Positions 1 to 64,000 of a stretch of DNA of 64,000 nucleotides are shown here, piece after piece. The notes under the pieces are model-generated. The model ran no database searches, was not told the origin of the DNA, and worked only from the letters and a program-made list of their open reading frames with translations. Every line of letters begins with the position of its first letter. Positions within the stretch are counted from its first letter, which is position 1. Source of the DNA: Thermoanaerobaculia bacterium (GTDB lineage Bacteria; Acidobacteriota; Thermoanaerobaculia; Multivoradales; J023); contig JALCBJ010000030.1 of NCBI GenBank assembly GCA_028066595.1, positions 8,580 to 72,579 of the forward strand, in the 5' to 3' direction. The position numbers were made by a program, and so were the translations under genes.

Positions 1-765
1 GAATGAGGGCTGCGCAGTCTCTGGGGCGATCACGCTGACGAGCGCCCAGAGTATTCCTCCTACTCCGACCGCGAAGGAGATGTGGAATACCAAAGTGGGC
101 CCGAAGAGGCGCGCCGCGTCGCCGAACCGGAGGCGCGGCAAACCCTGAAACCAGGGAGCGGTCGGCCCGAAGCGGCGTAGTCCGGTATCCATGACCCTCC
201 AGCCAAAGACGAGAACCAGAATCCCCCCTGTAGAGGCGAGCCAAACCAGATGGTGGTCGTGGTCCGGTAAGTACGTCGTGCCAGAAGCGAGGAGTATGAG
301 TGCCGCCGCTGCCGTCAGCATGCTCGCCATCTCCAAGATACTGCTAGCCACCAATGCGGTGTGGCTCAGTCCGGCCCGCCTTCCGAGGAGTTGTCGGCTC
401 ACGTAGTGAAAGATGTTTCCCGGCAGGTACTTTGCAACCTGGGAGCGGGCGAACACTTCGTAGCCGCGTCGCAGCGTCGGACGGCAACCATAGAGACCCG
501 CCAGCCACCACCATGCTAAAGCGTTGAGGACACTTAGTGCCGCATACGCCAATGCGCCAGCGGCGGTCCGCCCCAAGAGATGTCCTCCTTCGACGGAGGC
601 TGCGAGCTCGCGGCCGTTGGCGATCAAAGGCCGAAGCACCCAGATCAGACAAGCCGAGGAGAACAGCAGTACGAATGTGCGTACGTAGCGGGTGCGGTCT
701 CCCTCGGGCTCTCCCTCGGGAACCGTCCCACTCACTTCATCGGTATCGATCGCAGACTGTGTCAT
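1..765 (-). CDS. Integral membrane protein, 3' end beyond the window edge (flippase-like / UPF0104-type multi-TM protein); ATG at 765
   Basis: My own translation of the minus strand gives a stop-free frame running off coordinate 1: MTQSAIDTDEVSGTVPEGEPEGDRTRYVRTFVLLFSSACLIWVLRPL...GNIFHYVSRQLLG...LILLASGTTYL...ILVLVFGWRV. It has several hydrophobic segments and high GC3, and is co-directional with the downstream GT2. It is absent from the ORF track, presumably because it lacks a stop inside the window. Confidence 0.45.
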   Translation of the reverse strand, partial: MTQSAIDTDEVSGTVPEGEPEGDRTRYVRTFVLLFSSACLIWVLRPLIANGRELAASVEGGHLLGRTAAGALAYAALSVLNALAWWWLAGLYGCRPTLRRGYEVFARSQVAKYLPGNIFHYVSRQLLGRRAGLSHTALVASSILEMASMLTAAAALILLASGTTYLPDHDHHLVWLASTGGILVLVFGWRVMDTGLRRFGPTAPWFQGLPRLRFGDAARLFGPTLVFHISFAVGVGGILWALVSVIAPETAQPSF

Positions 766-922
766 CGGCAATCCGCTCGGTATATGGCCAAGGGCTGAGG
801 CTGACCTTCGTGCCGGACACTGAACCTACCGATTTGTCGGAGCGGATCCTGAGTACGGTTCTCGTCGCCGAGAATGCCGCAGACGAACTCCCTGGAGTGG
901 TCTGCGAGATCGAATCGAGGTG

Positions 923-1951
923 TCATCCGGAGGATGTCTCTGCTGTTTCGCGGCGGTCTTCCGCAGACAACCGGGGACGGAGCCTCTCGGAATGTAGGAG
1001 GTATCGAGTTTCTTCCAGCAGCTGTCGATTGACGCCTTGCAGGTGCGCCACGATGCCGATGGCGAGCATGAACACACCGCAGATGGCCAGCACACCCGAG
1101 GCCACTACCGACTGGACATGGCCCGTTCCCTCACCGAGCGCCACATAGACGAGGTAGCGAGTCGCGAGAAAGGCCGCCGGAATCAGGAACAGCGCTCCTA
1201 GTAGCCCAAAGATCCGAACCGGGTGGTAGATGACGTAGGTCTTCAGGATGTCGACCACGCTGCGCCGGAGGTAGGAGGGTATGGAGCGGATCAGTCGGCT
1301 CGGACGCGTCGGCCCGTTGACGCGGATCGGTACGTCGACGATGCGCAGGTTGGCGGATCCGGCCTGGATGATCGTCTCCAAGGTATAGGTGTAGCTAGAG
1401 AAGACGTTGAGACGTAGCGCCGCATCAGCCGTGAACGCGCGGAATCCGCTGGGTGCGTCGCGCACCTCGGTGCCACTCACGGTCCGTACCACTCGGCTCC
1501 CGAGGCGCTGCAGGAATCGTTTCAGGGGTGAGAAGTGGCGGATGGCCTGGATCGGGCGGGAGCCGATGACCATGTCGGCTTCCCCTGCGACGATCGGTGC
1601 CACGATCTTCTCGATGTCGTCTGCCTGGTATTGATTGTCCGCATCGGTGTTGACGATCACGTCGGCGGCCAGCTCTGCGGCCGCGAGCAGACCGGCTGTG
1701 AATGCCCGTGCCAAACCCTGGTTCCCATTCATCGGCACCACGTGATCGACGCCGTGCGCTCGGGCAACCGCCGCGGTATCGTCCGTACTGCCATCATCGA
1801 TCACCAACCATTCGACCGAGTCGACGCCCGGAAGCTCGCGAGGAAGGGCCGCGAGCGTAGCCGGCAGTGTCTTGGCCTCGTTGAGGCACGGAATCTGGAT
1901 GATGACTTTCAAGATAGATCCGTCGCGGTAGCTCTTTGTCGGGCTGCGCAT
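923..1951 (-). CDS. Family-2 glycosyltransferase, polyprenyl-phosphate sugar synthase-like (DPM1/ArnC/GtrB type) with a C-terminal TM anchor
   Basis: ORF 923..2197, trimmed to the internal start MRSPTKSYRDGSILKVIIQIPCLNE. GT2 motifs present: VIDDGSTDDT and NTDADNQY (DxD). The C-terminal hydrophobic helices are typical of DPM synthase/GtrB. Confidence 0.8.
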   Translation of the reverse strand: MRSPTKSYRDGSILKVIIQIPCLNEAKTLPATLAALPRELPGVDSVEWLVIDDGSTDDTAAVARAHGVDHVVPMNGNQGLARAFTAGLLAAAELAADVIVNTDADNQYQADDIEKIVAPIVAGEADMVIGSRPIQAIRHFSPLKRFLQRLGSRVVRTVSGTEVRDAPSGFRAFTADAALRLNVFSSYTYTLETIIQAGSANLRIVDVPIRVNGPTRPSRLIRSIPSYLRRSVVDILKTYVIYHPVRIFGLLGALFLIPAAFLATRYLVYVALGEGTGHVQSVVASGVLAICGVFMLAIGIVAHLQGVNRQLLEETRYLLHSERLRPRLSAEDRRETAETSSG

Positions 1952-2103
1952 CGCCTCCGCGTCGACCTCGACCGGTCGCCGTGGCCGCCACAGTCTCGCC
2001 GACCGGCTGGGCCGGGTCAACCGACAGGTACGAGGGCCCGCGCGAAGTGCCCTCGATCTCGTTGTTCCCGGTTCCGGCCGTTTGTTCGCTTGGAATGCCG
2101 GAG

Positions 2104-5100
2104 TCAGTCGCCCCCGCGAAGGACAGCGCTCTCCACGATCACAGACCGGTCCGTTCGTAGCTCCAGGCCGTCCACGTTCCCCTGCCACCAACGCCATTGG
2201 GTGCTGAGTCGGACCAGATAGTCGTCGCGACCAGAACGATCTTGCAGTAGAGCGAACGAGAAAGAGCTCGCGGGCTCGCCCCAGGTCAGCGAGATGGTGG
2301 GGGGGCTCTGTGCCGCGTCGTCCTCGGTTCGGATTTCCAGGTGGAGGTAGGCGCCGAGGGCGACATCGAAGATCAGATCTTCGGGAAAACGTAGATCGAG
2401 GGGCTCGCCACTCTCCATCTCTACCGGCTCGTCGAGGAGGTCGGCGAGTATCCGAGTCGTCGTGGCTGCCTTCAGCGGATCGTGCCGAGCCCAGATCGCC
2501 GGCAATGCATCGAGATCGAAGTTCTGCGCCAATTCCTCGTCGCGCAGTGGCCGATGGGATGAGCCACGCCCGCGGACGCGGACCTCCCGGATGGTCAGGG
2601 TCGATCCTTGGGGTGGATCGAAGCGAAGGTCTGTGAGCTGTCTTCCCTGTCCACCTGGTATTTCCAGCGTGACGATCCCGTCAGCTGCATCTTCGGGCAA
2701 GAACCAAGCGTGGGACTCTGCCGCGAAATACTGATCATCGAAGCCGAAGAACATCTGGATGGGCTCGTCGGCGGTGGATTCCATTCGCAGCTCGACCTGC
2801 CAGTCGTTGTGTGTGTAGAGATCGGGCAACGGCGTGGTGTCGAAGATGCCGAAAACGTGACCACCCGATGTCTTCCCTACGACACGAATCGCCCCGTCGG
2901 CTTGGAAGTTCGCAGTAGCTCCATATTCCTCCGCGCTGGAAGTGGATTCCAGAGTCCACTCACGGGTGTCTGCCGTGGTGGGCCAGGGAATCAGACGATT
3001 CCTGCGCCACCAGATCTGGTATTTGCCCACCGCTGCCGCAGGCCGGTAGTTCTCATAGAGCCACTCCGCCACCCGATAGCAGCGAACTTCGTTCGGCACT
3101 CCGTCTGTGGCATCCCAGAAGGCGTTGCCTTGCTTGAAGATCACCAGGGGTAGGCGGTCCGCTGCGGCGTAGACCGAAAGATCTCGTAGGGTTCGTGCCT
3201 GGACGGTCTCCGAAGTCTGAAGGAGGTTAGGAATAATGTAGGTTGGAAACTCGCGCTCGGCCAAAGCGTAGAGAAGAGGCGCGTTCGAGAAGTCGAAGAA
3301 GGTCTCATCTGGCTCAAGATGTCGATCGAGGAAGTCCAGCAGAGCACGATGACGACCGTCCGCGAAGCGCACCCTAGGCTCCCCTTCTTGGAATCGGTGG
3401 AAGCGAAAGAGGGTATCTCCCTGGCGCAGCGCGATTCCTAGGGGTGACGAGATGTCTTGCCGGGCTGGCGGAAGCGCGAAGAGTGACGTGGTCACCAGGA
3501 CGGCCGCGAAGACCGCCCGGCTGGAGGGGCGCTCGAACCGGCCGCCGTTGCGTTGGAACAACAGCGGAAGCAGGGCTAGTAGTAGTACCGAAAGGTAGGG
3601 GTTGAAAGCTTCGATGAGCGAGTGCCGTTCCATGGACCGAACTGAGATCACCAGCGAGAACGCGGCCAGGAAGGTCAGTAGCTGGAGACGGGTCGAGACC
3701 CACCGCCTTTGCAGAAGCTGGCGAGCAGTCAGGACGACGATGTACAGCAAAGCGACAGCCGGCACGAGGTAGTACTGCAGGACAGCTGCAGCGGTGTAGC
3801 TCTCGATCACTTCCGGACGCGTTCTCGTAAGCAACCGGTAGGAGTACGATTGGAAGAAAAAGCCGATAGTCTCGAAGAGGCGGGGGCCAGCCAGCAGCCT
3901 TGCCGTGGCGATCGACACGACGAAACCCGAAACCATCCAGGCCGCTGCTCTGGCGGCTGCTCGGCGGCGGTGGGCACCTCGCAGGAGATGTAGGCCGACC
4001 ACACCTGCGGCAGCTACGGACGCTGCCAGGCCGAAATCGATGCGCCAAAGGAGCACAGCCACTAGGGCGCAGGCCAAAGCAACGAAACGAGCAGTGGTCG
4101 GCCGTCGCAGGGCCTTGGCCAGAAAGATCGCCGGGAGCAGCACGATGGCGTAGTAAGGCCTGAAGGTGGACAGCACGGGTAGGAACAGGCAGGCGAGGAG
4201 GGCATATCCTGGTGAGAAGATCCTCGCCAATACGAAATAGGCGAGCATCAATCCGACGAGGTTTTTCAGGCCATGGCTCCAGATAAGTAGGTCCAGGCCC
4301 TGGACACCGTGGAACATGGCGTAGAGCCACTCGTACGCCATGTCGGAGAAAGTATGGGTCAGGCGCAGATCCAGCAGAGGTACCTTGGAGAACTGCAGGA
4401 GCTGCTGTGTCGGCAGTACGCTCTCACCCAGATGAAAGTAGTCGAGGTTGCCCAGGTGACGATGCGAGGGATGAAATCGCAGTAGTCCGACGGTAAAGAC
4501 CGTGAGGCCGAAGTAGACGTACAAGAGCCGATCGGAAACGCTACGGCGAACGTCCGCAGATGCATGTCGACGAAGCGGATTCCAGTGGTAGAGACCGACC
4601 GTCGAGGCCACCAACAGCAGAATCAGGACCAGGGCCACCCTCCTCGGATCGAGTGAGCGGAAGGCAGCCTGGACTTCGTTGGCCAGGGGCAGCGATGCGG
4701 GAACGAGCAGCCAAGGAATGACGGAGGCCATTAGGCGCGTGGACTCGGCACGACCGGTCGTTCGAGCGAGTCGGTAGCCCACGAGCCACAATGTGAGCAG
4801 CCACAACAAGGCCCAGAGGGTGTACCACATCGCGGTAGGAGCGCCTTGGAACCCCAACGGACGATCCGTGACGACCCAAACTACGAAGAATGCCGGCACT
4901 GGCCAGAATAGGGTGGCTACCAAGAACGATCGATCCACCCGTCGTAGAGGCTCGATCATCGAGAAAGAGGCAAACCACCGGTGGTTGCGGATGATCAGCA
5001 CGCCGATTGCGAGTACCGAGAGAAAGGCAAGCAGTATTGTCAGCGGACGCAGATCCACCCCGGCCGGGAAGAAGACATCGTAGATGGCGAGCGCTGCCCA

Positions 5101-5478
5101 GATTTCGGTCAGGCGGGCGATCCATCGATGTTCGGGCGCGTCAACTGTGGCGAACCCATCGATCCATCGACGGAGCCAACGAGCTCCGCCGTAGGCCACC
5201 AAAGAAACCAGGGCAAGGAGCACCTGGAGCCGTATGAAGCCGTGCGCATAGCCGGACGAATCCACTCCGGCGAGGGTCGCCATGCCGATGGCACGGTCGA
5301 AGAAGTGCTCCAGATCGGCTGCGTTGTGGAAGAGGCCGATGATCGGCCCCCGAAGTAGAGACAGCGCGATCGCGAGAGCCAAGCTGACGGGCCACGAACG
5401 GCCGTCCACCAGAGACTCCGGTGACGAGGCGAGGCGAGGATCGCGAGGCTTGATCAGGGGGGCGGCTCGGGTGGACAC
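2104..5478 (-). CDS. Very large polytopic membrane protein (about 20+ predicted TM helices followed by a ~400-aa soluble C-terminal domain); putative GT-C-type (Emb/AftD/PMT-like) glycosyltransferase
   Basis: 1124-aa ORF. The N-terminal ~700 aa are almost entirely hydrophobic helices and the C-terminal ~400 aa are hydrophilic. Placement directly upstream of a polyprenyl-P-sugar synthase-like GT2 and a flippase-like protein supports a GT-C role; this is inference, I recognised no motif. Confidence 0.55.
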   Translation of the reverse strand: MSTRAAPLIKPRDPRLASSPESLVDGRSWPVSLALAIALSLLRGPIIGLFHNAADLEHFFDRAIGMATLAGVDSSGYAHGFIRLQVLLALVSLVAYGGARWLRRWIDGFATVDAPEHRWIARLTEIWAALAIYDVFFPAGVDLRPLTILLAFLSVLAIGVLIIRNHRWFASFSMIEPLRRVDRSFLVATLFWPVPAFFVVWVVTDRPLGFQGAPTAMWYTLWALLWLLTLWLVGYRLARTTGRAESTRLMASVIPWLLVPASLPLANEVQAAFRSLDPRRVALVLILLLVASTVGLYHWNPLRRHASADVRRSVSDRLLYVYFGLTVFTVGLLRFHPSHRHLGNLDYFHLGESVLPTQQLLQFSKVPLLDLRLTHTFSDMAYEWLYAMFHGVQGLDLLIWSHGLKNLVGLMLAYFVLARIFSPGYALLACLFLPVLSTFRPYYAIVLLPAIFLAKALRRPTTARFVALACALVAVLLWRIDFGLAASVAAAGVVGLHLLRGAHRRRAAARAAAWMVSGFVVSIATARLLAGPRLFETIGFFFQSYSYRLLTRTRPEVIESYTAAAVLQYYLVPAVALLYIVVLTARQLLQRRWVSTRLQLLTFLAAFSLVISVRSMERHSLIEAFNPYLSVLLLALLPLLFQRNGGRFERPSSRAVFAAVLVTTSLFALPPARQDISSPLGIALRQGDTLFRFHRFQEGEPRVRFADGRHRALLDFLDRHLEPDETFFDFSNAPLLYALAEREFPTYIIPNLLQTSETVQARTLRDLSVYAAADRLPLVIFKQGNAFWDATDGVPNEVRCYRVAEWLYENYRPAAAVGKYQIWWRRNRLIPWPTTADTREWTLESTSSAEEYGATANFQADGAIRVVGKTSGGHVFGIFDTTPLPDLYTHNDWQVELRMESTADEPIQMFFGFDDQYFAAESHAWFLPEDAADGIVTLEIPGGQGRQLTDLRFDPPQGSTLTIREVRVRGRGSSHRPLRDEELAQNFDLDALPAIWARHDPLKAATTTRILADLLDEPVEMESGEPLDLRFPEDLIFDVALGAYLHLEIRTEDDAAQSPPTISLTWGEPASSFSFALLQDRSGRDDYLVRLSTQWRWWQGNVDGLELRTDRSVIVESAVLRGGD

Positions 5479-5507
5479 GAGCCGTGATCATACATAGCCG
5501 CGACAGA

Positions 5508-6764
5508 TCAGCCCAGGAGGTGGCTGGGCGGTGCCTCGACCGCCCAACCCGGGAAGAGAGACTTGCCTGGATCGAGTCGAAAGTGCTTTGTCGCCACTTC
5601 TTGGAATACGGTGCGAAAGTCGAGACCCACGGGGAGATCACGGCCCTCGAATAGGTTTTCCGGTGCCAACTTGGGAACGCTTCCGTGAACACGACCGCCT
5701 TCCACTTCACCTCCGAGGAGAAACAGGCATGAGCCGTGACCGTGGTCGGTGCCGCCCGTGCCGTTCTCGGCAACCGTGCGACCAAACTCGGTCATCGTCA
5801 TCAGGGTCACCTCGGCGCGATGGCGGCCCAGATCGTGCCAAAAGGCGGAGATCGAGCGGGCCAGATCGCCGGCTCGGGCCGCGAAGCTGCCGCGATCGCT
5901 TCCCTGTTGTACGTGGGTATCCCATCCGCCCGATTCGGCGAACGCGACTTGTAGTCCGACGTCCGATTTCACCAGGAAGGCGATCTGCATCAGAGCCCGG
6001 CCGAGGGGTGAGCTCGGGTAGTCGGCGCCGCTGGCGGGGCGGTAGTTTCTTACATCCAGTGCCTTCAGTGTTTCCACCGCCTCGAAGGTCTCGGCACCGG
6101 TGTCTCTAAGGAGGTCCTGCGAGGTCTGCTCGTAGAGTGCTTCGAAGCCCTGGCCGGCTGCCTGTGCGGCGCTGTGATTCCCTGGTAGCTCGACATCGAA
6201 TGTGCGCAGGTTGGTGACGGCGAGGGCGGGCTCGTTTCCATACAACGAGCGGGGAAGAGCCGGCGTCAGCGATACGGCTCGGAACGGCGTCGTGTCGTGG
6301 CCGAGACGTCCGACCACCCGGTTGAGCCAACCATCGGGTGTGCCTTTGCGGCCCGGAGTACCCGTTTCCATGTAATCCTGCGCATCGAAGTGTGATCGGG
6401 TGGAGGAAGGGGATCCGACTCCGTGAACGACTCCGAGGACTCCTTCGCGATATAGCGGTAGGAGGTCGCCGAAAGCTGGGTGAAGTCCGTAGCCGTTGCC
6501 GAGGTCCACCACTCGATCTCTCGATCGGCCGAGGCTCGACCCACCGGCGGGCAGATGTAGCCGTGGCCGAAGGCTCTGCAGCCTGGGATCGGTGAGTGGG
6601 GGCACTGCCGCGAGCCCGTCCATCGCACCGCGCTGGAAGATCGTCACCAGGACTTTGGGGCGGCGCCCGTTTGCACGCGCCGCGCGTTCGAGGAAGGTGG
6701 GCCCCGCGCCGACGGTGATCAAGGCGATGGCTCCGGACTTGAGGAAGGCTCTGCGGTCGAGCAT
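5508..6764 (-). CDS. DUF1501 family protein with a twin-arginine (Tat) signal
   Basis: N-terminus MLDRRAFLKSGAIALI is a Tat motif. The body matches the sulfatase-like DUF1501 family (GGWDTH..., TEFGRT...GTDHG). It is paired with the upstream DUF1800 gene, as is usual for this family. Confidence 0.8.
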   Translation of the reverse strand: MLDRRAFLKSGAIALITVGAGPTFLERAARANGRRPKVLVTIFQRGAMDGLAAVPPLTDPRLQSLRPRLHLPAGGSSLGRSRDRVVDLGNGYGLHPAFGDLLPLYREGVLGVVHGVGSPSSTRSHFDAQDYMETGTPGRKGTPDGWLNRVVGRLGHDTTPFRAVSLTPALPRSLYGNEPALAVTNLRTFDVELPGNHSAAQAAGQGFEALYEQTSQDLLRDTGAETFEAVETLKALDVRNYRPASGADYPSSPLGRALMQIAFLVKSDVGLQVAFAESGGWDTHVQQGSDRGSFAARAGDLARSISAFWHDLGRHRAEVTLMTMTEFGRTVAENGTGGTDHGHGSCLFLLGGEVEGGRVHGSVPKLAPENLFEGRDLPVGLDFRTVFQEVATKHFRLDPGKSLFPGWAVEAPPSHLLG

Positions 6765-6802
6765 GTCGGACTCCTGTGATCGGGTAGGTGTCGATGCGGC
6801 GG

Positions 6803-8872
6803 CTATCGGCGCTGGAACTCAGGTGAGCCGAGGATTACGCCGACGACGTGGGCGGTGAAGCTGTCATCCGGATGGGTTGCTGGCGCCGCTCGCCTTGCTC
6901 GGAGATCGCGCCGTCCGGGTCCTCGTGTGACGTCCCAGTCGGCGTCGCTCGAGACGTCGGTACCCCGGCCACCGGTCCGATCTCTTTCTGCCAAGGGATT
7001 CCAGGTGTTGTCCTCGTCGTCATCGGGCGCAGCTCGGGCGACCTTGTCGGCAAGGTCCGGATCCTGTATCACCGGCAGCAGTCTGCGCATGGTGGGTTCG
7101 GGATCCCGTTCCGGAATCAGGAAGGTGAGCCAATGACGCAATTGCTCCTCCGGTGACGTCTCGTCAGGCGGGTGGCCGGTGTATCGATCGAGCTCTACGC
7201 GAATACCCGCGACCCTTCCCGTGGCGAGCTGGAGACCGAAGTTCATTCGTTGGAGCAGGGCTCCGGTGTTCACCCATGCCTCGGCGCGGTCCGGGAAACC
7301 TGTGGGGGCTTGATACGCGTAGAGCGGTTGACCCATACGCCGGATCCACTCCAGGGTCTCTCGAGGGTCCGAGGAGTGGGCATCGAGTGCACGCAACGCC
7401 GAGATGGTCAGCTCGAATGGGGACTTGATCTTCTGGCCGATTGAGTCGGCCGACCAGAACTCAGGCGATGCGACCAGCTCCGCCAGCATGGCTCGGATAT
7501 CTCCTCCGGACGCTTGATAGATCTTCGCCAGCCGGTCGATGAGAGATCGCGGTGGCTGATCAGAAACGAACCGGATCGCTAGCTTGGTGGAGAGATGCTG
7601 GGCGGTGGACGGATGGTTCGCCAGAAGGTCCAGGACGTCCTCGCCGTCCTCGACACCCCGCCCCGCAGGCAGCTCGCGACCGAGAACGAGCTTGCGCTCC
7701 GCATCGTGGGCGTCCGGGCGGAAAAGAAAGGCATTTTCGATCACGAATCCGGCACGTGTACGTAGGCCTGCTCGGGCCCGTTCCAGTCGCTCCGGCAGTC
7801 CACGAGGTGGCACGACAGTCCAGCCCGTGAAGGATCGGGCCACCTCCACAACATCCTCTTGGGTGTAGCCGCCGTCCACGCCGAGGGTGTGAAGCTCCAT
7901 GAGCTCCCGGGCATAGTTCTCGTTCAGACCTGTGGCCCGTTGCCGGCCTCCTTGCGAGTCGCGCTGCCGCTGGTCGCGTAGCTCGGCCCGCCTCGGGCCA
8001 TTGATTCCACGACGACCTCGCCTCTCCGAGGCTCTTCTCGAGCGCAGGTCCCAGGTTGTCGTGGTGTCCTTCTCGGCCACACTGAGTGCGTTGTCGAGGT
8101 AGAGCAGCATGGCGGGGTGACGGGCGGTGGCTCCCAGCATGTCGTGGAACGAGCCAGCGACATGAGGCCGGATGGCGTCGCGCTCGTAGGGCCAGAGAAA
8201 GATGCGGGCCCGGTTGTCCGTAAGCGAGACGTTGAAGTGGTTGAACCAGAAGTCGGTGAGGACCTCGTGCAGCTGGTTCTCGGAATGCCGGGCGCGCGCC
8301 AGCTTCTGGATCATCAGGTCGGCCAGGGCTTCGCGCTGCGAGCCGAATCCCTTTTCTTCGGCAAGGGCACGGACTGCCCGTCGCTGCTCGGCCCTCTTCC
8401 GAGGCTCGGTTCCGGATCCCTCTGCCGGTAGGGCGGCAGCCGTGTCGCCCTCGGGCGACTCGATCACACCTTCTTGGATCGCCATACGCCGGACGGCCCC
8501 GGGAGACGGATATCGTCGCGCCAGCTCCAGAGCGTCCAGCTCGAAGGTCGCTAGACCCTCCAGGAAGCGATCGAGCTCAGGTGTTGCCAAGCCGCCGTCG
8601 AGTTGCTGCTCGAACCAGGTTTCCAAGCCGATCGCCAAGACCCGGTCGAGGTCGCCGGGTCGAGCGCCGAAGGTAAAGCGGTCGAGCAGATGAGCCGCAG
8701 CCTGGCGTTCCGTCAAGCCTGCCTGTCGCCAGGGCATCTCGATGGAGGAGTCGGCGGAGCCGGTGTGCCCGATATCGGCAGCCAAGGCCCAGCCGGGTAG
8801 TGCCAGCCAAGCGATGAGTAGGGCGAGGTGCCGGTGAGTCGGTGGATGAACAGCGCTGATTCGCGACGGCAT
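6803..8872 (-). CDS. DUF1800 family secreted protein (partner of DUF1501)
   Basis: 689-aa ORF with a signal peptide (MPSRISAVHPPTHRHLALLIAWLALPGWALAA). The early conserved DRFTFGARPGDLD stretch is typical of DUF1800. It lies immediately upstream of the DUF1501 gene. Confidence 0.75.
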   Translation of the reverse strand: MPSRISAVHPPTHRHLALLIAWLALPGWALAADIGHTGSADSSIEMPWRQAGLTERQAAAHLLDRFTFGARPGDLDRVLAIGLETWFEQQLDGGLATPELDRFLEGLATFELDALELARRYPSPGAVRRMAIQEGVIESPEGDTAAALPAEGSGTEPRKRAEQRRAVRALAEEKGFGSQREALADLMIQKLARARHSENQLHEVLTDFWFNHFNVSLTDNRARIFLWPYERDAIRPHVAGSFHDMLGATARHPAMLLYLDNALSVAEKDTTTTWDLRSRRASERRGRRGINGPRRAELRDQRQRDSQGGRQRATGLNENYARELMELHTLGVDGGYTQEDVVEVARSFTGWTVVPPRGLPERLERARAGLRTRAGFVIENAFLFRPDAHDAERKLVLGRELPAGRGVEDGEDVLDLLANHPSTAQHLSTKLAIRFVSDQPPRSLIDRLAKIYQASGGDIRAMLAELVASPEFWSADSIGQKIKSPFELTISALRALDAHSSDPRETLEWIRRMGQPLYAYQAPTGFPDRAEAWVNTGALLQRMNFGLQLATGRVAGIRVELDRYTGHPPDETSPEEQLRHWLTFLIPERDPEPTMRRLLPVIQDPDLADKVARAAPDDDEDNTWNPLAERDRTGGRGTDVSSDADWDVTRGPGRRDLRARRAAPATHPDDSFTAHVVGVILGSPEFQRR

Positions 8873-9094
8873 GGTGTCTCCGGTCTGGGCAGGGATCGCG
8901 AGTCGTTTCGTCGACCTGCAGGATGCAACCCATGACTCGGATGTTTCTTGCGCTCATCCGGGTGAATCTGTCGCGAGCGGCAAGCAGTCCGGGCGAGCAG
9001 GTCGCAACTCCGCCGGGATTGGTCTGGCAGGTGCGCTCAGTGCTCGGCCAGGGCCGACTCCCCCTAGCGCCAGAAGCTCAGCTTCTGGAATGCC

Positions 9095-10372
9095 TTAGTG
9101 GGGATCGGAGGCGCGCCGTTGCGGTGCCCTCTCGGGCTCTGTGCCCGAGGGGCCCACCACGCGGTTTCGGCCGCCCTGCTTGGCGCGATAAAGCCGCTCG
9201 TCGGCCAGGCGCAAGGCCTCCGACAAGTCGCTTCCGTCGTCGGGCCAAACCGCGACACCGATCGACACCGTAACCCGGACCACTTTTCCCTTCTCCAGGT
9301 GGATCGGGGTTCCCTCCATGCGGGCGCGCAGGATCTCGAGACGGTTGATTGCATCCTGGATGTTCATGCCTGGGAAGATGCCTGCGAACTCTTCGCCTCC
9401 GTAGCGGGCTACGAGGTCGGTGGTCCGAAACTGATTCGAAAGCACACGGGCGACGCTGACAAGGGCGATATCCCCGGCCTGATGACCATACGAGTCGTTG
9501 AACTTCTTGAAGTGGTCGACGTCGATCATCACCACAGCCACCGGATCGCCCGAGCGCGACGCGATGGCACCGATACGGTGGATGCTCTCGTTGAAGAAAC
9601 CTCGGTTCGCCAGATTGGTCAGGCGATCGCGATTAGAACGTGCCCGCTGTTCTTTGGCGCGAACCACGACCGTGGTGGCGAGAAGAGTCGCCATCGCGAG
9701 CAGGACGCCGCGTCCGATCTGGGAGGTCCAGCTGAACTGCTCCGCGAGAATCGGTGAGGTGGCAGCGTCGTTCAGATCCCACAACCACTCGGTGTAGTAG
9801 ACCAAACCGAGGTACTGCACCACCGCCGTGGTGCCGGCGAGGATACAGACTCTCCAGTCGTAACGCAGACTGGTCGCTCCGATGGCCAAGAAGTAGACCG
9901 GAAAGATCAGGAGGTCGTTGGTCACCTGCAGCGGTTGACCCAGCCGGAGGAAAATGAATAGGGAGAGAGTGACCAGAGACACGTCGATGATGCCGCTGAA
10001 GAAACCTATCCACCCCCGTCCCCAACTGCGCATGACCGCTGAATACACGATCAGGGCCTCGGCGAGGGCGGCAACGGCGAGCCAAAGAATGGCCTCCCGT
10101 CCACGCTCGTTGGGGGAATCGAAGTAGGTGCGGAGAGGGAAATAGAGGATCAGCACGATGATCAGCAGCCGCACGCCTGCGATCAACCATTCTCCCCGTT
10201 GCCCTGCATCGACCAGATCCGGATCCGGTGGGGCCCAGATGCGCCGGAACCAGGCCAGGAATCCGTCGGTCTTCTTCCCTGGCCGAGCCTGGCCAGCCCC
10301 GTGGGAATGTAGCGGTGGTTTGTGGGAGGTCTCGACCACGGTCGCCTGGCCGGGTGCTCCCGAAACGCTCAT
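9095..10372 (-). CDS. Membrane-anchored diguanylate cyclase (multi-TM N-terminal domain + GGDEF)
   Basis: C-terminal GGDEF domain: RYGGEEFAGIF, with DVDHFKKFNDSYGH and an upstream RxxD-like region. The N-terminal half carries five or six hydrophobic helices. Confidence 0.8.
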   Translation of the reverse strand: MSVSGAPGQATVVETSHKPPLHSHGAGQARPGKKTDGFLAWFRRIWAPPDPDLVDAGQRGEWLIAGVRLLIIVLILYFPLRTYFDSPNERGREAILWLAVAALAEALIVYSAVMRSWGRGWIGFFSGIIDVSLVTLSLFIFLRLGQPLQVTNDLLIFPVYFLAIGATSLRYDWRVCILAGTTAVVQYLGLVYYTEWLWDLNDAATSPILAEQFSWTSQIGRGVLLAMATLLATTVVVRAKEQRARSNRDRLTNLANRGFFNESIHRIGAIASRSGDPVAVVMIDVDHFKKFNDSYGHQAGDIALVSVARVLSNQFRTTDLVARYGGEEFAGIFPGMNIQDAINRLEILRARMEGTPIHLEKGKVVRVTVSIGVAVWPDDGSDLSEALRLADERLYRAKQGGRNRVVGPSGTEPERAPQRRASDPH

Positions 10373-10495
10373 CGTGAAACCCGGCAGGCTTCCACCGGCG
10401 CGTCGGGACTCGGCGAAGGTGACGCGTCAGGTGAAGCAGGGCTGGGGCGACGGAACTGCGACCACGACATCAGAGTGGACGCAGTGTAGCACTCC

Positions 10496-12967
10496 TTACT
10501 CGCTACGTAGTGCGCTCGAGGGCTCTACGCCCAGGGCTTTGAGCGCGGGTAGCCAGCAAGCCAAGAAGGCGGTGAGCAGCATGGTCAGAACGACGCCTCC
10601 GAGCACTCGCCAATCCACGCCGGCAGACTCGAAAAGGAAAGGTGCAAGGCTGCGGCCCCCCGCTATCGCGCCCACCAAGCCGACGACCAGTCCGGCTGCC
10701 ACCAGAGTCAGAGCCTGGGCCAGCACGAGACGAAGAACCTCCAGGCGCTGGGCACCCAGAGCCATGCGGACACCGATCTCTCGTCGACGTCTGCCTACAC
10801 CGTGGGCAACGATACCCGCGACACCAGCGATGGTGATGAGGAGTGCCAGACCGGCGAACAGCGACACCAAGATCGTGATGGTGCGCGGCGCCGCCGTCGA
10901 ATTCCGCCTGAGCTCTTCGAGCGTGCGAATCTCGGCGACGACCTGGTCAGGAGCGACATGCCAGATAGCGGCCTTCAAATCGCGGGCGAGGGCTCCGGGT
11001 TCGCGATCGGTTCGTAGGAACAGACTATCGGCGAAACCGGACTGGCGTGGATTCTGATATACCGTCGGCTTGGGGGTCTCGTCGGCCCGATTCTGTCGGG
11101 TACTGGCGACGATGCCCACGATCTCGACCCAGGTGCGACCCTGATCGGCGCTGACGCGCTGGCCAAGGGCCGGCCGATCGGGGAACAGCTGGTGGGCTGC
11201 CCGCCGGTCGATGATCAGTACGTCCTGGGAGTCTTCGGTGTCCGAATCGGCGAAAGTGCGGCCCTCTTGCAGAGCGATGCCGAGGGTCTGGAAATAGTCT
11301 TTTCCGGCGATGCGGAATTCGACCTCGGGACCACCGTTGGGGTCGATTGCGCCCTGCTCCTCGGTGAGCAGGCGGAACTGCATAGGTGTCTGCTCCGCGA
11401 GGGGAATTACGTTGCCCAGCGCCACCGACGAGACTCCGGGAACCCCTGCGACGGCCGTTTCGATGCGTTCCAGATAGGGCCGGCGTTCCTCGGCGCTGCC
11501 GAGTTGCGACCAGTTGAGCGGGATCTCGGCCGTGATGATGCGTTCCGTTTCGAAACCGAGGTCCACTTGCTGTAGTCGCCACATGCTGTCCAGGAAGAGT
11601 CCGGCCGCGGCCAGCAGGATCACCGATGCGGCGACCTGTGCCGTGATCAGGAATGCGCGCAGACGAGAGCGACCCACACCGTCGCCCGAGCGGGTTCCAT
11701 CGCGCAAGGCGTCGGCCAGACGCCGCCGAGCCGAGAAGGACAGCAGTGGCAGGCTTCCGGCGGCGATTCCCGCCGCCACCGCGATCACCGCAGTGAATGC
11801 CACCACCCTCAGGTCGAGAGCTACGTCCATCGCCCGCGGCGAGTAGCGGGCGACGAAGCGGGCCAAGATGTCGAGGCTGCGGTAGGCGACGAAGAGTCCA
11901 AAGACGCTCCCTGCGAGAGCCAGCACCGTACTTTCGGTCAACAGCTGTCCCAGGAGGCGACGACGTCCAGCCCCGAGGGCGCCTCGTACAGCCAGCTCCC
12001 GTCGGCGCGCGAGCAGGCGAGCCACGCCCAGGTTGGCGACGTTGGCGCAGGCGATGAGCAACACCAGTGCGGCGGTGGCGAGAAGCATGCCCAGTGTGGA
12101 GCGGGCGCCTCGTCCAAGACGTTCGTCGAGCCTGGAGGTCGCGACCGAGAAGCCGTCTTCCTCCCGGTATGCCTCGGGGTGCTCTTCGCGCCAGGTGGCG
12201 GCGATGCCGTCCATCTCCCGAACCGCGGCCTGCAGATCCTTCCCTTCTGCCAGGCGTCCGAAGATCGACAGACTGCGAAACGCGTTTCGGTTCTCGTGCC
12301 GCATCTCGTTGCCTCGGGCTCGGAACGGGCAGGCCACGGTCGGCATATAGACATCGTGTCGTGCAGGCCACTGCGGGATCGGAGGCAGAACACCTACGAC
12401 CTGGTGAGGGCGGTCGTTCATCTCGAAGACTTGACCGACGATGCCATCGTCGCCACCGAACGCCTGCTGCCAGAACTCCCAAGACAGAACCAGCACGGGA
12501 TCGGCCTCGTGAGTTTCGTCGTCCGCGCGGAAGAGCCGGCCTACTTGTGGTCCCACTCCCAGGACGTCGAAGAAATTCGCCGACACCACCCCTGTCGACA
12601 CCCGGCGTGGTTCGTCACGTCCCAGGAGGATGAAGCTCATCGCGTGGTGCTCGACCACTTCGTCCAGCGTGTGTACCCGTTGCCGTAACTCGTGCATCTC
12701 CTGCACCGAGAAGCGAGTTTGTGTGGCCTGGCGTTTCGGATTCTGCGCTTCGAGCACTACCAGTCGATCGTTGTGCTCGTAGGGCAGGTCTCGCAACAAG
12801 ACTCCGTCCACCAAGCTGAAAATCGCACTGTTGGCGCCGATGGCCAAACCCAGCGTGACAACGACGGTGATCGCATAACCAGGGCTGCGTGCCAGAGTAC
12901 GCAGGGCAAAGCGAAGGTCCTGGCTCTGAGCGTCGAGGAACGATCGGACGGCGGCGAGTGACTTCAT
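10496..12967 (-). CDS. ADOP-type ABC transporter permease (duplicated FtsX/MacB-like), an 'orphan' copy with no adjacent PadR
   Basis: ORF 10496..13210, trimmed to MKSLAAVRSFLDAQSQDLRFALRTLARSPGYAITVV (ATG at 12967). Two FtsX-like 4-TM modules; the C-terminus ...LKALGVEPSSALRSE is typical of FtsX/MacB. Confidence 0.8.
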   Translation of the reverse strand: MKSLAAVRSFLDAQSQDLRFALRTLARSPGYAITVVVTLGLAIGANSAIFSLVDGVLLRDLPYEHNDRLVVLEAQNPKRQATQTRFSVQEMHELRQRVHTLDEVVEHHAMSFILLGRDEPRRVSTGVVSANFFDVLGVGPQVGRLFRADDETHEADPVLVLSWEFWQQAFGGDDGIVGQVFEMNDRPHQVVGVLPPIPQWPARHDVYMPTVACPFRARGNEMRHENRNAFRSLSIFGRLAEGKDLQAAVREMDGIAATWREEHPEAYREEDGFSVATSRLDERLGRGARSTLGMLLATAALVLLIACANVANLGVARLLARRRELAVRGALGAGRRRLLGQLLTESTVLALAGSVFGLFVAYRSLDILARFVARYSPRAMDVALDLRVVAFTAVIAVAAGIAAGSLPLLSFSARRRLADALRDGTRSGDGVGRSRLRAFLITAQVAASVILLAAAGLFLDSMWRLQQVDLGFETERIITAEIPLNWSQLGSAEERRPYLERIETAVAGVPGVSSVALGNVIPLAEQTPMQFRLLTEEQGAIDPNGGPEVEFRIAGKDYFQTLGIALQEGRTFADSDTEDSQDVLIIDRRAAHQLFPDRPALGQRVSADQGRTWVEIVGIVASTRQNRADETPKPTVYQNPRQSGFADSLFLRTDREPGALARDLKAAIWHVAPDQVVAEIRTLEELRRNSTAAPRTITILVSLFAGLALLITIAGVAGIVAHGVGRRRREIGVRMALGAQRLEVLRLVLAQALTLVAAGLVVGLVGAIAGGRSLAPFLFESAGVDWRVLGGVVLTMLLTAFLACWLPALKALGVEPSSALRSE

Positions 12968-13201
12968 GGGTCGGGATCCAGCGTCGAAGGGGATTCGTCG
13001 AATCGGAACGGAGCCGGTAGGTCGATCCTGTGAGTACGGTGAGATTCCACTCGTGTTGCGCTCGCAGGTGTCATACGGTCGAGAGGACCTGTCGTTGACC
13101 GTCCCACTTGACGCCGCTATGCTGACACCGGCGAGAGCGCGCCGGAAGGTATCCGTCCAGGCTTTCCTCTCCGCCCAGCCGCGTATCTTTCCGAGATCCA
13201 A

Positions 13202-14281
13202 GTGACGCAAGACCGCCCCACTCCCCCGACGCCGGATCGATCCTCGTCCTCTTCTCAGTCCATGTCGGATACGACGGCTGATCTCAGCTCGAGGGCAGAG
13301 AATACGATCTTCACAGAGGCTGACACGGGCGAGCTCCAGGCCTTGGCGCAGGCGCGCAAGGATCTGGCGATCGAAGCCAACTTGATTCTCTTCTCACATC
13401 CGGAGGACCGGATGCTGGGAACTCGGTTTCGCCTGGCACCTCACGAACGGCTCGATGTCGGTCGCTCTTCCACGTGCCAGATCGCCATGCCCGGCGTGCG
13501 CTCTCTTTCTCGGAGACACGCTCGGCTGGAGCATCTCGGAGCGGTCGTGGTGATCGAGGACCTCGGCTCGACCAACGGAACCTACGTCAACGACCGCCGC
13601 ATCGATGGGCGGCACCGTCTACGGTCCGGCGACCGGTTTCAAGTGGGCGCGCTGCATTTCAAGTTCTTACATGAACGGGATCCAGAAACCGCGTACCACG
13701 AGGCGATCTACCAGCTGGTCATGTGCGACGGCCTGACGAGGATCTTCAACAAGCGAAAGCTCGATGAGGAACTGCGCAAGGAATACGAGCGTGCACGGCG
13801 TCACCACCGACCGCTGTCACTGATCTTTTTCGATCTCGATCATTTCAAGCTGATCAACGATACTCACGGCCATTTGTGTGGCGACTTCGTCCTGCAGCAG
13901 GTGGCGCGCTTGGTGCAGACCTACCTGCGGTCGGAGCAGGTCTTCGCCCGGGTGGGTGGCGAGGAGTTCGTCATCCTGAATCCGGAGATCGATCAATCGG
14001 GCGCGGTGCAATTGGCCGAGAAACTGCGCCGCCGGATGGCTGAGGAAAAGCTCAGTTACGGTGACGTCGAGTTGGAGCTGACCTGCTCGTTCGGTGTGGC
14101 GGTGCTCGATCCGCTGACCATGACCTCACCCGTCGATTTGTATCGGGCGGCCGACGACGCCATGTACCAATCGAAGCATGCCGGTCGCGACCGGGTGACG
14201 CTCTATGGCACGGAGTCCGACGAGTCGGGCTCCGACGACGGGGAGTCGGGAGAGTCAGAGTCGGAGGCCGCCGGGGATTGA
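13202..14281 (+). CDS. FHA domain-GGDEF diguanylate cyclase
   Basis: FHA signature (GRSSTCQIAMPGVRSLSRRHARLEH...DLGSTNGTYVN) followed by GGDEF (RVGGEEFVIL; DLDHFKLINDTHGH). Acidic Ser/Gly/Glu-rich C-terminal tail. Confidence 0.8.
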   Translation: MTQDRPTPPTPDRSSSSSQSMSDTTADLSSRAENTIFTEADTGELQALAQARKDLAIEANLILFSHPEDRMLGTRFRLAPHERLDVGRSSTCQIAMPGVRSLSRRHARLEHLGAVVVIEDLGSTNGTYVNDRRIDGRHRLRSGDRFQVGALHFKFLHERDPETAYHEAIYQLVMCDGLTRIFNKRKLDEELRKEYERARRHHRPLSLIFFDLDHFKLINDTHGHLCGDFVLQQVARLVQTYLRSEQVFARVGGEEFVILNPEIDQSGAVQLAEKLRRRMAEEKLSYGDVELELTCSFGVAVLDPLTMTSPVDLYRAADDAMYQSKHAGRDRVTLYGTESDESGSDDGESGESESEAAGD

Positions 14282-15390
14282 GCGGGTAGTCGGAACCGGG
14301 CAGCAAACTCGCGCTTGAGGTTACCCAGATAGAGCCAGCCATTGTGCTCCTCGACGGAAGTGACCTCGGGAATCACCTCGCCGCCCGGGTCGTGGAAGCT
14401 GGCGATGATGGCAGCGCTCTCGTCGAGTTGCAGCACCACGCCGTGAGGCTCCGGCTGCGGCCAGAGGGCTCGCGGTAGCTTGACCAGCTGCTTCTTCATG
14501 AAGGGCCTGGGTTGGAGTTTGTCGGCTCGCTCATTTCGTACGGTGAAGCAGGCGACCCAGAAAGTCCCTCGCCGATTGGCCGATACGCCATCTGGGATGC
14601 ACGGCAGGTTGTCGATGAAGACGTCGGAGGTGCCTGCTTCTGGGCCGTCGAGCCAGTAGCGGGTAATCCTGTAGCGGTACGTCTCGTTGACCAGGACAAA
14701 GTCCTCGTTCTGCGACAGCGCAATGCCATTGGCGAAGTACAGGTCCTCCAGCAATACTCGTGTGGTGCCGTCAGCCGGGTCGTAGACCAGAAGCCTGCCG
14801 TGAGGCTTCGCTTCCAGGAGGTCGTGGAGATAGTGGTGGTGGTCCCACCGGTGACTTGCGTCGGAGAAGTAGATCTTTCCGTCCGAAGCGATGTCGAGGT
14901 CGTCGGTGAAGCGAAAGGGTACGCCGTCGGCCTCGGTCGTCAAGGTCTCGACCCGAGTGGCGGCGTCAGGCCCCTCGTAGAGACGCAGCAGACCCGCGCT
15001 GGCATCGGCGATCAACAGACGACCTTCGGCGTCGAAATGCAGTCCCAACGGCCTGCCGCCGGTGTCGTATACGGTCTCTATGTCGCCATCGGGAAGGAAA
15101 CGAACAATGCGTCCATCCACCAATCCGCCCCAGATGCGACCGGACGCATCCACCGCCAGATCTTCGGGTCCGACGATGTCGCCCTGAGCCATCCTTTCCG
15201 CTCGTTCGAGTGCCTGGTTCGGTGCGGTCGGCCCGGCGAGTGCGGGAGCTGCGGGTGGGGTCCAAGCCGCGGGGTCGATGGAGGAGGGCCAGAGAAGAAA
15301 CGTCCCGACGGCGACCGCCGACAGAATCAGGGTCACCGGGAGACGGGAGGTGCGGTGAAAGGGGTCGGTACGTTTCACGGAGTGGCCCAT
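14203..15390 (-). CDS. Strictosidine synthase-like / SMP-30-gluconolactonase-like beta-propeller protein with an N-terminal signal anchor
   Basis: ORF 14203..15477; start probably MGHSVKRTDP... at 15390. SSL-type motifs are present (GRLLVYDP.DGTTRVLLEDLYFANGIALS, RYWLDGP). The Ser/Asp/Pro-rich C-tail overlaps the 3' end of the convergent GGDEF gene by 79 bp. Confidence 0.6.
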   Translation of the reverse strand: MGHSVKRTDPFHRTSRLPVTLILSAVAVGTFLLWPSSIDPAAWTPPAAPALAGPTAPNQALERAERMAQGDIVGPEDLAVDASGRIWGGLVDGRIVRFLPDGDIETVYDTGGRPLGLHFDAEGRLLIADASAGLLRLYEGPDAATRVETLTTEADGVPFRFTDDLDIASDGKIYFSDASHRWDHHHYLHDLLEAKPHGRLLVYDPADGTTRVLLEDLYFANGIALSQNEDFVLVNETYRYRITRYWLDGPEAGTSDVFIDNLPCIPDGVSANRRGTFWVACFTVRNERADKLQPRPFMKKQLVKLPRALWPQPEPHGVVLQLDESAAIIASFHDPGGEVIPEVTSVEEHNGWLYLGNLKREFAARFRLPAQSPAASDSDSPDSPSSEPDSSDSVP

Positions 15391-15515
15391 GTCGATGAAA
15401 TCGAGGTCGGCGGGAAGATCGGCCGGACGCTGCGTGTTGGACAGTGCGGGCGCGCGACGTCGCGTCGCTCCGGCCACGAGTTGCAGGAGTCCGGTACTCA
15501 GCTTAACTTAGGGCC

Positions 15516-15884
15516 ATGAGTCCGTTGGATCCCATCGACGTCGAGATGAACCACCCGATCCCTCACGCCCAGATCGCCGACGATCCGGGAAGCGGAACGG
15601 AACTCGACGTCTCCCGCGATCGCAAGACAGAGCGACCGGGAAAGTGGAAGGTTCTGATGCACAACGACGACTACACTACCCAGGACTTCGTCATCGACGT
15701 CCTGGTGCGACACTTCCACAAAGCTCCCGGCGAGGCGACCCACATCATGCTCCAAGTCCACACCAAGGGCGTGGCCGTCGCCGGTGTCTACCCGAAAGAT
15801 CTCGCTGAGACCAAGATTCACGATGTGACCCTCGAAGCGCGGGCTCAGGGGATGCCTCTGGTCCTGTCGATGGAGGAGGCGTGA
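15516..15884 (+). CDS. clpS: ATP-dependent Clp protease adaptor ClpS
   Basis: KWKVLMHNDDYTTQDFVIDVLVRHFHK is the ClpS core. ~120 aa, directly upstream of clpA. Confidence 0.85.
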   Translation: MSPLDPIDVEMNHPIPHAQIADDPGSGTELDVSRDRKTERPGKWKVLMHNDDYTTQDFVIDVLVRHFHKAPGEATHIMLQVHTKGVAVAGVYPKDLAETKIHDVTLEARAQGMPLVLSMEEA

Positions 15885-15951
15885 AGACGATTGGACGTGC
15901 GTCGCCCAGACGAACGCGCCGCGTGGAAGCGGAGAAGCAAGGCACCCATAG

Positions 15952-18195
15952 ATGAAGATCTCCGAAGATCTGCAGATCATTTTCAGCGTCGCCCTATCCG
16001 AAGCGGCGCGATTGCGACACGAATATGCCGGGCTGGAGCATCTGCTCTACGCCCTGTGCATCGATGAAGAAACGGCCAAGGTACTACGCCACGCCGGGGC
16101 CGATGTGACCCGTCTGAAGGACGACCTCTACCTCTACCTCAATGAAGAGATCGAGGTGGTAGACGAGAAGAAGATCTCTTTCGAGCCGCAGCCCAGTCTC
16201 GCGTTTCAGCGCGTGATCGCACGTGCCCACGCCCATGTGGAAGGTGCGGACAAGGAAGTCTTGGAGGGCAAGGACCTGCTGGTAGCCCTTTTCTACGAGA
16301 GCGATTCCGAGGCTGTGCACATGCTGATGGAAATGGGCGTGTCACGGCTCGACGTGGTCAGCTACCTGGCCCATGGGCTTTCGAAGCTCCAGCCCACGTC
16401 GCCGACCCGGCGTCTGCTCACCGCTGACGGCGAGGACGAGGACGAGCTGCCCGCTGAGGACGAGATCCTCGCTGCGTTCGCCCAGAACCTGACGGCGATG
16501 GCGCAGGACGGCGGGCTCGATCCGTTGATCGGTCGCGAGAGGGAGATCTTGCGCACCCTCCACATCTTGCAGCGGCGACGCAAGAACAACCCGATTTACG
16601 TCGGTGATCCCGGCGTCGGCAAGACGGCATTGGCGGAGGGCTTGGCGCTCAAGATCGCTCAGGGAGCGGTTCCGACGCAGTTCGACGCGGTCAAGATCTA
16701 TCGGCTGGACATGGGAGCGCTTCTCGCCGGCACCCGCTACCGCGGTGATTTCGAGAACCGGCTCAAGGGAGTCCTGGCCGCTCTGGAGAAAGAGGATCAA
16801 CCGATCCTCTTCATCGACGAGATTCATACGATCATCGGCGCGGGCTCGGCGGGACGCGGAACGCTCGATGCGTCGAACCTGCTGAAGCCTGCCCTGCAGG
16901 AAGGCCATGTTCGCTTCATTGGAGCCACGACCTGGGAAGAATACCGGCAGAATTTTCAGCATGACCAGGCGTTGTCTCGGCGCTTTCAGAAGGTCGATGT
17001 CATGGAGCCCTCCGTCGACGAGACGGTGAAGATCTTCGAGGGGCTGCGCGAGCGCTACGAGGATCACCACTCGGTCTCGTATACGCGCCCCGCCGTGCGA
17101 GCCGCAGCGGAGCTGGCGTCGCGCTACCTCCGCGACCGGCGCCTGCCCGACAAGGCCATCGATCTTTTGGACGAGGCGGGCGCAGCAGTGGCGTTGGTGG
17201 GAAGGAAGCGGGTCAGCGTGAATCAGCTGGAGCGAGTGCTGTCCACCATGGCGCAGATTCCCGAGCGGAGGGTAAAGGGTGGTGATCGGGAGCGCCTCCA
17301 ACTGTTGGAGTCCGAGCTGAAGCACGTCGTCTTCGGCCAGGATTCCGCGATCGACCGATTGGTCGACGCGATCAAGGTGTCGAGAGCCGGCTTGCGCGAT
17401 CCGAACAAGCCCATCGGGGCATTTCTGCTCACCGGACCCACAGGCGTCGGCAAGACCGAAGTCGCGAAGCAACTGGCGGTGGTGATGGGTATCCACTTCG
17501 CACGCTTCGACATGTCGGAATACATGGAACGTCACACGGTATCGAGGCTGGTGGGCGCTCCTCCTGGCTACGTGGGATTCGATCGTGGTGGTCTGCTGAC
17601 CGAAGCGGTGTCGAAGAATCCCCATGCGGTGATCTTGCTGGACGAGATCGAGAAGGCCCACCCGGACGTCTTCAACATCCTGCTCCAGGTGATGGATCAC
17701 GGGACCCTCACCGACACCAACGGCAAGCAGTCGGACTTCCGTCAGGTGATTCTGCTGATGACGTCCAACGTCGGGGCCCGCGAGATGGCAGGGCGGGCCG
17801 TCGGTTTCGGCGACACGCAAGGGGTTGCCCTGGGGCGTGGCGATGAAGCGTTCGAGAAGGCCTTCAGCCCCGAGTTCCGCAACCGTCTGGATGCGCGGCT
17901 ACAGTTCGCGCCGCTGTCGCAGGAGGTCATGGAGAAGATCGTCGACAAGTTCATCGGCGAGCTGCGGTCCCAACTGCGTCAAAAGAACGTGAAGTTGAAG
18001 CTCACGTCGGCGGCGCGGAAGCTTCTTGCCGAGAAGGGCTACGACCCGGCCTTCGGTGCCCGTCCTCTCGCCCGTGTCGTCGAAGAACAGATCAAGCGTC
18101 CGTTGACGGACGAGATCCTCTTTGGCGCGCTCGAAGGCGGTGGGCGGGTGACGTTGGGCGTCGCCGATGGTCGGCTGGATCTGCGATACGACTGA
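15952..18195 (+). CDS. clpA: ATP-dependent Clp protease ATP-binding subunit ClpA
   Basis: 747 aa with an N-domain plus two AAA+ modules. Walker A motifs GDPGVGKT and GPTGVGKT are present, and the arrangement is the conserved clpS-clpA pair. Confidence 0.9.
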   Translation: MKISEDLQIIFSVALSEAARLRHEYAGLEHLLYALCIDEETAKVLRHAGADVTRLKDDLYLYLNEEIEVVDEKKISFEPQPSLAFQRVIARAHAHVEGADKEVLEGKDLLVALFYESDSEAVHMLMEMGVSRLDVVSYLAHGLSKLQPTSPTRRLLTADGEDEDELPAEDEILAAFAQNLTAMAQDGGLDPLIGREREILRTLHILQRRRKNNPIYVGDPGVGKTALAEGLALKIAQGAVPTQFDAVKIYRLDMGALLAGTRYRGDFENRLKGVLAALEKEDQPILFIDEIHTIIGAGSAGRGTLDASNLLKPALQEGHVRFIGATTWEEYRQNFQHDQALSRRFQKVDVMEPSVDETVKIFEGLRERYEDHHSVSYTRPAVRAAAELASRYLRDRRLPDKAIDLLDEAGAAVALVGRKRVSVNQLERVLSTMAQIPERRVKGGDRERLQLLESELKHVVFGQDSAIDRLVDAIKVSRAGLRDPNKPIGAFLLTGPTGVGKTEVAKQLAVVMGIHFARFDMSEYMERHTVSRLVGAPPGYVGFDRGGLLTEAVSKNPHAVILLDEIEKAHPDVFNILLQVMDHGTLTDTNGKQSDFRQVILLMTSNVGAREMAGRAVGFGDTQGVALGRGDEAFEKAFSPEFRNRLDARLQFAPLSQEVMEKIVDKFIGELRSQLRQKNVKLKLTSAARKLLAEKGYDPAFGARPLARVVEEQIKRPLTDEILFGALEGGGRVTLGVADGRLDLRYD

Positions 18196-18298
18196 CCGGG
18201 TTCATACTCTCCTCTCGATTTCTTTATGATCGACGCAGCGCCGCCGCCTAGGCTTGGGTCCGTGCGTCGCTCTATGAAACCTTTGGATCTTTTTCGTC

Positions 18299-19168
18299 AT
18301 GTCGACTCCGGAGCCGTTCCTCGAAGACTTGTGGCGCCGACCGATGCCGGAGATGGCATCGGAGCCGTTGACGCGGCTGTATATCCGCGGGGCAGCCGAT
18401 CTGGCGCGGAGAAAGTGGATCCGCTCGGTGGAAGGACTGGAGCACATCGCGGTGGAGAACGACCCGTTCGTTCTGGTAGCCAATCACAGCCAGCGCCCGG
18501 AGACCGTGATCTTGAATGCGCTGCTGGCGTTCCATCGTGACGGGCGGCTGGTGCATTTTCTGGCCGACTGGCCGATGATGCTAGTTCCGGGCGTGGCAAT
18601 GCTCTACAGACGGGGTGGCGTGATACCGGTCTTCGGCAAGAAGCCCAAGGTTCGCTTCTTGGCGGCCGTGGAGCAGTTCTTTCGACGGGCTCACCCAGGC
18701 ACGGCCTGGGAACGAGCAAGGAATCATTTGGATGCCGGGCGATCGGTGGGAGTGTTTCCCGAGGCAACCATGAACCGAAATCGTCGTAGGATGCTGCGTG
18801 GGCGCCCCGGTGCGGCTCTCTTGGCTCTAGAGGCCGGCGTGCCAGTGGTACCCGTAGGGCTTCGATTCCACGACGAGCCGCGAAGCCGGCCCATCGGCGA
18901 TTTCGAGCCCTTCTCGGTCCACATCGGACCTGCGATCCCGACACCTGCCATCCCGTCCCTGTCCGGCGACGACCAGACGGCGCGCACACTCCTCCGATCT
19001 ACAACGAAGGAGTTGCAACGAGAATTGATGCTTCGCATCTCTGAGCTGTGTGGCAAAACTTGGCGCCCAGATGCTGCCCGACGCAAGGGACGAGCGGATG
19101 CGGCCGAATCCTCTGAGATGAACGAAACGACCCGAACCGAACCTGGAGACCGACATGGCGTTACGTGA
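18299..19168 (+). CDS. PlsC-family lysophospholipid O-acyltransferase (OlsA-like)
   Basis: LPLAT motifs: VANHSQRPE (H-x4-D/E block), FPEAT, VPVVPVG. The stop overlaps the next ORF's start by 14 nt. Confidence 0.7.
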   Translation: MSTPEPFLEDLWRRPMPEMASEPLTRLYIRGAADLARRKWIRSVEGLEHIAVENDPFVLVANHSQRPETVILNALLAFHRDGRLVHFLADWPMMLVPGVAMLYRRGGVIPVFGKKPKVRFLAAVEQFFRRAHPGTAWERARNHLDAGRSVGVFPEATMNRNRRRMLRGRPGAALLALEAGVPVVPVGLRFHDEPRSRPIGDFEPFSVHIGPAIPTPAIPSLSGDDQTARTLLRSTTKELQRELMLRISELCGKTWRPDAARRKGRADAAESSEMNETTRTEPGDRHGVT

Positions 19169-19844
19169 TGAGCTGACCGTTCGCAAGGTGGAGGATGCCG
19201 GAGGGTACCGCGCGGCGCTCGATGTGCTCGGCACCGTCTATCTCGGCGAGAAAGGCTGGGGGACCCCAGAGCAGCTCTTCCCCGAATCGGACCTGAGCTC
19301 GGCCGCCATGTCGTGGTTCCTGGCAGAACGCGACGGCATACCGGTCGGTGTCACCCGCGTGCTCTACGAGATTCCCTTCGACCTCTATACCGCCTACGAG
19401 TTCGAGCTGGAGATCCCGGGACTCGACGTGGAGGCTTTCATCCGTGCGAACCGGATCGCAGAGGTCGGGCGATTCGCCGTCATTCCGGAGTATCGGAAGC
19501 AGATCCTGGTGGCGGCCATCCTGATGAGGGCCGCTGCCACCGAAACGGTGGAACGGGGCTTCTCCCACTTCATCACCGACGTCTTCGAGTCCGATCCCAA
19601 CAGCCCATTCGAGTTCCACCGCCGCATTCTCGGATTCGAGATCGTCGCGTCTCACGATCACGGTGAGCTGAAGATCGACTCCAAGCGGATCACGATGTTG
19701 CTCGATCTGAAGGCCGCCTACCAGCGCATGAGCCGCCGGAAGAGCTGGATCTTTCGTTACATCACGGACGGGTGGAACGAGGCTCTGATCGATCGGCTGT
19801 CGACGAAACCGCCCGCCGCGCCTGCCCCCCTCGTAACCGTGTGA
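19155..19844 (+). CDS. GNAT-fold N-acyltransferase of the N-acyl amino acid synthase / OlsB / FeeM type
   Basis: ~230 aa Acetyltransf_5-like protein (EVGRFAVIPEYRK...) without the canonical acetyl-CoA Q/RxxGxG/A motif. Size and position immediately after a PlsC-like gene mirror olsB/olsA. Family assignment is from pattern memory and needs an HMM check. Confidence 0.5.
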   Translation: MALRDELTVRKVEDAGGYRAALDVLGTVYLGEKGWGTPEQLFPESDLSSAAMSWFLAERDGIPVGVTRVLYEIPFDLYTAYEFELEIPGLDVEAFIRANRIAEVGRFAVIPEYRKQILVAAILMRAAATETVERGFSHFITDVFESDPNSPFEFHRRILGFEIVASHDHGELKIDSKRITMLLDLKAAYQRMSRRKSWIFRYITDGWNEALIDRLSTKPPAAPAPLVTV

Positions 19845-20000
19845 GTCCTCAGAACTCTGAGCCGATCGCGCCGGGAATCGGAGCGGCGCTCGGCCGAGTT
19901 CTGTCCAACTCTAGAGAGTGGCGGGTTTGCCGGATCCGTCCGGCGTCGATAGCTCCTGTCGCTGCCACTCCGAATCGAACCGCAGTCTAGCCTTCTTCCG

Positions 20001-22538
20001 TTGATGCTCAGTCTCCTCTCCCCACGCCGTCTGGCGGCCCGGTTGATGACCGCCTCCGCCCATCGCCCGAGAACCGTTCTGTGGACGTCGGGTGCTCTTC
20101 TCTTGTTGGCATTGTTCGTTGCATCGAGGGTGCAGATCGATGCCGACGTTCTCGCGCTCTTGCCTGAGAGCGACGAAGCGGTGGCCGATTTCCGCGAGAC
20201 CATGGACCGTTTCGGCGGGCTCAACCTCCTGCTGGTCGCGCTGGAAGTGGATCCCGCAGAACGACAACGGTCCGGGATCCGTCCGGCGCTCTCGTATGCC
20301 GATCATCTGGCACGGGAGGTACGAGCGCTCGAGTCGATCCGGTGGCTCGAGTACCATCGGGACGATCTTCGGGACGCGGCCCTCGATCTTCTGCCCTGGG
20401 CACCGCTCTTCATGTCGGAGAGCGATCTAGAGGAGTTGCTCGCCACCGTCGAAGATCCGGAGAAGCTGGATCGAGCTGTGGCCGAGTTGAAGGCCTCCCT
20501 GCGGTCTCCCGCGAACCTGCCGTTCAAGGACCTCCGGGTCGTCGATCCATTCGGAATGGTGCCCCGGGCGGCGGATCGCTTCGCCCAGTCCGGTGTGGAG
20601 CAGCGCTTCGACTCCGGCACCGGGTATGTGCTCGATCCAGAGGAGCGATTCGTGCTGCTGTTGGCGGAACCGACCCGCCCGGCGGCAGACGTCGTCTTCG
20701 GTCGGCGTTTGTTGGCCGACCTCGAAGCGGCTTCGGCGCGTGCGACAGAAACCTGGCGCGCAGAGGGCTGGGACGGTGATCCGCCGCGGGTGCGCATCGG
20801 TGGCGGACACGCGGTCGCGGTGTACGACTCTCAACTGATCGTCGGAGATCTGAGTGTCGGATCGGCTGGGGCGCTGGTAGCGGTGATCACGCTATTCGCT
20901 GTTGCGTTCGGTCGTCCCATTTCTCTGGTGGTGGCAGCCGTGCCGTTACTCGCCGGTCTCGTGTTCACTGCCGCGTTCGGCGTCGCCACTCTGGGACGAC
21001 TCGATGCGGTGACCGGCTCCTTCGCGGCCTTGCTGATCGGCCTTGGAGTAGATTTCGTCATCGTGCTCTACGGCCGCTACGTGGAGGAGCGACGTTCCGG
21101 TGTCGATCACGCGACGGCGGTCGGCGATGGCCTGCGTCATACCGCGTCTGGCGTCATGCTGGGAGCCGTCACCACCGCTGCCACCTTCTACGCCTTCCTC
21201 ATCTCCGACTTTAAGGGTCTGTGGCGTCTCGGCTGGCTGACGGGCGGCGGGATCCTGCTCGTGATGACGACAGTCTTCGTCCTACTGCCGGCGATCTTGG
21301 GTAGCGCGGAGCAGCGCTTCGGAGAGAAGACGCATCGTATTCGGGGCTTCGGGGCCAGGCACCTCTTCCGCTGGAGTTTGCGTCGACCCAAGACCATGGT
21401 GGCACTCAACCTGGTACTGACTGTCTTCCTGGGACTCGGCGCGTTGCGCGTGGAGTACACCGACGACGCGCTGGCGCTGCGATCGACCGAGAATCCAGGT
21501 GGCCAAACACAGACCGAGGTCATGCGCGCTTTTGGGTTGCGCTTCGTGCCCTACATGGTGCGAGTCGACGGCGTCGACGAAGCGGAGGCGCTGGCGCGGG
21601 CTCGCCGCGTCGACACTGCGATTCGGAAACTGGTGGACGGCGAGGCGCTGGCGAAGGTGGAGTCGATCGCGTCTTGGCTGCCCGATCCTGCGCACCAGGA
21701 GAAGCAATTGGAACGCCTGCGTCGCTTCGACCCTGGAACCGACCTACGCCAGCGACTCGAAGAGGCGTTTCGCCGGGGAGGGCTGTCTCCCGAGGGCTTC
21801 GCCCGCGGTCTCGATCACCTGGAGAAGGCCCTCGGTTTGGAACGACCGCTCCTCCCCAGTACTCTGGCGGAGACCGCGCTGGCTCCAGCCGTGGGCCGTT
21901 ACTCTTGGTTGGGGAGCGCTGGCGCCTCGACGGTGATCTACGCCTATCCGCCCCCGGATCGATGGCGTACGGAGATGCCGCCGGGCCTCGAGGAGACCAT
22001 CGCCGCGGCGGGACTACAAGATCACGTGGCGATTACCGGCACGCAGGTCGTATCGTGGCGGCTCAAGGAAGTCGTCTGGCGCGACGCCCGCCGAGCGACC
22101 TTGCTGGGGACCGCCGTCGTCTTCGTCTTCCTTGCCTTCGACCTCGGCGGGATCCGCAGAGCTGTGCTGGCCCTGTTGCCACTCGGCGTAGGCATCGTCT
22201 GGATGTTGGGGTTGATGGCGCTCGCCGGCATCCAGGTCAACTTCATGAATCTGTTCGTCTTCACGATGATCCTCGGAATCGGCGTGGACTACGGAATTCA
22301 CCTGGTACATCGCAGGCGCGAGGCCGGCGATCAAGCCCTTCCCGGCACGGCCGCCGCGATCGCGGTCGCCGCGCTGACGACGGTATGCGGCTTCGGTTCG
22401 CTCGTCTTCAGCCATTTTCCCGGTCTACAGAGCATGGGAGCTGCCGCTATTTTCGGCACGCTGTCGACGGCTTGGCTATCGGTGACATTGCTGCCGGCTC
22501 TCTTCGCTTGGCGGCGCGAGACATCACGGGATCCATGA
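20001..22538 (+). CDS. MMPL/RND-superfamily exporter (HpnN-like lipid transporter)
   Basis: 845 aa with two repeated blocks of ~6 TM helices, each followed by a large soluble loop, as in MMPL/HpnN exporters. Co-directional and directly downstream of the two acyltransferases. Confidence 0.7.
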   Translation: MMLSLLSPRRLAARLMTASAHRPRTVLWTSGALLLLALFVASRVQIDADVLALLPESDEAVADFRETMDRFGGLNLLLVALEVDPAERQRSGIRPALSYADHLAREVRALESIRWLEYHRDDLRDAALDLLPWAPLFMSESDLEELLATVEDPEKLDRAVAELKASLRSPANLPFKDLRVVDPFGMVPRAADRFAQSGVEQRFDSGTGYVLDPEERFVLLLAEPTRPAADVVFGRRLLADLEAASARATETWRAEGWDGDPPRVRIGGGHAVAVYDSQLIVGDLSVGSAGALVAVITLFAVAFGRPISLVVAAVPLLAGLVFTAAFGVATLGRLDAVTGSFAALLIGLGVDFVIVLYGRYVEERRSGVDHATAVGDGLRHTASGVMLGAVTTAATFYAFLISDFKGLWRLGWLTGGGILLVMTTVFVLLPAILGSAEQRFGEKTHRIRGFGARHLFRWSLRRPKTMVALNLVLTVFLGLGALRVEYTDDALALRSTENPGGQTQTEVMRAFGLRFVPYMVRVDGVDEAEALARARRVDTAIRKLVDGEALAKVESIASWLPDPAHQEKQLERLRRFDPGTDLRQRLEEAFRRGGLSPEGFARGLDHLEKALGLERPLLPSTLAETALAPAVGRYSWLGSAGASTVIYAYPPPDRWRTEMPPGLEETIAAAGLQDHVAITGTQVVSWRLKEVVWRDARRATLLGTAVVFVFLAFDLGGIRRAVLALLPLGVGIVWMLGLMALAGIQVNFMNLFVFTMILGIGVDYGIHLVHRRREAGDQALPGTAAAIAVAALTTVCGFGSLVFSHFPGLQSMGAAAIFGTLSTAWLSVTLLPALFAWRRETSRDP

Positions 22539-22550
22539 TCCCGCCGGTGG

Positions 22551-23000
22551 CTATTCGAATCGGCGCATCGGGATGTGGGGGATGCCCACTTCGGTGAAGC
22601 GTTCGCCGTCGTCTTGGAAGCCGAGACTCTCGTAGAACTCCTGGAGGTGAGATTGGGCGTTCAGGACGAATCGTCGGTGTCCGGATCGCCTCGCCTCTTC
22701 GACGACGAAACGCACGAGTGGCCTGCCATAGCCGTTTCCGCGATGCGCCTCGAGTATGGCGAAGCGCTCCAGTTTCGCGGCTGGAGCGCCGCGATAGGCG
22801 ACGACGCGCCAACGGGCGCAGGCGGCTGGCTCGCCCTCGATGACTCCGAGGACGTGTCGGGCCGTAGCGTCGTGCTCGTCCCACTCGTCCGAAGGTGAAC
22901 AGCGCTGTTCCTCCACGAAGACACGCTGGCGGATGCTCTGGACTGCCCGCCAGCCCTCGTCGTCCACCACGCGGACGAATCGGATCTCGGGCGCGGTCAT
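22551..23000 (-). CDS. GNAT family N-acetyltransferase
   Basis: 149 aa with GNAT motif A (LEAHRGNGYGRPLV). Confidence 0.75.
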   Translation of the reverse strand: MTAPEIRFVRVVDDEGWRAVQSIRQRVFVEEQRCSPSDEWDEHDATARHVLGVIEGEPAACARWRVVAYRGAPAAKLERFAILEAHRGNGYGRPLVRFVVEEARRSGHRRFVLNAQSHLQEFYESLGFQDDGERFTEVGIPHIPMRRFE

Positions 23001-23003
23001 GGT

Positions 23004-25223
23004 TCAGGGTGCGGGCTCGACACCCATCTCGCGGAGCAGGAAATCGACTTGATCGATCTCGTCCATCATCCAGAGCATGTAGCGCACGTCGACGTTGATG
23101 GAGCGCGATACCTGCGGCAGAAAGTCCCAGTCCGAGATGATCGACTCCCAGTTGCCGTCGAAGGCCAAGCCGACGAGTCGGCCTTTGCCGTCGAGCACTG
23201 CCGAGCCGGAATTCCCGCCCGTGATGTCGAGATCGGCCAGGAAATTGACGGGTACCGTTTCCTTTTCACCGTGCAGAAGTCCCTGGACGCCGTACTGGCC
23301 ATGGCGCTCGTCGCGAACGGCTTCCAACACCTCCGCCGGAGCATCGAAGGGCGCCTCTCCCGTGTCCTTCTGTAGCAGGCCCTGGAGAGTGGTAAACGGC
23401 AGGTGTGAGGAGCCGTCCCGCGGCGAGTAGCCTTGGACGTTGCCGAAAGTTACACGCAACGTGCTGTTGGCATCGGGGTACACCGAGCGACCCAGAGAGT
23501 CCAGATAGCTCAGGAGAGCCTCCATGTACTTTGGACGCCGGGAGCTGATCTTGCCGGACAGCTCCTCGGCAGCAACCTCTCGTCGCATGGTCTCGTCGTA
23601 CAACGCCACCACCGCTGCGAGGAACGGATCGTCCGACGATTCGATGTCTTCCGTCGTGGCATCGATCAGCGCGAGCCGTACCTCACCATCGTCCAGGCGC
23701 GTCCCGGAGTAGAAACGCTCCAGTGCGCTGTCGACTTGAGACTCCAGAGACTTTGACTCGTCCTCGGTCGAGGTCCCAGCAGACGGATCGACACCGAACA
23801 GCGAGTCGATCACATCGATACGCACCGAAGGTTCGGCGGTGAAGTACTCGAGAATTCCATCTTTCCAGAGCGCTCGGTCGACGTCGGGATCGAAGCGCCG
23901 GTCCTGGCGCTCCAGACGCGCCCGGAAGAATCGCATGTCGCGTTCCTGATATCCGGACTTGCGCTCGGCATCGGGCTTTTCCTGCTCCTTTGCCAGGCGG
24001 TGGAGTCGCGAAGCCGTCCGGTAGAGAGTGCTGCCGAGCGCGCCGAATTGGAGGCTGTCCCGCAGGTCGTCGGCGTGGGCTTCGGATAGCAGATCGCGCA
24101 GTTCCTTCAGCGCGTCACCCCAGCGAGCCTTGCGGTCGGGGTCGGCCTCGATCCAGGCGGCCAGCTCGGATTCCAGGGCCTTCTTCCGCTCCAGCATGTT
24201 GCCCTTGGAATAGCCTTCCAACATGCCCTTGCGGTTCTTCAAGCCATTGTTGATACCGCCGACCATGCTGGCGTATTTGATCGCTGCTTCCGGATCGTCG
24301 GCGGTTGCCTCGTCGATGATTCCGAGCGTCTCGGTCATCTGCTCGACACCGTACGGATAGCTCCATCCGAAGGTGTGCTCGATCTCGGCCGCCAGACGAT
24401 GGCGGCTGGTGAAGCCTGGATAGCCCAGTACCATAACGAAGTCGCCGCTCTGGACACCATCGGGAGCCACCTCGAGATAGCTCGTAGGACGATAGGGCAC
24501 GTTCTCCTCCGCCGGGTCGGCGGGCTCGCCGTCGGGCGACACGTAGGCGCGATAGAACGCAAAGTCGCCGGTGTGACGGGGCCACTGCCAATTGTCGACA
24601 TCGCCACCGTAGCGTCCCACCGATCCCTTGGGCGCATAGACGATCCGTACGTCGCGGATCTCCAGCTGCTTGGTCAATCGGTAGTGGTGGCCGCCGTGGT
24701 AGGACGCGACTCGACAGCGATGACCCTCGTCTTCCTCACACTCGGCGACGATCGCCTTACGGCGATCTTCCCGGGCATCGTAGCGAGCCTTGCCGTCGAG
24801 CTCTTCCAGGCCCTCGGTCATGCGCGAAGTGACGTCGTCGAAAGCTACCGTAACCAGGATTCGCGAGCCGGGCCCGGCTGCGATCTCCTCCGAGCGCTCG
24901 TGGGCGATGAAGCCGTCCTGGATCAGGTTCCGCTCTTCCGTGGAGTTGAGCTGCAGCGCGCCGTAGGCGCAGTGGTGATTTGTCACCGCCAGACCGTCGG
25001 CGGAGACGAACGACGCAGTGCAACCACCGAGGGAGATCACGGCGCTCATGGGATGTTGCGTCACGTCAGCCAGGGTGGAGGGTGGAACCTCGAGTCCGGC
25101 GTCCTTCAGAGCCGGGGCGATGTCGGGAAGCTGTTCCGGAGTCCACATTCCCTCGCGGGCGGACGCAGGAGCGGTCAGGAGTAGAGCTGCGAGGCAGGTG
25201 AGTAGGGGGCGTTCGAGGCGCAT
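23004..25223 (-). CDS. Peptidase S46 family serine dipeptidyl-peptidase (DPP7/DPP11-like), secreted
   Basis: Signal peptide; catalytic-His region GGCTASFVSADGLAVTNHHC; catalytic-Ser region DLDITGGNSGSAVLDGKGRLVGLAFDG. 739 aa fits the S46 size. Confidence 0.8.
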   Translation of the reverse strand: MRLERPLLTCLAALLLTAPASAREGMWTPEQLPDIAPALKDAGLEVPPSTLADVTQHPMSAVISLGGCTASFVSADGLAVTNHHCAYGALQLNSTEERNLIQDGFIAHERSEEIAAGPGSRILVTVAFDDVTSRMTEGLEELDGKARYDAREDRRKAIVAECEEDEGHRCRVASYHGGHHYRLTKQLEIRDVRIVYAPKGSVGRYGGDVDNWQWPRHTGDFAFYRAYVSPDGEPADPAEENVPYRPTSYLEVAPDGVQSGDFVMVLGYPGFTSRHRLAAEIEHTFGWSYPYGVEQMTETLGIIDEATADDPEAAIKYASMVGGINNGLKNRKGMLEGYSKGNMLERKKALESELAAWIEADPDRKARWGDALKELRDLLSEAHADDLRDSLQFGALGSTLYRTASRLHRLAKEQEKPDAERKSGYQERDMRFFRARLERQDRRFDPDVDRALWKDGILEYFTAEPSVRIDVIDSLFGVDPSAGTSTEDESKSLESQVDSALERFYSGTRLDDGEVRLALIDATTEDIESSDDPFLAAVVALYDETMRREVAAEELSGKISSRRPKYMEALLSYLDSLGRSVYPDANSTLRVTFGNVQGYSPRDGSSHLPFTTLQGLLQKDTGEAPFDAPAEVLEAVRDERHGQYGVQGLLHGEKETVPVNFLADLDITGGNSGSAVLDGKGRLVGLAFDGNWESIISDWDFLPQVSRSINVDVRYMLWMMDEIDQVDFLLREMGVEPAP

Positions 25224-25363
25224 GAGTTTCTTCTCCTGACGAGTCGGTCAGCGACTGAGTCTGCAACGGATCTTGGAGAGCACAGAGCGGCGAGTCCTCG
25301 GGTGGGACGATGCGAAGGACTCGGGGGACTGGCAGGCCAATGTAGTCGACGGGTCCCTGGGGG

Positions 25364-26590
25364 TCAAGGAGTCGAGCGCCGACCCAGGTAGCCCCAACTG
25401 AAGTGCAGACCGATATCGGGTGTGTTGTCCATGTTGAAGAGGTTTTCGGTCAAGCCCAGGCCGAAGACTCCGAGACGGGTGTCCCATTTCATGGCGAGTG
25501 TGAGCTGGAATTCGCCCTTGGTCAGCTCAGAGTCGGTGATGTCGCGGAACGGATGCTCCGCCATCAACATCTGCAGCATGATGCGCGTGGATTCCCAGCG
25601 CCGAAAGGCATGCAGCCAGGTCAGATGCAGAGTCGGCAGGTTCGGTGGGTCGAACTGTGCCTGCTCGAAGTCGCCCGGGATCACGTAGTCGAAATTGAAG
25701 ATGAAGGCATCGCGGGTCCAGCGCCGATCCGCCGTCAGCTGCAGTCCGAAATCGAAGCCGCCACTGGACAGGAAGGTGGCCTCGTCGGCGATGGGGATCT
25801 TGATCCCGCCGGACAATGCGAATTGCCAGCCCGACGATCGTTTGGGAAAGCCGTACCGGAAGCTGACCACCGGGTCGCTGAACCCACCGGAGGTCGGGCG
25901 CTCGGTGACCACCAGGGGTTGCCCACCAGCGTCGGCTCCGACCCCAAGAACCACCTGGAACTGGTCGTCGGTGACGTACTGACGTCCCTGCTGGCCAAAG
26001 CCGAACTCGTCGTGGAAGTCGAAGATCGAGCCGTCGAGCTCACCCCCGCTGTAGCCGATGTAGTACCAGCCGATCGCGAGATCGAGACGTTCGGTGACGC
26101 CGTAGAAGGCGTTGAAGTCCCAGAAGCTGAATTCGCCGTCGATATAGAAGGCGCTTCCCGCAGGCTGGGCGAGGATCGCGTCGATGTCCGCGGTGTCGAG
26201 GGGTCTGCGCTCACCTTCAGCACGAGTCGACGCAAGGTATTCCTCCACCTCCGGGCTGACCTGGAAGTTATTGACCTGGGAGAAGTGCGCCTCGAGGGCC
26301 CAGTTTCCTCGGCCCAGCGGTGCTGCTGGCATGGGCGCGAAGGCGAGCACCAGGTGTGAGGGGAAGGTGAAATCGCGGATGCGCATCGGCACGCCGATCG
26401 GGTCGGACGCGAGCGGGTCCGGTATCCGTACTTCGTCGTCAACGACATCTTGGGACTGTTTTGCCTCGGCGGGCTGCGGCTCGACTCCATCGTCGTCGAT
26501 GGCGACCTCGATAGAGGCCCGAGCCAGCACTGGCAAGGCGAGGGTCAATCCGAGGCAAACGAGGAACCGTCGGGACCTGGCCTGTTTCAT
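25364..26590 (-). CDS. Hypothetical secreted / outer-membrane protein (signal peptide; beta-strand-rich, aromatic-rich)
   Basis: ORF trimmed to MKQARSRRFLVCLGLTLALPVLARA (ATG at 26590). Alternating aromatic/hydrophilic pattern; no family recognised (possibly DUF3187-like). Confidence 0.5.
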   Translation of the reverse strand: MKQARSRRFLVCLGLTLALPVLARASIEVAIDDDGVEPQPAEAKQSQDVVDDEVRIPDPLASDPIGVPMRIRDFTFPSHLVLAFAPMPAAPLGRGNWALEAHFSQVNNFQVSPEVEEYLASTRAEGERRPLDTADIDAILAQPAGSAFYIDGEFSFWDFNAFYGVTERLDLAIGWYYIGYSGGELDGSIFDFHDEFGFGQQGRQYVTDDQFQVVLGVGADAGGQPLVVTERPTSGGFSDPVVSFRYGFPKRSSGWQFALSGGIKIPIADEATFLSSGGFDFGLQLTADRRWTRDAFIFNFDYVIPGDFEQAQFDPPNLPTLHLTWLHAFRRWESTRIMLQMLMAEHPFRDITDSELTKGEFQLTLAMKWDTRLGVFGLGLTENLFNMDNTPDIGLHFSWGYLGRRSTP

Positions 26591-26752
26591 CTCTGGGGGG
26601 ATCGCTGGAAGTCGTCGGGAAAATCTCAAGAGACGCTATCGCGAGACTATCAGTGTCAATGGGTTGACAGGGCTGGAGGATCTCTGTTTTCGTGTCGGAC
26701 TCGTGTTTGACGGAGGCGGCCCTCGCCGTCGACGGTCCCGGAGTGAATCCCC

Positions 26753-28501
26753 ATGTGTTCGATCTTCGCGTTGCTCGATCTCGTAACCCCTGCCGACGGC
26801 GAAGCTTTGCGTGGGTTGCTGCTCGAGTGCTCCCGTCGCCAGCGCCATCGAGGTCCCGATTGGAGTGGTGTCTATACCGACGAGGGCGCGCTGCTGGCCC
26901 ACGAGCGACTGGCGATCGTTGACGTGGACAACGGTGCCCAACCGCTGCGTAGCGCCGACGGACGTAGGGTGCTGGCGGTCAATGGTGAGATCTACAACCA
27001 CCGAGCGCTGCGCGACCGGCTGACGATTCCATACGAGTTCCAAACCGGATCGGACTGCGAGGTCATCCTCGGTATGTTCCCCGAATCCGTACGGGCAGCA
27101 GATCGCAATGCCGCGACGGTCCGCATGCTCGAAGCGCTCAACGGCATCTTTGCATTCGTTCTGTGGGACGCCGACGAGGATCGATATTTGGTCGCCCGCG
27201 ACCCGATAGGCGTGATCCCACTCTACTGGGGACGGGACGAACAGGGACGCCGCGTCGTCGCCTCCGAGATGAAGGCGTTGTACGACGTCTGTGGTGATTT
27301 CGAGGCCTTTCCGCCGGGGCACTTCTTCGACAGCCGAGGTGGCGTCGAAGGGAAGGGCGAGCTCATCCGCTACTACCGCCCGCTGTGGCGTCGGCATTCG
27401 GAGGCCGAAGCCTCGAGCGACCAGGCAGCTGCGGAGACCGCCGCCGCCGCGCGCATCCGAGATGCTCTCGATGCTGCCGTCGCTCGCCAGCTCATGACCG
27501 ACGTTCCCTATGGCGTCCTCCTCTCGGGCGGGCTCGACTCGTCGGTGATCGCGGCGTTGGCGGCTCAGCACGCGCGCCGTCGCGTAGAGACCGACGAACG
27601 AGAGGAGGCCTGGTGGCCGAGGTTGCACACTTTCGCCGTCGGTCTGGAAGGTAGCCCCGATCTGGCCGCCGCACGGAAGGTGGCCGATCACCTGGAAACC
27701 GTGCATCACGAGATGCACTACACGATCCAGGAAGGTCTGGATGCTCTGCGAGACGTGATCTGGCATATCGAGACCTTCGACGTCACGACCATCCGTGCCT
27801 CGACTCCGATGTATCTCATGGCGCGGCGTATCAAGGCCATGGGTGTGAAGATGGTGCTCTCCGGCGAAGGGTCGGACGAGATCTTCGGTGGCTACCTCTA
27901 CTTCCACAAGGCGCCGGACGCCGAGGAGTTTCACGCCGAGACCGTGCGCAAGCTCGACGCGCTTCACCTCTTCGATTGTCTGCGCGCCAACAAGTCGATG
28001 GCGGCATGGGGTGTGGAGGCGCGTGTGCCGTTCCTCGATCGCGAGTTTCTGGATGTCGCGATGGCCGTGCCCGCACTGTTCAAGATGACGCAGGGCGCCG
28101 GTGGAACGCCGCGCATAGAGAAGCATGTGCTGCGCCTGGCCGTAGAAGATCTTTTGCCTCACGACGTGGTCTGGCGCCAGAAGGAACAGTTTTCGGACGG
28201 AGTCGGTTATGGCTGGATCGACTCGCTGCGCGCCTTGGCGGAGGAACAGGTATCGGACGACGAGCTTCGCCGAGCCGAGTTCCGCTTTCCCCGCAACACG
28301 CCCGCGACGAAAGAGGCCTATCTCTACCGGAGCCTGTTCGCAGAACAGTTTCCCTCCGAAGCCGCCGTCGCGACCGTCCCGGGAGGGAAGAGCATCGCCT
28401 GCAGCTCACCTGTCGCCATTGCCTGGGACGCTTCGTTTGGCGCCAACGCCGATCCGTCAGGGCGGGCGATTCGCGACGTGCATGTGGCGGAAGAAAGCTA
28501 A
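26753..28501 (+). CDS. asnB: Asparagine synthetase B (glutamine-hydrolysing)
   Basis: N-terminal MC (Cys2 nucleophile), Ntn-amidotransferase domain, and PP-loop SGGLDSS in the synthetase domain. 582 aa. Confidence 0.9.
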   Translation: MCSIFALLDLVTPADGEALRGLLLECSRRQRHRGPDWSGVYTDEGALLAHERLAIVDVDNGAQPLRSADGRRVLAVNGEIYNHRALRDRLTIPYEFQTGSDCEVILGMFPESVRAADRNAATVRMLEALNGIFAFVLWDADEDRYLVARDPIGVIPLYWGRDEQGRRVVASEMKALYDVCGDFEAFPPGHFFDSRGGVEGKGELIRYYRPLWRRHSEAEASSDQAAAETAAAARIRDALDAAVARQLMTDVPYGVLLSGGLDSSVIAALAAQHARRRVETDEREEAWWPRLHTFAVGLEGSPDLAAARKVADHLETVHHEMHYTIQEGLDALRDVIWHIETFDVTTIRASTPMYLMARRIKAMGVKMVLSGEGSDEIFGGYLYFHKAPDAEEFHAETVRKLDALHLFDCLRANKSMAAWGVEARVPFLDREFLDVAMAVPALFKMTQGAGGTPRIEKHVLRLAVEDLLPHDVVWRQKEQFSDGVGYGWIDSLRALAEEQVSDDELRRAEFRFPRNTPATKEAYLYRSLFAEQFPSEAAVATVPGGKSIACSSPVAIAWDASFGANADPSGRAIRDVHVAEES

Positions 28502-28589
28502 TCGTCATCGGGTCCCGGCTCACGAAGCGAGGCAGATGAAGCAGAGCGGCCCTGCATCCAAGAAACGAGATTGGGCTAATGTCGTATAG

Positions 28590-29063
28590 ATGACCGTGCG
28601 ACCCACAGTCCACCTGCCGAGGGATGAGCCGGACTTCTTCACCCGGCTGACGCCATGGCTCGTCGCTGCCTGCCTGACGGCCGGCATGGGTTGGCTCGTT
28701 CAGTCCGCTGGCGACGGACATGTTCACGTGACGGCGAAGGGGGTCGAGCGCCACCATCACGGTCACCTGGGTGAACACACCCACGATGCAGCGGGCGGCC
28801 ACGTCCACGAGTATGCGGGCGACGAGAAGCAGGACACCGAAGACGATCCTTATGGCTCCGAGAACCAGATCGGCTTCTTCTCCGCGGTTTGGGTGGCGCA
28901 GTCCGCTCCGGCCCTACCTACCGGATTGCCTGTCCTTGCTGTCGTCGCCGCGTCCGCGCTCCCACCGGCGTTTGCGCCTCCGACGCGAGACGCCGCGGCC
29001 CAGGTACAGCCGCGCGGACCGCCCGGCCAGCGGGTCTCGGAACCAGGCAGCCGCGCGGTCTGA
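28590..29063 (+). CDS. Small His-rich membrane-associated protein (putative metal-binding) upstream of a TonB-dependent receptor
   Basis: 157 aa with high GC3; His cluster GDGHVHVTAKGVERHHHGHLGEHTHDAAGGHVHEY; one N-terminal and one C-terminal hydrophobic segment. No recognised family. Confidence 0.4.
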   Translation: MTVRPTVHLPRDEPDFFTRLTPWLVAACLTAGMGWLVQSAGDGHVHVTAKGVERHHHGHLGEHTHDAAGGHVHEYAGDEKQDTEDDPYGSENQIGFFSAVWVAQSAPALPTGLPVLAVVAASALPPAFAPPTRDAAAQVQPRGPPGQRVSEPGSRAV

Positions 29064-29124
29064 CGCCTAGCGCCAAGAGGTCTTGGGCGGGTGATCGCCC
29101 GCGCAAACCAAGATCGGAGGCATC

Positions 29125-31326
29125 GTGAATTCACTTACCCATGCGCGCATGAGGCGCGCGTCCGGGCGAGTCACGTTGTGCGTGCTCGCACTCGGAGCCT
29201 TTGCGCTCCTCCTGGCGACTTCGGCTCGTGCGGTCGATCCAGAGCAAGACGAACCAACACCAGAACAGGCCGATTCGGAGGACAGCCATGAGCAGGGAAC
29301 GGAGCCACTCCGGGTCTACGACGAGGTGGAAGTGCGCTCCCGCTCGTCGGACCTGGTGGGTGTTGCCACTTCCGCCAATGAAGGCGCTACCGGACGAGCC
29401 GATCTCGAGCGTAGACCGATTCTGCGTGCCGGTGAGATCGTCGAGTCCACGCCGGGTGTCGTGGCGACGCAACATTCGGGTGGCGGCAAGGCCAACCAGT
29501 ACTTCCTACGCGGCTTCAATCTGGACCACGGCACTGACTTTTCGCTCAGTGTCGGTGGCGTGCCGGTCAATATGCCCACCCATGGACACGGTCAAGGCTA
29601 CGCCGACCTGGCGTTTCTGATTCCCGAGACCATCGACCATCTGTACTACCGCAAAGGTCCCTATTGGGCAGACCAGGGCGACTTCTCCGCCGCGGGTTCG
29701 GCGCAGATCGATCTCAGCCGCCGTGTAGGAGATCGCGTGGAATTCGCGGGCGGTAGCTACGGAGAGGGACGGGTCCTGTGGCTCGATGGCATCGCCGCCG
29801 ATCCAACATCGAACAGCCTCTTGCGCCGCGGTGATGCAGTCGTTGCTGTCGAGCTGTTCCGGTCTGACGGACCCTGGACGCGCGACGACGAGTACGAGGG
29901 AGTCAAGACGCTGCTCCGCTGGGAGACCGGCGACGCGACCCGCGGCTCGTCGGTGGCGATCATGGGCTACGACGCCGACTGGCTGTCCACGGACCAGGTG
30001 CCACGTCGTGCCGTGGACTCAGGACTGATCGAGCGATTCGATCTCATCGACTCGGGGCCGCGCGGCAGCACGTCGCGCTGGAGCCTTTCGGCGAAGGGAC
30101 ACCGCGGCACAGACGATGCCCTCCTCAGCTGGAGCGGGTATGCCCTGTACTACGACTTCCGGCTGGTCTCGAACTTCACTTACTTGCTGGAAGATCCGCT
30201 GAACGGCGACCAGTTCGAGCAGCTCGACGAACGTTGGATCTTCGGCGGAGAATTTCGTGGTACTTGGCAGCGCCAGCTTTTTGGACGCTCGGGTGAAGTG
30301 TCAGCCGGGGTCGACATCCGCCACGACGACATCGACAACGGCCTCTTCCGCACCAGCGACCTGAGACAGACCGGCACTGTTCGGTCCGATGCGGTTCGTC
30401 AGGTGACCGGCGGGCCTTGGGCCGAGTTCGCGGTCGACTGGACGGACAGGGTCCGGGTGCGTGCCGGCTTGCGAGCCGAGCTCTTCGATGCCGAGGTCGA
30501 CAGCGATCTTGCAATCAATTCCGGCAGTCGCAGCGATGTCTTGCTCTCGCCCAACCTGAACTTCACCTTCGGTCCCTGGAACGACACCGAGGTGTATCTC
30601 AACCTGGGCTGGGGCCATCACTCAAATGATGCCCGCGGCGCCGTCATTCGTGTCGATCCTTCGAACGGCGAGTCGGTCGAGCGGGTCGATCCGCTGGTGC
30701 GTGCCCGCGGTGCCGACCTGGGTTTCCGCACCTCCGCCTGGCGAGGTGCTCAATCGACTCTGACGGTTTTCGGCCTGGAGCTCGACTCCGAGCTTCTCTT
30801 CGTCGGAGACGGTGGAGCCACCGAAGCCAGTCGCCCGAGCCGGCGCGTCGGCGTCGAGTGGACCCACGTGCAGCGTATCGGTTCCCGGCTCCAACTCGAC
30901 CTGGACATCACCTGGACCGATGCCGAGTTCACGGACGGCGAGCGAGTCGACGGAGAACTCGTCGGCAACCGAATCCCCGGAGCGGTGGAAACCACTATCG
31001 CCGGGGGAGTCTCCTGGGCGGCGCCAGAGGGCCCCGGCTTCTTCGGAGGCCTGCGTTGGCGTTACTTCGACGGTGCGCCGCTGGTGGAGGACGGATCGGT
31101 TACGGCGTCCACCACGTCGCTGGTCAACGGGCGCCTGGGCCATCGATTCGAGAGTGGACTCGATCTCGTGCTGGAAGTCTTCAATCTCCTCGACGAGGAG
31201 GCCTCCGACATCGAGTACTTCTACGCGTCGCGCCTGCCGGGAGAGCCCTTGGACGGCGTCGAAGACGTCCACTTCCATCCCGTCCAACCGTTGTCGGCAC
31301 GCTTGGTATTGATGTGGAGGTACTGA
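29125..31326 (+). CDS. TonB-dependent outer-membrane receptor
   Basis: Signal peptide; plug-domain-like region (ILRAGEIVESTPGVVATQHSGGGKANQYFLRGFNLDHGTDFS); long beta-barrel region ending in aromatic residues (...LVLMWRY). GGAGG Shine-Dalgarno 5 nt upstream of a GTG start. Confidence 0.75.
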   Translation: MNSLTHARMRRASGRVTLCVLALGAFALLLATSARAVDPEQDEPTPEQADSEDSHEQGTEPLRVYDEVEVRSRSSDLVGVATSANEGATGRADLERRPILRAGEIVESTPGVVATQHSGGGKANQYFLRGFNLDHGTDFSLSVGGVPVNMPTHGHGQGYADLAFLIPETIDHLYYRKGPYWADQGDFSAAGSAQIDLSRRVGDRVEFAGGSYGEGRVLWLDGIAADPTSNSLLRRGDAVVAVELFRSDGPWTRDDEYEGVKTLLRWETGDATRGSSVAIMGYDADWLSTDQVPRRAVDSGLIERFDLIDSGPRGSTSRWSLSAKGHRGTDDALLSWSGYALYYDFRLVSNFTYLLEDPLNGDQFEQLDERWIFGGEFRGTWQRQLFGRSGEVSAGVDIRHDDIDNGLFRTSDLRQTGTVRSDAVRQVTGGPWAEFAVDWTDRVRVRAGLRAELFDAEVDSDLAINSGSRSDVLLSPNLNFTFGPWNDTEVYLNLGWGHHSNDARGAVIRVDPSNGESVERVDPLVRARGADLGFRTSAWRGAQSTLTVFGLELDSELLFVGDGGATEASRPSRRVGVEWTHVQRIGSRLQLDLDITWTDAEFTDGERVDGELVGNRIPGAVETTIAGGVSWAAPEGPGFFGGLRWRYFDGAPLVEDGSVTASTTSLVNGRLGHRFESGLDLVLEVFNLLDEEASDIEYFYASRLPGEPLDGVEDVHFHPVQPLSARLVLMWRY

Positions 31327-31351
31327 CGCGGGTCGACTGGTGAATACCCGC

Positions 31352-34009
31352 TCATTCCCACCGCAAGATCCGGCTCGGGTCGACCCGGGCCGCCTTGCGG
31401 GCGGGGATGGCAGCAGCTATCAGTGCCGACGCGGCCACCAGAAGTGCCACGCCGACGAGCACCGACGGATCGGTGGCCGATACTCCGAAGAAGAGTCGCT
31501 CTGCGGCGTGGCCGGCAAGAATCGCGCCGCTCAGTCCGACGACGACCGCGGCGGCCGTCCAGGTGGCGACCCGGCGGACGAAGAGCCCTACGACTTCCAG
31601 CGGCCGAGCTCCCAACGCCATGCGCACGCCGACTTCTTGGCGACTCTCCGTGACCGAAAGCATGGTGACGCCATAGATGCCGACGATGGAAAGCAGGAAA
31701 GCCAGTGCGCCGAAGGCTGTGACGACTCGGGAAAGGAACTGCCGATCGGCCAGCGTGCCGCGGACGATGCTGCGGATGGGGTGGACGTCGTATACGGGAA
31801 TCGTCGGGTCGATCGCCGCTACGGATCCCCGGAGCTCGGGCGCCAGTGCCGCGAGATCGCGCTGTGTGGCCAGAACCAAGCTCATCCGACGCTCGGGCTC
31901 TTGGGCGTGGGGAAAGTAGATGGCCTGTCGCGGCGCCGTACCCGGATCCACGTGGTGCACGGTCTCCACCACACCTACGATGCGGCGTTCGCGCGCCGGA
32001 TCGCCCCAGTTGATGTGTAGACCTTTGCCCAGGGCGTCGCCGTTGGGCCAGAGATCGTCGGCGAGGTCGCGGCTGACGATGACGCTACCCACGGTGTCTT
32101 CGCCGTGATCGCTGGAGTCGAAGTTCCGCCCCTTCACCAGCTCGATACCCATGGCAGCGAAGTAGGCACCCTCCACCACGCGGATATCGGCGACCGGCCA
32201 GTCCGCCGCATCCGGTTCGGGGCGGTCCGTGGCGGCGAACGAGGTGCCGGCGCCCAGTCCTGCCATCGGGACCGCCGTGACGGCACCGACCCTGTCGACA
32301 CCTGGCAGGGCTCCGACATCAGCCATCAGCTGATCGAGAAAGTTCGACATGCGTTCGGGGCCGTAGTCGCGGGGCGGCGAGACGCTGAAGGCCACGACGC
32401 CGTCGGTGTCGAAGCCTGGGTCCACCGAGAGCAGTCGATGAATCGTCTGCAGCATGAGTGCGGCGCCCACGAGTAGGACGAGGGCCAGCGCGGTCTGGGC
32501 GAAGACCATCCCGGCACGTGCGCGGTGGCGGCCTCGTCCGCCGCCGAAATCGCGCGTGCTGCCGGGCCGCGCCGCGGCCCGGAGTCCGGAAAGACCGGTG
32601 AGCAGGGCCAGGACAATGATCAGCATGCTGCCGGCGGCCAGGGCCGCAACCCAAACGGCGCCTTCGGTCGTCGACGCCGCTGCCGCCAGATGTTCGGGCA
32701 GGCTCGCAGCGGAGAGTCGTCGTAGCCCCAGGGCCAAGACCCAGCCTGCGCCGGCGGCCAGACCCGCCAGCAATAGGCCTTCGGCGAAGAATTGGCGCGC
32801 GAGGCGTGTCCGGCCGGCCCCCAGTGCACGGCGGAGACCCAGCTCTTCGGCGCGGGCCAGGTTGCGCGACAACAAAAGGCTGGAGGCGTTGATGCAGACG
32901 ACCAACAGCAGCAGCAAGACCGCACCGCCCAGTGCCGTGAGCGGCAGCTCCAGCGGTTCCCGCAAGACCTCTGCCAGCGGGATGGCGTGGCCGATCCAGC
33001 CGGCGTTGAAATCGGGCATGGCCTCTCGTTGGCGATCCATGATGCCCGACGCCTCTGCGTGGGCTTCCTCCGGAGCAGAACCGTCCGCCAGTCGGGCTAC
33101 GATCATCAACCACCGGCCTCGCTGGGTCGCCCACTCTTCGGTCACCGGCAAGGGTCGCCAAAGGTCGGCGGCGTCGCCATACGGTGCTCGGGCGGGGCCC
33201 AGGTCGAGAGCGGCTCCCGGGGGCATGACTCCGATGACCTCATACGGAATGCCGTCGATTTTCAGCTTCTCTCCCTCGACGTCTCGGCGGCCGCCGAAGT
33301 GCTGCCGCCAGAGGCGGTGGCTGATCACCGCGGGTGCAGGATCTTCCAGAAGCCCATCCCCCGGTCGAAAGGTGCGCCCGACGGCTGGCGGAATCCCCAG
33401 CACCTCGAAGTACTCTTCCGTGACCCAGCGTGCACCGACGCGCATGGGCGGAACACCTTCAGCGTTCAGGCTCGCGGGGACCGTGATGAAGCCGGCCAGT
33501 TGGTCCAGCGTCTTCGCGCCGTCGCGGAACGCGACGAAGTTCGCCGGACCTACCACGTTCAGGCCCTTGCCGCGTGTCGTCTGCTCCTCCCAGAGCGTGA
33601 CGAGGCGATCCGGGTCGGAGAAGGGTAGCTTCTTCCAGAAAGCATGGTGCCAGATACCCGCCATCGTCAGACTGGTGCCGAGTCCCAACGCGAGCATGCC
33701 GACCAGGAGTATTGCCAGACCCGGTCGCTTGGCGAAGCGGCGGAGGGCGAATCGAAGATCCTGGCGGACCTCGTCGAGCCAGGCCACGAGGCGCCATCGA
33801 CGGTTCCGGATACCGGCCTCGCGGAGGCATTCGGCGGCATGTCGATCGAGATCGCCGAATCGTTCGAGGGCCTTGCGCCGTGCGTCCCGCTGGGACATAC
33901 CTTGGTCGACGTATTCCTTCGTTCGGAGTTCCAGATGAGTCGCCAGCTCTTCATGAACCTCCGACCCCGCCGGACGTTGCCACAGCGGAGATTTGTTGGA
34001 GCGTTTCAC
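31352..34009 (-). CDS. ADOP-type ABC transporter permease (duplicated FtsX/MacB-like), PadR-associated
   Basis: ORF 31352..34282, trimmed to the GTG at 34009 that overlaps the PadR stop (GTGA). The N-terminal soluble helix region matches ADOP N-termini (...EYVDQGMSQRDARRKALERFGDLDRHAAECLREAG...) and is followed by two FtsX 4-TM modules. Confidence 0.8.
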   Translation of the reverse strand: MKRSNKSPLWQRPAGSEVHEELATHLELRTKEYVDQGMSQRDARRKALERFGDLDRHAAECLREAGIRNRRWRLVAWLDEVRQDLRFALRRFAKRPGLAILLVGMLALGLGTSLTMAGIWHHAFWKKLPFSDPDRLVTLWEEQTTRGKGLNVVGPANFVAFRDGAKTLDQLAGFITVPASLNAEGVPPMRVGARWVTEEYFEVLGIPPAVGRTFRPGDGLLEDPAPAVISHRLWRQHFGGRRDVEGEKLKIDGIPYEVIGVMPPGAALDLGPARAPYGDAADLWRPLPVTEEWATQRGRWLMIVARLADGSAPEEAHAEASGIMDRQREAMPDFNAGWIGHAIPLAEVLREPLELPLTALGGAVLLLLLVVCINASSLLLSRNLARAEELGLRRALGAGRTRLARQFFAEGLLLAGLAAGAGWVLALGLRRLSAASLPEHLAAAASTTEGAVWVAALAAGSMLIIVLALLTGLSGLRAAARPGSTRDFGGGRGRHRARAGMVFAQTALALVLLVGAALMLQTIHRLLSVDPGFDTDGVVAFSVSPPRDYGPERMSNFLDQLMADVGALPGVDRVGAVTAVPMAGLGAGTSFAATDRPEPDAADWPVADIRVVEGAYFAAMGIELVKGRNFDSSDHGEDTVGSVIVSRDLADDLWPNGDALGKGLHINWGDPARERRIVGVVETVHHVDPGTAPRQAIYFPHAQEPERRMSLVLATQRDLAALAPELRGSVAAIDPTIPVYDVHPIRSIVRGTLADRQFLSRVVTAFGALAFLLSIVGIYGVTMLSVTESRQEVGVRMALGARPLEVVGLFVRRVATWTAAAVVVGLSGAILAGHAAERLFFGVSATDPSVLVGVALLVAASALIAAAIPARKAARVDPSRILRWE

Positions 34010-34353
34010 GACGCCGGCTCCGTCGACAAGACGCGCGAAACGATCTGGGCGAACCGCGTCCAATCTTCGGTTTCCCTCTGCAACTGCGCACGTCCGAACG
34101 GTGTCAAGCGATAGTGCTTGGCACGGCGTCCCAACTCCGAGACGCCCCATTCCGACTCCACATACCCTCGTTTCTCGAGTCGGTAGAGAGCAGGGTAGAG
34201 GGAACCCTCTTCGATACGAAGCATGTCGTCGCTGACGTCCTCCAGCCAACGGGCGATGCCATAGCCATGGCGAGGTCCCCACGCCAGAGTCTTGAGGATC
34301 AGCGTGTCGAGAGTGCCGCGCAGCAGGTCGGAGCTAGAGGTGTCTTTCGCCAT
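34006..34353 (-). CDS. PadR family transcriptional regulator
   Basis: 115 aa with the winged-HTH PadR signature LILKTLAWGPRHGYGIARWL...GSLYPALYRLEKRGYVESEW. Confidence 0.85.
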   Translation of the reverse strand: MAKDTSSSDLLRGTLDTLILKTLAWGPRHGYGIARWLEDVSDDMLRIEEGSLYPALYRLEKRGYVESEWGVSELGRRAKHYRLTPFGRAQLQRETEDWTRFAQIVSRVLSTEPAS

Positions 34354-34443
34354 GTCGACTCCGTTCGTCGGAATTGCCTAGAGTGTCTAGGTAATGGATA
34401 CGAACGGTCTGGTGAAAGGTTACCCAGTCTGTCTAGGTGTGAG

Positions 34444-34502
34444 TGTTTTCTTGAACTCCCCCTCCAGCTCCCCCTCTCCGAAGAGGGGGAGAGCCAAGGC
34501 AG
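34444..34502. repeat. 59-bp intergenic repeat, copy 1, with an embedded hairpin (CTCCCCCTC-TCCGAAGA-GGGGGAG)
   Basis: Direct reading: tgttttcttgaactccccctccagctccccctctccgaagagggggagagccaaggcag. Recurs at 34639..34697 with 2 mismatches. Confidence 0.8.
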
Positions 34503-34576
34503 CTCCACGACCCGCGATCGACGCACCGGGGACGGATTCACCTGCGACGAGACTTCCGGCGTCATGCACACCCAGT

Positions 34577-34600
34577 GCCCCCCTTTTCCGAAAGGGGGGT
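34577..34600. repeat. Related C-run / TCCGAAA / G-run hairpin (cccccttttccgaaagggggg)
   Basis: Seen directly, between the two 59-bp copies. Same poly-C / ccgaa / poly-G architecture. Confidence 0.6.
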
Positions 34601-34638
34601 TAGGGGGGATTTCGAATCAACGCCGCTTGGCAGCAGCT

Positions 34639-34697
34639 GTTTTCTTGAACTCCCCCTCCAACTCCCCCTTTCCGAAGAGGGGGAGAGCCAAGGCAGG
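34639..34697. repeat. 59-bp intergenic repeat, copy 2 (hairpin ctcccccttt-ccgaaga-gggggag), immediately 3' of the GNAT gene stop
   Basis: tgttttcttgaactccccctccaactccccctttccgaagagggggagagccaaggcag; it could double as the terminator of the 34704..35327 gene. Confidence 0.8.
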
Positions 34698-34703
34698 GGC
34701 GTT

Positions 34704-35327
34704 TCAAGAAGCAGACGGGTTGGTTTCGTCCGGCAGGAAGTCCTCCTCCAGGTCCACTTCCCGCGACATCATGATCAGATTGTGGGTGCGGCCTTCGCGA
34801 TCGATGACCCAGTCGTGGAGCATGGCCTCGGGAATGAAGCCCAAGCTGTGAAACAGGGTCTGAGCGCTCCGCTGCGTGCTGGTCATCTGAGCCACCAGTT
34901 TCTGCAGATCCTGACGTTTCGCCAGTTCTAGAATCTGGCGCGCGAGGCGGCCTCCGAGGCCGTGGCCACGCCCGTCGGACGCCACCAGGAGCAGGATCTC
35001 CCCAAGGTGACGGGTCCACAGGCTCTCCGAGAGTTGCAAGCTGGAGTAGCCCAGGATTCTCTCTGCTCCGTCACTGGAGCTGGGCTCCACCGCAACGACC
35101 GTCTGCGTCTGACCTGACTCCAGGTCCCGAAGCCATTGGTCGACGACGTGTTCCTGCGTGATGTCAGTGCGCAGGAAGAGAAGATCTTCTTCCGGCAACG
35201 CGCGCGCAAAGCGCAAGACAGCCCTGCGGTCATCCGCTGTCATGGAACGAAGCAACGCGGGTCGCCCGTCCAGATCCACGGTTTCCGGGAGATTCGGATC
35301 TTCCACGATGAGGGTCACGGTCAGCAA
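34704..35327 (-). CDS. GNAT family N-acetyltransferase
   Basis: 207 aa with motif A (VASDGRGHGLGGRLARQILE). Confidence 0.75.
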   Translation of the reverse strand: MLTVTLIVEDPNLPETVDLDGRPALLRSMTADDRRAVLRFARALPEEDLLFLRTDITQEHVVDQWLRDLESGQTQTVVAVEPSSSDGAERILGYSSLQLSESLWTRHLGEILLLVASDGRGHGLGGRLARQILELAKRQDLQKLVAQMTSTQRSAQTLFHSLGFIPEAMLHDWVIDREGRTHNLIMMSREVDLEEDFLPDETNPSAS

Positions 35328-35353
35328 ATCATATCAGCGGACCATCTCGACCT

Positions 35354-35716
35354 TCAGTACGGCATCTCCTCGTCGGACAGCCCAAAATGATGCCCGAGCT
35401 CGTGAACCACGGTGTCCCGGATTTCTAGGATCAGCTCTCGGCGGCTACGGCAGTAACGACACAACGGCCCGCGAAAGATCGATACGTGGTCGGGGAGGCC
35501 GAAGTAGCCCACCTCCCGTTCGGTCTGGGGCACACCGGTATACAGACCCAGCAACTCTTCACCGGGATCGAAGCCCATCTCCTCGAGAATGGCCGCGTCC
35601 GGCTCGTCCGCGACCACCACTGCCACGTTCTCGAGTAGCTCGGCGAATTGCTCTGGCAGCTGGTCGAGCGCCCTCTCGACCAAGGCCTCGAATTCCTCCG
35701 GCGGAACCCTCAACAT
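35354..35716 (-). CDS. Zincin-like metallopeptidase (HExxH; DUF1025-type)
   Basis: HELGHHFG zinc-binding motif. ORF 35354..35767; probable start MLRVPPEEFEAL... at 35716. Divergent from the REC-LpxC gene. Confidence 0.6.
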   Translation of the reverse strand: MLRVPPEEFEALVERALDQLPEQFAELLENVAVVVADEPDAAILEEMGFDPGEELLGLYTGVPQTEREVGYFGLPDHVSIFRGPLCRYCRSRRELILEIRDTVVHELGHHFGLSDEEMPY

Positions 35717-35790
35717 CTCGTCTCCCGGGGGAACGTGGCGTAGCCCTGGCGGGGGCTGGGGAGCCACCTGGGTGCTGTATCATCTCGCCC

Positions 35791-37098
35791 ATGTCCGCCA
35801 GCGTTCTCATCATCGACGACGAGCCCGGCGTCATCGGCGCCGTCGCCGACGTATTGGTCGACGAAGGCTACCAAACGCTGACGGCCCGAAGCGGCGCGAC
35901 CGGGATGGAGCTCTTCCGGAGCGAACGTCCCGATGTCGTGTTTCTCGACATCTGGCTGCCGGACCGAGATGGTCTCGAGGTGCTGCACGCGCTACGCGAA
36001 GCCGATCCGACCGTCGCGGTGGTGATGATCTCCGGACACGGTACGGTGTCTACTGCGGTCAAGGCTATTCGCATGGGTGCCTATGAGTATCTTGAAAAGC
36101 CTCTTTCCTATGAGCAGGTCACGCAGGCGATGGAGGGAGCCCTGGACTTTCGCAGGCGCGGCGGCGGCGACTCGCAAGCGACCGATTCCGGACGCGACCG
36201 AGGCGAGGTGGCCGCCGAGATTCAGCCTCCACCGGTGCTGCCGATCGTCAAGAACGGTCGCAAGCACCAACGCACCATCAAGCACTCGACCGTGATTTAC
36301 GGACTGGGGCTCCATTCGGGTACGCGGACCGCCATGGTCCTCCAACCCTTGCCCCCCAACTCCGGCATCCAATTCCTCACACTGCCAGCCGAGAAGGTCA
36401 TTTCGGCGCATGTGACGAGCGTCGCGGAGACGGACTACGCCACCACGCTGTCTCGGGAGGGCGAGAGCGTCAAGACCGTGGAGCACCTGCTTTCGGCGCT
36501 CCACGCCTACGGCATCACCAACCTGCTGATCAAGGTCCATGGCGAGATTCCGGTCCTCGATGGATCGGCCCTCGAGTTCTGCCGCGCGCTTGACGAGTCG
36601 GGGGTAGAGAGCCAGCGCGTGGTCCGCCGTGAGCTGGTCATCGATCGGGTCTACGAGATCGGGGGCGATGAGAAGAGGCCCGACAAGAGGCTCACCATCG
36701 AGCCTTACGATGGCTTTGCCGTTACCTATCAGTTGAGTTACCCTCCGCCGATCGGAGACCAATACTGTGAGTTCGAGCTCGACTCCGTCGAGGGCTACAA
36801 GGCCGAGATCGCGCCGGCACGTACGTTCGGTTTCGTGAAGGACGTGAAGATGATCAACGAGCTGGGCCTGGGCTCTGGCGGCCGTCTCGACAACCACATT
36901 CTGGTGGGTGAGGACGACATCATCAACACCGAGCTACGGTTCGACAACGAGTTCGTGCGCCACAAAATCCTCGACATCATCGGCGATCTGTACTTGAACG
37001 GTTTTCCGATTCGCGGCAGGGTTCGAGCGCACCTCACCGGCCACCGCGACAACATCGCCATCGTGCGGGAGATCTTCGAGGCCAACTCACCGCAATAG
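35791..37098 (+). CDS. lpxC: Response-regulator receiver domain fused to UDP-3-O-acyl-N-acetylglucosamine deacetylase (REC-LpxC)
   Basis: Start MSASVLIIDDEP at 35791 inside longer ORF 35158..37098. REC residues are intact: DD acidic pocket (IIDDE), phospho-acceptor Asp (VVFLDIWLPD), the conserved Ser/Thr (VVMISGHG) and Lys (LEKPL). LpxC body aligns with E. coli LpxC: GLGLHSG, VEHLLSALHAYGITN (E78/H79), ARTFGFV (T191/F192), HKILDIIGDLYL (H238/D242), TGHRDN (H265). Confidence 0.85.
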   Translation: MSASVLIIDDEPGVIGAVADVLVDEGYQTLTARSGATGMELFRSERPDVVFLDIWLPDRDGLEVLHALREADPTVAVVMISGHGTVSTAVKAIRMGAYEYLEKPLSYEQVTQAMEGALDFRRRGGGDSQATDSGRDRGEVAAEIQPPPVLPIVKNGRKHQRTIKHSTVIYGLGLHSGTRTAMVLQPLPPNSGIQFLTLPAEKVISAHVTSVAETDYATTLSREGESVKTVEHLLSALHAYGITNLLIKVHGEIPVLDGSALEFCRALDESGVESQRVVRRELVIDRVYEIGGDEKRPDKRLTIEPYDGFAVTYQLSYPPPIGDQYCEFELDSVEGYKAEIAPARTFGFVKDVKMINELGLGSGGRLDNHILVGEDDIINTELRFDNEFVRHKILDIIGDLYLNGFPIRGRVRAHLTGHRDNIAIVREIFEANSPQ

Positions 37099-37296
37099 CT
37101 CCGTGTCCGCGGTCCACATCTTGGCTTCTAACCGATCTGGTCGCAGGTCCGCTCGTCGTGGTGGAGGTTCCACCGGGAGCTACTGTGCGCCGGGGAACCC
37201 GGTCTCCTGGCGCGGCTTACGACTGATGGAATGTCGTGAGCTCTGGTCAGGGTGTCCGATCGATGGACAATGCAGTATCGATGAACGGTCCCCGTC

Positions 37297-40200
37297 GTGC
37301 TGACGATCTACACCTCCAACGGGCTCGATACGCTGGTGGAACGCCTTTCGGCGGAGGTGTCGTCGGCTCCGCTGCCTCCCCTGGAGCAGGAGATCGTCGT
37401 GGTCCAGAGCGAGGGGATGCAGCGTTGGTCGACGCTGGAGCTCGCCCGGCGTCAGGGCATCGCGGCGAGTCTCGCGACTCCGTTTCCCCGGCCGTTCTGC
37501 CGCTGGCTGGCGCTTCGGGTGCTGGATGCGGTGGACCTGCCGTTGTCGGAACCCATTTCGCGGAACGACGACACGGTCTTCGGACGCGAGCTCTTGTCCT
37601 GGCGCTTGTTCGGCCTGCTGGGCGATCTAGCGGAGGATGAGGCCCTGGGCGGATCTGCTCCCGCCGACTACTTGGCCGACGACCCAGACCAACGCAAGCG
37701 ATTCCAGCTCTCCCAGCGGTTGGGCTGGCTCTTCGACGACTATCAGCTGTTCCGTCCAGATCTGCTCGATGGGTGGGAACGTGACGGAGGGACTGGCGAA
37801 ACTGCGCTGGAGACCGAAACATGGCAGGCCGAGCTGTGGCGGCGCCTGGTCCGGTCAGCGGATGGTGAGGAGCCGTTCTCGCGTCGCCTGATGCAGCTGA
37901 CGCGCCATCTGGGAACCGCGAAGGAAGAGCCGGCCGGCCTTCCGAAGCGCCTGTGGGTGCTCGGTGTCTCGACGTTGCCGCCGGCCTTTGTGCGGGTGCT
38001 CGTCGCCATCTCTCGATGGCGGCCCGTAGGTATCTTCTTCGTCTCGCCGACCTACCACTACTGGGCCGATCTTCGGTCCGATCGTGAGCAAGCATCACTT
38101 CGGCGGCGAATGCGCCTCGACACTGCCCGTGGAGACCTCCCACATCTGGAGCGCGGGAATGCTCTGCTGGCAGCGCTGGGTCGCCAAGGCCGTGAGTTCT
38201 TCGAGATCTTGCAACGAGCCGATCCCTCGGGATCGGCTTGGCACGAGCTCGATTTTCACGATCCGGCCGAGGTTGCGCGACGGGAATCCGGTGGTTCCGA
38301 CGACTCGGGTGAGCGAGTACCCACGCTGGCTCGTTTGCAGAGCGACATCCTGCACCTCGTCGATCGCGGCGACCCGGAGGGGCCCGGGCCGGTGGCGTGG
38401 CCGGCCGACGCCCATCGTGACGAGAGTCTGGAAATCCATGCTTGCCACGCGCCCACGCGTGAGATGGAGGTGTTGAAAGACCGCTTGCTACACGCCTTCG
38501 CTTCCGACGAGACCTTGCGTCCCTCCGACGTGCTGGTCATGGTGCCCGACATCGAGCTCTACGGTCCGTACATTCAGGCGGTCTTCGGTGCCCGTGCCGG
38601 AGAAGGGCCGGAGATCCCTTTCAGCATCGCCGATCGTCGCGCTGGTCGGGAGCAGCCGCCGTCGGAAGCGATTCTCGACGTCCTCGATCTGGTGAATTCG
38701 CGCGCAACGGTACGGCAGGTTCTCGACTTGCTGGATACCCCGGCCGTCGCTCGCCGATTTGCGATCACGTCGATCGAGCTTCCGATCTTGCGCAGAATGA
38801 CGGAAGAGACGCGCATCCGCTGGGGCTTTGATGCCGAGCATCGGCGGCGCATCTTCGATGTGCCGCTGGAACAGCAGAATACCTGGCGGGCCGGCCTCGA
38901 TCGGTTGATCATGGGTTACGCGACCGGAGATACAGGAGAGCTCGTCGACACTCCGGACGGCTCTGTGCTGCCATTTTCTGGCGACACGGCGGGTGCGGCA
39001 GAGCTGTTGGGACGATTCGCGGGGTACGTCGAGACGTTGTCTTCTGTGCTCGAATCCCTACGTCATCGACGCAGCTTCGGCGAATGGGCCGACGAGCTGC
39101 TACTCGTGCTGGAGCGGCTCTTCTCGCCGCAGTCGGAAGACGAGGAGCGAGGCCTGCAAGCGATCCGGGACGCGGCGGACGAGCTTCGGCAACTGTCCGA
39201 GGTCGTAGGTCGTCGATCGCCGGGCCGAAGCCCGACCGAGAGCTCCGCCGAACCGCACGTCGATCCCGAGGCCGACGAGCCGATTCATCTCCAGGTCGTG
39301 CGGGAGCATCTGGGTGCGGTTCTTTCGACCGCGGGATTCGCCAGCGGTTTCCTGGCCGGAAAAGTGACGTTCTGTGCTCTACGTCCGATGCGCACCATTC
39401 CTTTCGGGGTGGTAGCGATCGGCGGGCTCGACGAAGGCGCCTTTCCACGTCGAGACCGCAGGCAGGAGCTTGATTTGATGGCACGGGCTCGGCGTCGCGG
39501 AGATCGTTCGATCCGTGACGATGACCGGTATCTGTTCCTGGAAACCCTGTTAGCGGCGCGTAGTCGGCTGATTCTCAGCTACGTTGGCTTCTCGCCGCAA
39601 GACGCGACCCCCCGTGAGCCGTCCGCGGTTCTATCGGAGCTACTGGACCAAGTGGACCGGACGTTTGTGTGTGCCGACGGCCGGCCTGCCCGCGACAAGG
39701 TGCTGGTGGCCCATCCTCTACAACCCTGGAGCTGGCGCTACTTCGCCGGCGGAGAGTCGGTTCTCAGGAGCTACGATGCGGTCCAGCTCCGAGCGGCGGA
39801 GGCCCTGCGAGCCGGTGGTGGCGACTCTTCACCCTTCGCCGCTTCCGCGCTGCCCCGAGGCGGAGAATCCGAGGTCGATCTGACGGTCGATGAGCTGGTC
39901 CGATTCTGGACGCATCCGATTCGGGAGTTCTGTCGTCGGCTGGGCATCGTGCTGGAGTCCGAGGAGGACGGCTCAGACGATGCCGAACCGTTCACGGTAA
40001 CAGGACTCGACGGTTTCGCGATACGGCAGTGGCTCCTGGAGGGCAGGCTCGAGGCTCGGCGAACTGGCGAAGAGGATCACAAGGTCCGCGAAGCGTCCGA
40101 GCGCGCCTTTCTGCGGGCCTGGGGAGCGCTCCCGCCCGGGAGACTCGGCGACGCAGCCTGGAACGAGCTGAGTCGGCGAGTTGACGAGCTACTGATTCGG

Positions 40201-40794
40201 ATACCGGACGAGTCCGAGCTCCAGCCGGCATCGATCGACGTGCGAGGTGACATCGGGTCGGCTGAAACTTCCTGGCGCCTCGGCGGTCGCATCGGCCAGC
40301 GTACGGTCCGGGGCCTCCTGCACTATCGCTGCGCCGGGGTTCGGGCGGCCGATCGCCTGCGCACCTGGATCGAGCACCTGGCGGTAACCGCGTCGACCGG
40401 TAGCCGGGAATCCGCGCGTCTACTCGGCGAATCTCGGGAACTGGTGTTCGATCCGCCCACCGATGCGATAGCGCTGCTCGGCTCCTTGGTCGACGGATAC
40501 CTCCACGGCCTACGTCGCCCGCTACCCCTGACTGCGGAGACGTCGCTGGCCTGGGCCGAGCAGGCTCGTGCTCTTTCCGATCCTCGACGGCGCCTGTCGC
40601 GATCGCCCCGAGAGGCCGCACGCCAGGTGTTCGAGGGACGCCACCGGATCGGCGGCGCTCTCGCGCCCGAGTCTCGCGATCCATACGTCCGCCTATGCTT
40701 CCGCGATCTCGATCTGCTCGATCACCCCGAGGCAGGCAGGTGGGCCGAGCGACTGTGGCGACCCGTGTTCGACCACCACCGGGAAGTAGCGTGA
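37297..40794 (+). CDS. recC: Exodeoxyribonuclease V gamma subunit RecC
   Basis: N-terminus (GTG) MLTIYTSNGLDTLVERL...VVVQSEGMQRWSTLELARRQGIAASL parallels E. coli RecC MLRVYHSNRLDVL...ILVQSTGMAQWL. 1165 aa; RDDDRYLFLETLL motif present. Confidence 0.85.
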   Translation: MLTIYTSNGLDTLVERLSAEVSSAPLPPLEQEIVVVQSEGMQRWSTLELARRQGIAASLATPFPRPFCRWLALRVLDAVDLPLSEPISRNDDTVFGRELLSWRLFGLLGDLAEDEALGGSAPADYLADDPDQRKRFQLSQRLGWLFDDYQLFRPDLLDGWERDGGTGETALETETWQAELWRRLVRSADGEEPFSRRLMQLTRHLGTAKEEPAGLPKRLWVLGVSTLPPAFVRVLVAISRWRPVGIFFVSPTYHYWADLRSDREQASLRRRMRLDTARGDLPHLERGNALLAALGRQGREFFEILQRADPSGSAWHELDFHDPAEVARRESGGSDDSGERVPTLARLQSDILHLVDRGDPEGPGPVAWPADAHRDESLEIHACHAPTREMEVLKDRLLHAFASDETLRPSDVLVMVPDIELYGPYIQAVFGARAGEGPEIPFSIADRRAGREQPPSEAILDVLDLVNSRATVRQVLDLLDTPAVARRFAITSIELPILRRMTEETRIRWGFDAEHRRRIFDVPLEQQNTWRAGLDRLIMGYATGDTGELVDTPDGSVLPFSGDTAGAAELLGRFAGYVETLSSVLESLRHRRSFGEWADELLLVLERLFSPQSEDEERGLQAIRDAADELRQLSEVVGRRSPGRSPTESSAEPHVDPEADEPIHLQVVREHLGAVLSTAGFASGFLAGKVTFCALRPMRTIPFGVVAIGGLDEGAFPRRDRRQELDLMARARRRGDRSIRDDDRYLFLETLLAARSRLILSYVGFSPQDATPREPSAVLSELLDQVDRTFVCADGRPARDKVLVAHPLQPWSWRYFAGGESVLRSYDAVQLRAAEALRAGGGDSSPFAASALPRGGESEVDLTVDELVRFWTHPIREFCRRLGIVLESEEDGSDDAEPFTVTGLDGFAIRQWLLEGRLEARRTGEEDHKVREASERAFLRAWGALPPGRLGDAAWNELSRRVDELLIRIPDESELQPASIDVRGDIGSAETSWRLGGRIGQRTVRGLLHYRCAGVRAADRLRTWIEHLAVTASTGSRESARLLGESRELVFDPPTDAIALLGSLVDGYLHGLRRPLPLTAETSLAWAEQARALSDPRRRLSRSPREAARQVFEGRHRIGGALAPESRDPYVRLCFRDLDLLDHPEAGRWAERLWRPVFDHHREVA

Positions 40795-43700
40795 CGACAG
40801 CTCCACTAGATCTTCTCGAAACACCGTTGGAGGGTGGTACCACGGTGATCGAAGCCAGCGCCGGAACAGGCAAGACCTACTGTCTGACGGGTCTGGTCCT
40901 ACGGCTTCTCTTGGAGCGACGAGTCGAATCGATCGGCCAGATTCTCGTCGTCACCTTTACCAACGCCGCGACGGACGAGCTGGTGGCGCGTCTCCGGAGC
41001 GCGTTGCGCGACGCCCATAGAGCGATGCTCGATAGCTCGCCCGCGGCAGATCCGTTCGTCCGAGGTCTCGTCGAACAGCATCGGGGGGCGGAGGGCGCCG
41101 ACGTGCTGCGCGATGCCCTCCTCGACCTGGACGGCATGCTCGTCTCCACGATCCACGGCTTCTGCAGGCGGGTGCTGGAAGAGAGCGCCTTCGAGAGCGG
41201 CTCGGCGTTCGATCCCGAGCTCGTGGAGGACGATGATCTGCTGCGTCTCGACGCGGCGCGGGACGCCTGGCGACGCCTGCTGTCGGAAGACGAGACAGGC
41301 CAGGTGGCACAGCTCGCCGCAGCGAAAGGGCTGACGCCTGAACGGTTCGCCGCCGAGGTGCGCGAGACGAGTCGGCATCCCGAGATCCAGATCGTGCCCG
41401 AGCCCCGGGACGTCGCCGAGGCCGCGGCGGAGCTGTCGACGCGACGTGCACAGCTCGCCGCGACGTGGCGCGGACCCAGGATGCGGCTCTTCTTGTCCCG
41501 ACGCCGATGGAAGACAGGTGCCGACCTGTCCGACGCCGGGGCGCAACGTGCGGCCGTGGCGGCAGTGGACGACTTCTGCCGGGGAACTCTGGGTCCCACC
41601 GCCATCGAAGAGCTGACCACACACCGGGTTGCGGAGCAGCTTCGCGAGCCCGCGGACGAGCTGACACGTGAGCCGGCCCTGGCGGTCATCGATGCGGTGG
41701 CCGAGTCCACCTGGCAGCTGCAGCACGCCGTCTGTTGCCGCATGGTGGCCGACGTGTCGGTGGCTCTGGCCCAGGCCAAGGAGCGGGCGGGGATCTTGGC
41801 TTTCGACGACCTCGTGCATCGACTCGATCGCGCGCTGGGCGATCCGTTGCATGGGCCGCGTCTGCGCCGCTCGGTTCGTCAGACGCTGCGAGTTGCCTTG
41901 GTCGACGAGTTCCAAGACACGGATCTCGTTCAATATCGGATCTTCCGCCGACTGTTCGACGACGGACCGCTCTACCTGGTGGGAGACCCGAAGCAAGCGA
42001 TCTACAGATTCCGTGGCGCCGATGTCTTCGCCTACCTCGAAGCCAAGCGTGCGGCCGACCGCATCTACACGCTGGATCGCAATTGGCGGAGCTCCGGAGA
42101 TCTGGTGCGCGCGGTCAATGCGTTGTTCGAAGTGGAGCGGCCCTTCGTTTACCGGGACATCCCGTACCCAGGAGTCCAGGCGGCGGCGAAGGTGGCTGCA
42201 CGGGCGCTTTCGTCGGGTGGGGCCCCTGTGGATGCTGAGGCGCCGCTGCAGGTGCACTGGCTCGGCGAAGAGGCGTCGGCGCGACGAGCGGAAGCCCGAT
42301 TGGTGGGCTGGACCTCCACGGAGGTCAGCCGGATGCTGGCGGCCGACCTCCGTTTGACGGACACCGAAGACCAGGAAGGCCGGCCGCTTCGTCCTGCCGA
42401 TCTTGCCGTTCTCGTGCGCACCAACGATCAGGCCCTCGCGGTGCAGGATGGGCTGCGGCGGGCCGGCATCCCGGCCGTGGTGAGCCGTTCCGGCGACATC
42501 TTCCATTCCGAAGAGGTGGAAGAGCTCGAGCGCGTCCTGCGGGCCATCCTCGATCCGTCCGACCGTGTCCGGCTGAAGACGGCTTGCGCGACCCGTTTGT
42601 GGGGAATGGACGCTGCGGAGCTCTTTCGTTTGTCTCAGGATTCGGAGGAACTCGAAGACGCCGATCGCTGGCAACGGTTGTTCGACACGTTCGAGGAGCT
42701 GCGCGAGGTCTGGCGCGAGGAGGGCTTCGTCTCCATGGCGCGACATTGGCTCGACTCCCACGGCGTCCGCGAGCGTTTGCTGAAGCTCGACCAAGGTGAA
42801 CGCAGACTCACGAATCTGCTGCACGGTGTCGAGGTCCTGGCACGCGCCATCCACGACGAGAGGCGGACACCCGCCGGTCTCGTGGCATGGTTGGCCGCCG
42901 AGCGTCGGCGCGCTTCCCACGACCGGGATGCCGCCGAGTTGCGGCTGGAGAGCGACGCGGAGGCGGTCGAGATTTCGACCGTCCACAAAGCCAAGGGATT
43001 GGAATACGAAGTGGTGCTCTGCCCATTTCTCTGGCAGGCGCGATCCGTCGACGCACCGCCGGTAACGGTACATGTCTCCTCTGTAGGCCTGCTACGTGAG
43101 CACGGTTCCTGGCCGCCTGAGCAAGGTGTCGTCGGCTCCAGGGTGGATCGGCATCTGGCCGCGGCAGAAGCCGAACGGTTGGCGGAAGACCTGAGGCTTG
43201 TGTACGTTGCGTTGACCCGAGCGAGGAGGCGCTGCCTGGTGGCGTGGGGTGCCATCGGCCGGGGCGCCGCGTCGTCGGCTTCTGGCCTGGCTTACTTGCT
43301 TCACCGTCGCCAGCAGGTGGTCGATTCGGACCTCGACGCCGCTGTCTGGTCGGCGAATGCGCTGGACGAAGCGCGTCGACGTGTGAGCGATTGGTTCAGC
43401 GACTTGACCGGATGGGCCGAACACCACGCGAGCCTCGTCGAGATCCGATCGATCGAGACCGAGGTCGTACCAGGAGCCTGGCAGAACGGGTCTGAGGTGC
43501 AGTCGAAGCTGCAGGCCAGAGAGCTGCCAATGTCGGTGCGTCGGCAGCTCAAGCCTTGGCAGATCTCCAGCTTCTCAAGCCTCAGTCGCGCGGCCCACGG
43601 CGAGTCGAGCAGGGAGCTGCCGGACCGTGCCGATCCCTCGAGGGTGCAGCCACCTGTCGGCAGCGGGAGCAGCAGTGCGCCACAGGGGATCTTCGCCTTC

Positions 43701-44552
43701 GCTCGCGGGCCCCGTGCCGGTCAATGTCTGCACGACATCCTCGAGAACCTCGACTTTGCCATGGCGGCAGACCCCCAGGCCCATGACCAGGTCGCAGATC
43801 TGGTGCGACGACAGCTGCAGCGCTTCGGCCTAGCGGAGCAGAGCGTGCACGATGACGGCTCCGGGCCATGGGTTCCGGAACACGTCGTCGTCGACCTGCT
43901 GCGCCGGTTGGTGCAGGTGGCTCTGCCGGACGGCCCGCGCCTTCGGTCGGTGGAGCGAGGAGGCCGGCTTGCGGAATGGCAGTTCTGGGCGCCGCTGAGA
44001 CCGGTGGCGGCTGCAGACTTGGCAGATTGTTTCCGCAGCGGGTCGCGGGAATCCTGGGTTTCCGACTACGCCGATCGGCTCGCGACGTTGTCTCCCCGGG
44101 AGGTGGAAGGCTTCCTGACTGGCTACGTCGACTTGGTGTTCGAATGGCAGGGTCGGTTCTACGTCGTCGACTGGAAATCCAACCATCTGGGCAACTCCGT
44201 CGCGGACTACGACAGCGGAGCTCTGATGCGTGCCATGGCGGAGCATCACTACTTCCTGCAGTACCACCTCTATGTGGTGGCTCTTCTGCGCTACCTGCGC
44301 TCACGAGGCGACTCCCGCGACTACGACGAGGTGCTCGGGGCGGTCTACTACGTGTTTCTGCGCGGAATCGCCCAAGCAGACGAGATCCCGGCGGCGGGGC
44401 AGCTGGGACTCTTTGCGCAGGCCCAGCCAGATTGCGACGCCTCGATGCACGTTTCGGCGGAGACGGGCATCTTCTGCGATCGACCGTCCCGTGAGTTGAT
44501 CGAGGAACTCGACGCGCTCCTCTTCGGCCCGGCGCGAAAGACGACCTCGTGA
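40791..44552 (+). CDS. recB: Exodeoxyribonuclease V beta subunit RecB (UvrD-like helicase + PD-(D/E)xK nuclease)
   Basis: GTG start overlaps the recC stop (GTGA). N-terminus VTTAPLDLLETPLEGGTTVIEASAGTGKTY matches RecB (Walker A). Helicase motifs (LVDEFQDTD, YLVGDPKQAIYRFRGA) and C-terminal nuclease motifs (GYVDLVFEWQGRFYVVDWKSN) present. Confidence 0.85.
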   Translation: MTTAPLDLLETPLEGGTTVIEASAGTGKTYCLTGLVLRLLLERRVESIGQILVVTFTNAATDELVARLRSALRDAHRAMLDSSPAADPFVRGLVEQHRGAEGADVLRDALLDLDGMLVSTIHGFCRRVLEESAFESGSAFDPELVEDDDLLRLDAARDAWRRLLSEDETGQVAQLAAAKGLTPERFAAEVRETSRHPEIQIVPEPRDVAEAAAELSTRRAQLAATWRGPRMRLFLSRRRWKTGADLSDAGAQRAAVAAVDDFCRGTLGPTAIEELTTHRVAEQLREPADELTREPALAVIDAVAESTWQLQHAVCCRMVADVSVALAQAKERAGILAFDDLVHRLDRALGDPLHGPRLRRSVRQTLRVALVDEFQDTDLVQYRIFRRLFDDGPLYLVGDPKQAIYRFRGADVFAYLEAKRAADRIYTLDRNWRSSGDLVRAVNALFEVERPFVYRDIPYPGVQAAAKVAARALSSGGAPVDAEAPLQVHWLGEEASARRAEARLVGWTSTEVSRMLAADLRLTDTEDQEGRPLRPADLAVLVRTNDQALAVQDGLRRAGIPAVVSRSGDIFHSEEVEELERVLRAILDPSDRVRLKTACATRLWGMDAAELFRLSQDSEELEDADRWQRLFDTFEELREVWREEGFVSMARHWLDSHGVRERLLKLDQGERRLTNLLHGVEVLARAIHDERRTPAGLVAWLAAERRRASHDRDAAELRLESDAEAVEISTVHKAKGLEYEVVLCPFLWQARSVDAPPVTVHVSSVGLLREHGSWPPEQGVVGSRVDRHLAAAEAERLAEDLRLVYVALTRARRRCLVAWGAIGRGAASSASGLAYLLHRRQQVVDSDLDAAVWSANALDEARRRVSDWFSDLTGWAEHHASLVEIRSIETEVVPGAWQNGSEVQSKLQARELPMSVRRQLKPWQISSFSSLSRAAHGESSRELPDRADPSRVQPPVGSGSSSAPQGIFAFARGPRAGQCLHDILENLDFAMAADPQAHDQVADLVRRQLQRFGLAEQSVHDDGSGPWVPEHVVVDLLRRLVQVALPDGPRLRSVERGGRLAEWQFWAPLRPVAAADLADCFRSGSRESWVSDYADRLATLSPREVEGFLTGYVDLVFEWQGRFYVVDWKSNHLGNSVADYDSGALMRAMAEHHYFLQYHLYVVALLRYLRSRGDSRDYDEVLGAVYYVFLRGIAQADEIPAAGQLGLFAQAQPDCDASMHVSAETGIFCDRPSRELIEELDALLFGPARKTTS

Positions 44553-46396
44553 CCTCCCGTCTTCCCACCTTGCCCTCGGGGCTCTCCGACGTCGATGTCG
44601 CCCTGGCCCGACTTGTCCATCGACTGTGGCCCGGGGACGAGTTGCTTCCACGGACAGCGGCTTTGGTCAGCCACGAGAGAGGACTCGGACACGTCTGTGT
44701 GCATCTGAGCGAGCAGGCGGGCCTGTTGGCCGAGGCGCGCGATGAGTTGCAGCCGGAGGCCGAAGCCAGGTCGTTCCGTTGGCCTGAAGTTGCGGAGTGG
44801 CGACGCCGGTTGTTGGCCTCCGGTGTGGCCGTTACCGGGAACTCCGAGCTGCTGGCACCGCTCGTCCTCGACGAGGCCGACCGGCTCTATTTGACTCGCT
44901 ACTACTGGGCGGAAAAAGGGCTGGCGCAGGGTCTGGCGGCCTGCGCGAAGGAAGCGAGCGACGTGCCCCCGGACCCGTCGAGCCGTGCTCTTCGGACTTC
45001 CCTCTTCGCCCCAGACGACCCCCGCGTTACCGATCAGGCACGGGCCGCGGAGGCTGCGCTGCGTGGTGGCCTGACTCTGATCAGCGGTGGACCTGGGACG
45101 GGCAAGACCACCACCGTGACCCGCATTCTCCTGCTCCTGTTGTCCTCGCGACCCGACCTTCGGATCGCTCTCGCAGCACCGACAGGCAAGGCCTCGGCTC
45201 GGCTCGGTGAGTCGATCGCCGCCAGCCTCGATGATCTGACACATCAGCCGGAGCTGGAAGCCACGCTGTCCCAGGCGGCTCCCGAGGCACTCGACCGGAT
45301 CCCGCGGACAGCGCGGACTCTGCACCGCCTGCTCGGCTATCGTCCACGCTACGACCGATTTATTCACCGATCGGAGAATCCGCTACCGTGTGACCTGGTC
45401 GTCGTGGACGAGGCATCGATGGTGGATCTACTGTTGATGTCGGCTCTCGTAGATGCATTGCCCGACGGCGCGTCTCTGCTGCTGCTGGGTGATCGCGATC
45501 AGTTGACCAGTGTGGAGGCGGGCTTCGTGTTCGGTGACCTCGCGGAGGCAGCCAAGAGCTCTGGTGAAGAGCGCTGCGATCCGGATGTCGAGAGCATCGG
45601 CTCGTTGGTGGAGCTTCGGCATAGCTGGCGTTTCGCCCGGCGTATCGGTATCGGTGATCTGGCCGAAGCGGTGCGAAGAGGGGATGCCACCGAAGCGTTG
45701 CGGGTCCTGGACGACAGCGCGCGAGACGACGTATCGCTTTCGCGCCACCTCGGGACTGACGCAATCCTGGAGCCTTTGAAGTCGCCGATCGAAGAGCTCT
45801 TGGCAGCCGAGGACCCTTCGACGGCGTTGTCGAAGCTCTCCACCTTCCGCATCCTATGCGCAACCCGGGTCGGCCCCTGGGGCGTCGAGCGCATGAATCG
45901 GGTCGTCGAAGGCTGGCTCGCGGAGCGTGGCCATCCCACCGAGGAACGCTTCTATCCTTGCCGCCCGATCCTGGTCCAGGAAAACGACTACCAGAATGGC
46001 CTGTTCAATGGCGACCTAGGCCTCTGCTGGCACCAGGGCGGGCGTACATGGGCCATCTTTCCTGGGCCTGACCCTGCTTCGCCTCGCAGGCTTCCACTCG
46101 CGAAGCTGCCGCGTCACGACACAGCATGGGCCATGACCGTGCACAAGAGTCAGGGTTCGGAGTTCGATCGAGTCCTGCTCGTCCTCCCTGAGGATGGCGC
46201 GTCGGCAGGCTCCGTCTTGAGTCGTGAGCTGGTCTACACCGGCCTGACCCGGGCCAAGCGCCGTGTCGACCTGGTGGCTACACCAGAGGTCCTTCGAGAG
46301 GCCCTGACGCGCAGCGGTCGACGACGGTCCGGTCTGGTGGATGCTCTGCGGCTCGAAGCCGGTTCGAGGCGGGGTGCCGGAAGCACACCGGACTGA
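44549..46396 (+). CDS. recD: Exodeoxyribonuclease V alpha subunit RecD
   Basis: GTG start overlaps the recB stop (GTGA). Walker A LISGGPGTGKTTTV; DEASMVD (Walker B); TVHKSQGSEFDRVLLV (motif VI). Confidence 0.85.
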   Translation: MTSRLPTLPSGLSDVDVALARLVHRLWPGDELLPRTAALVSHERGLGHVCVHLSEQAGLLAEARDELQPEAEARSFRWPEVAEWRRRLLASGVAVTGNSELLAPLVLDEADRLYLTRYYWAEKGLAQGLAACAKEASDVPPDPSSRALRTSLFAPDDPRVTDQARAAEAALRGGLTLISGGPGTGKTTTVTRILLLLLSSRPDLRIALAAPTGKASARLGESIAASLDDLTHQPELEATLSQAAPEALDRIPRTARTLHRLLGYRPRYDRFIHRSENPLPCDLVVVDEASMVDLLLMSALVDALPDGASLLLLGDRDQLTSVEAGFVFGDLAEAAKSSGEERCDPDVESIGSLVELRHSWRFARRIGIGDLAEAVRRGDATEALRVLDDSARDDVSLSRHLGTDAILEPLKSPIEELLAAEDPSTALSKLSTFRILCATRVGPWGVERMNRVVEGWLAERGHPTEERFYPCRPILVQENDYQNGLFNGDLGLCWHQGGRTWAIFPGPDPASPRRLPLAKLPRHDTAWAMTVHKSQGSEFDRVLLVLPEDGASAGSVLSRELVYTGLTRAKRRVDLVATPEVLREALTRSGRRRSGLVDALRLEAGSRRGAGSTPD

Positions 46397-46419
46397 GTGG
46401 CGTCGGCTCGACGGAGTCG

Positions 46420-47475
46420 TTACCAAGGGTTGGACAGCTCCGGGGCTTCGAGGAATGCGTCGTCTGTCAGGGCGTGGAGGAATGCCACGAGATCGGCCGC
46501 CTGTTGGTCCGTCAGCTCGAATCCCCGGATCAACTCGTCGCGCAGTGGATTGCGGGTTCGGCCTCCGCGTGCGTAAGTCTCCACGACCTCTTCCAAGGTC
46601 CCGACACTGCCGTCGTGCATGTAGGGCGCCGTAACAGCGATGTTGCGCAAGGTCGGGGCGCGGAAACGTCCCATGTCTTCCGGACGGCCCGTGTGCCGAT
46701 ACAAACCCTCGCTACCGGCAGGGTAGGCGCCTTTGCCGTCGACGTCGTACAGACCCGTGTTGAAGAATTCGCCCGGACCTGCCGAGAAGCCGAAGCCACC
46801 ATGACACTGAGAGCAGGAGAGTCTGGCAGAGAAGAAGAGGCGCATGCCGCGACGGGCCGCTTCGGGTAGGGGCCGGTCGTCGTGCAGCCAACGATCGTAG
46901 GGCGAGTCGCCGGAAAGCAGAGTTCGTTCGAAGGCGGCGAGCGCCACGACGATCCGGTCCAGTGAGATGGGATCTCCCGTCATCGGGAAGGCGTCTCGAA
47001 ACAGAGGCGCGTAGCGTGGCTCGTCCCGCAGGCGCGCTAGAGCCTCATCCTCATGGCCTCGAAGGCCCATCTCGACCGGATGCTCGTTGAGTAGCGGTAC
47101 GAGAGCTTGGTCTTCGAGGCGAGTCAGGTCGGGGTCGTCCCAGCCGAGGCTGCCGGCATAGGCGACGTTGGCCAGGCTCATGGCGCCCCGCGGATGTAGC
47201 TGACCTGTGGCGCCGATGGCGCGGGCCCGACCGTCGGTGAACGCGAGGTCTTGTTGGTGGCAGTCGGCGCAGGAGATCCCGCGGTTCACCGACAGCCGAC
47301 GATCGTAGAAGAGATGCCGACCCAGCTCCACACGGGCAGACTGAGTTTCGGGATCGAGAGTGGCCGCGGATTCGAGCAGGGGAAATCCGCGCGGCCGGTC
47401 AGACGCCAACGCTGCTGCTGCAAGGCTCGTCAGAATGAGCAGCGTCGGCGTAGCCACCCTAGGAATGCCAGCCAA
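46420..47475 (-). CDS. Di-haem cytochrome c peroxidase (CCP/MauG family)
   Basis: Signal peptide; two CxxCH haem motifs (CADCHQ, CSQCHGG). Confidence 0.85.
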   Translation of the reverse strand: MAGIPRVATPTLLILTSLAAAALASDRPRGFPLLESAATLDPETQSARVELGRHLFYDRRLSVNRGISCADCHQQDLAFTDGRARAIGATGQLHPRGAMSLANVAYAGSLGWDDPDLTRLEDQALVPLLNEHPVEMGLRGHEDEALARLRDEPRYAPLFRDAFPMTGDPISLDRIVVALAAFERTLLSGDSPYDRWLHDDRPLPEAARRGMRLFFSARLSCSQCHGGFGFSAGPGEFFNTGLYDVDGKGAYPAGSEGLYRHTGRPEDMGRFRAPTLRNIAVTAPYMHDGSVGTLEEVVETYARGGRTRNPLRDELIRGFELTDQQAADLVAFLHALTDDAFLEAPELSNPW

Positions 47476-47487
47476 GGCTGGATGGCG

Positions 47488-47976
47488 CTAGTTCGTCCAG
47501 GTGCCGGCGAGTCCGGCCGTACCCTCGGGCTCCTCACCCGTCGCGATCACCTGCAGCAAGGCCTTGGCTAGCTCGCCGTCGAGCTCCGCCAGCGTGTTGT
47601 GATCGGCCTTCGCCTTGGCTTCGTCGCCCAAGAGGACATACAGCACTCCGCGGTACATGTAGGCCTCCGCCAGTTTCGGGTTCAGCTCCAAGGCGCGGTT
47701 GTAGTGCTCCAGGGCCTTGTCGCGATGTGCATCGCCCTGCTTGCGTAGCGAGAAGCCGAGATTGTTGTGCGCTTCGGCGAAGTCGTCCTTCGCGGCCAGG
47801 GCGGCCTCGAAGCTCTTCTGCGCGGCAGCGAAGTCGCCAGCTTTCATCTGGTCGACACCCTGGTTGTAGGACTCGGCCCACTTGGCTGGCTCTTCCTTCT
47901 TCTTGGAGCCGGCGGCAAAGGCGCAGGTGGCGGCCAGTAGGAGGGCGGTCGTGACGATGATGGTCTTGCGGATCAT
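47488..47976 (-). CDS. Small TPR-repeat secreted/lipo-protein
   Basis: ORF 47488..48411, trimmed to MIRKTIIVTTALLLAATCAFAAG (ATG at 47976, AAGGAG RBS 6 nt upstream). Signal peptide with a lipobox-like AATC, followed by TPR-like helices (AEAHNNLGFSLRKQGD..., AEAYMYRGVLYVLLGD). Confidence 0.65.
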   Translation of the reverse strand: MIRKTIIVTTALLLAATCAFAAGSKKKEEPAKWAESYNQGVDQMKAGDFAAAQKSFEAALAAKDDFAEAHNNLGFSLRKQGDAHRDKALEHYNRALELNPKLAEAYMYRGVLYVLLGDEAKAKADHNTLAELDGELAKALLQVIATGEEPEGTAGLAGTWTN

Positions 47977-48057
47977 GCTGGGGGCTCCTTGCGTGAGTGG
48001 TGGGATGGGAAGCGTATCAACCCTGGTGGTGGTGAGGCCGGGCGTAGGATGAAGCGT

Positions 48058-48661
48058 CTCCCGGAGTAGCGCTCGGCGCAACTCCGGGCTAGAGGACGCA
48101 ACCCCTTCGGGGTAGGAAGGCAGGTTGGTCGTAGTCAGTCCCAAACGTACCTTTCGTCGTATTCGATGTCGTGCCTGTCGAGGAGGTGGCGGAACTCGTC
48201 TTGGAACGACCTTGTCGCATGGTGTCTCTCTTGGTTCCGGATGTAGGTCCGAACCGTCTCGATCTGAGAGGTGCTGACAGAAAAGGCACCGTAACCTTCC
48301 TGCCAGTAGAAGGAACGTAGGTCTCGGCTTCTCTTCTTGAGCCAGATCGAAGTTTCTCGCTTCAGTTCCTTCACTAGATCCGCGATCGCTACAGTCCGGT
48401 GGAGAGTGCAAAGAATGTGAGCGTGGTCGGTGACGCCTCCGACAGCAATTGACGCGCAGCGCTGGCGCTCGCAGGTTGACGCCAAGAACACATGCGTTTC
48501 GTCGAGGATTGTTCGATCCTCGAGATAGGGGAGCCTGTTCTTGGTCGAGAAGACGATGTGAACGAAAATCTGAGACAGAGACTGAGGCATGTTGAATCCG
48601 TCTAATGCCCCGAAGGGGCTTCTTTCAACAGCCCGGAGTTGGCGTCTGCGCCTACTCCGGG
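48058..48661 (-). mobile_element. REP-associated tyrosine transposase (RAYT) unit: IS200-like Y1 transposase gene flanked by inverted REP-like hairpins
   Basis: Left flank at 48058..48112: cccggag-N15-ctccggg plus ccccttcgggg. Right flank at 48607..48661: gccccgaaggggc plus cccggagt-N13-actccggg. Each flank carries the same two hairpins; they lie in mutually inverted order around the Y1 transposase gene. Confidence 0.65.
48135..48590 (-). CDS. IS200/IS605-family Y1 (HUH) transposase, RAYT-like
   Basis: 151 aa. N-terminal FVHIVFSTKNRLPYL (Y1_Tnp signature), HuH motif (DHAHIL), catalytic Tyr region (QEGYGAFSVS). Confidence 0.8.
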   Translation of the reverse strand: MPQSLSQIFVHIVFSTKNRLPYLEDRTILDETHVFLASTCERQRCASIAVGGVTDHAHILCTLHRTVAIADLVKELKRETSIWLKKRSRDLRSFYWQEGYGAFSVSTSQIETVRTYIRNQERHHATRSFQDEFRHLLDRHDIEYDERYVWD

Positions 48662-48685
48662 TGCGGTTTCGTCGGGGCCATCGGT

Positions 48686-51127
48686 TTAGAACAGACTGAG
48701 CTGCACCGCGTCGCCGATTACCTCGTCGAAATCGAGGCCTAGCACTCCCAGCACGGGTTCCGCCACGGGGCGGATCTGTTTCTGCACGTAGTGCTCGTGG
48801 TCGGGATCGCTCTTCAGCTCCTCCAGTGGCTCGGGACCGGCGACAGTGACGACGTAGGAGATCATGCGACCCGGCTTGCCCGAGAGCTTCTTGGCAGCCG
48901 CGACATGCGGCGGGGTCGTGGCCGTGTACTCGTCGAGGGGTTTGCGAAGAGCTTTGCGGTAGACGAGATGGTCATCGTGTCGGCCGTCGCGGATTTCCTG
49001 GACGACGGACTCCAAGTAGTCCGAGACGCCGATCTCAGGCGCCTCGGCGAGGAAGAGCCGATCGTAGATCTCGCGCTGCACCGATTTGGCGAGATCGGTC
49101 CAATCGCGTCGGACCACTTCCATCCCGGTGAATTCCACTCTTCGGTCACCGCCCTGCTGTATCAAGCCGGCATAGCGCTTGCGAGCGCCTGCGCTGCTGC
49201 CACGCATCGGAGGCAGCAGGAGCTGAAGGTAGAGCTTTTCGAACTCCAGCTCCAGCTTGCTCTCCATCTGCCAGCGTTCGGCGATATACCGGGCCACCGC
49301 TTCGTTCAGGGACGGCACCAGCTCCTCACCGATCCGGCGAGCAGATTCTGCGCTGTCTTGCCCTGCGAGTACGAAGAGACTGTCTGTGTCGCCGTACAGA
49401 ACCCGGAATCCACGCCGCTCCAGCTCAGTCTTCGACCACAGCAGCAACTCGCGACCCCATGCGGTGATCGATCCGGCGATGGCAGGGTGGGAGAAGCGGC
49501 AAGCTCGGGTGCCGAGGACGCCATAGAAGGAGTTCATCAGAATCTTGATGGCGTGACTGGCCACTTCATCGCCGGCTTTCTTCGCTGCCTCCCTGCGGGG
49601 AAACAGCTCGTCGAGGACACCGGGCAGGATACCCGGCTCGCGACGAAAGACCGCACCGTTGGGCGCCACGACGACATCTTCGCGTGTATCTCCTTCCCAC
49701 TTGTCGACATCTGGCAAAAAGCCCACCGGATCGATCTGAAACGTCCGAATGATGGACGGGTACAGGCTCTTGAAATCGAAAACCAAGACGTTGTGCCACA
49801 GTCCGGTCTCGGGTTCCAGCACGTGGCCGCCTAGATTGACGCTGGCATCGGTATCGGCGAACCGTCGGTCGACGCTGGGAGCGACCAGGCCGCGCGGCCA
49901 CAGGTTGGCCAGATAGAGGAAGTCGAATGCGGCGATCGATCCGCCGACGCGGTCGATGGGCAGCCCGGTGAGCTTGGAACGCTCCACGGCCAGCTCCACC
50001 AGATGAAGCTCGTCGAGGATGTCGACCACCAGGCGGGCATCCGACAGGTTGTAGTCCACCAGCAGTGCGCGATGGCGCCGGAACGCCTCCTCGATCTGAT
50101 GTCCGCGCTGGGAACCCTGGATCAGCTTGCTCTCACCCAGGACCTCTTGAGCTACGGCACCCAGGCCGTAACTGTCCATTCTGACGAAGCTCGAGCGCAG
50201 GAGGTGAATACCGTCGAGCACTACGCGCCCCGGAATCGAAGCCTCCCAGGTACTCCAGGGCGTATTGGTCTTCCGCAACCGCATGCCGGAGCGACCTGAT
50301 GGTCCACGCCCCACGTCGAAGGAGACTCCGTGACGCTCGGCGAGATTCGCCAACGTCCTGAAATCGAAGTCGACCACATTCCAGCCCGTGAGCACGTCCG
50401 GATCGATGTCGCGAATCCGGTCCGCAGTCGCGCGCAGGAGGCTCGGTTGGTCGGCGAATCCTTCGACCGATGCCTCGGTGCCTTCGGGAATCGTCAGACC
50501 CTCGGGGCACCACAGAAGAACCTCCGCCACTTCCTCTGCGACGCCGCCCGCATGCCAGCGGCCGTAGAAAGCAACGGAAAACAGGTGATTGGCCTGCATG
50601 TCGGTCTCGATATCGAGGGACAAGACCTTGAGGCGTGGAGAGACGTCGGCGTCGCCGGGCACGGTCTTCAGCGCGGGATCGTCGAAGACGAGATCGACAC
50701 CCATGGCGCGAGACGAGCTCGGATGCTCGTGCTGGCCGAGGATCTCGAGGGCGCCGCGCAGGCCGCGGTGAATCAAGAACCGGCGGGCGAAGCGGACGTC
50801 GGCTTCGTAGCAAGGCACGCCGTGGGCGATCAGCCGATCTCGGAGTGGAGGAGCGTCTGAGGGTAGGCGCAGCTGTACCTCGGACACGAAGTGGCCGCCC
50901 AAGGTTCGAAGCTCGGTCGGCTCGAGGCGCTCCGCGCCGAGCTTCGCAGCCCGCGGAGCGTCGACGGAACGGACGTAGAACGACGGCGTCGTCCGGCCGT
51001 CGCGGACCAGGAAGGTCCGGCCGTCCTCCAGAACTCCGTAGAGATGGACGATGGGACGTCCGTTCTGGATGCGGTAGGTCGGTTGGAGGATGAAGCCGCG
51101 ATGGCTCTGCGGGGAGGTCTCGGTCAC
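48686..51127 (-). CDS. polB: DNA polymerase II (family B)
   Basis: Exo I motif LSLDIETD, PolB motif A (DFKSLYPSII), motif C (LYGDTDSLFV). The N-terminus HRGFILQPTYR aligns with E. coli PolB AQAGFILTRHWR, so I placed the start at the in-frame GTG at 51127; this start is uncertain. Confidence 0.8.
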   Translation of the reverse strand: MTETSPQSHRGFILQPTYRIQNGRPIVHLYGVLEDGRTFLVRDGRTTPSFYVRSVDAPRAAKLGAERLEPTELRTLGGHFVSEVQLRLPSDAPPLRDRLIAHGVPCYEADVRFARRFLIHRGLRGALEILGQHEHPSSSRAMGVDLVFDDPALKTVPGDADVSPRLKVLSLDIETDMQANHLFSVAFYGRWHAGGVAEEVAEVLLWCPEGLTIPEGTEASVEGFADQPSLLRATADRIRDIDPDVLTGWNVVDFDFRTLANLAERHGVSFDVGRGPSGRSGMRLRKTNTPWSTWEASIPGRVVLDGIHLLRSSFVRMDSYGLGAVAQEVLGESKLIQGSQRGHQIEEAFRRHRALLVDYNLSDARLVVDILDELHLVELAVERSKLTGLPIDRVGGSIAAFDFLYLANLWPRGLVAPSVDRRFADTDASVNLGGHVLEPETGLWHNVLVFDFKSLYPSIIRTFQIDPVGFLPDVDKWEGDTREDVVVAPNGAVFRREPGILPGVLDELFPRREAAKKAGDEVASHAIKILMNSFYGVLGTRACRFSHPAIAGSITAWGRELLLWSKTELERRGFRVLYGDTDSLFVLAGQDSAESARRIGEELVPSLNEAVARYIAERWQMESKLELEFEKLYLQLLLPPMRGSSAGARKRYAGLIQQGGDRRVEFTGMEVVRRDWTDLAKSVQREIYDRLFLAEAPEIGVSDYLESVVQEIRDGRHDDHLVYRKALRKPLDEYTATTPPHVAAAKKLSGKPGRMISYVVTVAGPEPLEELKSDPDHEHYVQKQIRPVAEPVLGVLGLDFDEVIGDAVQLSLF

Positions 51128-51255
51128 CGGCCGAGAATAGCGTGAGGAAAAGAACGGTCGATTGAACTTTTTCGGGAAAGGCTGCGTCCTGTTGGCGAAC
51201 GGTCGTCGAGCTCGGCGATCGACAACGGCATTTCGATTCTGAGAGGTAGGTAGCC

Positions 51256-52761
51256 ATGAGAACGAGATGGTTAATTGGGGCCCGTGCGATGGTCGTCGCG
51301 ACGGCCTTTCAGATCGCATCATCGGCTGCAGCGGGGAACCTCGACCGGCCGCCGGGCGCAGTGGGGGACCTGACACTGGAGACCAAGAACGTCGTCATAG
51401 AAGACGGTACGGAGGTCGAAGTCGAGGCCGGGCATCTGCTGGTACCAGAGAACCGCAGCCGGCAACACAGCCCGCCGATCTCCATTCCGTTCTATCGCTT
51501 GCGGGCGACCGGCGAGCGACCGGCTTCGCCGATCTTCCTACTCGCTGGAGGGCCCGGGTCGTCCTGGATCGACCGTTTCGAGAACGAGGAGAATTTCGCG
51601 GAAGTCCAGTTCTACCGTAGCTTGGCCGATGTCGTGCTTTTCGATCAACGCGGTGGCGGACATTCCAACCCGACGATGTCCTGTGAAGAGCAGGATCGCC
51701 TGCCACTGGATCGGCCGCTGGACCGTCGACAACGAGCCGCCAAGCTGCAGCAGATGTCGGCTCGATGTCGACAACACTGGATCGACGCGGGTGTCGACCT
51801 GACGGGTTACACGACGACGGAGAACGTAGCCGATGTGCTGGCGCTACGCACGGCGCTCGGCTACGAGAAGATGACTCTGGTCGGGGGTAGCTACGGCAGC
51901 CATCTTGCACTGGCCCTCATGCGAACGGCGCCGGAGGCCATCGACCGGGTGGTTCTCTATGGTGTCGAGGGCGTCGACCATACGTGGGACGACCCAGCTG
52001 GAAGGCTGGCCGCCTATGAGCGCATCGCCGGAGCGATCGAGACCAGCGCGGAGCTGGGATCCGACGTCCCAGAAATCGGCCTCGTCGGTATCCTCGAAGA
52101 GGTGATCGATCGGTTGGAGCAGGAACCCGTAGCGGTGTCGGTCGGAGACGGTGACCAACAGCAGCAGGTGATCGTAGATGCGGAGCTCGTCCGCCTCTTG
52201 GCGGGATTTCAGGCGGGGCGTTTCAGCCGCCCGAATGCCTGGCCAGAGTTCCTCCTCGATCTCTACGGTGGCGACTATTCGTTCCTCGCCCGTGGCGCCA
52301 TGGCGCTGCGTCGGCTCGAGCTCGACGATCCGATGCACTACATGATGGACTGTGCCTCCGGTGTCAGCGCCGAGCGGGCCGAACGCTTTCGCCGCGATCC
52401 GGCGCGAGGTGTCCTGGGCGATGTCAATTTCGAGTACGAGGAGCTATGCAGGGCCTGGAAAGCTCCCGATCTCGGCTCTGAATTCCGCAGCGCCGTAGTC
52501 TCCGATGTCCCGACGCTCGTCGTACACGGCACTTGGGATACCTCGACGCCGATCGAGAACGCGCGTGAGGTCGTATCGACACTGTCGCATGGGCACCTGC
52601 TCGAAGTGATCGGCGGCAATCACGGTGCCTTGTACAACCTATTCGAACGTTGGCCGCCGGTATACGACCGTCTTGGCGCATTCTTGCGCGGCGAGCCGGT
52701 GCGGTTCCCCTCGTCCGTGACCTTGCCACGGCCGAAGCTGTCGCCGAGACAGGGGGACTGA
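51256..52761 (+). CDS. Secreted alpha/beta-hydrolase (prolyl aminopeptidase / S33-like)
   Basis: Signal peptide; nucleophile elbow LVGGSYGSHLAL (GxSxG); ~500 aa. Confidence 0.65.
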   Translation: MRTRWLIGARAMVVATAFQIASSAAAGNLDRPPGAVGDLTLETKNVVIEDGTEVEVEAGHLLVPENRSRQHSPPISIPFYRLRATGERPASPIFLLAGGPGSSWIDRFENEENFAEVQFYRSLADVVLFDQRGGGHSNPTMSCEEQDRLPLDRPLDRRQRAAKLQQMSARCRQHWIDAGVDLTGYTTTENVADVLALRTALGYEKMTLVGGSYGSHLALALMRTAPEAIDRVVLYGVEGVDHTWDDPAGRLAAYERIAGAIETSAELGSDVPEIGLVGILEEVIDRLEQEPVAVSVGDGDQQQQVIVDAELVRLLAGFQAGRFSRPNAWPEFLLDLYGGDYSFLARGAMALRRLELDDPMHYMMDCASGVSAERAERFRRDPARGVLGDVNFEYEELCRAWKAPDLGSEFRSAVVSDVPTLVVHGTWDTSTPIENAREVVSTLSHGHLLEVIGGNHGALYNLFERWPPVYDRLGAFLRGEPVRFPSSVTLPRPKLSPRQGD

Positions 52762-52766
52762 GACCC

Positions 52767-53339
52767 GTGGCCACGCCTCACCGACCTGCCGATCTTTCGG
52801 AGCGTCTGACCGTGCTGCGGGCGCAGGTCGGTGACCGCGATGCCTTGATTGTGCTCCATGAGCGTTACAACGCGAAGCTGCTGTACTACGTTCGGCGCCT
52901 GCTCGGAGCGGGTGACGCCGAAGATGCTCTTCAGGAGGTCTGGATGACGGTGGTGAAGAAGATCGGAGCGCTCGAAGAGCCACGAGCCTTGAAGACGTGG
53001 CTCTATCGGATCGCACGCAACCGCGCGATCTCCGTGTTGCGTCGTCGTCGTAACGATGTTTCGCTGGCGGACCTGGACGAGGAGCCGGAGTCGTCGGGAG
53101 ATGGTCGGGAGGAAGACGAGCTCTCGCTAGCCGGGTTCGATGCGGCCGCGCTCCACGCTGGTCTGGAACGACTTTCGCCGCGCCATCGGGAGGTTCTGAC
53201 CCTGCGCTTCCTCGAAGATCTCTCCTACGAGGAGATTGCCGATGTCGTCGGCTGCGGCCTGGGCACGGTTCGATCGCGCATTCACTACGCCAAGAAATCG
53301 CTACACGGAGTCCTCACGGCTCCTTTCGGTGACAATTAG
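52767..53339 (+). CDS. ECF-type RNA polymerase sigma-70 factor
   Basis: Region 2 (LQEVWMTVVKKIGAL...WLYRIARNRAI) and region 4 (REVLTLRFLEDLSYEEIADVVGCGLGTVRSRIHYAKKSL). Start placed at the GTG at 52767, which has an AGGGGGA Shine-Dalgarno; the longer ORF from 52650 overlaps the upstream gene. Confidence 0.75.
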   Translation: MATPHRPADLSERLTVLRAQVGDRDALIVLHERYNAKLLYYVRRLLGAGDAEDALQEVWMTVVKKIGALEEPRALKTWLYRIARNRAISVLRRRRNDVSLADLDEEPESSGDGREEDELSLAGFDAAALHAGLERLSPRHREVLTLRFLEDLSYEEIADVVGCGLGTVRSRIHYAKKSLHGVLTAPFGDN

Positions 53340-53363
53340 GGAACGTCTTAGAAGGAGAATCCC

Positions 53364-53786
53364 ATGAGTCAGGATCAACCCACCGATCACGACGCATCCG
53401 ATCTCGCAGAGCGACTGATCGCAGCGGACACTTCGTCGTCCGAGGCAGTAACGCCAAACCACGGCACCATCGACCCGATGTTCGAGATGCTCCTGGACAC
53501 CGAGCAGCGTTTCGAAGAGCGCGTCCGCAGGCTGGCCATACTCGCTTGGTGCCTGGCGTTCGGGTGCTTGTGTGCTCTCGCCGCTGCCATGGGTATCGTC
53601 TGGAACTTCGACGGAACCTCGGTCGAGATCGCCCGCGTCGTGCTGGTCGTCGTCATGGTTACCGGTGGCGTTTCATTGATCATGGGCGGGTTGGCGACAG
53701 CTCGCTGGCTCTTCAGCTCCCGGACTCCCACGTTGCGCGCGATCGAGCGCCGCTTGGCGGCCCTCGAGAAGTCGTTGTCGCGTTGA
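53364..53786 (+). CDS. Small two-TM membrane protein downstream of an ECF sigma factor (candidate anti-sigma factor)
   Basis: AGGAG RBS; 140 aa with a cytoplasmic N-terminal region then two hydrophobic helices. The anti-sigma role is inferred from position only. Confidence 0.4.
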   Translation: MSQDQPTDHDASDLAERLIAADTSSSEAVTPNHGTIDPMFEMLLDTEQRFEERVRRLAILAWCLAFGCLCALAAAMGIVWNFDGTSVEIARVVLVVVMVTGGVSLIMGGLATARWLFSSRTPTLRAIERRLAALEKSLSR

Positions 53787-53841
53787 TCGGCAGATCCGGG
53801 ACCTGTCGAGCCGAAGCGCGGAACCCCGTGGTGCGAATCCG

Positions 53842-54522
53842 TCAGGCTACAGGCTCCATGCAAGCGGCAACATCGTTCTGCGGCCGGTTGACGATCCGGC
53901 TCACCGGGTGAAGCTCCACGTCCTCGGAGGGCAGCGGTACGAGGAGCTCCAGGAGCTCATCGACACTCGAGTCGGTGTCGAGCCAGGTGTCGCGCGCAGA
54001 GCCCTGAAGAATCACAGGCATCCGCTCGTGTAGCTCCGTCACGGTCTCGTTGGCTTGGGTGGTCAGGATGGTGCACGAATACGTGGGGTTGGCTGGATCC
54101 TGGTTCCAGAACTCCCAAAGCCCGGCCATAGTGAAGGGCGCTCGGCCCGTGAGATGAATATGGAAGGGCTGCCTCACCGGCTTGCCTTCGGCGCTACGCT
54201 CCCGTTTCCACTCGTAGAAGCCGTCTGCCAGCAGGAGGCAGCGACGGCTTCCGAAAGCGTTTCGATAGGCCGGCTTTTCGGCAACTGTCTCCGCTCTGGC
54301 GTTGATCATGCGGTGCCCCACAGATTTGTCGTTCGCCCAGAACGGGATCAGACCCCACCGAAACGGCGCCAGTTTGCGTTGTCCCTGCGTATCCACGCAG
54401 ACTGCGGGGACGTCCTGCGTGGGCGCGATGTTGTACCGCGGAATGATGAGATCCGGGTTGCCGGCCGCGCCTAGCTCTGCGATCAGATCACCCGGGTTGC
54501 TCAGGGTGTAGCGTCCGCACAT
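53842..54522 (-). CDS. SOS-response-associated peptidase (SRAP / YedK / HMCES-like, abasic-site DNA-protein crosslink enzyme)
   Basis: Invariant N-terminal MCGRY (Cys2 nucleophile); 226 aa; conserved LLADGFYEW and other SRAP blocks. Confidence 0.85.
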   Translation of the reverse strand: MCGRYTLSNPGDLIAELGAAGNPDLIIPRYNIAPTQDVPAVCVDTQGQRKLAPFRWGLIPFWANDKSVGHRMINARAETVAEKPAYRNAFGSRRCLLLADGFYEWKRERSAEGKPVRQPFHIHLTGRAPFTMAGLWEFWNQDPANPTYSCTILTTQANETVTELHERMPVILQGSARDTWLDTDSSVDELLELLVPLPSEDVELHPVSRIVNRPQNDVAACMEPVA

Positions 54523-54659
54523 TCAGCCGAAACACCACCGGGCACGATGTAGAGACAAGGGGGTCGTGCGTTTCGAGGCGATGGATTGCTGAACAGTCGA
54601 CGTTGTCGACGCGCGAGGGGCCCGTCGAGCAGCGGAGGCAGGGGCTGAGCACGCCATTG

Positions 54660-56147
54660 TCAGTCCAGTAGGACCAATGGTGGCTCCGAGGCTGTGCTCA
54701 AGAATTGCGGGTCGACGAGAAAGTCGCCCGTGATCGCCTCGGTGGTACCGAGCCCCTCGATACGCTCGCCGTCTTCTTCCAACGAGATGCGATAGACCCC
54801 CTCGCCAGTTTGGTAGACGAGCTCGTAGCCCGCCGGATCAACGAGATCGGCTGGAGAAATCAAACCGCGCTCGACCATCTGAGGCAGCGAGTCCGGGTAC
54901 TTGCCCTCCAGAAGGTAGAAGGTCTTGGCCGCGGTGTCGACTCGCCGATAGAGACTCTGACGGATCTGGCGCTCGGCCGTGGAGCGCGACACGTCCTGCC
55001 AGGTGAATGGCAGCAAGACCGTCGCCGGTCGGTTCAGCAGCGTCGACACCAAACCGAGGAGGAGCAAGGTGGCCAAGATACCGCCGATCCACTTGGCCAC
55101 AGGGGACGGCGCGGCCAGCGGCCGCTCCAGCTCCATCGATTCCTCGGCTAGAGCCGCACCGAAGGTATCGTCCGTGGTGACCGGATCGCGTCCCGCGGCC
55201 GGCGGCGGAGCGGGGCTCCTCGGTGGTCGGGGCTCGAGGGGTTCCGGGACCTTCAACACTTCGTCCGCGAATACGGGCTCGCCCCCCACTCCGCCGGTCG
55301 CATCGAGGTTGACGGAGCCTACGCCGCCGACCCGGCCGGTGGGCGTCGGAGTCCTCGAACCGGTAGCGTTCAGATCATCGTCCGCGAATACGGGAGCCGA
55401 GCCCCTTCCGACGTTCTCCACCAGGTCGTATTGCAGCAGATGGTAGAGACTGTAGACCGCCGCGAACTTACCCAACCCCTGGTCGGACGCTATCTCGGAG
55501 GCGTGCCGTTGCCCGTCCATCTTGCTGAGGAACGACGCCTGCTTCTTGCTGATCCAGATGCCGACACCGCCCTCGCCGTCGCGGCCGAGGATCTGTATCT
55601 GACCTCGCGGAGGCACTTGCCGATATACGGTTTCCAGATCCGGCAGAGGACCCAGCAGGCCCACTTTCTCGCCCAGCTTGTCGATGGCCCGGACCAGTAG
55701 CTCTTCGATGCTGATGGGCTGGAATCCATCCTCGTACGAGATCTCGTCACCGGAGTAGAACTTGTACTCACCTTGACGCCAGGCGAGGATCTTGAACATC
55801 TGGCGAAAGGTCTGGATCCGCAGAGCCTCGAGAAGTTGCTTCCGGTCGATGAGGCCGCGCTGAAGGAGCAGGTCGGCAAGGCTTCCCGACGAGCCGCCCT
55901 GGTGCTCGGTCGCGACGGCACGGAAATCGTCGGGATCCACCAGACCACGGCTCTGGAGGACCCGGCCGAGTCCCTCTTCCACTGTCTCATTGAGAGCATC
56001 GGCGGTGACGATGTCGCCGTCGAGGAAGGACACGGCCACGATGTCTTCGTCACCCTGTACCGTGAGTATGCCCTTGCCGTCCTGGCCGCCGATCGCCAGC
56101 AGGACTTTGGAAAGGGAGATGTTTCTTAGATCGCCTTCGAGTTGCAT
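54660..56147 (-). CDS. DUF4388 domain membrane protein (N-terminal DUF4388, Pro-rich linker, single TM, C-terminal domain)
   Basis: N-terminal LEGDLRNISLSKVLLAIGGQDGKGILTV matches the DUF4388 signature (LxGxLxxxSLxxLLQ...G.L). TM WIGGILATLLLLGLVSTLL. Confidence 0.6.
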   Translation of the reverse strand: MQLEGDLRNISLSKVLLAIGGQDGKGILTVQGDEDIVAVSFLDGDIVTADALNETVEEGLGRVLQSRGLVDPDDFRAVATEHQGGSSGSLADLLLQRGLIDRKQLLEALRIQTFRQMFKILAWRQGEYKFYSGDEISYEDGFQPISIEELLVRAIDKLGEKVGLLGPLPDLETVYRQVPPRGQIQILGRDGEGGVGIWISKKQASFLSKMDGQRHASEIASDQGLGKFAAVYSLYHLLQYDLVENVGRGSAPVFADDDLNATGSRTPTPTGRVGGVGSVNLDATGGVGGEPVFADEVLKVPEPLEPRPPRSPAPPPAAGRDPVTTDDTFGAALAEESMELERPLAAPSPVAKWIGGILATLLLLGLVSTLLNRPATVLLPFTWQDVSRSTAERQIRQSLYRRVDTAAKTFYLLEGKYPDSLPQMVERGLISPADLVDPAGYELVYQTGEGVYRISLEEDGERIEGLGTTEAITGDFLVDPQFLSTASEPPLVLLD

Positions 56148-56162
56148 GGCCGAGGATTCCGC

Positions 56163-57974
56163 CTAGTCCGAAAGCATGACCAGGCCGGTGCGTACCAGAC
56201 CCAGGACGACCAGAGAAACGATGGCGAAACCGATCGCGAGCCACGGACCGGGCTCGTAGGCGAGCGGTGCGCGATAGCCCATGCCCCGAAGCAAGGGCAC
56301 CATGACGAACGATACCGGTATGAGGATACCCAGGAACGCAAGCAGGCCGCTCTCCTCTTCGCCCGACGCCAGCCCTGGGATGAGCACCTGAGCCCATTTG
56401 TTGTCAGCCAGACCCGATGAGACACGCGGAACCTGACGTGCCTTGAGACCCACTTGCTTGCGAGCTTGGTGCAGGATCAGAGCCAAGATCAGAGCTGCCA
56501 GCCCGGTGGCGAAGGCTCGATGCCGACGCAGCAGATCGAACGGCTCTTTGCTTTGCGCCACGGGCCTCCAAAGATCCACCATCAGGCCACGAATCTCGTC
56601 CAAGCGGCGCATGCTGCCGTCGACAGGGATGGCGCTCTCGGTGGCCGACTGGGCTCCGAGATCCTTCCAGCGGTCTGCACCGTCCGGGTCGAGCTCGCGC
56701 GCGCGGGCCAGAGCGGCATGACTGGGATCCCACTCGAACATCTGAGCGTAGGCCTGAGACAGATCGTAGAAGGCGATGGCGAGCTCGTCGTCGGCCTGCG
56801 TAGCGCGCTGAAAGTAACTGGCTGCAGTGTCGTATTCCTGCTTGCGGTGATGATAGACGCCGATGTTGGTGAATGCGGTGGCGCTGTTGGATGACGCCTG
56901 CTCCGGGTCATAGGCGAGCTCGGTGTAGATGGCTCGTGCGTGATCCCACTGGCCCAGCTTGCGATGAAGGTCTCCGGCCAGCTCGGTGACCGCCGGGCTA
57001 TCGGGAGCCAGGGAACGCAATACCTCGAGGTCGGAGAAGATCGAGCCATACAGACGAGAGCTGGCCATGTTGTCCACCAAGCGCGTGGGCGGCAGCAGAG
57101 CCAGCTGGGCCTCTCGTTGCTGGTACGAGAGGAGGAGTGGACTCAGACCCAGTGCCAGCCATAGCGCGACCAGCACACTCTTCTCGCTGCGTGAGCCATA
57201 CGTGAAGAGCAGGATCGACCAGTAGAGAATCAGCCAGAGCACCCCCCTGGGAAGCACGACCGGCCAGAGCAGGATCAGGACAGCGACGATATCTGCCTGG
57301 CCCCGCGACAGGACGCCCGAGAACAAGCGCGCCAGATCGTAGAACACGGCGCTTCCTTTCAGCGCCATGAGCAGGGCTACGAAAAGGCCGCCGGTGAACA
57401 GCAGTGTATAGAGTGCCCAGAGCTGGAGGTTGTTCAGCCACAGCGTCCGTTCCAGCGGCATGCCTAGGGCCAACACATGGCCTCGCAGGGCACTCGACAC
57501 TCCGCCGATATAGTCCCCTTGAAGCCTCAGGATGGTGGATTCCGCGAACTCGCTCTCGGGTCGCGCTTCGTCGAAAGAGCGTGCCGCTTCGAGAGCCCAC
57601 CGGGCCCGCTCGAAATCGCCGCCCTGTGCCGCCTCCACCCCTAAAGCCACGGCGGCGTTCGCGAGATCGGGCAGCCGCTGCATACCGAGAGTGCGTGACA
57701 GGCTGTTGATCTGATCGAGCGCCGTCTGTGCCGCCTCGCGATCGGAGGCGCGGAACGCCTGGTTCCACTCACCCCACGCCTGCTGCAGAGTCCACAGCGT
57801 CTTGCGGGTCTCCGGGATGAGCTCCACTCCGCCCAAGTCGCCCTCCGCGAGGGCGGACGGTACCCACAGCAGGGCAACGGAGAGCAGGACCGGCATCAGG
57901 GCCAGCGCTCCGCATCGCGGGGACGAGCCGGCGGCGCGGGACCTGCTGCGCGCGGCTGTTGAAGAGGGGTTCAT
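56163..57974 (-). CDS. Polytopic membrane protein with TPR repeats
   Basis: 603 aa: signal/TM, several TM helices in the middle, and TPR-like repeats (AFTNIGVYHHRKQEYDTAASYFQRATQ..., AIAFYDLSQAYAQMFEWDPSHAALARAREL). Confidence 0.6.
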   Translation of the reverse strand: MNPSSTAARSRSRAAGSSPRCGALALMPVLLSVALLWVPSALAEGDLGGVELIPETRKTLWTLQQAWGEWNQAFRASDREAAQTALDQINSLSRTLGMQRLPDLANAAVALGVEAAQGGDFERARWALEAARSFDEARPESEFAESTILRLQGDYIGGVSSALRGHVLALGMPLERTLWLNNLQLWALYTLLFTGGLFVALLMALKGSAVFYDLARLFSGVLSRGQADIVAVLILLWPVVLPRGVLWLILYWSILLFTYGSRSEKSVLVALWLALGLSPLLLSYQQREAQLALLPPTRLVDNMASSRLYGSIFSDLEVLRSLAPDSPAVTELAGDLHRKLGQWDHARAIYTELAYDPEQASSNSATAFTNIGVYHHRKQEYDTAASYFQRATQADDELAIAFYDLSQAYAQMFEWDPSHAALARARELDPDGADRWKDLGAQSATESAIPVDGSMRRLDEIRGLMVDLWRPVAQSKEPFDLLRRHRAFATGLAALILALILHQARKQVGLKARQVPRVSSGLADNKWAQVLIPGLASGEEESGLLAFLGILIPVSFVMVPLLRGMGYRAPLAYEPGPWLAIGFAIVSLVVLGLVRTGLVMLSD

Positions 57975-58069
57975 GACGGTTCGGATCGGAGACTATCTGA
58001 GATTGAAGTGCCGCGGAATGGTCGGCTGAACGCCGGGGTAGAAGGCTGAAACGAATGCCCGGAGTCGAC

Positions 58070-58585
58070 TCAGCCCCGCTGGGCGAAAGCCAATCGGAGC
58101 TGAGCCAAGGCATCCTGGAGCATCGCGTCCTCGGCGGGTGCCAGGTTGCCCTGTGTCTTGTCTCGAAGCACTCCCAGCAGGTCGAGATAGAGCTGTGCCT
58201 GCTCCAGACTCTCCGATCTTGCCTGCGGCCGGGAGGCCTGTTGGAGAAACGTGACGGTGGTCTGGGCCAGCAGCGCCACGAGATCCTCGAAGTGGGCTCC
58301 AGATGGGTAGTCCGCCTTGGCGGGAGGCTCTGGCTCGCGCGTCTCGGCGGCCAGATCTTGCGACTGTGAAGCCGCTGGGCTGGAGGTGGCGGCCGGAGAA
58401 GACCCCGATGGGTCTGGGGTATGGACCGAGGCGCTCTCGGCCGGCCGGGAGTCCAGGTTCTTGAATTCTTCGCGTAGCTCGCCCTCGGGAGTGAACATGC
58501 GCTTGTCGGTGACTTTGATCTGTTTGTCGGCTGGTGTCCGGTCAGTCAAGAGGTCGTACCTCGAATGGAAGCCTGCGTGGTGCAA
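58070..58585 (-). CDS. DUF1844 domain protein
   Basis: C-terminal FEDLVALLAQTTVTFLQQ...LYLDLLGVLRDKTQGNLAPAEDAMLQDALAQLRLAF fits the DUF1844 pattern (DLLGVL..KT.GNL...E). The N-terminal part is low-complexity. Confidence 0.55.
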   Translation of the reverse strand: MHHAGFHSRYDLLTDRTPADKQIKVTDKRMFTPEGELREEFKNLDSRPAESASVHTPDPSGSSPAATSSPAASQSQDLAAETREPEPPAKADYPSGAHFEDLVALLAQTTVTFLQQASRPQARSESLEQAQLYLDLLGVLRDKTQGNLAPAEDAMLQDALAQLRLAFAQRG

Positions 58586-58683
58586 TGGTAGGAATGTTCG
58601 CGAAGGGCCGCCGGTCGTCGGTCGGCGCCAAGCTCAAATGCTGACGATCGCCCATTTTACCCACATCTATCGAGGTTTATGAA

Positions 58684-59487
58684 TTGAGGGGCACGATCGA
58701 CGATCTGCTGGAACTGGTGCGCAGGCTCAGGGCTCCCGACGGATGTCCCTGGGACCGCGAACAGACGCTCCAAACGGTCCGTGCCTATTTGCTGGAAGAG
58801 GCGCACGAGGCTGCGCATGCGATCGACGAAAACGATCCCCAAGCCTTGCGCGCCGAGCTGGGGGATCTACTCTTCCAGGTCGCCTTCGTCGGCGTATTGG
58901 CGGAGGAGCAAGGAGAATTCCGGCTCGCCGACTCGATTCGGACGGTGCATCGCAAGATGGTGGCTCGGCATCCTCACGTCTTCGCTACCTCTTTGGAAGA
59001 GTCGAACTCCGACTTGGATGCCGCAGAGGTGTCGCGACGTTGGGAGGCCCGCAAAGCTTCGGAGAAGCGGGCAGGAGAGTCACTTCTCGACGGCATCGCG
59101 CCGACTCTGCCGGCGCTGACGGCAGCCTATCGGCTAGGCCAGAAGGCAGCCGGTGTGGGTTTCGACTGGCCCGATATCGGCCCTGTGCTCGACAAGGTTC
59201 GGGAGGAGCTCACCGAGGTCGAGGCAGAGATCGCAGCCGACCCGAGCAAGACGCAGCGCCGACGCCTCGAGGAGGAGGTCGGAGATCTGCTTTTCGCCAT
59301 CGTCAATCTGGCCCGGCACCTCGCGCTAGATCCGGAGGCCTCGCTGGCGCGCACCAACGCCAAGTTCAGACGGCGCTTCGCGTTTGTCGAAGCGGAGCTC
59401 CGGCGTCGAGACCGAGATCCGACGGACTCGTCGCTGGAGGAGATGGACGCGATCTGGAATGCCGCCAAGGCGGACGAAGCACGATAG
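58684..59487 (+). CDS. mazG: Nucleoside triphosphate pyrophosphohydrolase MazG
   Basis: Tandem MazG domains: CPWDREQTLQTVRAYLLEEAHEAAHAI...ELGDLLFQVAF, and a second EEVGDLLFAIVNLARHL. Confidence 0.85.
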   Translation: MRGTIDDLLELVRRLRAPDGCPWDREQTLQTVRAYLLEEAHEAAHAIDENDPQALRAELGDLLFQVAFVGVLAEEQGEFRLADSIRTVHRKMVARHPHVFATSLEESNSDLDAAEVSRRWEARKASEKRAGESLLDGIAPTLPALTAAYRLGQKAAGVGFDWPDIGPVLDKVREELTEVEAEIAADPSKTQRRRLEEEVGDLLFAIVNLARHLALDPEASLARTNAKFRRRFAFVEAELRRRDRDPTDSSLEEMDAIWNAAKADEAR

Positions 59488-59536
59488 CTCCGGCTGGTAT
59501 GCTCGGCTCTTCCGAAGGTGATGAGGGAGTTCCGCG

Positions 59537-60841
59537 GTGTCGCGAGGGCCCATCGACCGACGCCTCACACATGTGTCGTCGCCGGAGTTTCAGATGAAGA
59601 CCTACTACCTCACCGTGGGCGATCAGAGAGTGGCTCTACCGCCCGGTGTGACCCTCGCCAGATGGTCGGAAGAACGGAAGCATTGCCAGAACCCGCGTAT
59701 CCGGGCGTTTCTCGGCTGCATCCAGATGCTGGCCGACGTCATGGAGTCGAATTACGCGATCCTCCATTGCTCGCCCGAGCGACTCCTGGAGATCTGGCGC
59801 AAGGTGCGTGAAGTCACCGATCTGATGCTGGGTGAGCTGGCGCCCCTGCTGGAGATCCCCTCGTGTCTACCCGCATTGGACGACGCACGCGCTACCGCCA
59901 AGGTAGCCCTCGACATGCTGGCCGAGACCGAGATCACGGTGCTGCGTTCGCTCCCGGTGGAGGTTCCGGCAGACAGCATGTTGGAGGTGCGCAAGCAACT
60001 CTGCGTGTCCATCGGCAAGCTGCACAACTTTCTTCAGGACGCGTTCGGCGAGCTGATGGCCGCCGATCCCCGCAGCATTCACAACGCGGACTATTTCCTT
60101 TCGAAGCGCTTTCCCCAGGATGTGGAGGAAGCGGAGTGGCTGCATTCGACGGTCAACAAGCTGCAGGTCTTTCTCGAGGATCTCCACGAGGAGCGATGCA
60201 GGTCCTTGATACCGATGTTGGACTATCTCCGTCGGGAACAGACACTGCCCACGGCACGAACCTGGGAACCTTGCAAGCAGCTCTTGAGCATCTTGGTGGA
60301 CGACCTGACGCCGCGTCTGCGCGAGATCCTGGCACTGCGCGGCATCCGCTTCCAGGAGATGGAAACTCTCGACCGCTATACCGCCACGATTCCGATCCAT
60401 TGCTCGATCATCCTAGAGCTGTACGACAACGCCAGACACGCCACCGACCGGGTGAAGTCCGCTGCCGCCAGGGCGTCTGCTCGACCTGCCATCGAGCAGG
60501 GTGTGCACGACCTGGTGACGGTTCACGAGGTGGTGACTGCGCGCATCGTGGAGCTAGCCTGCGACGTCGATACGGTACTCAAAGACCTGATCTCGTTCGT
60601 TCCGCTCTGGATCGATGCCATCGAGAAGCGTCGCGCCCTTCTGCTACGACGGGGACCGTTGAACGGTGAGCAACAGCGGGCCGTTCACCAGATCCTGACG
60701 CAAGACGAAACCCACGATCCCGACGACGAGGCCGTGGCGGAGTCGTGGGCCAAACGAACCGGCATCTACTCTTGGGACGACGAGGAGGACGAAGAGGAGT
60801 CCCGCGACGGTTCCACGCCGGAAGCTGCCCTCAGAATCTGA
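59537..60841 (+). CDS. Hypothetical protein (434 aa; acidic DDEEDEEE C-terminal tail)
   Basis: Long ORF with high GC3. It may start at the GTG at 59537 (GAGGGA SD) or at MKTYYLTV at 59597. No family recognised. Confidence 0.5.
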   Translation: MSRGPIDRRLTHVSSPEFQMKTYYLTVGDQRVALPPGVTLARWSEERKHCQNPRIRAFLGCIQMLADVMESNYAILHCSPERLLEIWRKVREVTDLMLGELAPLLEIPSCLPALDDARATAKVALDMLAETEITVLRSLPVEVPADSMLEVRKQLCVSIGKLHNFLQDAFGELMAADPRSIHNADYFLSKRFPQDVEEAEWLHSTVNKLQVFLEDLHEERCRSLIPMLDYLRREQTLPTARTWEPCKQLLSILVDDLTPRLREILALRGIRFQEMETLDRYTATIPIHCSIILELYDNARHATDRVKSAAARASARPAIEQGVHDLVTVHEVVTARIVELACDVDTVLKDLISFVPLWIDAIEKRRALLLRRGPLNGEQQRAVHQILTQDETHDPDDEAVAESWAKRTGIYSWDDEEDEEESRDGSTPEAALRI

Positions 60842-60844
60842 GTT

Positions 60845-62041
60845 TCAGCCAGGCAGCGCCTGGTAGAGATCGTCCCAGAGATCCTCGACGTCTTCGATAC
60901 CGATGGAAAGGCGGACCAGCCCGTCGCCGATTCCGAGCTCGCGTCGTTCTTCGGCTGGGAGCGCCGCGTGAGAGGACTTGGCGGGCGAGACCGCGAGACT
61001 CTCCAGTCCACCCAAGCTCGGCGCGTGTAGGAACAGCTTCACCGACGTGAGGAGGCGCCGCGCAGCGGGCCAGCCGCCCACCACGTCGATTGCGATCATG
61101 TGACCGAAGCCTGCGTCTTGGGGCCCGAAGAGACGCTTCGCTCGCTGGTGGTCAGGGTGGGAGGACAGGCCAGGATAGCTGACCGAAGCGACGCCGGGAT
61201 GGCTTTGGAGCCGCCGAGCAAGCTCCAAGGCAGAAGCGTTCTGCGCCGGGAGCCGGACCCCCAGCGTCTTGACGCCACGACGCAGCAGGTAGACGGCCTG
61301 GGGGTCTGCGGTACCGCCCAGGAGCCGAAGCTGTTGATCGATGGCACCGATGCGCGCCCGAGAGCCGAGAACCACTCCTGCGAGCACGTCCGAGTGGCCA
61401 TTGAGCGCCTTGGTCGCACTGTGGACCACCAGATCGAATCCGTACTCGATGGGGCGAAAAACCAGTGGCGTGGCGAAGGTATTGTCGATGATCGAGACCA
61501 TCCCATGGGTGCGTGCAAAGGCGACCACGGCCTCCAGATCGGCCACGTTCATCAGTGGGTTGCCGATCGTCTCCACGTAGATCGCTTTGGTGTCGGGTCG
61601 CAAACAGCCCGACCAAGAGGCGGGGTCGGAAGCGTCGATGAGATCGTGCTCCACTCCGTACTCCGGTAGCCACCGGGTGATCAACTTGTGGGTTCCACCG
61701 TAAAGACCGCGCGCTGCCAGCAAGTGGCCTCCCGATCGAACGACCGACAAGATCGAGGCCGAGATCGCAGACATACCCGACGCCGTCACCAAACCGGACT
61801 CCGCACTCTCCAGGTCGGCGAGGTGGGCGCCGAGATCTAAGGGATCGTCCGTATTGGAATAGCGGGGATAGAGCAGATCATCGTAGGCGCCTGCGACGTC
61901 GTCGTCGAGTCCCTGCGAATCGATGGTCCAGACCGTGGCACGATGGATCGGTACCACCGCATGTCGAGATCGTTCGGGTGCACGGACGGAGTGCACCAGC
62001 CGCGTGGCGAGTGAGCGGTCGGATGGGTGATCGGAGCTCAT
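60845..62041 (-). CDS. PLP-dependent trans-sulfuration enzyme (cystathionine gamma-synthase / beta-lyase / O-acylhomoserine sulfhydrylase family)
   Basis: PLP-lysine motif HSATKALNGHSDVLAGVV; 398 aa; Cys_Met_Meta_PP family features. Confidence 0.85.
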   Translation of the reverse strand: MSSDHPSDRSLATRLVHSVRAPERSRHAVVPIHRATVWTIDSQGLDDDVAGAYDDLLYPRYSNTDDPLDLGAHLADLESAESGLVTASGMSAISASILSVVRSGGHLLAARGLYGGTHKLITRWLPEYGVEHDLIDASDPASWSGCLRPDTKAIYVETIGNPLMNVADLEAVVAFARTHGMVSIIDNTFATPLVFRPIEYGFDLVVHSATKALNGHSDVLAGVVLGSRARIGAIDQQLRLLGGTADPQAVYLLRRGVKTLGVRLPAQNASALELARRLQSHPGVASVSYPGLSSHPDHQRAKRLFGPQDAGFGHMIAIDVVGGWPAARRLLTSVKLFLHAPSLGGLESLAVSPAKSSHAALPAEERRELGIGDGLVRLSIGIEDVEDLWDDLYQALPG

Positions 62042-62171
62042 GGGTGTCCTTTCGTCGGTAGGCTCCGATCGTATGCGAAGGAGACGTACAGAGGCTTACT
62101 CCTCGCTCGTGTGAATCTCGTAGGCGCGGAAGCGGGCGTGACGGTCGCCGCGAACCCGATCTGGACGTGAT

Positions 62172-63437
62172 CTAACTCGCCGGGCCCAGCGGGACAGCGT
62201 AGAGCACACCGGACGCCGTGCCGACGTAGGCGGTGTCATCGTGCACCGTGAGATTCAGAATGCTGTTGGATTCGGTGAGCATCTTCTCGATGCTCCACGA
62301 GGTCGATCGATGTCGCGTCAGATCCTTCGGAACGATCTCCGGATCGAAGAATTCGGCGTATCGCTTCTCTTCCGGTCCGAGGTGCAGCAGCAGCTCACCC
62401 TGGCCGGTCATCGTGTCGACGATGTAGAGATGGCCCGAGATCGTTCCTACGATCAGCCGGTTGCCGTGGACTTCGGGCTGCGCGAAGACCAGGGAACCGG
62501 TCCGGAAGAGGAACCTCAGCGCACCGGTGTCCTTGCGATGGCCCAGGACCGCCATGCCGTCGGACAGCCCGTAGTAGACCGCGTCTTCCGTCAGGACGGC
62601 GGGGGAGCCCATCCAGCTGGCACCGACCTTGGAGCTCCAGGCTTCGGTTCCGTCCTTGGCGTTGAGTGCGTAGAAGTAGGTATTGCGGTTGCCGACGAAG
62701 ATCCGGTCGCCGTCGATCTCCGGCGACAGATGAAAGCCCGCATAGCCGATCCAGTCGACACCCTTGCTGGGTGGCATCGAGGCTCGGAACCTCCAGCGGA
62801 CCTTGCCGCTCTCTTTTTCGAGGCCATAGACACTGTGGTTCCAGCAAGCGATGACGAGCAGATCTTGGAAAGACACCGGATCGGCAGTCACCGGTCCCAC
62901 CGGTACCGCCCATCGCCTCTCGCCCGTTGCGCGATGTACGGCGAGTACACCGTCGCTGGAACCGAAATATACGGTCTCGCCATCGACCATCGGCGCCGAT
63001 CGGTACCAGCCCCAGGGATCGGGCAAGATCTCGTCTCCCCAGCCCCAGGTCCGTCCGTCGACCAGCGGGCCCCGGTCCTCGTGCTCGTAGCTCCAGAGCC
63101 GCTTGCCTTCCTCGTCGAGGGCGTACAAGCCCTCGGACGAGTGGACGTAGAGGTCGGCGCCGTCGATGTCGATGCGAGCGGCGATGGTTCCGGGCAGCTC
63201 CCGCTGCCACCGCTCCTCGCCCTGGAGATCTAGGGCATGGACGGTGTTGCCACCCGCCAGATAGATCGTCGGGCCGACGACGGTGGGTTTGGCGATGACC
63301 TTGCCACCGGCCTCGAATTGCCAGGACACGGTTCGAGGCTCTGTAGGTTTTTGTTCGTCGGCGGACGAGATGCCAGCGAACAGGAGAAGGATCGTCAGGG
63401 CTGGGGCACGGGTGAAGGTTCGTTGTCGGTTCTTCAT
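62172..63437 (-). CDS. Secreted PQQ-like beta-propeller repeat protein (BamB/PQQ_2-type repeats)
   Basis: ORF 62172..63665, trimmed to MKNRQRTFTRAPALTILLLFAGISSADEQ (ATG at 63437, GAGGAG RBS). Repeated ...Y.G..DG.LYA.D..TG...W motifs. Confidence 0.65.
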   Translation of the reverse strand: MKNRQRTFTRAPALTILLLFAGISSADEQKPTEPRTVSWQFEAGGKVIAKPTVVGPTIYLAGGNTVHALDLQGEERWQRELPGTIAARIDIDGADLYVHSSEGLYALDEEGKRLWSYEHEDRGPLVDGRTWGWGDEILPDPWGWYRSAPMVDGETVYFGSSDGVLAVHRATGERRWAVPVGPVTADPVSFQDLLVIACWNHSVYGLEKESGKVRWRFRASMPPSKGVDWIGYAGFHLSPEIDGDRIFVGNRNTYFYALNAKDGTEAWSSKVGASWMGSPAVLTEDAVYYGLSDGMAVLGHRKDTGALRFLFRTGSLVFAQPEVHGNRLIVGTISGHLYIVDTMTGQGELLLHLGPEEKRYAEFFDPEIVPKDLTRHRSTSWSIEKMLTESNSILNLTVHDDTAYVGTASGVLYAVPLGPAS

Positions 63438-63520
63438 GGGCTCTCCTCGGTCAACCATGTTTCGGATGAGCCGTAGATTGGGGAGAAGGCGCGCGAAACA
63501 CCATGAAAGAAGACTGAGAG

Positions 63521-64000
63521 TTGGCTGAGAAAACGTCACCGAGCCGGTTCCTCGTCGGTGATCTCCGGGTCGATTTCGAGCGCGGGGAGATCCAGCGGGG
63601 CGACGAGGTCTGCCGGCTTGGCGGCCAGCCGCTAGCCATCCTCTCGGTATTGCTGCGGAGTCCATCGCACAGCGTCAGTCGGGAGGAGCTCCACGGCCTG
63701 CTGTGGCCGGAGCAGAGCTTCGGGGATCTGGATCAGCGGCTCAACGCAGCCATCCGTTTGTTGCGCCGCAGCCTAGGCGATTCGACCGAAGGGCCGCGGT
63801 ACCTGGAAACGCTGAGAGGTCGGGGATATCGCATCTGCGCACCCGTCGAGGTCTTGCCCGTACCCAAGACGGGCGATGCCGAACCGTCGTTGCCACGCCT
63901 CGCGACGCCTGTCCTGCTCGTGCTTGGATTGGTGCTTCTGGGTTTCCTCGCGTCGAACCGGACGCGCGAACCCGTTGTAACCGAGTCGCGACCGCTGCGG
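63521..64000 (+). CDS. OmpR/CadC-type winged-helix DNA-binding domain protein followed by a TM helix; 3' end beyond the window edge
   Basis: My own translation: ...RFLVGDLRVDFERGEIQRGDEVCRLGGQPLAILSVLLRSPSHSVSREELHGLLWPEQSFGDLDQRLNAAIRLLRRSLGD...PRYLETLRGRGYRI (Trans_reg_C signature), then the hydrophobic PVLLVLGLVLLGFL. Start is uncertain (possible TTG at 63521). Confidence 0.55.
   Translation, partial: MAEKTSPSRFLVGDLRVDFERGEIQRGDEVCRLGGQPLAILSVLLRSPSHSVSREELHGLLWPEQSFGDLDQRLNAAIRLLRRSLGDSTEGPRYLETLRGRGYRICAPVEVLPVPKTGDAEPSLPRLATPVLLVLGLVLLGFLASNRTREPVVTESRPLR

Follow-up and report, generated by a model that had tools for sequence, protein, structure and literature searches.

Does the block of five genes at the edge of this window encode one envelope system or two, and what does the giant membrane protein at its centre do? 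The window, a 64,000-nucleotide stretch of a Thermoanaerobaculia (Acidobacteriota) metagenome contig, carries these genes on the minus strand; the first-pass annotation described them as co-directional and coupled a DUF1800/DUF1501 pair to a glycan-transfer trio. All five genes are present as described. We consider it fairly probable that the block consists of two unrelated modules, side by side only in the window lineage, of which the first (module A) is the DUF1800/DUF1501 pair and the second (module B) is the glycosylation trio.

Layout of the locus

The features of the block are as follows.

6803..8872, minus strand: DUF1800 protein, 689 aa (Pfam PF08811, E 2.9e-129, full profile coverage)
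5508..6764, minus strand: DUF1501 protein, 418 aa (Pfam PF07394, E 1.6e-28)
2104..5409, minus strand: giant membrane protein, 1,101 aa from GTG 5409 (maximal ORF 2104-5478, 1,124 aa)
3466..5409, minus strand: giant protein, membrane domain, residues 1-648, ~19 TM helices placed from models, predicted N-in/C-out
4294..4473, minus strand: giant protein, periplasmic loop after TM9, residues 313-372 (60 residues), candidate catalytic loop
2995..3444, minus strand: giant protein, periplasmic alpha/beta domain, residues 656-805, its best-conserved part
2107..2994, minus strand: giant protein, two C-terminal beta-sandwiches, residues 806-1101, CBM-like by Foldseek
923..1951, minus strand: GT2 polyprenyl-phosphate glycosyltransferase, 342 aa, GT-A domain and two C-terminal TM helices
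1..765, minus strand: PF03706 protein, N-terminal 255 of 335 residues, the gene continuing past the window edge

The giant gene is given the start of the public gene call for an identical protein (P0001), which is preceded by GGAG ~7 nt upstream. The GT2 gene most likely starts at ATG 1951 and not at 2197, because the source-contig gene call and the homologues agree on the former. Recalculated from these starts, the gaps between genes measure 38, 98, 152 and 157 nt and are not uniformly 30-40 bp as first stated. None of the gaps holds an intrinsic-terminator-like site, and across the region as a whole such sites are no more numerous than in shuffled sequence. The same-direction run extends upstream to GGDEF and MacB/FtsX genes and is ended by a convergent Wzx gene immediately beyond the left edge of the window.

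An undescribed family with a recurrent GT2 partner

The giant protein has no Pfam, NCBIfam or PDB sequence match, and 42 diverse members of its family gave zero Pfam family matches, GT-C, Wzy_C/O-antigen-ligase and transporter families included. Its relatives form ~1,850 clusters (1,848 representatives) at 50% identity and span bacteria and archaea, and every named member that we checked is annotated 'hypothetical protein'. Judged by these relatives, the giant protein founds a large undescribed and unnamed family.

Its function is best supported by gene context. The giant gene lies beside an AglJ/DPM1-type GT2 in Acidobacteriota, Bacillota, Bacteroidota, Vulcanimicrobiota and Methanothrix. A GT2 of AglJ/DPM1/ArnC type is found at most two co-directional genes away in the window, in L006 and L007, and in loci from Methanothrix (L014), Paenibacillus (L015, L028), Bacteroidota (L018, L021, L025) and Vulcanimicrobiota (L019, L032), so the pairing seen in the window recurs across distant phyla. 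A gene for a UDP-galactopyranose-mutase-like FAD enzyme sits between giant and GT2 in L015, L018, L021, L025 and L028, and in L026 such a gene precedes the GT2, ~1.9 kb downstream of the giant gene; these six loci suggest furanose donors. Elsewhere the giant gene adjoins a UbiA-family gene (L024) or YfhO (L008, L022).

The window GT2 (Pfam PF00535, E 5.7e-21) was correctly taken in the first pass for a synthase of polyprenyl-P-sugar type. Its sole PDB relatives, ArnC (4.9e-10, residues 13-299) and the archaeal DPMS 5mlz, are both polyprenyl-phosphate glycosyltransferases, its best NCBIfam relatives are AglJ (3.3e-30), PpgS (8.6e-19) and ArnC (1.8e-10), all below equivalog cut-offs, and its C-terminus forms two hydrophobic helices. 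The neighbouring PF03706 (LPG_synthase_TM / UPF0104 / PplT) protein scores 26.5 bits as the window fragment, below the Pfam cut-off, and 47.1 bits against a cut-off of 33.4 at its full length of 335 aa on the source contig (L009). It matches the flippase region of MprF (2.1e-5) and is a putative flippase for a lipid-linked sugar. The order GT2 then PF03706 occurs also in L007, and in archaeal AglD a PF03706 domain is fused to a GT2 (PMC5898192; bioRxiv 10.1101/2022.03.11.483950).

We favour, with moderate confidence, the reading of module B as a three-component extracytoplasmic glycosylation system of the GtrABC, CsbB-GtcA-YfhO or AglD-AglR-AglS type. [quoted passage not shown] The family as a whole probably attaches sugars to cell-surface glycans.

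The user of the GT2 product could instead be a GT39/PMT_2 protein, a bona fide GT-C enzyme ('glycosyltransferase family 39 protein' in NCBI) whose gene lies on the source contig ~6.5 kb past the window edge, invisible in the first pass. We regard this as unlikely. It draws on the gene order of L007, where giant, GT2 and PF03706 are followed directly by PMT_2, on the giant TM domain having no significant GT-C match, and on the loci in which no GT2 was detected near the giant homologue (L001, L003, L004, L013, L017, L023). However, the giants of Paenibacillus, Bacteroidota, Vulcanimicrobiota and Methanothrix pair with a GT2 in loci where the GT39 and YfhO probes found no match, which leaves the giant as the only large polytopic membrane candidate for donor user there. 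The other envelope roles that the giant would then fill, as glycan polymerase or ligase, export or anchoring scaffold, or glycan-binding sensor, are likewise doubtful, and the first of them finds no Wzy_C/O-antigen-ligase or other Pfam match. It is normal, as mycobacteria show, for several GT-C enzymes to draw on a single donor synthase; the GT39 protein and the giant are therefore not necessarily alternatives.

A probably autonomous DUF1800/DUF1501 pair

The DUF1800 protein, first gene of module A, has a signal-peptide-like N-terminus ending ALA/AD, and the translated DUF1501 protein shows the twin-arginine motif DRRAFLK; neither has a PDB relative. To place the pair we surveyed 80 loci with a DUF1501 relative at 46-65% identity, taking neighbours within 8 kb. 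DUF1800 adjoins DUF1501 in 65 of them, upstream in 64 and downstream in one, and 14 of the 15 loci with no detected DUF1800 have fewer than 450 bases of upstream sequence. The window pair is typical in its arrangement, with the secreted DUF1800 upstream of the Tat-signal DUF1501 as in 64/80 loci, and is distinctive only in lying upstream of a glycosylation module.

The first-pass annotation read the five genes as one functional operon in which DUF1800 and DUF1501 process the trio's glycoconjugate in the periplasm. The genes are indeed co-directional with terminator-free gaps, the order DUF1501 then giant is kept in contigs L005 and L006, and DUF1800/DUF1501 pairs have been described as operons transferred together with bacterial chitin synthase (GT2) genes (PMC5122149). 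Yet a giant-family gene is missing from all 80 DUF1501 loci, where the GT2, PF03706, GT39 and YfhO probes likewise detected no relative, and DUF1800 and DUF1501 are absent from ~25 other giant-family contexts. The order DUF1501 then giant is found only in the window, L005 and L006, and the latter two are not independent observations because they are close relatives, their DUF1501 being 87% identical to that of the window. The five-gene synteny is thus essentially unique to this lineage. A single operon is accordingly quite improbable: the DUF1800 protein and the Tat-exported DUF1501 protein are probably an autonomous periplasmic pair, and the giant gene beside them is a narrow-lineage juxtaposition whose link is not conserved.

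Predicted structure of the giant protein

An AF2 model of the giant protein (pLDDT 82.4, pTM 0.80) has ~19 TM helices in residues 1-648 followed by ~450 extracytoplasmic residues, close to the 20 or more helices and ~400-aa C-terminal domain first proposed. The extracytoplasmic part is modelled as an alpha/beta domain and two CBM-like beta-sandwiches, which match CBM86, CBM29 and CBM6 in Foldseek at target TM-scores of 0.5-0.66. The predicted N-in/C-out topology is supported by the positive-inside rule, with a K+R density over 42 homologues of 0.21 per residue in predicted cytoplasmic loops versus 0.08 in periplasmic ones.

The near-invariant polar residues all fall on the predicted periplasmic side. 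The loop after TM9 contains amphipathic helices and the conserved residues D323, Q336, P344, D347 and D356, with D323 and Q336 each kept in 40/42 homologues and P344 invariant. A candidate site facing the periplasm would combine the near-invariant carboxylates D50, E245 and D323 with a basic cluster of R39, R591, R595 and H596. The alpha/beta domain is 64-67% identical to the closest homologues versus 42-48% for the C-terminal domains; it carries the motifs TFFDFxNxPxLY and DGxPNExRxYRIAExIY and the near-invariant residues R679, T703, F704, N709, Q737, D769 and E782. The first beta-sandwich is the most variable part of the protein and is missing from ~960-aa family members, which match profile positions 1-810 and the C-terminus. 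The alpha/beta domain, which is conserved, and the CBM-like sandwiches, which vary, may together hold the acceptor.

The resemblance to Emb/AftD/PMT-type GT-C enzymes proposed in the first pass finds partial support. Among the 50 full-length Foldseek matches listed, the sole membrane proteins are GT-C enzymes (EmbC, STT3, AftD, EmbA/B), with weak E values (EmbC 7e-4, STT3 9e-4, AftD 2e-3). However, a separate model of the TM domain (pTM 0.88) gives nothing significant in Foldseek (best E = 1.0, TM-score ≤0.23); its highest, non-significant TM-scores are to STT3 and EmbB, 0.22-0.23 versus ~0.1 for ABC/MFS transporters. In hhalign the giant aligns with the GT39 profile at 4.5% probability and with that of YfhO at 0.7%, a comparison with no power since a control of two known GT-C families likewise gives 0.7%; at non-significant probability, it sets the loop after TM9 on the first extracytoplasmic loop of both GT39 and YfhO. 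In canonical GT-C enzymes the long helical periplasmic loop follows TM1, whereas in the giant protein the loop with the best-conserved Asp comes after TM9. Because the TM domain has no significant structural match and the 42 family members have no Pfam match, GT-C is a functional analogy and membership is unproven; the giant protein plausibly works like a GT-C enzyme.

That the giant is an MMPL-, ABC- or MFS-like transporter or permease, moving a glycolipid or polysaccharide, is very improbable, since the protein does not model as one: ABC exporters are the top TM-only Foldseek rows, but at non-significant values (E ≥1, probability ≤0.08, TM-score ~0.1, rmsd >25 Å), and TAP1 appears at E 0.04 in a profile search against PDB sequences, but the giant has no nucleotide-binding domain, partner ATPase or transporter Pfam match, and its conserved polar residues lie on periplasmic loops and not mid-membrane.

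Comparison with known systems

Like the mycobacterial GT-C enzymes EmbA/B/C and AftD (GT53 and relatives), which measure ~1,100-1,400 aa, the giant protein has a large polytopic N-terminal domain and C-terminal carbohydrate-binding-type beta-sandwiches, and EmbC and AftD are its best full-length membrane matches along with STT3. The TM-scores are only ~0.2, though, the match is mostly lost when the soluble domains are removed, and there is no sequence similarity, the Pfam search (which would include Emb-type models) having returned no GT-C match.

GT136 pentofuranose systems (Citrobacter youngae ORF15/14/12; PMC11127046) are likewise built from a synthase for the lipid-linked donor, a flippase and a polytopic transferase. 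The C-terminal CBM of GT136 binds the acceptor glycan, which the CBM-like C-terminal domains of the giant recall, and the UbiA-family and UDP-galactopyranose-mutase-like genes found at giant loci are a further likeness. GT136 resembles ArnT and has 11 TM helices, its helical periplasmic domain and catalytic Asp coming straight after TM1, whereas the giant has ~19 and its main conserved helical loop after TM9, and no significant structural neighbour was found for its TM domain; the window donor synthase is a GT2 and the putative flippase is not of the MATE type.

The neighbouring window GT2 and PF03706 proteins correspond to the two domains of AglD, from Haloferax N-glycosylation (PMC5898192). 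As in the AglD/AglR/AglS pathway, a separate outer-face transferase would complete the system, and AglJ is the closest NCBIfam relative of the GT2. Unlike AglD, the window genes are bacterial and encode the two domains separately; the transferase proposed for the outer face comes from an unrelated family, and the acceptor need not be a protein.

GtrA/GtrB/GtrC carry out O-antigen glucosylation and CsbB/GtcA/YfhO teichoic-acid glycosylation. In both, as in module B, a GT2 that makes the polyprenyl-phosphate sugar and ends in TM helices is encoded beside two polytopic proteins, a small putative flippase and a large one bearing an extracytoplasmic domain. They differ in that the window's putative flippase is of PF03706/MprF type and not GtrA-family, and in that the giant, with ~19 TM helices and three periplasmic domains, has no match to GtrC-type proteins, YfhO or any other Pfam GT-C family. 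The giant also shares with GtrC a divergence far more rapid than that of the donor synthase: contigs with 84-87% identity in the flanking DUF1501 and GT2 (GT2 84%) have giants that are 48-52% identical, and by per-region identity the differences cluster in TM1-8 and the beta-sandwiches.

Gene organization of the block

The first-pass annotation described five co-directional genes on the minus strand at the left end of the window, and the ORF listing and translation bear this out. Two further genes extend the co-directional run upstream of DUF1800.

Genes of the block and its upstream extension (window coordinates)
1–765, minus strand, LPG_synthase_TM protein (PF03706, by Pfam), gene cut by the window edge
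923–1951, minus strand, GT2 (PF00535, E 5.7e-21)
2104–5478 at most, minus strand, giant ORF, without Pfam or NCBIfam match
5508–6764, minus strand, DUF1501 (Pfam E 1.6e-28; 100.5 bits against a gathering score of 27)
6803–8872, minus strand, DUF1800 (Pfam E 2.9e-129; 432 bits against a gathering score of 26.1)
9095–10372, minus strand, GGDEF diguanylate cyclase, 425 aa
10496–13210, minus strand, MacB/FtsX-type permease, 904 aa

A public protein from a 73-kb ENA metagenome scaffold (P0001) is identical to the giant protein, with 1,101 aa and a start at GTG 5409, and a GGAG lies upstream of this GTG. The GT2 start is most likely ATG 1951, in agreement with the gene call of the source contig and with homologues. 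With these revised starts the intergenic gaps are 38 (DUF1800–DUF1501), 98, 152 and 157 nt. A promoter/terminator scan returned no promoter-like sites and no terminator-like sites in the gaps; terminator-like sites occurred at chance level, all of them within genes.

The source contig (L009) completes the PF03706 gene, which encodes 335 aa. Next to it, a Wzx-type (Polysacc_synt) flippase is encoded convergently, and beyond this come genes for a coiled-coil protein of 997 aa and for a GT-C enzyme of the GT39/PMT_2 type; the three occupy L009:15591–22019, left of window position 1. The coiled-coil protein has a weak EzrA/spectrin-like match.

An autonomous DUF1800/DUF1501 pair

The two genes at the upstream end of the block form a typical pair: both products score above the gathering threshold, the genes are adjacent and co-directional, DUF1800 has a signal-peptide-like N-terminus and the translated N-terminus of DUF1501 carries a twin-arginine motif (DRRAFLK). 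DUF1800 also has a long Arg-rich low-complexity insertion at residues ~270–320 (RRASERRGRRGINGPRRAELRDQRQRDSQGGRQR), and is 689 residues long against the 419 positions of the Pfam profile.

It had been suggested that the physical coupling of this pair to the glycan-transfer trio formed by the giant protein, GT2 and the PF03706 protein hints at glycoconjugate processing in the periplasm. Comparison of loci does not support such a link. The order DUF1501-then-giant gene is repeated in two loci only, L005 and L006, both closely related to the window. Scanning metagenomes with the window DUF1501 gave 80 loci at 46–65% identity, and in ~33 of these DUF1501 is followed by 3.5 kb or more of downstream sequence. 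In none of the 80 was a member of the giant family present, and the probes for GT2, PF03706, GT39, YfhO and Wzx detected no relative. In 65 of the loci DUF1800 was detected next to DUF1501: 64 have it immediately upstream and one has it downstream. Fourteen of the other 15 have less than 450 bases upstream, and the last (L086) has 8 kb of upstream sequence in which DUF1800 gave no match. Because in these 80 loci DUF1800 so regularly accompanies DUF1501, and the giant gene and glycosylation relatives accompany it in none, the pair is autonomous. DUF1800/DUF1501 pairs have been described as co-transferred with bacterial chitin synthases (2016; PMC5122149). A general glycan-related role for the pair is possible, to which this locus lends no support, and the analysis leaves the functional link from the pair to the glycosylation module, tempting as it is, unsupported.

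GT2 and the PF03706 protein make a lipid-linked sugar pathway plausible

The only relatives of the GT2 among PDB structures are ArnC (E 4.9e-10, residues 13–299) and archaeal dolichol-phosphate mannose synthase (DPMS). Its NCBIfam relatives are AglJ (3.3e-30), PpgS (8.6e-19), a Dol-P hexose transferase and ArnC (1.8e-10), all matching below the equivalog cut-offs. The GT-A domain is thus closest to polyprenyl-phosphate-sugar synthases, and the translated C-terminus contains two hydrophobic segments, VRIFGLLGALFLIPAAFLATRYLVYVAL and VQSVVASGVLAICGVFMLAIGIVAHL, resembling the terminal TM helices of GtrB and ArnC. Since its sole solved relatives, its family matches and its two terminal helices all agree, we assign the protein, on sequence grounds, as a polyprenyl-phosphate glycosyltransferase of the DPM1/GtrB/ArnC/AglJ type, as had been suggested for it; the sub-cut-off matches do not specify the sugar.

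The full-length PF03706 protein, at 47.1 bits, clears the cut-off of 33.4 and covers profile positions 6–295 of 302, whereas the window fragment alone scores 26.5 bits. PF03706 is the MprF flippase domain, and the protein may flip the lipid-linked sugar. In archaeal AglD, PF03706 is fused to a GT2 (PMC5898192; bioRxiv 10.1101/2022.03.11.483950). The adjoining GT2 and PF03706 genes of the window and of a related locus, L007, resemble a split AglD. No GtrA-family (PF04138) match was found anywhere in the block, and so the small membrane component differs from that of GtrABC systems, with the PF03706 protein in place of a GtrA-family flippase.

The giant protein belongs to a large, undescribed family

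A word-indexed search with the giant protein found only 22 relatives. When a profile was run against 1.84 billion representatives, 1,848 matched with E ≤ 1e-3 and 743 reached E ≤ 1e-30, a family of ~1,850 clusters at 50% identity. A genome scan places it in Thermoanaerobaculia, Methanothrix, three Paenibacillus species, Bacteroidota, Vulcanimicrobiota, Spirochaetota, Chloroflexia, Undinarchaeota, Binatia and Halieaceae. Two architectures occur, one of ~1,100 aa and one of ~960 aa that lacks the first beta-sandwich. Two candidates for naturally N-terminally shorter members (P0117 and P0142), of interest for whether TM9–19 forms an independent core, turned out to be cut off where their contigs end. 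Not one of 42 diverse members matches any relevant Pfam family, searches of PDB sequences with profiles produced nothing beyond TM matches of compositional origin (E at least 0.04), every source name found for ten sampled clusters was 'hypothetical protein', and our literature searches found no description of the family.

The full-length AF2 model of the giant protein (pLDDT 82.4, pTM 0.80) consists of TM helices as far as residue ~648, followed by an alpha/beta domain (656–805) and two beta-sandwich domains. The predicted topology is ~19 TM helices, N-in/C-out, with a periplasmic C-terminal region of 450 aa, a polytopic layout with an extracytoplasmic domain like that of GT-C enzymes. Across 42 homologues, this topology puts 0.21 K+R per residue in cytoplasmic loops versus 0.08 in periplasmic loops.

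The near-invariant polar residues of the membrane domain all map to the periplasmic side of the model. F36 (41/42), R39 (40/42) and D50 (37/42) lie in the loop after TM1 (residues 30–54), which is short and modelled with low confidence. E245 is near-invariant and periplasmic; D323 (40/42) and Q336 lie in a 60-residue helical loop that follows TM9 rather than TM1; and R591, R595, H596 and E600, between TM17 and TM18, are likewise near-invariant and periplasmic. This pattern would suit an enzyme that works at the outer face and has a phosphorylated lipid as ligand, and not a transporter.

Is the giant protein a GT-C enzyme?

The first-pass annotation likened the giant protein to GT-C enzymes, a comparison that stands for the layout and, faintly, for the fold, but not for the sequence. 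Recognised GT-C families of the Pfam clan (PMT, PMT_2, STT3, YfhO, Arabinose_trans and others) match 0 of the 42 diverse members at E ≤ 0.01, and the giant protein itself falls in no GT-C sequence family. When every ORF of the loci retrieved was searched with the family HMM (hmmsearch), no link to GT39 or YfhO proteins emerged. In hhalign comparisons, which used GT39 and YfhO at first as single sequences and later as profiles assembled from their homologues in databases, probabilities ranged from 0.1 to 4.5% overall. The family profile scored 4.5% against GT39 and 0.7% against YfhO, and because the known GT-C pair GT39 versus YfhO also reached only 0.7%, we discarded this comparison as evidence either way. 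Both alignments place the 320–370 loop of the giant protein on the first extracytoplasmic loop of GT39 or YfhO, at those same probabilities of 4.5% and 0.7%.

In a full-length Foldseek search of the PDB, the C-terminal domains match CBM6, CBM29 and CBM86 modules, and among the 50 matches listed the only membrane proteins are GT-C enzymes (EmbC 7e-4, STT3 9e-4, AftD 2e-3 and EmbA/B), with TM-scores of only 0.2–0.3. Residues 1–660 were modelled alone (pTM 0.88) so that the soluble domains could not affect the result, and this TM-domain model had no significant match (best E 1.0); among the non-significant ones, STT3 and EmbB had the highest TM-scores (0.22–0.23), with ABC and MFS proteins at ~0.1. 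The TM-only search therefore neither confirms GT-C nor supports a transporter. The modelled protein resembles GT-C enzymes in layout and weakly in fold, a likeness rather than an established membership.

Gene context of the giant family

A polyprenyl-phosphate-type GT2 lies within two co-directional genes of the giant gene in the window, L006 and L007 (Thermoanaerobaculia), L014 (Methanothrix), L015 and L028 (Paenibacillus), L018, L021 and L025 (Bacteroidota), and L019 and L032 (Vulcanimicrobiota). This adjacency to an AglJ/DPM1/ArnC-type GT2 thus recurs in five phyla; several giant homologues have no GT2 detected nearby. In a Binatia MAG (L024:2394–6708) the giant gene is followed directly by a UbiA-family gene of the prenyltransferase fold, which recalls polyprenyl-phosphate phosphoribosyltransferases, makers of pentofuranose donors. 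Taking adjacency to GT2 and UbiA-family genes as a proxy, the giant protein is a putative user of a polyprenyl-phosphate-linked sugar donor on the membrane's outer face.

Five loci have a ~400-aa FAD enzyme between the giant gene and GT2, and a sixth has a looser version of the same arrangement.

Loci combining giant gene, FAD enzyme and GT2
L015:9437–14709 and L028:319–3325, Paenibacillus piri and P. solanacearum
L018:9722–15056, L021:9881–15068 and L025:9263–14463, three Bacteroidota MAGs
L026:9923–17352, P. alba, FAD-then-GT2 pair beginning ~1.9 kb downstream of the giant gene

The GT2 proteins of the FAD-enzyme loci are of the AglJ/Dol-P-hexose type and 228–247 aa long, and the best solved relatives of the L015 FAD enzyme are eukaryote-type UDP-galactopyranose mutases (UGM; E 2e-27). 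Together the genes would link nucleotide-sugar, lipid-sugar and outer-face transfer in one coherent route. The arrangement suggests extracytoplasmic furanosylation via a polyprenyl-phosphate-furanose donor. In Methanothrix (L014:7844–13237) and at the P0165 locus, on a JGI contig, the FAD enzyme accompanying GT2 is not UGM-like but a DAO-type oxidoreductase; the latter locus is a GT2/DAO/GT22 cluster that also has an AP_endonuc_2 (sugar isomerase-like) gene. A YfhO-family GT-C gene lies between two giant paralogues with ~70% mutual identity in Thermoanaerobaculia (L008:4155–13780, same as L012), and YfhO is upstream of the giant gene in L022.

A probable three-component glycosylation module

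The first-pass annotation was thus sound in what it observed and partly so in what it made of it: the GT2 type holds, GT-C identity is unproven and the DUF1800/DUF1501 coupling is unsupported. We think it probable that the giant protein, GT2 and the PF03706 protein constitute a GtrABC/AglD-like three-component glycosylation module, in which a member of the undescribed 19-TM family would act as the outer-face transferase. The main rival is that the real user of the lipid-linked donor made by GT2 is the nearby GT39; such a GT39/PMT_2 GT-C enzyme is indeed encoded on the source contig, beyond the window edge.

If the giant protein is the transferase, it would found a new family of glycosyltransferases, perhaps with an architecture new to membrane enzymes of this kind, and would reveal an extracytoplasmic furanosylation route based on a GT2 instead of a PRPP-dependent enzyme. 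Transferases of three-component systems keep founding CAZy families, GT136 (2024) being a recent example, and extracytoplasmic glycosylation by these systems drives diversity in antigens and phage receptors. The family is now delimited as large, spread over two domains of life, unnamed and without Pfam, NCBIfam or PDB relatives; a confident model, a topology and candidate catalytic residues are in hand, and the cultured carriers Paenibacillus piri, P. alba and P. solanacearum make it directly testable. A bolder proposal, which we regard as unlikely, is that the giant protein represents a new structural class of lipid-linked-sugar membrane glycosyltransferase in bacteria and archaea, neither GT-C_A nor GT-C_B, whose periplasm-facing site comprises the post-TM9 loop and the R-x3-R-H motif, and which, with the UGM-like enzyme and short GT2, adds furanose outside the cell in Paenibacillus and Bacteroidota.

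The giant gene also diverges faster than its neighbours. Between related contigs (window 2104–5409 compared with L005:1009–4539 and L006:1776–4862) the giant protein is 48–52% identical, against 87% for the flanking DUF1501 and 84% for GT2. The divergence falls mostly in TM1–8 and the beta-sandwiches, and the alpha/beta domain and TM10–19 are best conserved. GtrC is variable beside conserved GtrA and GtrB, and a variable giant protein beside a conserved GT2 may, by analogy, mirror this. A hypervariable gene between conserved flanks is also the pattern of serotype-specific glycan-modifying enzymes. Upstream of the Vulcanimicrobiota giant gene, L019:4423–6915 encodes an 830-aa protein without Pfam match that matches the family HMM marginally (E 0.0015), and may be a very distant paralogue.

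Follow-up and report, generated by a model that had tools for sequence, protein, structure and literature searches.

The locus considered here raises the question of whether two acyltransferase genes and the transporter gene that follows them act together in the synthesis and export of an aminolipid, as proposed in the original prediction. In the window, a 64,000-nucleotide stretch of DNA from a Thermoanaerobaculia bacterium, the three predicted ORFs were verified at their coordinates, all on the + strand. The family originally assigned to each of the three genes was reproduced by HMM searches and by predicted fold. The features of the locus are as follows.

18201..18230, + strand: weak sigma-70-like promoter match, TTCATA-18-TATGAT, from a promoter-motif scan
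18299..19168, + strand: LPLAT/PlsC-fold acyltransferase, 289 aa, PF01553; candidate O-acyltransferase of the pair
19145..19148, + strand: GGAG, a Shine-Dalgarno-like motif read from the sequence
19155..19844, + strand: FeeM-like GNAT, 229 aa; candidate acyl-carrier-dependent N-acyltransferase
20001..22538, + strand: MMPL/HpnN-like RND (HAE3-type) transporter, 845 aa as listed; candidate lipid exporter

We favour, with a probability of roughly 60%, a reading in which the two acyltransferases perform a two-step N- then O-acylation yielding a diacyl aminolipid, to which this clade adds an exporter acting from the inner to the outer membrane. The observations behind this reading are the family and fold assignments, intact catalytic motifs, a conserved coupling of the two genes, their natural fusions and a clade-restricted linkage to the MMPL gene.

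Among 80 related genomic loci, which span Acidobacteriota, Verrucomicrobiota, Chromatiaceae, Lysobacterales and others, 78 have the LPLAT gene immediately 5' of the GNAT gene, with genes other than these two differing between the loci compared. Because the adjacency recurs at this frequency, the LPLAT-then-GNAT arrangement is far beyond chance. In the window, the GNAT gene begins with the ATG at 19155 and shares its first 14 nt with the LPLAT gene, which ends in the TGA at 19166-19168, so that the predicted stop/start overlap is real, and the GGAG motif is positioned 6 nt upstream of this ATG, within the end of the LPLAT gene. The junction is overlapping or shorter than 12 nt in 72 of the 75 loci measured. 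At least seven clusters (50% identity) are single-gene fusions, with an N-terminal PF01553 LPLAT and a C-terminal FeeM-like GNAT (representatives P0122, P0127, P0131, P0133, P0138, P0141 and P0149, 436-509 aa, NHx4E kept). One fusion, at locus L081, is surrounded by unrelated genes only and another was recovered from three independent contigs. The window carries the split form, in which gene order is the same as domain order in the fusions. This is also the order of OlsF, the bifunctional ornithine/lysine lipid synthase, in which the O-acyltransferase is N-terminal and the N-acyltransferase C-terminal (PMC12971839), and the occurrence of fused (P0127, P0138 and others) and split forms parallels that of OlsF and the GlsA+GlsB pair of Bacteroidota glycine lipids. 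Combined, the cross-phylum adjacency, the conserved overlapping junction and the OlsF-order fusions support the paired, OlsB/OlsA-like action originally envisaged, and we propose that the two enzymes form the core of the module, a lipid synthase sufficient in itself.

The 289-aa LPLAT protein matches PF01553 at 61.3 bits (gathering score 23) in a Pfam profile search, and this domain is present in every LPLAT homologue listed. Motif I is NHSQRPE (H63...E68), an HX4E variant, and motif III is FPEAT (residues 153-157); the acidic motif of PlsC is HX4D. Both residues of NHx4E (H + E) are kept in 73 of 75 LPLAT orthologues and the Glu of FPE (FPEAT/FPEGT) in all 75. A catalytic glutamate is found in LpxM, also an LPLAT, in which E127 is named in the title of PDB entry 5knk. 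In the AF2 model (pLDDT 89), all 19 PDB fold matches at E<=1e-3 are PlsC (5kym at the top), PatA, GPAT or LpxM. No transmembrane helix is predicted in LPLAT, nor is there a hydropathy peak. Thus, the original assignment as a PlsC-family O-acyltransferase holds on both domain score and predicted PlsC-type fold. The protein scores 43 bits against the TIGR00530 cutoff of 102.95 for bona fide PlsC and lacks a match to the OlsA model NF052553 at E<=0.01; no fusion scores above 21.7 bits with NF052553, the cutoff of which is 300.

The GNAT is better described by FeeM than by the known aminolipid synthases. For 30 of 30 GNAT family members, the specific profile that fits best is PF21926 (FeeM; E<=0.01, best E 2e-8), and a precomputed match to it is present on most GNAT homologues; the window protein itself scores 23.1 bits, just under the gathering score of 27. 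The window protein exceeds the gathering score of the general profile PF00583 (22.6 against 20.7 bits). It remains below that of PF13444 (17.1 against 22.4 bits), to which 19 of the 30 members show weak matches (best E 1.6e-4) and which fusion P0141 just exceeds at 23.2 bits. PF13444 is the domain common to all known aminolipid N-acyltransferases (PMC11631085). In the AF2 model (pLDDT 86), the chains of FeeM structure 2g0b occupy ranks 1-4 among the 50 PDB matches listed (E 1e-8, TM on target 0.72-0.74). Of the original OlsB/FeeM-like designation, the FeeM-like part is favoured by the family-wide PF21926 matches and the 2g0b fold, whereas the OlsB-type part fails on the sub-threshold PF13444 score, which likewise argues against an OlsB, GluB, GlsB or OlsF-type identity. 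The window GNAT has no match to the PEP-CTERM/exosortase-associated acyltransferase model TIGR03694, and two fusions score 17-21 bits against its cutoff of 111.95. The E-value lead of FeeM over generic acetyltransferases of the GNAT fold is small, and the acceptor could therefore be other than an amino acid. Sequence identity to FeeM is only 15-18%, and the family profile did not reach FeeM when searched by sequence against the PDB. A homologue alignment revealed an invariant AEVGRFA motif, including E103 and R106, together with invariant W35, D46 and R68. E103 and R106 resemble the ExSRF strand of LuxI/NAS, and FeeM likewise carries an E..R motif on the central strand. The GNAT start is well supported, as 29 homologues begin in register with its N-terminus, MALRDELTV.

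In the pathway we infer, the FeeM-like GNAT would join an acyl chain through an amide bond to the amino group of a small acceptor. The chain is probably a 3-hydroxyacyl group, with acyl-ACP as the most likely donor, and the acceptor is most likely an amino acid. The LPLAT, through its HX4E dyad, would then add another acyl chain to the N-acyl product by an ester bond, using a hydroxyl that belongs either to the first chain (3-OH) or to a side chain, giving a two-tailed, phosphorus-free aminolipid that would reside in, and presumably serve as a lipid of, the membrane. The stop/start overlap would allow both proteins to be made together by translational coupling, while in some bacteria they are one polypeptide. 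In the Thermoanaerobaculia/Holophagae/Acanthopleuribacteraceae lineage, to which the window belongs, the completed lipid would be carried out of the inner membrane and towards the outer one by the HpnN-like RND protein encoded just after the pair, much as hopanoids are by HpnN.

The module appears to be a variant, not described before, of pathways of the ornithine-lipid type. As in the OlsB/OlsA (ornithine lipid) and GluB/OlsA (glutamine lipid) systems, a GNAT-superfamily N-acyltransferase is combined with an LPLAT/PlsC-type O-acyltransferase (PMC11631085, PMC12971839), but the GNAT fits FeeM better than OlsB and the LPLAT, unlike OlsA, has no NF052553 match and carries HX4E. As the family profile retrieves just 206 representatives among 1.84 billion proteins, the family stays separate from that of OlsB, which is large. 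Compared with OlsF and GlsB, the N-acyl domain is not of the PF13444 type and the fusions are ~500 aa; the family, set apart from OlsF here by description, may share a very distant common origin with it. HMM evidence also argues against the pair being GlsB/GlsA. For FeeM and Nas-type enzymes, conversely, no coupling to an O-acyltransferase is known, whereas the window GNAT is paired with one. FeeM/Nas-type products described so far lack a 3-hydroxyl and their further acylation has not been reported (PMC11631085, a 2024 review). Our literature search found no paper on the LPLAT/FeeM-like GNAT pair family, with no product known for any member.

The transporter gene differs from the pair in its distribution. 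Its 845-aa product matches PF03176 (MMPL) at 104.9 bits in two stretches, with hydrophobic segments clustered in RND-like blocks at 26-51, 307-484 and 700-804. It thereby shares with HpnN, the sterol transporter BstA and MmpL3 an MMPL domain pair and RND-like topology, and, as for these transporters, the gene adjoins genes making the presumed cargo. The closest solved chains are those of HpnN (5khn/6wu0, E 4e-24), with MmpL3/4/5 also among the solved relatives. However, scores lie far under the equivalog cutoffs for HpnN (TIGR03480, 223.7 against 751.85 bits; NF052374, 133.4 against 1100) and BstA (157.6 against 1400), the HAE3 match is likewise sub-threshold, and neither hopanoid genes among the window ORFs scanned nor sterol genes nearby were detected, which argues against a hopanoid transporter of the HpnN type. 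Of the 16 loci from the Thermoanaerobaculia/Holophagae/Acanthopleuribacteraceae clade, which spans two classes, 13 have the MMPL gene, against 0 of ~64 loci elsewhere. In these 13 loci it follows the pair at a distance of 70-550 nt and in the same orientation, with 45-57% protein identity. The MMPL family assignment of the original prediction was upheld by PF03176, but the gene lies outside the conserved core, being confined to one acidobacterial clade and separated from the GNAT stop by a 156-nt gap; it is a lineage-specific add-on. Given this gap and its absence from most loci, it may be used and transcribed independently of the pair. Its start is uncertain: TTG 20001, ATG 20004 and ATG 20046 are candidates, and the alignment with homologues does not begin before residue 17-47. 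A literature search for RND transporters that carry aminolipids found none reported.

The surroundings in the window are a housekeeping mix, with clpS/clpA upstream and an S46 peptidase downstream of the module. The promoter-like match at 18201..18230, within the 103 nt that separate clpA from the LPLAT gene, is the sole one across 15400-23100; as shuffled sequence yields a similar number (mean 1.2), it is only a hint of a real promoter. A Pho box, suggested originally as a feature to look for upstream of 18299, gave no match of the E. coli type there, a consensus that is not expected to apply in Acidobacteriota.

These housekeeping neighbours would fit an accidental grouping of three genes with unrelated roles. 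From the comparison of loci, this appears very unlikely for the LPLAT and GNAT pair, given its adjacency in 78 of 80 loci across phyla and its natural fusions, and hardly more plausible for all three genes, since the MMPL linkage persists in 13 of 16 clade loci despite 45-57% protein identity. Less probable still, and close to dismissible, is that the GNAT is a divergent LuxI-like acyl-homoserine-lactone synthase within a quorum-sensing locus. The spacing of the invariant residues W35, D46, R68, E103 and R106 resembles that of conserved LuxI residues, and the LPLAT-family protein HdtS is reportedly an AHL producer. Nevertheless, PF00765, the LuxI match that would have spoken against the original prediction, is absent from the window GNAT and the 30 family members (E<=0.01), no LuxR-type regulator is conserved nearby in the loci compared, and no LuxI-family structure occurs among the 50 PDB fold matches listed, in which FeeM comes first.

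Alternatively, the pair could remodel a glycerophospholipid rather than build an amino-acid lipid. For example, the GNAT would N-acylate (lyso)phosphatidylethanolamine or phosphatidylserine at its amine, yielding an N-acyl-PE-type lipid, and the LPLAT would re-acylate the lyso form. Consistent with this, the best solved relatives of the LPLAT are glycerolipid acyltransferases (PlsC 5kym, GPAT), and sources auto-name it 1-acyl-sn-glycerol-3-phosphate acyltransferase. In addition, in 5 loci of two lineages the pair is directly flanked by a gene of the endonuclease/exonuclease/phosphatase family, among whose members are phospholipases of the sphingomyelinase type. We nonetheless regard this as unlikely, because the TIGR00530 score is 43 against 103 bits, HX4E is shared with the non-glycerolipid enzyme LpxM, the only specific profile and best fold of the GNAT are those of an amino-acid N-acyl synthase, and the fused architecture mirrors OlsF, an aminolipid synthase. 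Somewhat more doubtful is a reading in which the GNAT works without the LPLAT. It would produce a mono-acyl N-acyl amino acid for secretion, serving as signal, surfactant or antibiotic as do the Nas/FeeM products from environmental DNA; the MMPL protein would export this compound, and the LPLAT would have a supporting or unrelated role. FeeM-type enzymes are known for secreted long-chain N-acyl amino acids (PMC11631085), and MMPL/RND proteins export amphiphiles, as do the siderophore exporters MmpL4/5, but this would leave the adjacency, overlap or fusion of LPLAT and GNAT in nearly all genomes unexplained; moreover, the exporter gene is missing from most loci and no fee-cluster-like tailoring genes are conserved nearby in the loci compared.

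Two-step synthesis of a diacyl aminolipid thus remains our preferred reading. All three genes of the module also occur in Sulfidibacter corallicola M133 (L009), and this strain contains five unidentified ninhydrin-positive lipids (PMC8841776), which provide circumstantial support for the module. Against this, GH3/OlsH homologues are present in Acanthopleuribacter pedis, S. corallicola and one Thermoanaerobaculia MAG (PMC12493201), and since the same organisms possess these homologues, the amino-positive lipids need not stem from the module. Moreover, an alpha-N-acylated neutral amino acid would not be ninhydrin-positive. OlsH/OlsI constitute the GH3-like, ATP-dependent ornithine lipid pathway of planctomycetes; like the pair proposed here they form a two-enzyme route to an acyloxyacyl aminolipid, indicating that such pathways arose more than once, but the enzyme families involved, a GH3 adenylating enzyme and an alpha/beta-hydrolase, are wholly different (PMC12493201). 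A more tentative extension, which we think rather less likely to be correct than not, is that the module represents a fourth independently evolved route to two-tailed aminolipids, with a FeeM/Nas-type rather than OlsB-type synthase, a new head group and the first dedicated aminolipid RND exporter. If so, the head group would be other than ornithine, lysine, glycine or glutamine; an amino acid with a hydroxylated or aromatic side chain that receives the O-acyl group is one possibility, and the dedicated RND exporter of this aminolipid would be confined to one acidobacterial lineage.

The three open reading frames of the original prediction were all found on the + strand, between clpA and a convergent peptidase gene. 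Entries of a Thermoanaerobaculia (Acidobacteriota) MAG match the window's LPLAT and GNAT proteins at 100% identity.

Genes of the module and its flanks (window positions)
15516-15884, clpS, upstream of the module
15952-18195, clpA, upstream of the module
18299-19168, + strand, LPLAT gene, 289 aa
19155-19844, + strand, GNAT gene, 229 aa
20001-22538, + strand, MMPL-type RND protein gene, 845 aa
23004-25223, - strand, S46 dipeptidyl-peptidase gene, downstream and convergent to the module

The predicted 14-nt overlap was confirmed, the GNAT ATG at 19155 lying ahead of the LPLAT TGA at 19166-19168, with GGAG 6 nt 5' of this ATG and a GNAT N-terminus that lines up with the starts of 29 homologues. 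Start candidates for the MMPL gene are TTG 20001, ATG 20004 and ATG 20046, homologues aligning only from residue 17-47 on. The module is taken to end at 22538 because the S46 dipeptidyl-peptidase gene downstream is convergent. A promoter and terminator scan of 15400-23100 detected no terminator between clpA and the pair or between GNAT and MMPL, and promoter and terminator counts in this interval equalled those of shuffled sequence. A search for a Pho box upstream of 18299, as advised in the original prediction, found none: using the E. coli consensus CTGTCATNNNNCTGTCAT, which need not hold in Acidobacteriota, no site with ≤3 mismatches was detected near 18299, and the whole window contains 2 such sites compared with 3.3 expected by chance.

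Pairing of the two acyltransferase genes is conserved. Scanning one genome per species identified 347 loci with GNAT relatives, and the best 80 of the 347 were fetched, originating from Acidobacteriota, Verrucomicrobiota (Limisphaerales, Pedosphaera and others), Chromatiaceae (Thiocapsa, Imhoffiella, Thiococcus and Thioalkalicoccus), Lysobacterales and a few other groups. Cultured carriers are Acanthopleuribacter pedis KCTC 12899, Sulfidibacter corallicola M133, Imhoffiella purpurea AK35, Thiococcus pfennigii and Thioalkalicoccus limnaeus. Synteny was counted by tblastn, as ORF calls gave antisense artefacts in GC-rich loci (clusters c2 and c4). In 78 of the 80 loci an LPLAT orthologue directly precedes GNAT on the same strand, and the stop/start junction overlaps or is separated by <12 nt in 72 of the 75 measured. 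As the junction is this consistently tight, translational coupling is a trait of the family and not a quirk of the window. The sole exceptions, 2 of 80 GNAT loci without an adjacent LPLAT (L023 and L040, both Acidobacteriota), are both flanked by a Big_1-like protein on the upstream side and a DUF218 protein on the downstream side; given this identical context, they count as a single lineage whose GNAT and LPLAT genes have been separated.

Natural fusions link the two activities further. The GNAT family profile matched 206 of 1.84 billion representative proteins at E≤1e-3, indicating a small family with sharp limits, which at HMMER sensitivity does not reach into the very large OlsB, OlsF and generic GNAT families. 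Seven of these 206 representatives are proteins of 436-509 aa in which an N-terminal PF01553 domain is joined to a C-terminal FeeM-like GNAT, with NHx4E kept. One fusion gene (L081) stands alone among unrelated neighbours, and another was seen on three independent contigs, so the fusions are not assembly artefacts. Together, fusion and retained adjacency argue strongly, at the genomic level, that both enzymes belong to one pathway, and chance adjacency was rejected for the pair.

Other genes around the pair vary from locus to locus. A conserved third gene was rejected, since neighbours besides MMPL in one clade are unrelated, including CstA, a beta-lactamase-fold protein, a GFO/IDH/MocA oxidoreductase, glucose/sorbosone dehydrogenase, DUF697 and a planctomycete-type cytochrome; the occurrence of clpA near the pair at a few loci appears to be coincidence. 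A gene of the PF03372 endonuclease/exonuclease/phosphatase family adjoins the pair in five loci, in two arrangements and in two lineages, Verrucomicrobiota and Gammaproteobacteria.

PF03372 genes adjoining the pair (positions local to each locus)
L042, 5076-6047, upstream of the pair
L059, 2964-3926, upstream of the pair
L072, 4899-6002, upstream of the pair
L046, 1197-2024, downstream of the pair
L049, 7704-8534, downstream of the pair

This family includes sphingomyelinase-type phospholipases, and these neighbours may hint at membrane-lipid remodelling.

Assignment of the upstream protein to the PlsC-family O-acyltransferases was borne out, LPLAT scoring 61.3 bits with PF01553 against a gathering score of 23. 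Its AlphaFold model (pLDDT 89) matches only PlsC, PatA, GPAT and LpxM in the PDB at E≤1e-3. A genuine PlsC was ruled out, TIGR00530 scoring 43 bits against a cutoff of 103; the public annotation is '1-acyl-sn-glycerol-3-phosphate acyltransferase'. The NCBIfam OlsA model does not match LPLAT, and no transmembrane helix is predicted in it. Motif I reads NHSQRPE, an HX4E variant whose H and E are retained by 73 of 75 orthologues; conservation extends to the FPEGT motif. Variant LPLAT arrangements were also observed. Two tandem LPLAT genes precede GNAT in L074 (3354-4379 and 4471-5298, + strand), on a contig labelled Bauldia, and could reflect a third acylation or a recent duplication. In L050 (4734-6998) and L078 (4186-6486), both + strand, the LPLAT frame is open for ~750 aa, with PF01553 only at residues ~550-690 and a first ~500 residues that match nothing, either an N-terminal extension or an over-long ORF in GC-rich DNA.

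The downstream protein had been described as an OlsB/FeeM-like N-acyltransferase, of which FeeM-like is the better fit and OlsB-type the weaker, PF13444 reaching only 17.1 bits, below its threshold of 22.4. FeeM (PF21926) is its sole specific profile match, at 23.1 bits for the window protein, just below the cutoff of 27, and in 30 of 30 aligned family members, with a best E-value of 2e-8. No NCBIfam model matches the window protein; comparison with OlsB, OlsF and GlsB was made through Pfam and NCBIfam models as proxies. FeeM (2g0b) accounts for the top four PDB fold matches of the GNAT model (pLDDT 86), narrowly ahead of generic GNATs and of SbzI, an enzyme that depends on a carrier protein. 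It was reached only by fold search, as the family profile matched no PDB sequence and the single sequence only SufC at chance level (E 1.2). The motif AEVGRFA, containing the invariant E103 and R106, presumably resembles the catalytic-strand motif of LuxI/NAS enzymes. PF00765 is absent from the window protein and the 30 aligned members, and a LuxI-like signal synthase was rejected by HMM and genomic context. No GNAT homologue was found in the plasmid collection, and public annotation reads 'GNAT family N-acetyltransferase'.

What is observed here is the coupling of the two genes in genomes and the assignment of the proteins by family, fold and motif; the two-step aminolipid reading is supported as far as sequence analysis goes, refined as to the type of N-acyltransferase and the role of MMPL. 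GNAT would join an acyl chain, probably delivered by ACP by analogy with FeeM, OlsB and LuxI, to the amine of a small acceptor as an amide, the acceptor most likely being an amino acid. LPLAT would then esterify a second chain onto a hydroxyl, presumably on the N-acyl product, and the RND protein would move the finished lipid, its putative cargo, outward. Remodelling of a glycerophospholipid head group by the pair, producing for example N-acyl-PE, is less likely, since LPLAT falls short of the PlsC cutoff and carries HX4E, and the architecture resembles that of OlsF. That GNAT produces a secreted mono-acyl N-acyl amino acid is improbable, as the obligatory LPLAT would be left unexplained.

The third gene of the two-step aminolipid module had been proposed as a dedicated exporter in one operon. 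The gene is present and HpnN-like, the hopanoid transporter HpnN being its closest solved relative (E 4e-24), although the protein falls far under the HpnN and BstA equivalog cutoffs. A neighbour-joining GNAT tree places all 13 loci with a linked MMPL, window included, in a single clade comprising Thermoanaerobaculia, Holophagae, Acanthopleuribacter and Sulfidibacter, in which 13 of 16 members have the link, compared with 0 of about 59 loci outside it. Every linked MMPL gene of the clade shares the strand of the pair and lies 70-550 nt downstream of it, even with MMPL identity down to 45-57%, a pattern which argues for a functional link to the pair in this lineage. As a 156-nt gap separates it from GNAT and it is absent elsewhere, MMPL is considered accessory and not core. 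In one acidobacterial MAG (L010), the place of MMPL in sister loci is taken by a flavin monooxygenase (7425-8552, + strand; Pyr_redox_3, with a PF13434 Lys/Orn N-oxygenase-like match) which overlaps the GNAT stop codon and could serve to tailor the product or its head group. The literature search yielded no RND transporter for aminolipids, and reviews of 2024 and 2026 mention no aminolipid transporter; the only transport report found concerns a Brucella Mla-Pqi chimera that affects lyso-ornithine lipid (PMC12436622). The HpnN-like gene offers a handle on the open question of how aminolipids reach the outer membrane.

Recent reviews describe three routes to ornithine-type lipids, OlsBA, OlsF and the GH3-type OlsHI, and class all known aminolipid N-acyltransferases as PF13444 enzymes or the GH3 OlsH (PMC11631085; PMC12971839; PMC12493201). 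FeeM/Nas enzymes form a separate branch, further acylation of whose products into membrane-type lipids is unreported (2024 review, PMC11631085). In OlsF, which has GlsA and GlsB as its split equivalents, the O-acyltransferase comes before the N-acyltransferase (PMC12971839), an order shared with the fusions and the pair. The module is best filed as a putative variant of the two-step aminolipid synthases, in which a FeeM-like N-acyltransferase is paired with an HX4E LPLAT, as separate or fused proteins, and to which one clade adds a putative HpnN-like exporter. No paper was found on the GNAT/LPLAT family or PF21926. Carried by hundreds of genomes of Acidobacteriota, Verrucomicrobiota and purple sulfur bacteria, the module is a widespread candidate for further acylation of FeeM/Nas-type N-acyl amino acids. 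The pathway logic would not surprise a lipid specialist, yet the family is unrecognised, widespread and mis-annotated, and even an ordinary ornithine or lysine lipid as product would correct genome-based estimates of producers. S. corallicola M133, which carries the three-gene module (L009), contains five unidentified ninhydrin-positive lipids (PMC8841776). As the same genomes also hold OlsH homologues (PMC12493201), these lipids are only circumstantial for the module.

Across the whole 64 kb, no tRNA gene was detected, nor any Rfam family at gathering score. Genes at 5508-8872, 10496-13210 and 31352-34282, all on the - strand, comprise a DUF1501/DUF1800 pair and two large permeases of the MacB/FtsX type. 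Two diguanylate cyclases close to one another (13202-14281, + strand; 9095-10372, - strand), one with an FHA domain, are separated from the lipid module by clpS/clpA. A 646-aa ORF (35158-37098, + strand) fuses a response-regulator receiver domain (PF00072, aa 216-325, E 1e-27) to an entire LpxC domain (PF03331, aa 371-640, E 2e-81) in a single frame, which would make the committed step of lipid A synthesis subject to control by phosphorylation.

Follow-up and report, generated by a model that had tools for sequence, protein, structure and literature searches.

Putative class II intrastrand triplex motifs in a repeat block between the GNAT and PadR genes of a Thermoanaerobaculia genome

The 64-kb stretch of DNA analysed here (the window) belongs to a Thermoanaerobaculia (Acidobacteriota) MAG, and in it a GNAT acetyltransferase gene is separated from the PadR-ADOP genes by a gap that holds repeated GC-rich hairpins. 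What are these hairpins: regulatory DNA of the PadR-ADOP operon, structures acting in RNA, the trace of a local duplication, or parts of a dispersed element that came to lie there? An initial annotation, made from the sequence alone, had offered several such readings. Judging from sequence comparison, we conclude that the three hairpins are probably class II intrastrand triplex motifs of the BoxC/PIT/TM kind, within a repeat block of a dispersed family that was inserted between GNAT and PadR and is selfish or neutral.

The hairpin repeat in the GNAT-PadR gap

The gap extends, as first described, over the 350 bp from the GNAT stop to the PadR start (34354-34703), and it contains two 59-nt direct repeats that differ at two positions. 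Copy 1 lies exactly where the initial annotation had placed it (34444-34502), whereas copy 2, reported at 34639-34697 with a spacing of 195, is shifted by one base to 34638-34696, with a start-to-start distance of 194. A 59-nt direct repeat of this kind appeared in 0/100 shuffles. Each copy had been credited with a perfect stem of 7-9 bp; the stem of copy 1 is indeed perfect and is longer than that (10 bp, CTCCCCCTCT/AGAGGGGGAG, with a 4-nt loop), whereas that of copy 2 contains a C.A mismatch, the result of one of the two substitutions. The third, related hairpin is also present, with its boundaries at 34578-34599 and not at 34577-34600, and is more than related: taken with the downstream TTAGGGGGGATTT (to 34612), it repeats part of copy 2 in inverted orientation, with 80% complementarity across 30 nt. 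Copy 2 does lie next to the GNAT stop, starting 7 nt past it, and between the end of copy 1 and the PadR start there are 90 nt, close to the earlier estimate of about 95 bp. In the ENA record, the small ORFs over the repeat region, which had been put down to translation of the repeat, are not annotated as genes. The GNAT protein on record has the 204-aa start and not the 207-aa start.

No further copy of the 59-mer or of the hairpin core was found in the rest of the window, and querying the window by blastn-short with the 59-mer and the 253-bp unit gave no additional copy. In the Logan assembly of run SRR18090836 the arrangement is identical at every base as far as the copy 1 loop, showing that it is not an assembly artefact. 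The hairpin repeat originally observed is confirmed; coordinates are collected in Table 1.

Table 1. Features in and around the gap (positions in the window; L028, L029 and L030 are orthologous loci, L121 is a second locus of the repeat in the same assembly).
Feature	Position	Strand	Remarks
ADOP permease gene	31352-34009		follows PadR gene
PadR-family regulator gene	34006-34353	-	upstream of ADOP permease gene
PadR-operator-like palindromes CCTAGAGTGTCTAGG, CCCAGTCTGTCTAGG (+ strand sequence) and presumed PadR promoter	34374-34438	-	outside element; conserved in L029, L028, L030
Whole inserted block: copy 1, spacer, inverted motif, copy 2, terminal cap	34444-34710, ~265 bp	.	absent from L029 site; aligns to L121
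59-nt repeat copy 1	34444-34502	-	93-94% identity to three L121 copies
Candidate triplex motif 1 (class II)	34455-34491	-	scanner match; perfect 10-bp stem; 10/10 triads allowed
Motif 1, Y block CTCCCCCTCT	34482-34491	-	
Motif 1, loop TCGG	34478-34481	-	
Motif 1, R block AGAGGGGGAG	34468-34477	-	
Motif 1, loop CTG	34465-34467	-	
Motif 1, third block GAGGGGGAGT	34455-34464	-	
Spacer of repeat unit	34503-34577	.	homologous to L121 array spacers; no coding or RNA-family signal, DUF559 remnant or Rfam match detected
Candidate triplex motif 3 (class II), the third hairpin	34578-34612	+	scanner match; orientation opposite to motifs 1 and 2
Motif 3, Y block CCCCCCTTT	34578-34586	+	
Motif 3, loop TCCG	34587-34590	+	
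Motif 3, R block AAAGGGGGG	34591-34599	+	
Motif 3, loop TTA	34600-34602	+	
Motif 3, third block GGGGGGATT(T)	34603-34612	+	
59-nt repeat copy 2	34638-34696	-	CCAACT variant, also in last unit of L121 array
Candidate triplex motif 2 (class II)	34649-34685	-	scanner match; one mismatched triad
Motif 2, Y block	34676-34685	-	
Motif 2, loop	34672-34675	-	
Motif 2, R block AAAGGGGGAG	34662-34671	-	
Motif 2, loop TTG	34659-34661	-	
Motif 2, third block GAGGGGGAGT	34649-34658	-	
Terminal cap AGGGGCGTTTCAAGAA	34695-34710	.	inverted complement of 59-mer start TTCTTGAACTCCCCCT (34642-34657); overlaps GNAT stop codon and last codons
GNAT acetyltransferase gene	34704-35318	-	3' end abuts and overlaps element

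Architecture of the motifs

All three hairpins share one plan: a pyrimidine arm, a short loop, a purine arm, 3 nt, and a mirror-image purine/T block. It was this mirror-image G-rich second block behind each hairpin, absent from the initial annotation, that identified the class. In the TM/ITxF database, class II (purine) motifs have Y, R and reverse-Hoogsteen (RH) blocks consecutively on one strand, with stems of 6-15 nt, loops of 1-6 nt and at most one mismatch if the stem is longer than 7 (Holder et al. 2015, PMC4666352); earlier names are PIT elements (Hoyne/Maher 2000) and, in E. coli, BoxC. The arrangement in the gap is not random: a scanner of the ITxF style (stem of at least 8, no more than one mismatched triad, loops of 1-8 and 1-6) found four matches in the window, of which the three with stems of at least 10 are all inside the GNAT-PadR gap; 100 dinucleotide shuffles of the window gave a mean of 0.01 matches, and none with such stems. 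All three motifs lie within the ITxF limits, with 10/10, 9/10 and 9/9 allowed triads for motifs 1, 2 and 3 and loops of 4 and 3 nt in each, so that all but one of the triads in the window motifs are of the kinds allowed in an antiparallel purine motif (G*G-C, A*A-T, T*A-T). As delimited by the scanner itself, motif 1 occupies 34455-34492, with an 11-nt stem and one mismatched triad. Among 44 de-duplicated instances from other contigs, allowed triads fill 127/129 flanking cells, a duplex G is matched by a third-block G in 11/11 cases and a duplex A by T in 31/32, and position 2 shows G/G versus A/T covariation. Part of the mirror signal of such motifs could equally well be read as a direct repeat or alternative hairpin because the G runs are symmetric. 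In the MFE fold of copy 2 the C run pairs with the second G run, forming such an alternative hairpin.

Copies 1 and 2 carry the motif on the minus strand and the third hairpin on the plus strand, as an inverted pair with copy 2; motifs 3 and 2 together fold into a hairpin of ~105 nt (z = -4.3 by ViennaRNA, which treats Watson-Crick hairpins only). The consensus of motif 3 is common to more than 20 instances from many samples, an unrelated metagenome contig (L080) has a motif that matches it at 97% of 36 nt, and the architecture recurs in dozens of unrelated contigs. The exact 24-nt hairpin had 0 matches in JGI metagenome contigs, and it was a looser hairpin pattern that revealed the general motif in these metagenomes, where a close relative of the 59-mer was not found. 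The 20-nt core CCCCCTYTCCGAARAGGGGG gave only 25 singletons from unrelated taxa among GTDB species representatives, a set that evidently lacks the genome studied here, and the Gemmatimonadota match had nothing in common with the repeat except the hairpin core. From the blocks and triads, we infer that the motif strands, when single-stranded, would form a hairpin first and an antiparallel purine-motif triplex next.

Other readings of the motif were tried and rejected. The second G run is not taken for a Shine-Dalgarno sequence because the distance from it to the following start codon ranges between 6 nt and 70 nt or more. An integron attC site would require a GTTRRRY core, which is lacking; the spacing is too irregular for CRISPR; a tRNA-like T-arm is ruled out by the sequence; and only two free G runs are available for a G-quadruplex.

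Insertion, second locus and competing explanations

The closest orthologous locus (L029) encodes a PadR that is 85% identical and has the same Zincin-GNAT-PadR-ADOP order. Its GNAT stop and first PadR operator are 14 nt apart, versus ~265 bp in the window; the PadR operators are kept and the repeat block is absent, as it is from 3/3 orthologous loci. The block came to lie between the stop of GNAT and the conserved PadR operator/promoter, and now provides the last codons and stop of GNAT. The junction is empty in one relative, occupied by a 3.6-kb gene in another, and filled by the repeat in this genome. L029 has a triplex motif of its own behind the ADOP gene (CCCCTCTCC/GGAGAGGGG/GGGGTGAGG), a place where the window has no motif.

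A second locus lies on scaffold_206 (L121) of the same assembly; both scaffolds carry MPN21_ locus tags and belong to a single NCBI MAG. It is a tandem array of two full 182-bp units, 178/182 identical to each other, and one partial unit, to which window positions 34448-34697 align with 78.6% identity over 252 bp. The last unit has the CCAACT variant and the cap GGGGATTTCAAGAA, as in the window block, a 16-nt terminal inverted repeat is found at both loci, and the blocks of motif 1 recur identically at 5848-5885 and 6030-6067 of L121. Five copies of the 59-mer are present over the two loci (the window and scaffold_206, the parts of the MAG that were scanned). Since the second locus is on another scaffold of the same MAG, the repeat forms a dispersed family, of which two loci were found. 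That ordinary intergenic DNA was simply duplicated in tandem on the spot, with neither a family nor a special structure, would be in keeping with 59-mers only 2 bases apart in sequence and 194 bp apart in position and with the lack of other copies in the window. We nevertheless find it extremely improbable: the second locus has the same unit, variant and cap, which we count as refuting, the architecture is found in unrelated contigs, and the motif count is far over that of shuffles.

The family unit of ~182-194 bp consists of the 59-mer with one motif and a spacer with an inverted motif. This unit amplifies in tandem, and a composite of units was apparently copied whole to at least two loci. 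The hairpin/triplex structures could stall polymerases and promote slippage, which would account for the 194-bp and 182-bp duplications and for local rearrangements. By eye, no target-site duplication was recognisable at the block ends of either locus, the left end of the L121 array being not sharply defined.

A mobility gene for the repeat family was not found in the window. The initial annotation had suggested a REP-like element related to the RAYT at 48135-48590; this was right in spirit as regards dispersal, given the lineage-specific insertion and the second locus, and wrong as regards the RAYT. A REP/REPIN mobilised by this Y1 (IS200/RAYT-like) transposase might seem natural in that the Y1_Tnp gene (Pfam E = 1.6e-25) is 13.5 kb away and REPs are likewise short GC-rich hairpins clustering in alternating orientation. 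The gene, however, has on its two sides inverted repeats of its own, 34 nt and 22 nt long, with hairpins CCCGGAGTAGCGC/GCGCAACTCCGGG and CCCCTTCGGGG and a GTAG head. These flanking hairpins are absent from 34354-34703, the 59-mer and its core are absent near the transposase, and the 59-mer, whose stems have neither GTAG nor GTGG beside them on either strand, lacks a GTAG-type head. A link to this transposase is scarcely credible.

It is also very unlikely that the repeats are regulatory DNA of the PadR-ADOP operon, be it as additional operators, as decoys or as an activating structure upstream. Copy 1 does end 90 nt away from the PadR start and adjoins the distal operator-like palindrome. These palindromes (CCTAGAC-N3-CTAGG), however, are conserved in the orthologous loci, whereas the repeats are not and are dissimilar to them, and there is no PadR gene near the second locus. 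The proposed operator decoys can be set aside on the same grounds: the operator-like sites lie at 34374-34438 and are unrelated to the repeat. For the window this means one candidate regulator fewer: the control region of PadR-ADOP is the conserved 90 bp beside the gene, and the hairpins are an inserted repeat.

Finally, the hairpins might act mainly in RNA, as a terminator without a U-tract, an insulator or a 3'-end stabiliser that parts GNAT from PadR-ADOP, a kind of role held by enterobacterial REP elements. The sense strand carries copies 1 and 2, with copy 2 starting just beyond the GNAT stop; the 350-nt RNA fold (-167 kcal/mol, z = -6.0) is far better than that of shuffles; and GNAT is directly beside the PadR operator in L029, where an insertion would newly insulate. 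Against this, the element is missing in all three orthologous loci, its array at the second locus lies between convergent genes, and the hairpins have no T-run after them. PIT/BoxC elements in E. coli were found to have neither promoter nor terminator activity (Holder et al. 2015, PMC4666352, citing ref. 41), and an influence of this sort would be incidental to insertion and not the reason for the element's existence. We therefore consider a primary role in RNA rather unlikely. The description of copy 2 as terminator-like did not hold up: a promoter/terminator scan of the gap returned nothing, no terminator-like site occurs on either strand of 34354-34703, and the sequences behind the hairpins (AGCTGGAGG..., AGTTGGAGG... 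or TTAGGGGGG) are not those of intrinsic terminators. The suggestion of a structured ncRNA fared no better, as there is no conservation in the orthologous loci and an Rfam 15 scan of 33000-36000 (E up to 1) returned two models only, mir-9168 (24 bits, gathering value 100) and mir-H20 (23 bits, gathering value 99); these are chance matches to miRNA precursors and reflect no more than a long hairpin. The effect of the inserted repeat block on its neighbours would at most be insulation, or stabilisation of the 3' end of the GNAT transcript by RNA hairpins, and in our view the element is selfish or neutral DNA and not a dedicated regulator.

DUF559 genes and comparison with known systems

A side observation concerns genes for DUF559 (a Vsr-like endonuclease): at about 15/17 loci examined, from several phyla, there is a motif within ~200 bp, usually as an inverted pair bracketing the gene. 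No report of a DUF559-triplex motif association was found in the literature. In loci fetched by the hairpin pattern from metagenomes and genomes, 6/6 DUF559 genes have a motif 13-42 nt upstream, and at least four of these have an inverted copy overlapping or just past the stop codon. Among DUF559 loci from plasmid and chromid records, a strict motif (stem of at least 8) lies within about 200 bp in 9/12: Azospirillum, Sphingomonas, two Deinococcus, Synechocystis, S. meliloti, Photobacterium, Neisseria and E. coli ycjD, the last two having it about 160-170 bp downstream of the gene. Two more cyanobacterial loci follow the same plan with stems of 4-6 nt, namely Pseudanabaena (G5-6 runs, with a relaxed scanner) and Picosynechococcus (G4-5 runs, by eye only), and the Methylobacterium locus has no qualifying motif. 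In 50-kb controls, both motifs of Deinococcus and two of the four of Sphingomonas are beside DUF559. A search of the plasmid collection for an empty allele of the Sphingomonas sufB|sufC DUF559 insertion yielded no close relative; distant genomes are contiguous at this junction or have other small inserts. In the window and in L121 (12.5 kb of scaffold_206), tblastn and a profile from 17 DUF559 sequences detected no DUF559 remnant.

DUF559 is a member of the Vsr-like nuclease group, which also holds the EDxHD homing endonucleases. To our knowledge, the BoxC/PIT/TM repeat class has been without a mobility function since the 1990s. It is possible, if on balance doubtful, that these repeats are the cognate DNA of DUF559 proteins, as REPs are to RAYTs, that the gene travels between or homes into inverted pairs, and that gene-less pairs and arrays, such as that of the window, are non-autonomous or 'empty' derivatives. 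If true, the spread of BoxC/PIT elements and the role of DUF559, two long-standing unknowns, would become testable. This by-product of the analysis matters more: a functional partnership, if real, would be the missing mobility function of the repeat class.

How does the window element compare with what has been described? Like REP, BIME and REPIN sequences, it is made of short GC-rich intergenic palindromes in alternating clusters that are scattered over the genome and differ from one relative to the next; unlike them, it is without a GTAG-type head, differs from the flanks of the Y1 transposase in the window, and has an extra mirror-image third block for which REPs have no counterpart. With MITEs it shares a length of ~265 bp, a non-coding nature, terminal inverted repeats of 14-16 nt (TTCTTGAAC-TCCCC ... 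GGGG-N-TTTCAAGAA), and a block that folds into a long hairpin and was copied whole to a second locus. It departs from them in having no target-site duplication identified at either locus, no known parent IS or transposase, and an atypical internal tandem amplification. The mirror symmetry of its purine tracts and the triad rules are those of H-DNA, but H-DNA has two blocks in a duplex under supercoiling, whereas here three blocks are on one strand and single-stranded DNA is required.

The closest likeness in plan is to the BoxC/PIT/TM repeats, with Y-loop-R-loop-RH on one strand, G/C-rich stems of 9-10 and loops of 4 and 3 nt, a strictly intergenic position with no adjacent transposase, and single motifs or inverted pairs that mix two loop types, including a TTA second loop. 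In E. coli, BoxC repeats are about 56 bp long and number about 20-30 copies, and five TM pairs are in inverted configuration, combining two loop types; the TMECO triplex was shown in vitro on single strands only, not in vivo, and neither mobility functions nor common flanking genes were found for the motifs (Holder et al. 2015, PMC4666352). As with TMECO, loci vary among close relatives by presence or absence and by small deletions that leave a hairpin. The window motifs, however, do not fit the consensus of TMECO/BoxC sensu stricto (CTCCCCCTCT/AGAGGGGGAG/GAGGGGGAGT and CCCCCCTTT/AAAGGGGGG/GGGGGGATT versus 5'-CCCTCNCCC N3-6 GGGNGAGGG N3 GGGNGAGGG-3'), the L029 motif being nearer to it, and their host is an acidobacterial MAG, whereas the TMECO matches listed in PMC4666352 are proteobacterial. 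Unlike BoxC, for which we found no such description, the motifs lie inside a 182-194-bp unit with tandem arrays and a 16-nt inverted cap. The kind of element is already described, as intrastrand triplex motifs and as BoxC/PIT in E. coli; here the putative triplex motifs are embedded in a bigger unit that is tandemly amplified and copied as a block, and the locus would be one more example of such sites as rearrangement hot spots.

Repeat block at the GNAT-PadR junction

The genes surrounding the repeat all lie on the minus strand, and the 350-bp gap between the GNAT acetyltransferase and PadR genes (34354-34703) contains a 59-nt direct repeat whose copies (the 59-mer) are spaced by 194 bp and differ at two positions; shuffled sequence gave no such match. 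This confirms the observation of the initial annotation, two near-identical 59-bp repeats with two mismatches, although copy 2 had been placed one base off. Copy 1 carries a perfect 10-bp stem (CTCCCCCTCT / AGAGGGGGAG) with a 4-nt loop, and in copy 2 the stem is interrupted by a C.A mismatch that stems from a single substitution. The third hairpin, between them, runs on into TTAGGGGGGATTT, and the two segments combined are a partial copy of the core in inverted orientation, with 80% complementarity to copy 2 across 30 nt. Since this hairpin is inverted relative to copy 2, folding predicts a single long hairpin, and this accounts for two meaningless matches to Rfam miRNA precursors. There were no other Rfam matches, which rules out an Rfam RNA family and leaves the suggested structured ncRNA unsupported. 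A search across the 64-kb window found no similar sequence outside the gap. An independent Logan assembly of run SRR18090836 was identical as far as the loop of copy 1, ruling out an assembly artefact.

We compared the window with three orthologous PadR loci. The 90 bp adjoining padR are conserved in all of them, CCTAGAC-N3-CTAGG included, and the ~265-bp block is therefore lineage-specific and no part of this conserved PadR control region. Two operator-like palindromes, 20-85 nt upstream of padR, are likely the real PadR binding sites and promoter region, as they are conserved in the three loci. With the operators situated elsewhere and conserved, the repeats are neither PadR operators nor the operator decoys first suggested, and the element does not regulate the PadR operon. 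Copy 2 had also been called terminator-like, a reading rejected because the gap has no T-tract terminator. In L028 precisely the GNAT-PadR junction is occupied by a 1212-aa gene (Big_5/PKD/RoxA-like cytochrome c domains) of opposite orientation, so that this junction varies among the relatives in three different ways. L029, the closest relative and without the window repeat, has a related BoxC-like triplex motif (CCCCTCTCC / GGAGAGGGG / GGGGTGAGG) immediately past its ADOP stop; the corresponding place in the window is a 25-nt spacer and has no motif. Elsewhere in the window, a 435-aa protein joins an N-terminal response-regulator receiver (PF00072) to LpxC (PF03331), a fusion also present in L028.

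Coordinates of features in the window and in the DNA loci compared with it (L-numbers)
Feature	Locus	Position	Strand	Remark
ADOP/FtsX permease gene	window	31352-34009	minus	
PadR regulator gene	window	34006-34353	minus	
Conserved 90 bp	window	34354-34443		
Operator-like palindrome	window	34374-34392		CCTAGA-GTG-TCTAGG
Operator-like palindrome	window	34420-34438		CCCAGT-CTG-TCTAGG
Inserted block	window	34444-34710		
59-mer, copy 1	window	34444-34502		
Third hairpin	window	34578-34599		
Predicted long hairpin	window	34579-34683		
59-mer, copy 2	window	34638-34696		
Cap (end of block)	window	34695-34710		
GNAT acetyltransferase gene	window	34704-35318	minus	
Zincin_1 gene	window	35354-35767	minus	
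Receiver-LpxC fusion	window	35791-37098	plus	
Y1_Tnp gene	window	48135-48590	minus	
Y1_Tnp-flanking repeats	window	48048-48112; 48608-48673		
Weak motif	window	57110-57141	plus	
PadR orthologue	L029			85% identity; Zincin-GNAT-PadR-ADOP order kept; GNAT stop to first of two operator-like palindromes, 14 nt
BoxC-like motif	L029	4481-4517		
PadR orthologue	L028			83% identity; 3.6-kb gene inserted at GNAT-PadR junction; repeat absent
1212-aa gene	L028	5994-9632		
PadR orthologue	L030			78% identity; other upstream neighbour; repeat absent
DUF559 gene	L046	130-560	minus	
DUF559 gene	L073	1907-2340	minus	
DUF559 gene	L094	1273-1740	plus	
DUF559 genes	L019	4203-4700; 4830-5300	plus	
Further DUF559 loci	L107-L118			
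DUF559 gene	L119	24555-24985		
DUF559 gene	L120	24347-24805		
~60-nt motif	L046	560-680	minus	
~60-nt motif	L073	1800-1880; 2350-2420	minus	
~60-nt motif	L094	1735-1800	plus	
GIY-YIG-like ORF insert	L122	440-870		
Gene-less motif	L123	390-555		
Bacteroidales motifs	L036	1685; 4929	minus	

A dispersed family of triplex motifs

The window corresponds to scaffold_82 of ENA assembly ERZ23492275 (at NCBI, a Thermoanaerobaculia MAG). A protein collection was queried with a chimera that joined the 59-mer's five open reading frames; the one match was a spurious 158-aa ORF on scaffold_206 of the same assembly (locus L121). Both scaffolds carry MPN21_ locus tags and neighbouring protein accessions and therefore belong to one MAG. 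L121 holds a tandem array with a 182-bp period, flanked by a Ser/Thr kinase gene on one side and a convergent 242-aa gene on the other. It consists of two complete units, which agree at 178/182 positions, plus part of a third. Its 59-mer copies are 93-94% identical to those of the window, the whole window block matches over 252 bp at 78.6%, and two of its motifs have blocks identical to window copy 1, while its spacers hold the inverted hairpin with the third block lost. At both loci the last unit has the CCAACT variant and an internal deletion, and its terminal cap, GGGG(N)TTTCAAGAA, is complementary in inverted orientation to the 59-mer start TTCTTGAAC-TCCCC. This shared variant, deletion and cap suggest, at the level of sequence, that the composite was copied as a block and amplified locally afterwards. 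In the window the cap extends over the GNAT stop codon; among the orthologues the C-termini of GNAT differ. With two loci found, the repeat is thus a dispersed family within this MAG, as the initial annotation had raised for a REP-like element, and a purely local duplication is ruled out by L121. Its proposed tie to the RAYT did not hold: the inverted repeats that flank the Y1 transposase gene differ from it and have a GTAG head, so the 59-mer is not its REP. That IS200/RAYT-like gene (151 aa) is bracketed, in a RAYT-like arrangement, by 34-nt and 22-nt inverted repeats, each with hairpins CCCGGAGTAGCGC/GCGCAACTCCGGG and CCCCTTCGGGG; no further copy of these hairpins was found in the window.

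The bare hairpin core was found at 74 loci in JGI metagenome contigs. About one third of these had a second G run 1-6 nt past the hairpin, followed by ATTT or AGT; this run was not part of the query, and the samples and flanks were unrelated. The three window elements share this arrangement: copies 1 and 2 read CTCCCCCTCT-TCGG-AGAGGGGGAG-CTG-GAGGGGGAGT on the minus strand, and the third hairpin reads CCCCCCTTT-TCCG-AAAGGGGGG-TTA-GGGGGGATT on the plus strand. The third block mirrors the purine arm, at times with T in place of A. Across 44 de-duplicated instances, 127 of 129 cells at the three positions beside the G runs were allowed antiparallel triads, duplex G being partnered by third-strand G (11/11) and duplex A by T (31/32). 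Judged by sequence, the window elements are the published class II intrastrand triplex motif, described as BoxC in E. coli, then as PIT elements, then in the TM/TMECO catalogue (Holder et al. 2015, PMC4666352). An ITxF-like scanner found four motifs in the window against a mean of 0.01 in 100 dinucleotide shuffles: the three in the gap (stems 10-11) and a weak fourth (CCTCTCGT / ACGAGAGG / GGAGTGGA; stem 8, one mismatch), unrelated to them in sequence, which may be chance. Several Bacteroidales MAGs (L036, L014, L015, L023, L056) have two different triplex motifs (CCCCCTCTCCGAAGAGGGGGCTGGGGGGAGT and CCCCCTCCTTTGGAGGGGGCTTGGGGGAGG), one at the beginning of a ~1100-1170-aa ORF and one shortly past its end, with conserved upstream flanks.

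Triplex motifs beside DUF559 genes

Every DUF559 (PF04480) gene in the fetched loci (three peat-metagenome contigs and two genes of one Bacteroidota MAG) had a triplex motif 13-42 nt upstream, and at least four also had an inverted copy overlapping, or just past, the stop codon. Twelve further DUF559 loci were taken from plasmid/chromid records of different phyla. A strict motif (stem of at least 8) lay within ~200 bp of the gene in 9/12, namely Azospirillum, Sphingomonas, two Deinococcus, Synechocystis, S. meliloti, Photobacterium, Neisseria and E. coli ycjD, at ~160-170 bp downstream in Neisseria and E. coli. Two cyanobacterial loci had the same architecture with stems of 4-6 nt, detected by a relaxed scanner in Pseudanabaena and by eye only in Picosynechococcus; the Methylobacterium locus did not pass the motif test. 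The mirror rule held in lineage-specific sequences (e.g. S. meliloti GGGGAGAGGG-CTA-GGGTGAGGGG). In 50-kb controls, the DUF559 gene of Deinococcus, which sits between paaD and paaZ as an insertion, is flanked by both of the motifs present, and that of Sphingomonas, inserted between sufB and sufC, by two of the four. Altogether, ~15/17 DUF559 loci have a nearby motif, across Bacteroidota, Cyanobacteria, Deinococcota, Alpha-, Beta- and Gammaproteobacteria and uncultured peat organisms. It usually belongs to an inverted pair with one member on each side of the gene, and the stop codon often falls within the downstream member.

The sufB-sufC junction is contiguous in several other genera and holds other inserts elsewhere: in Shinella (L122) a small GIY-YIG-like ORF between inverted CCTCGGG-CTTGT-CCCGAGG hairpins, and in Xanthomonas sacchari (L123) a gene-less BoxC-like triplex motif. 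Each of the three peat contigs has a conserved ~60-nt motif (CTGTATGGTATCATCNGAGGGGAG...TATGGAGA) past the downstream end of the DUF559 cassette, and L073 has it upstream as well; it may be the leader of the host gene.

DUF559 is grouped with Vsr and the nuclease domain of EDxHD homing endonucleases. For the motifs, a mobility function and common neighbouring genes were explicitly not found by Holder et al. (PMC4666352), and we found no mention of the DUF559 association in the open literature. The window and L121 contain no DUF559 gene or remnant, so the link to the window element is one of shared architecture only. The window finding itself is of modest interest; this by-product may matter more and deserves a systematic test.

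Proposed folding and relation to the known class

By analogy with the class literature, the G strand, when single-stranded in replication, repair or transcription, could fold as a hairpin plus third strand. Folds of this kind are very stable in vitro, where they stop polymerases; no stable structures were detected in vivo, the E. coli elements showed neither promoter nor terminator activity, and TM loci show more rearrangement between strains (Holder et al. 2015, PMC4666352). Slippage or repair at such folds would be consistent with the duplications of 194 bp and 182 bp, the deletion of third blocks and the relatives' variable junction. Two Logan contigs of SRR18090836 (L002 start, L106 end) break at 34480/34481, exactly in the 4-nt loop of copy 1, the only perfect triplex motif, whereas copy 2, which is imperfect, and the third motif are both read through within the contig. 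Reduced coverage at a structure that blocks polymerases could explain the break, which, as an anecdote, points the same way as slippage or repair. RNA hairpins might, as an incidental by-product of insertion, insulate the GNAT message or stabilise it; at the RNA level only hairpins are expected, not a purine-motif triplex (PMC4666352).

As in the published TM class (PMC4666352), the window elements are strictly intergenic and without an adjacent transposase, include an inverted pair mixing two loop types, one of them TTA, occupy a locus that varies between close relatives, and decay via small deletions that leave the hairpin. Their sequence does not fit the proteobacterial TMECO consensus, and the window element is therefore a different, new member of the known class of bacterial repeats called intrastrand triplex motifs, from a new lineage and built as a larger composite unit.
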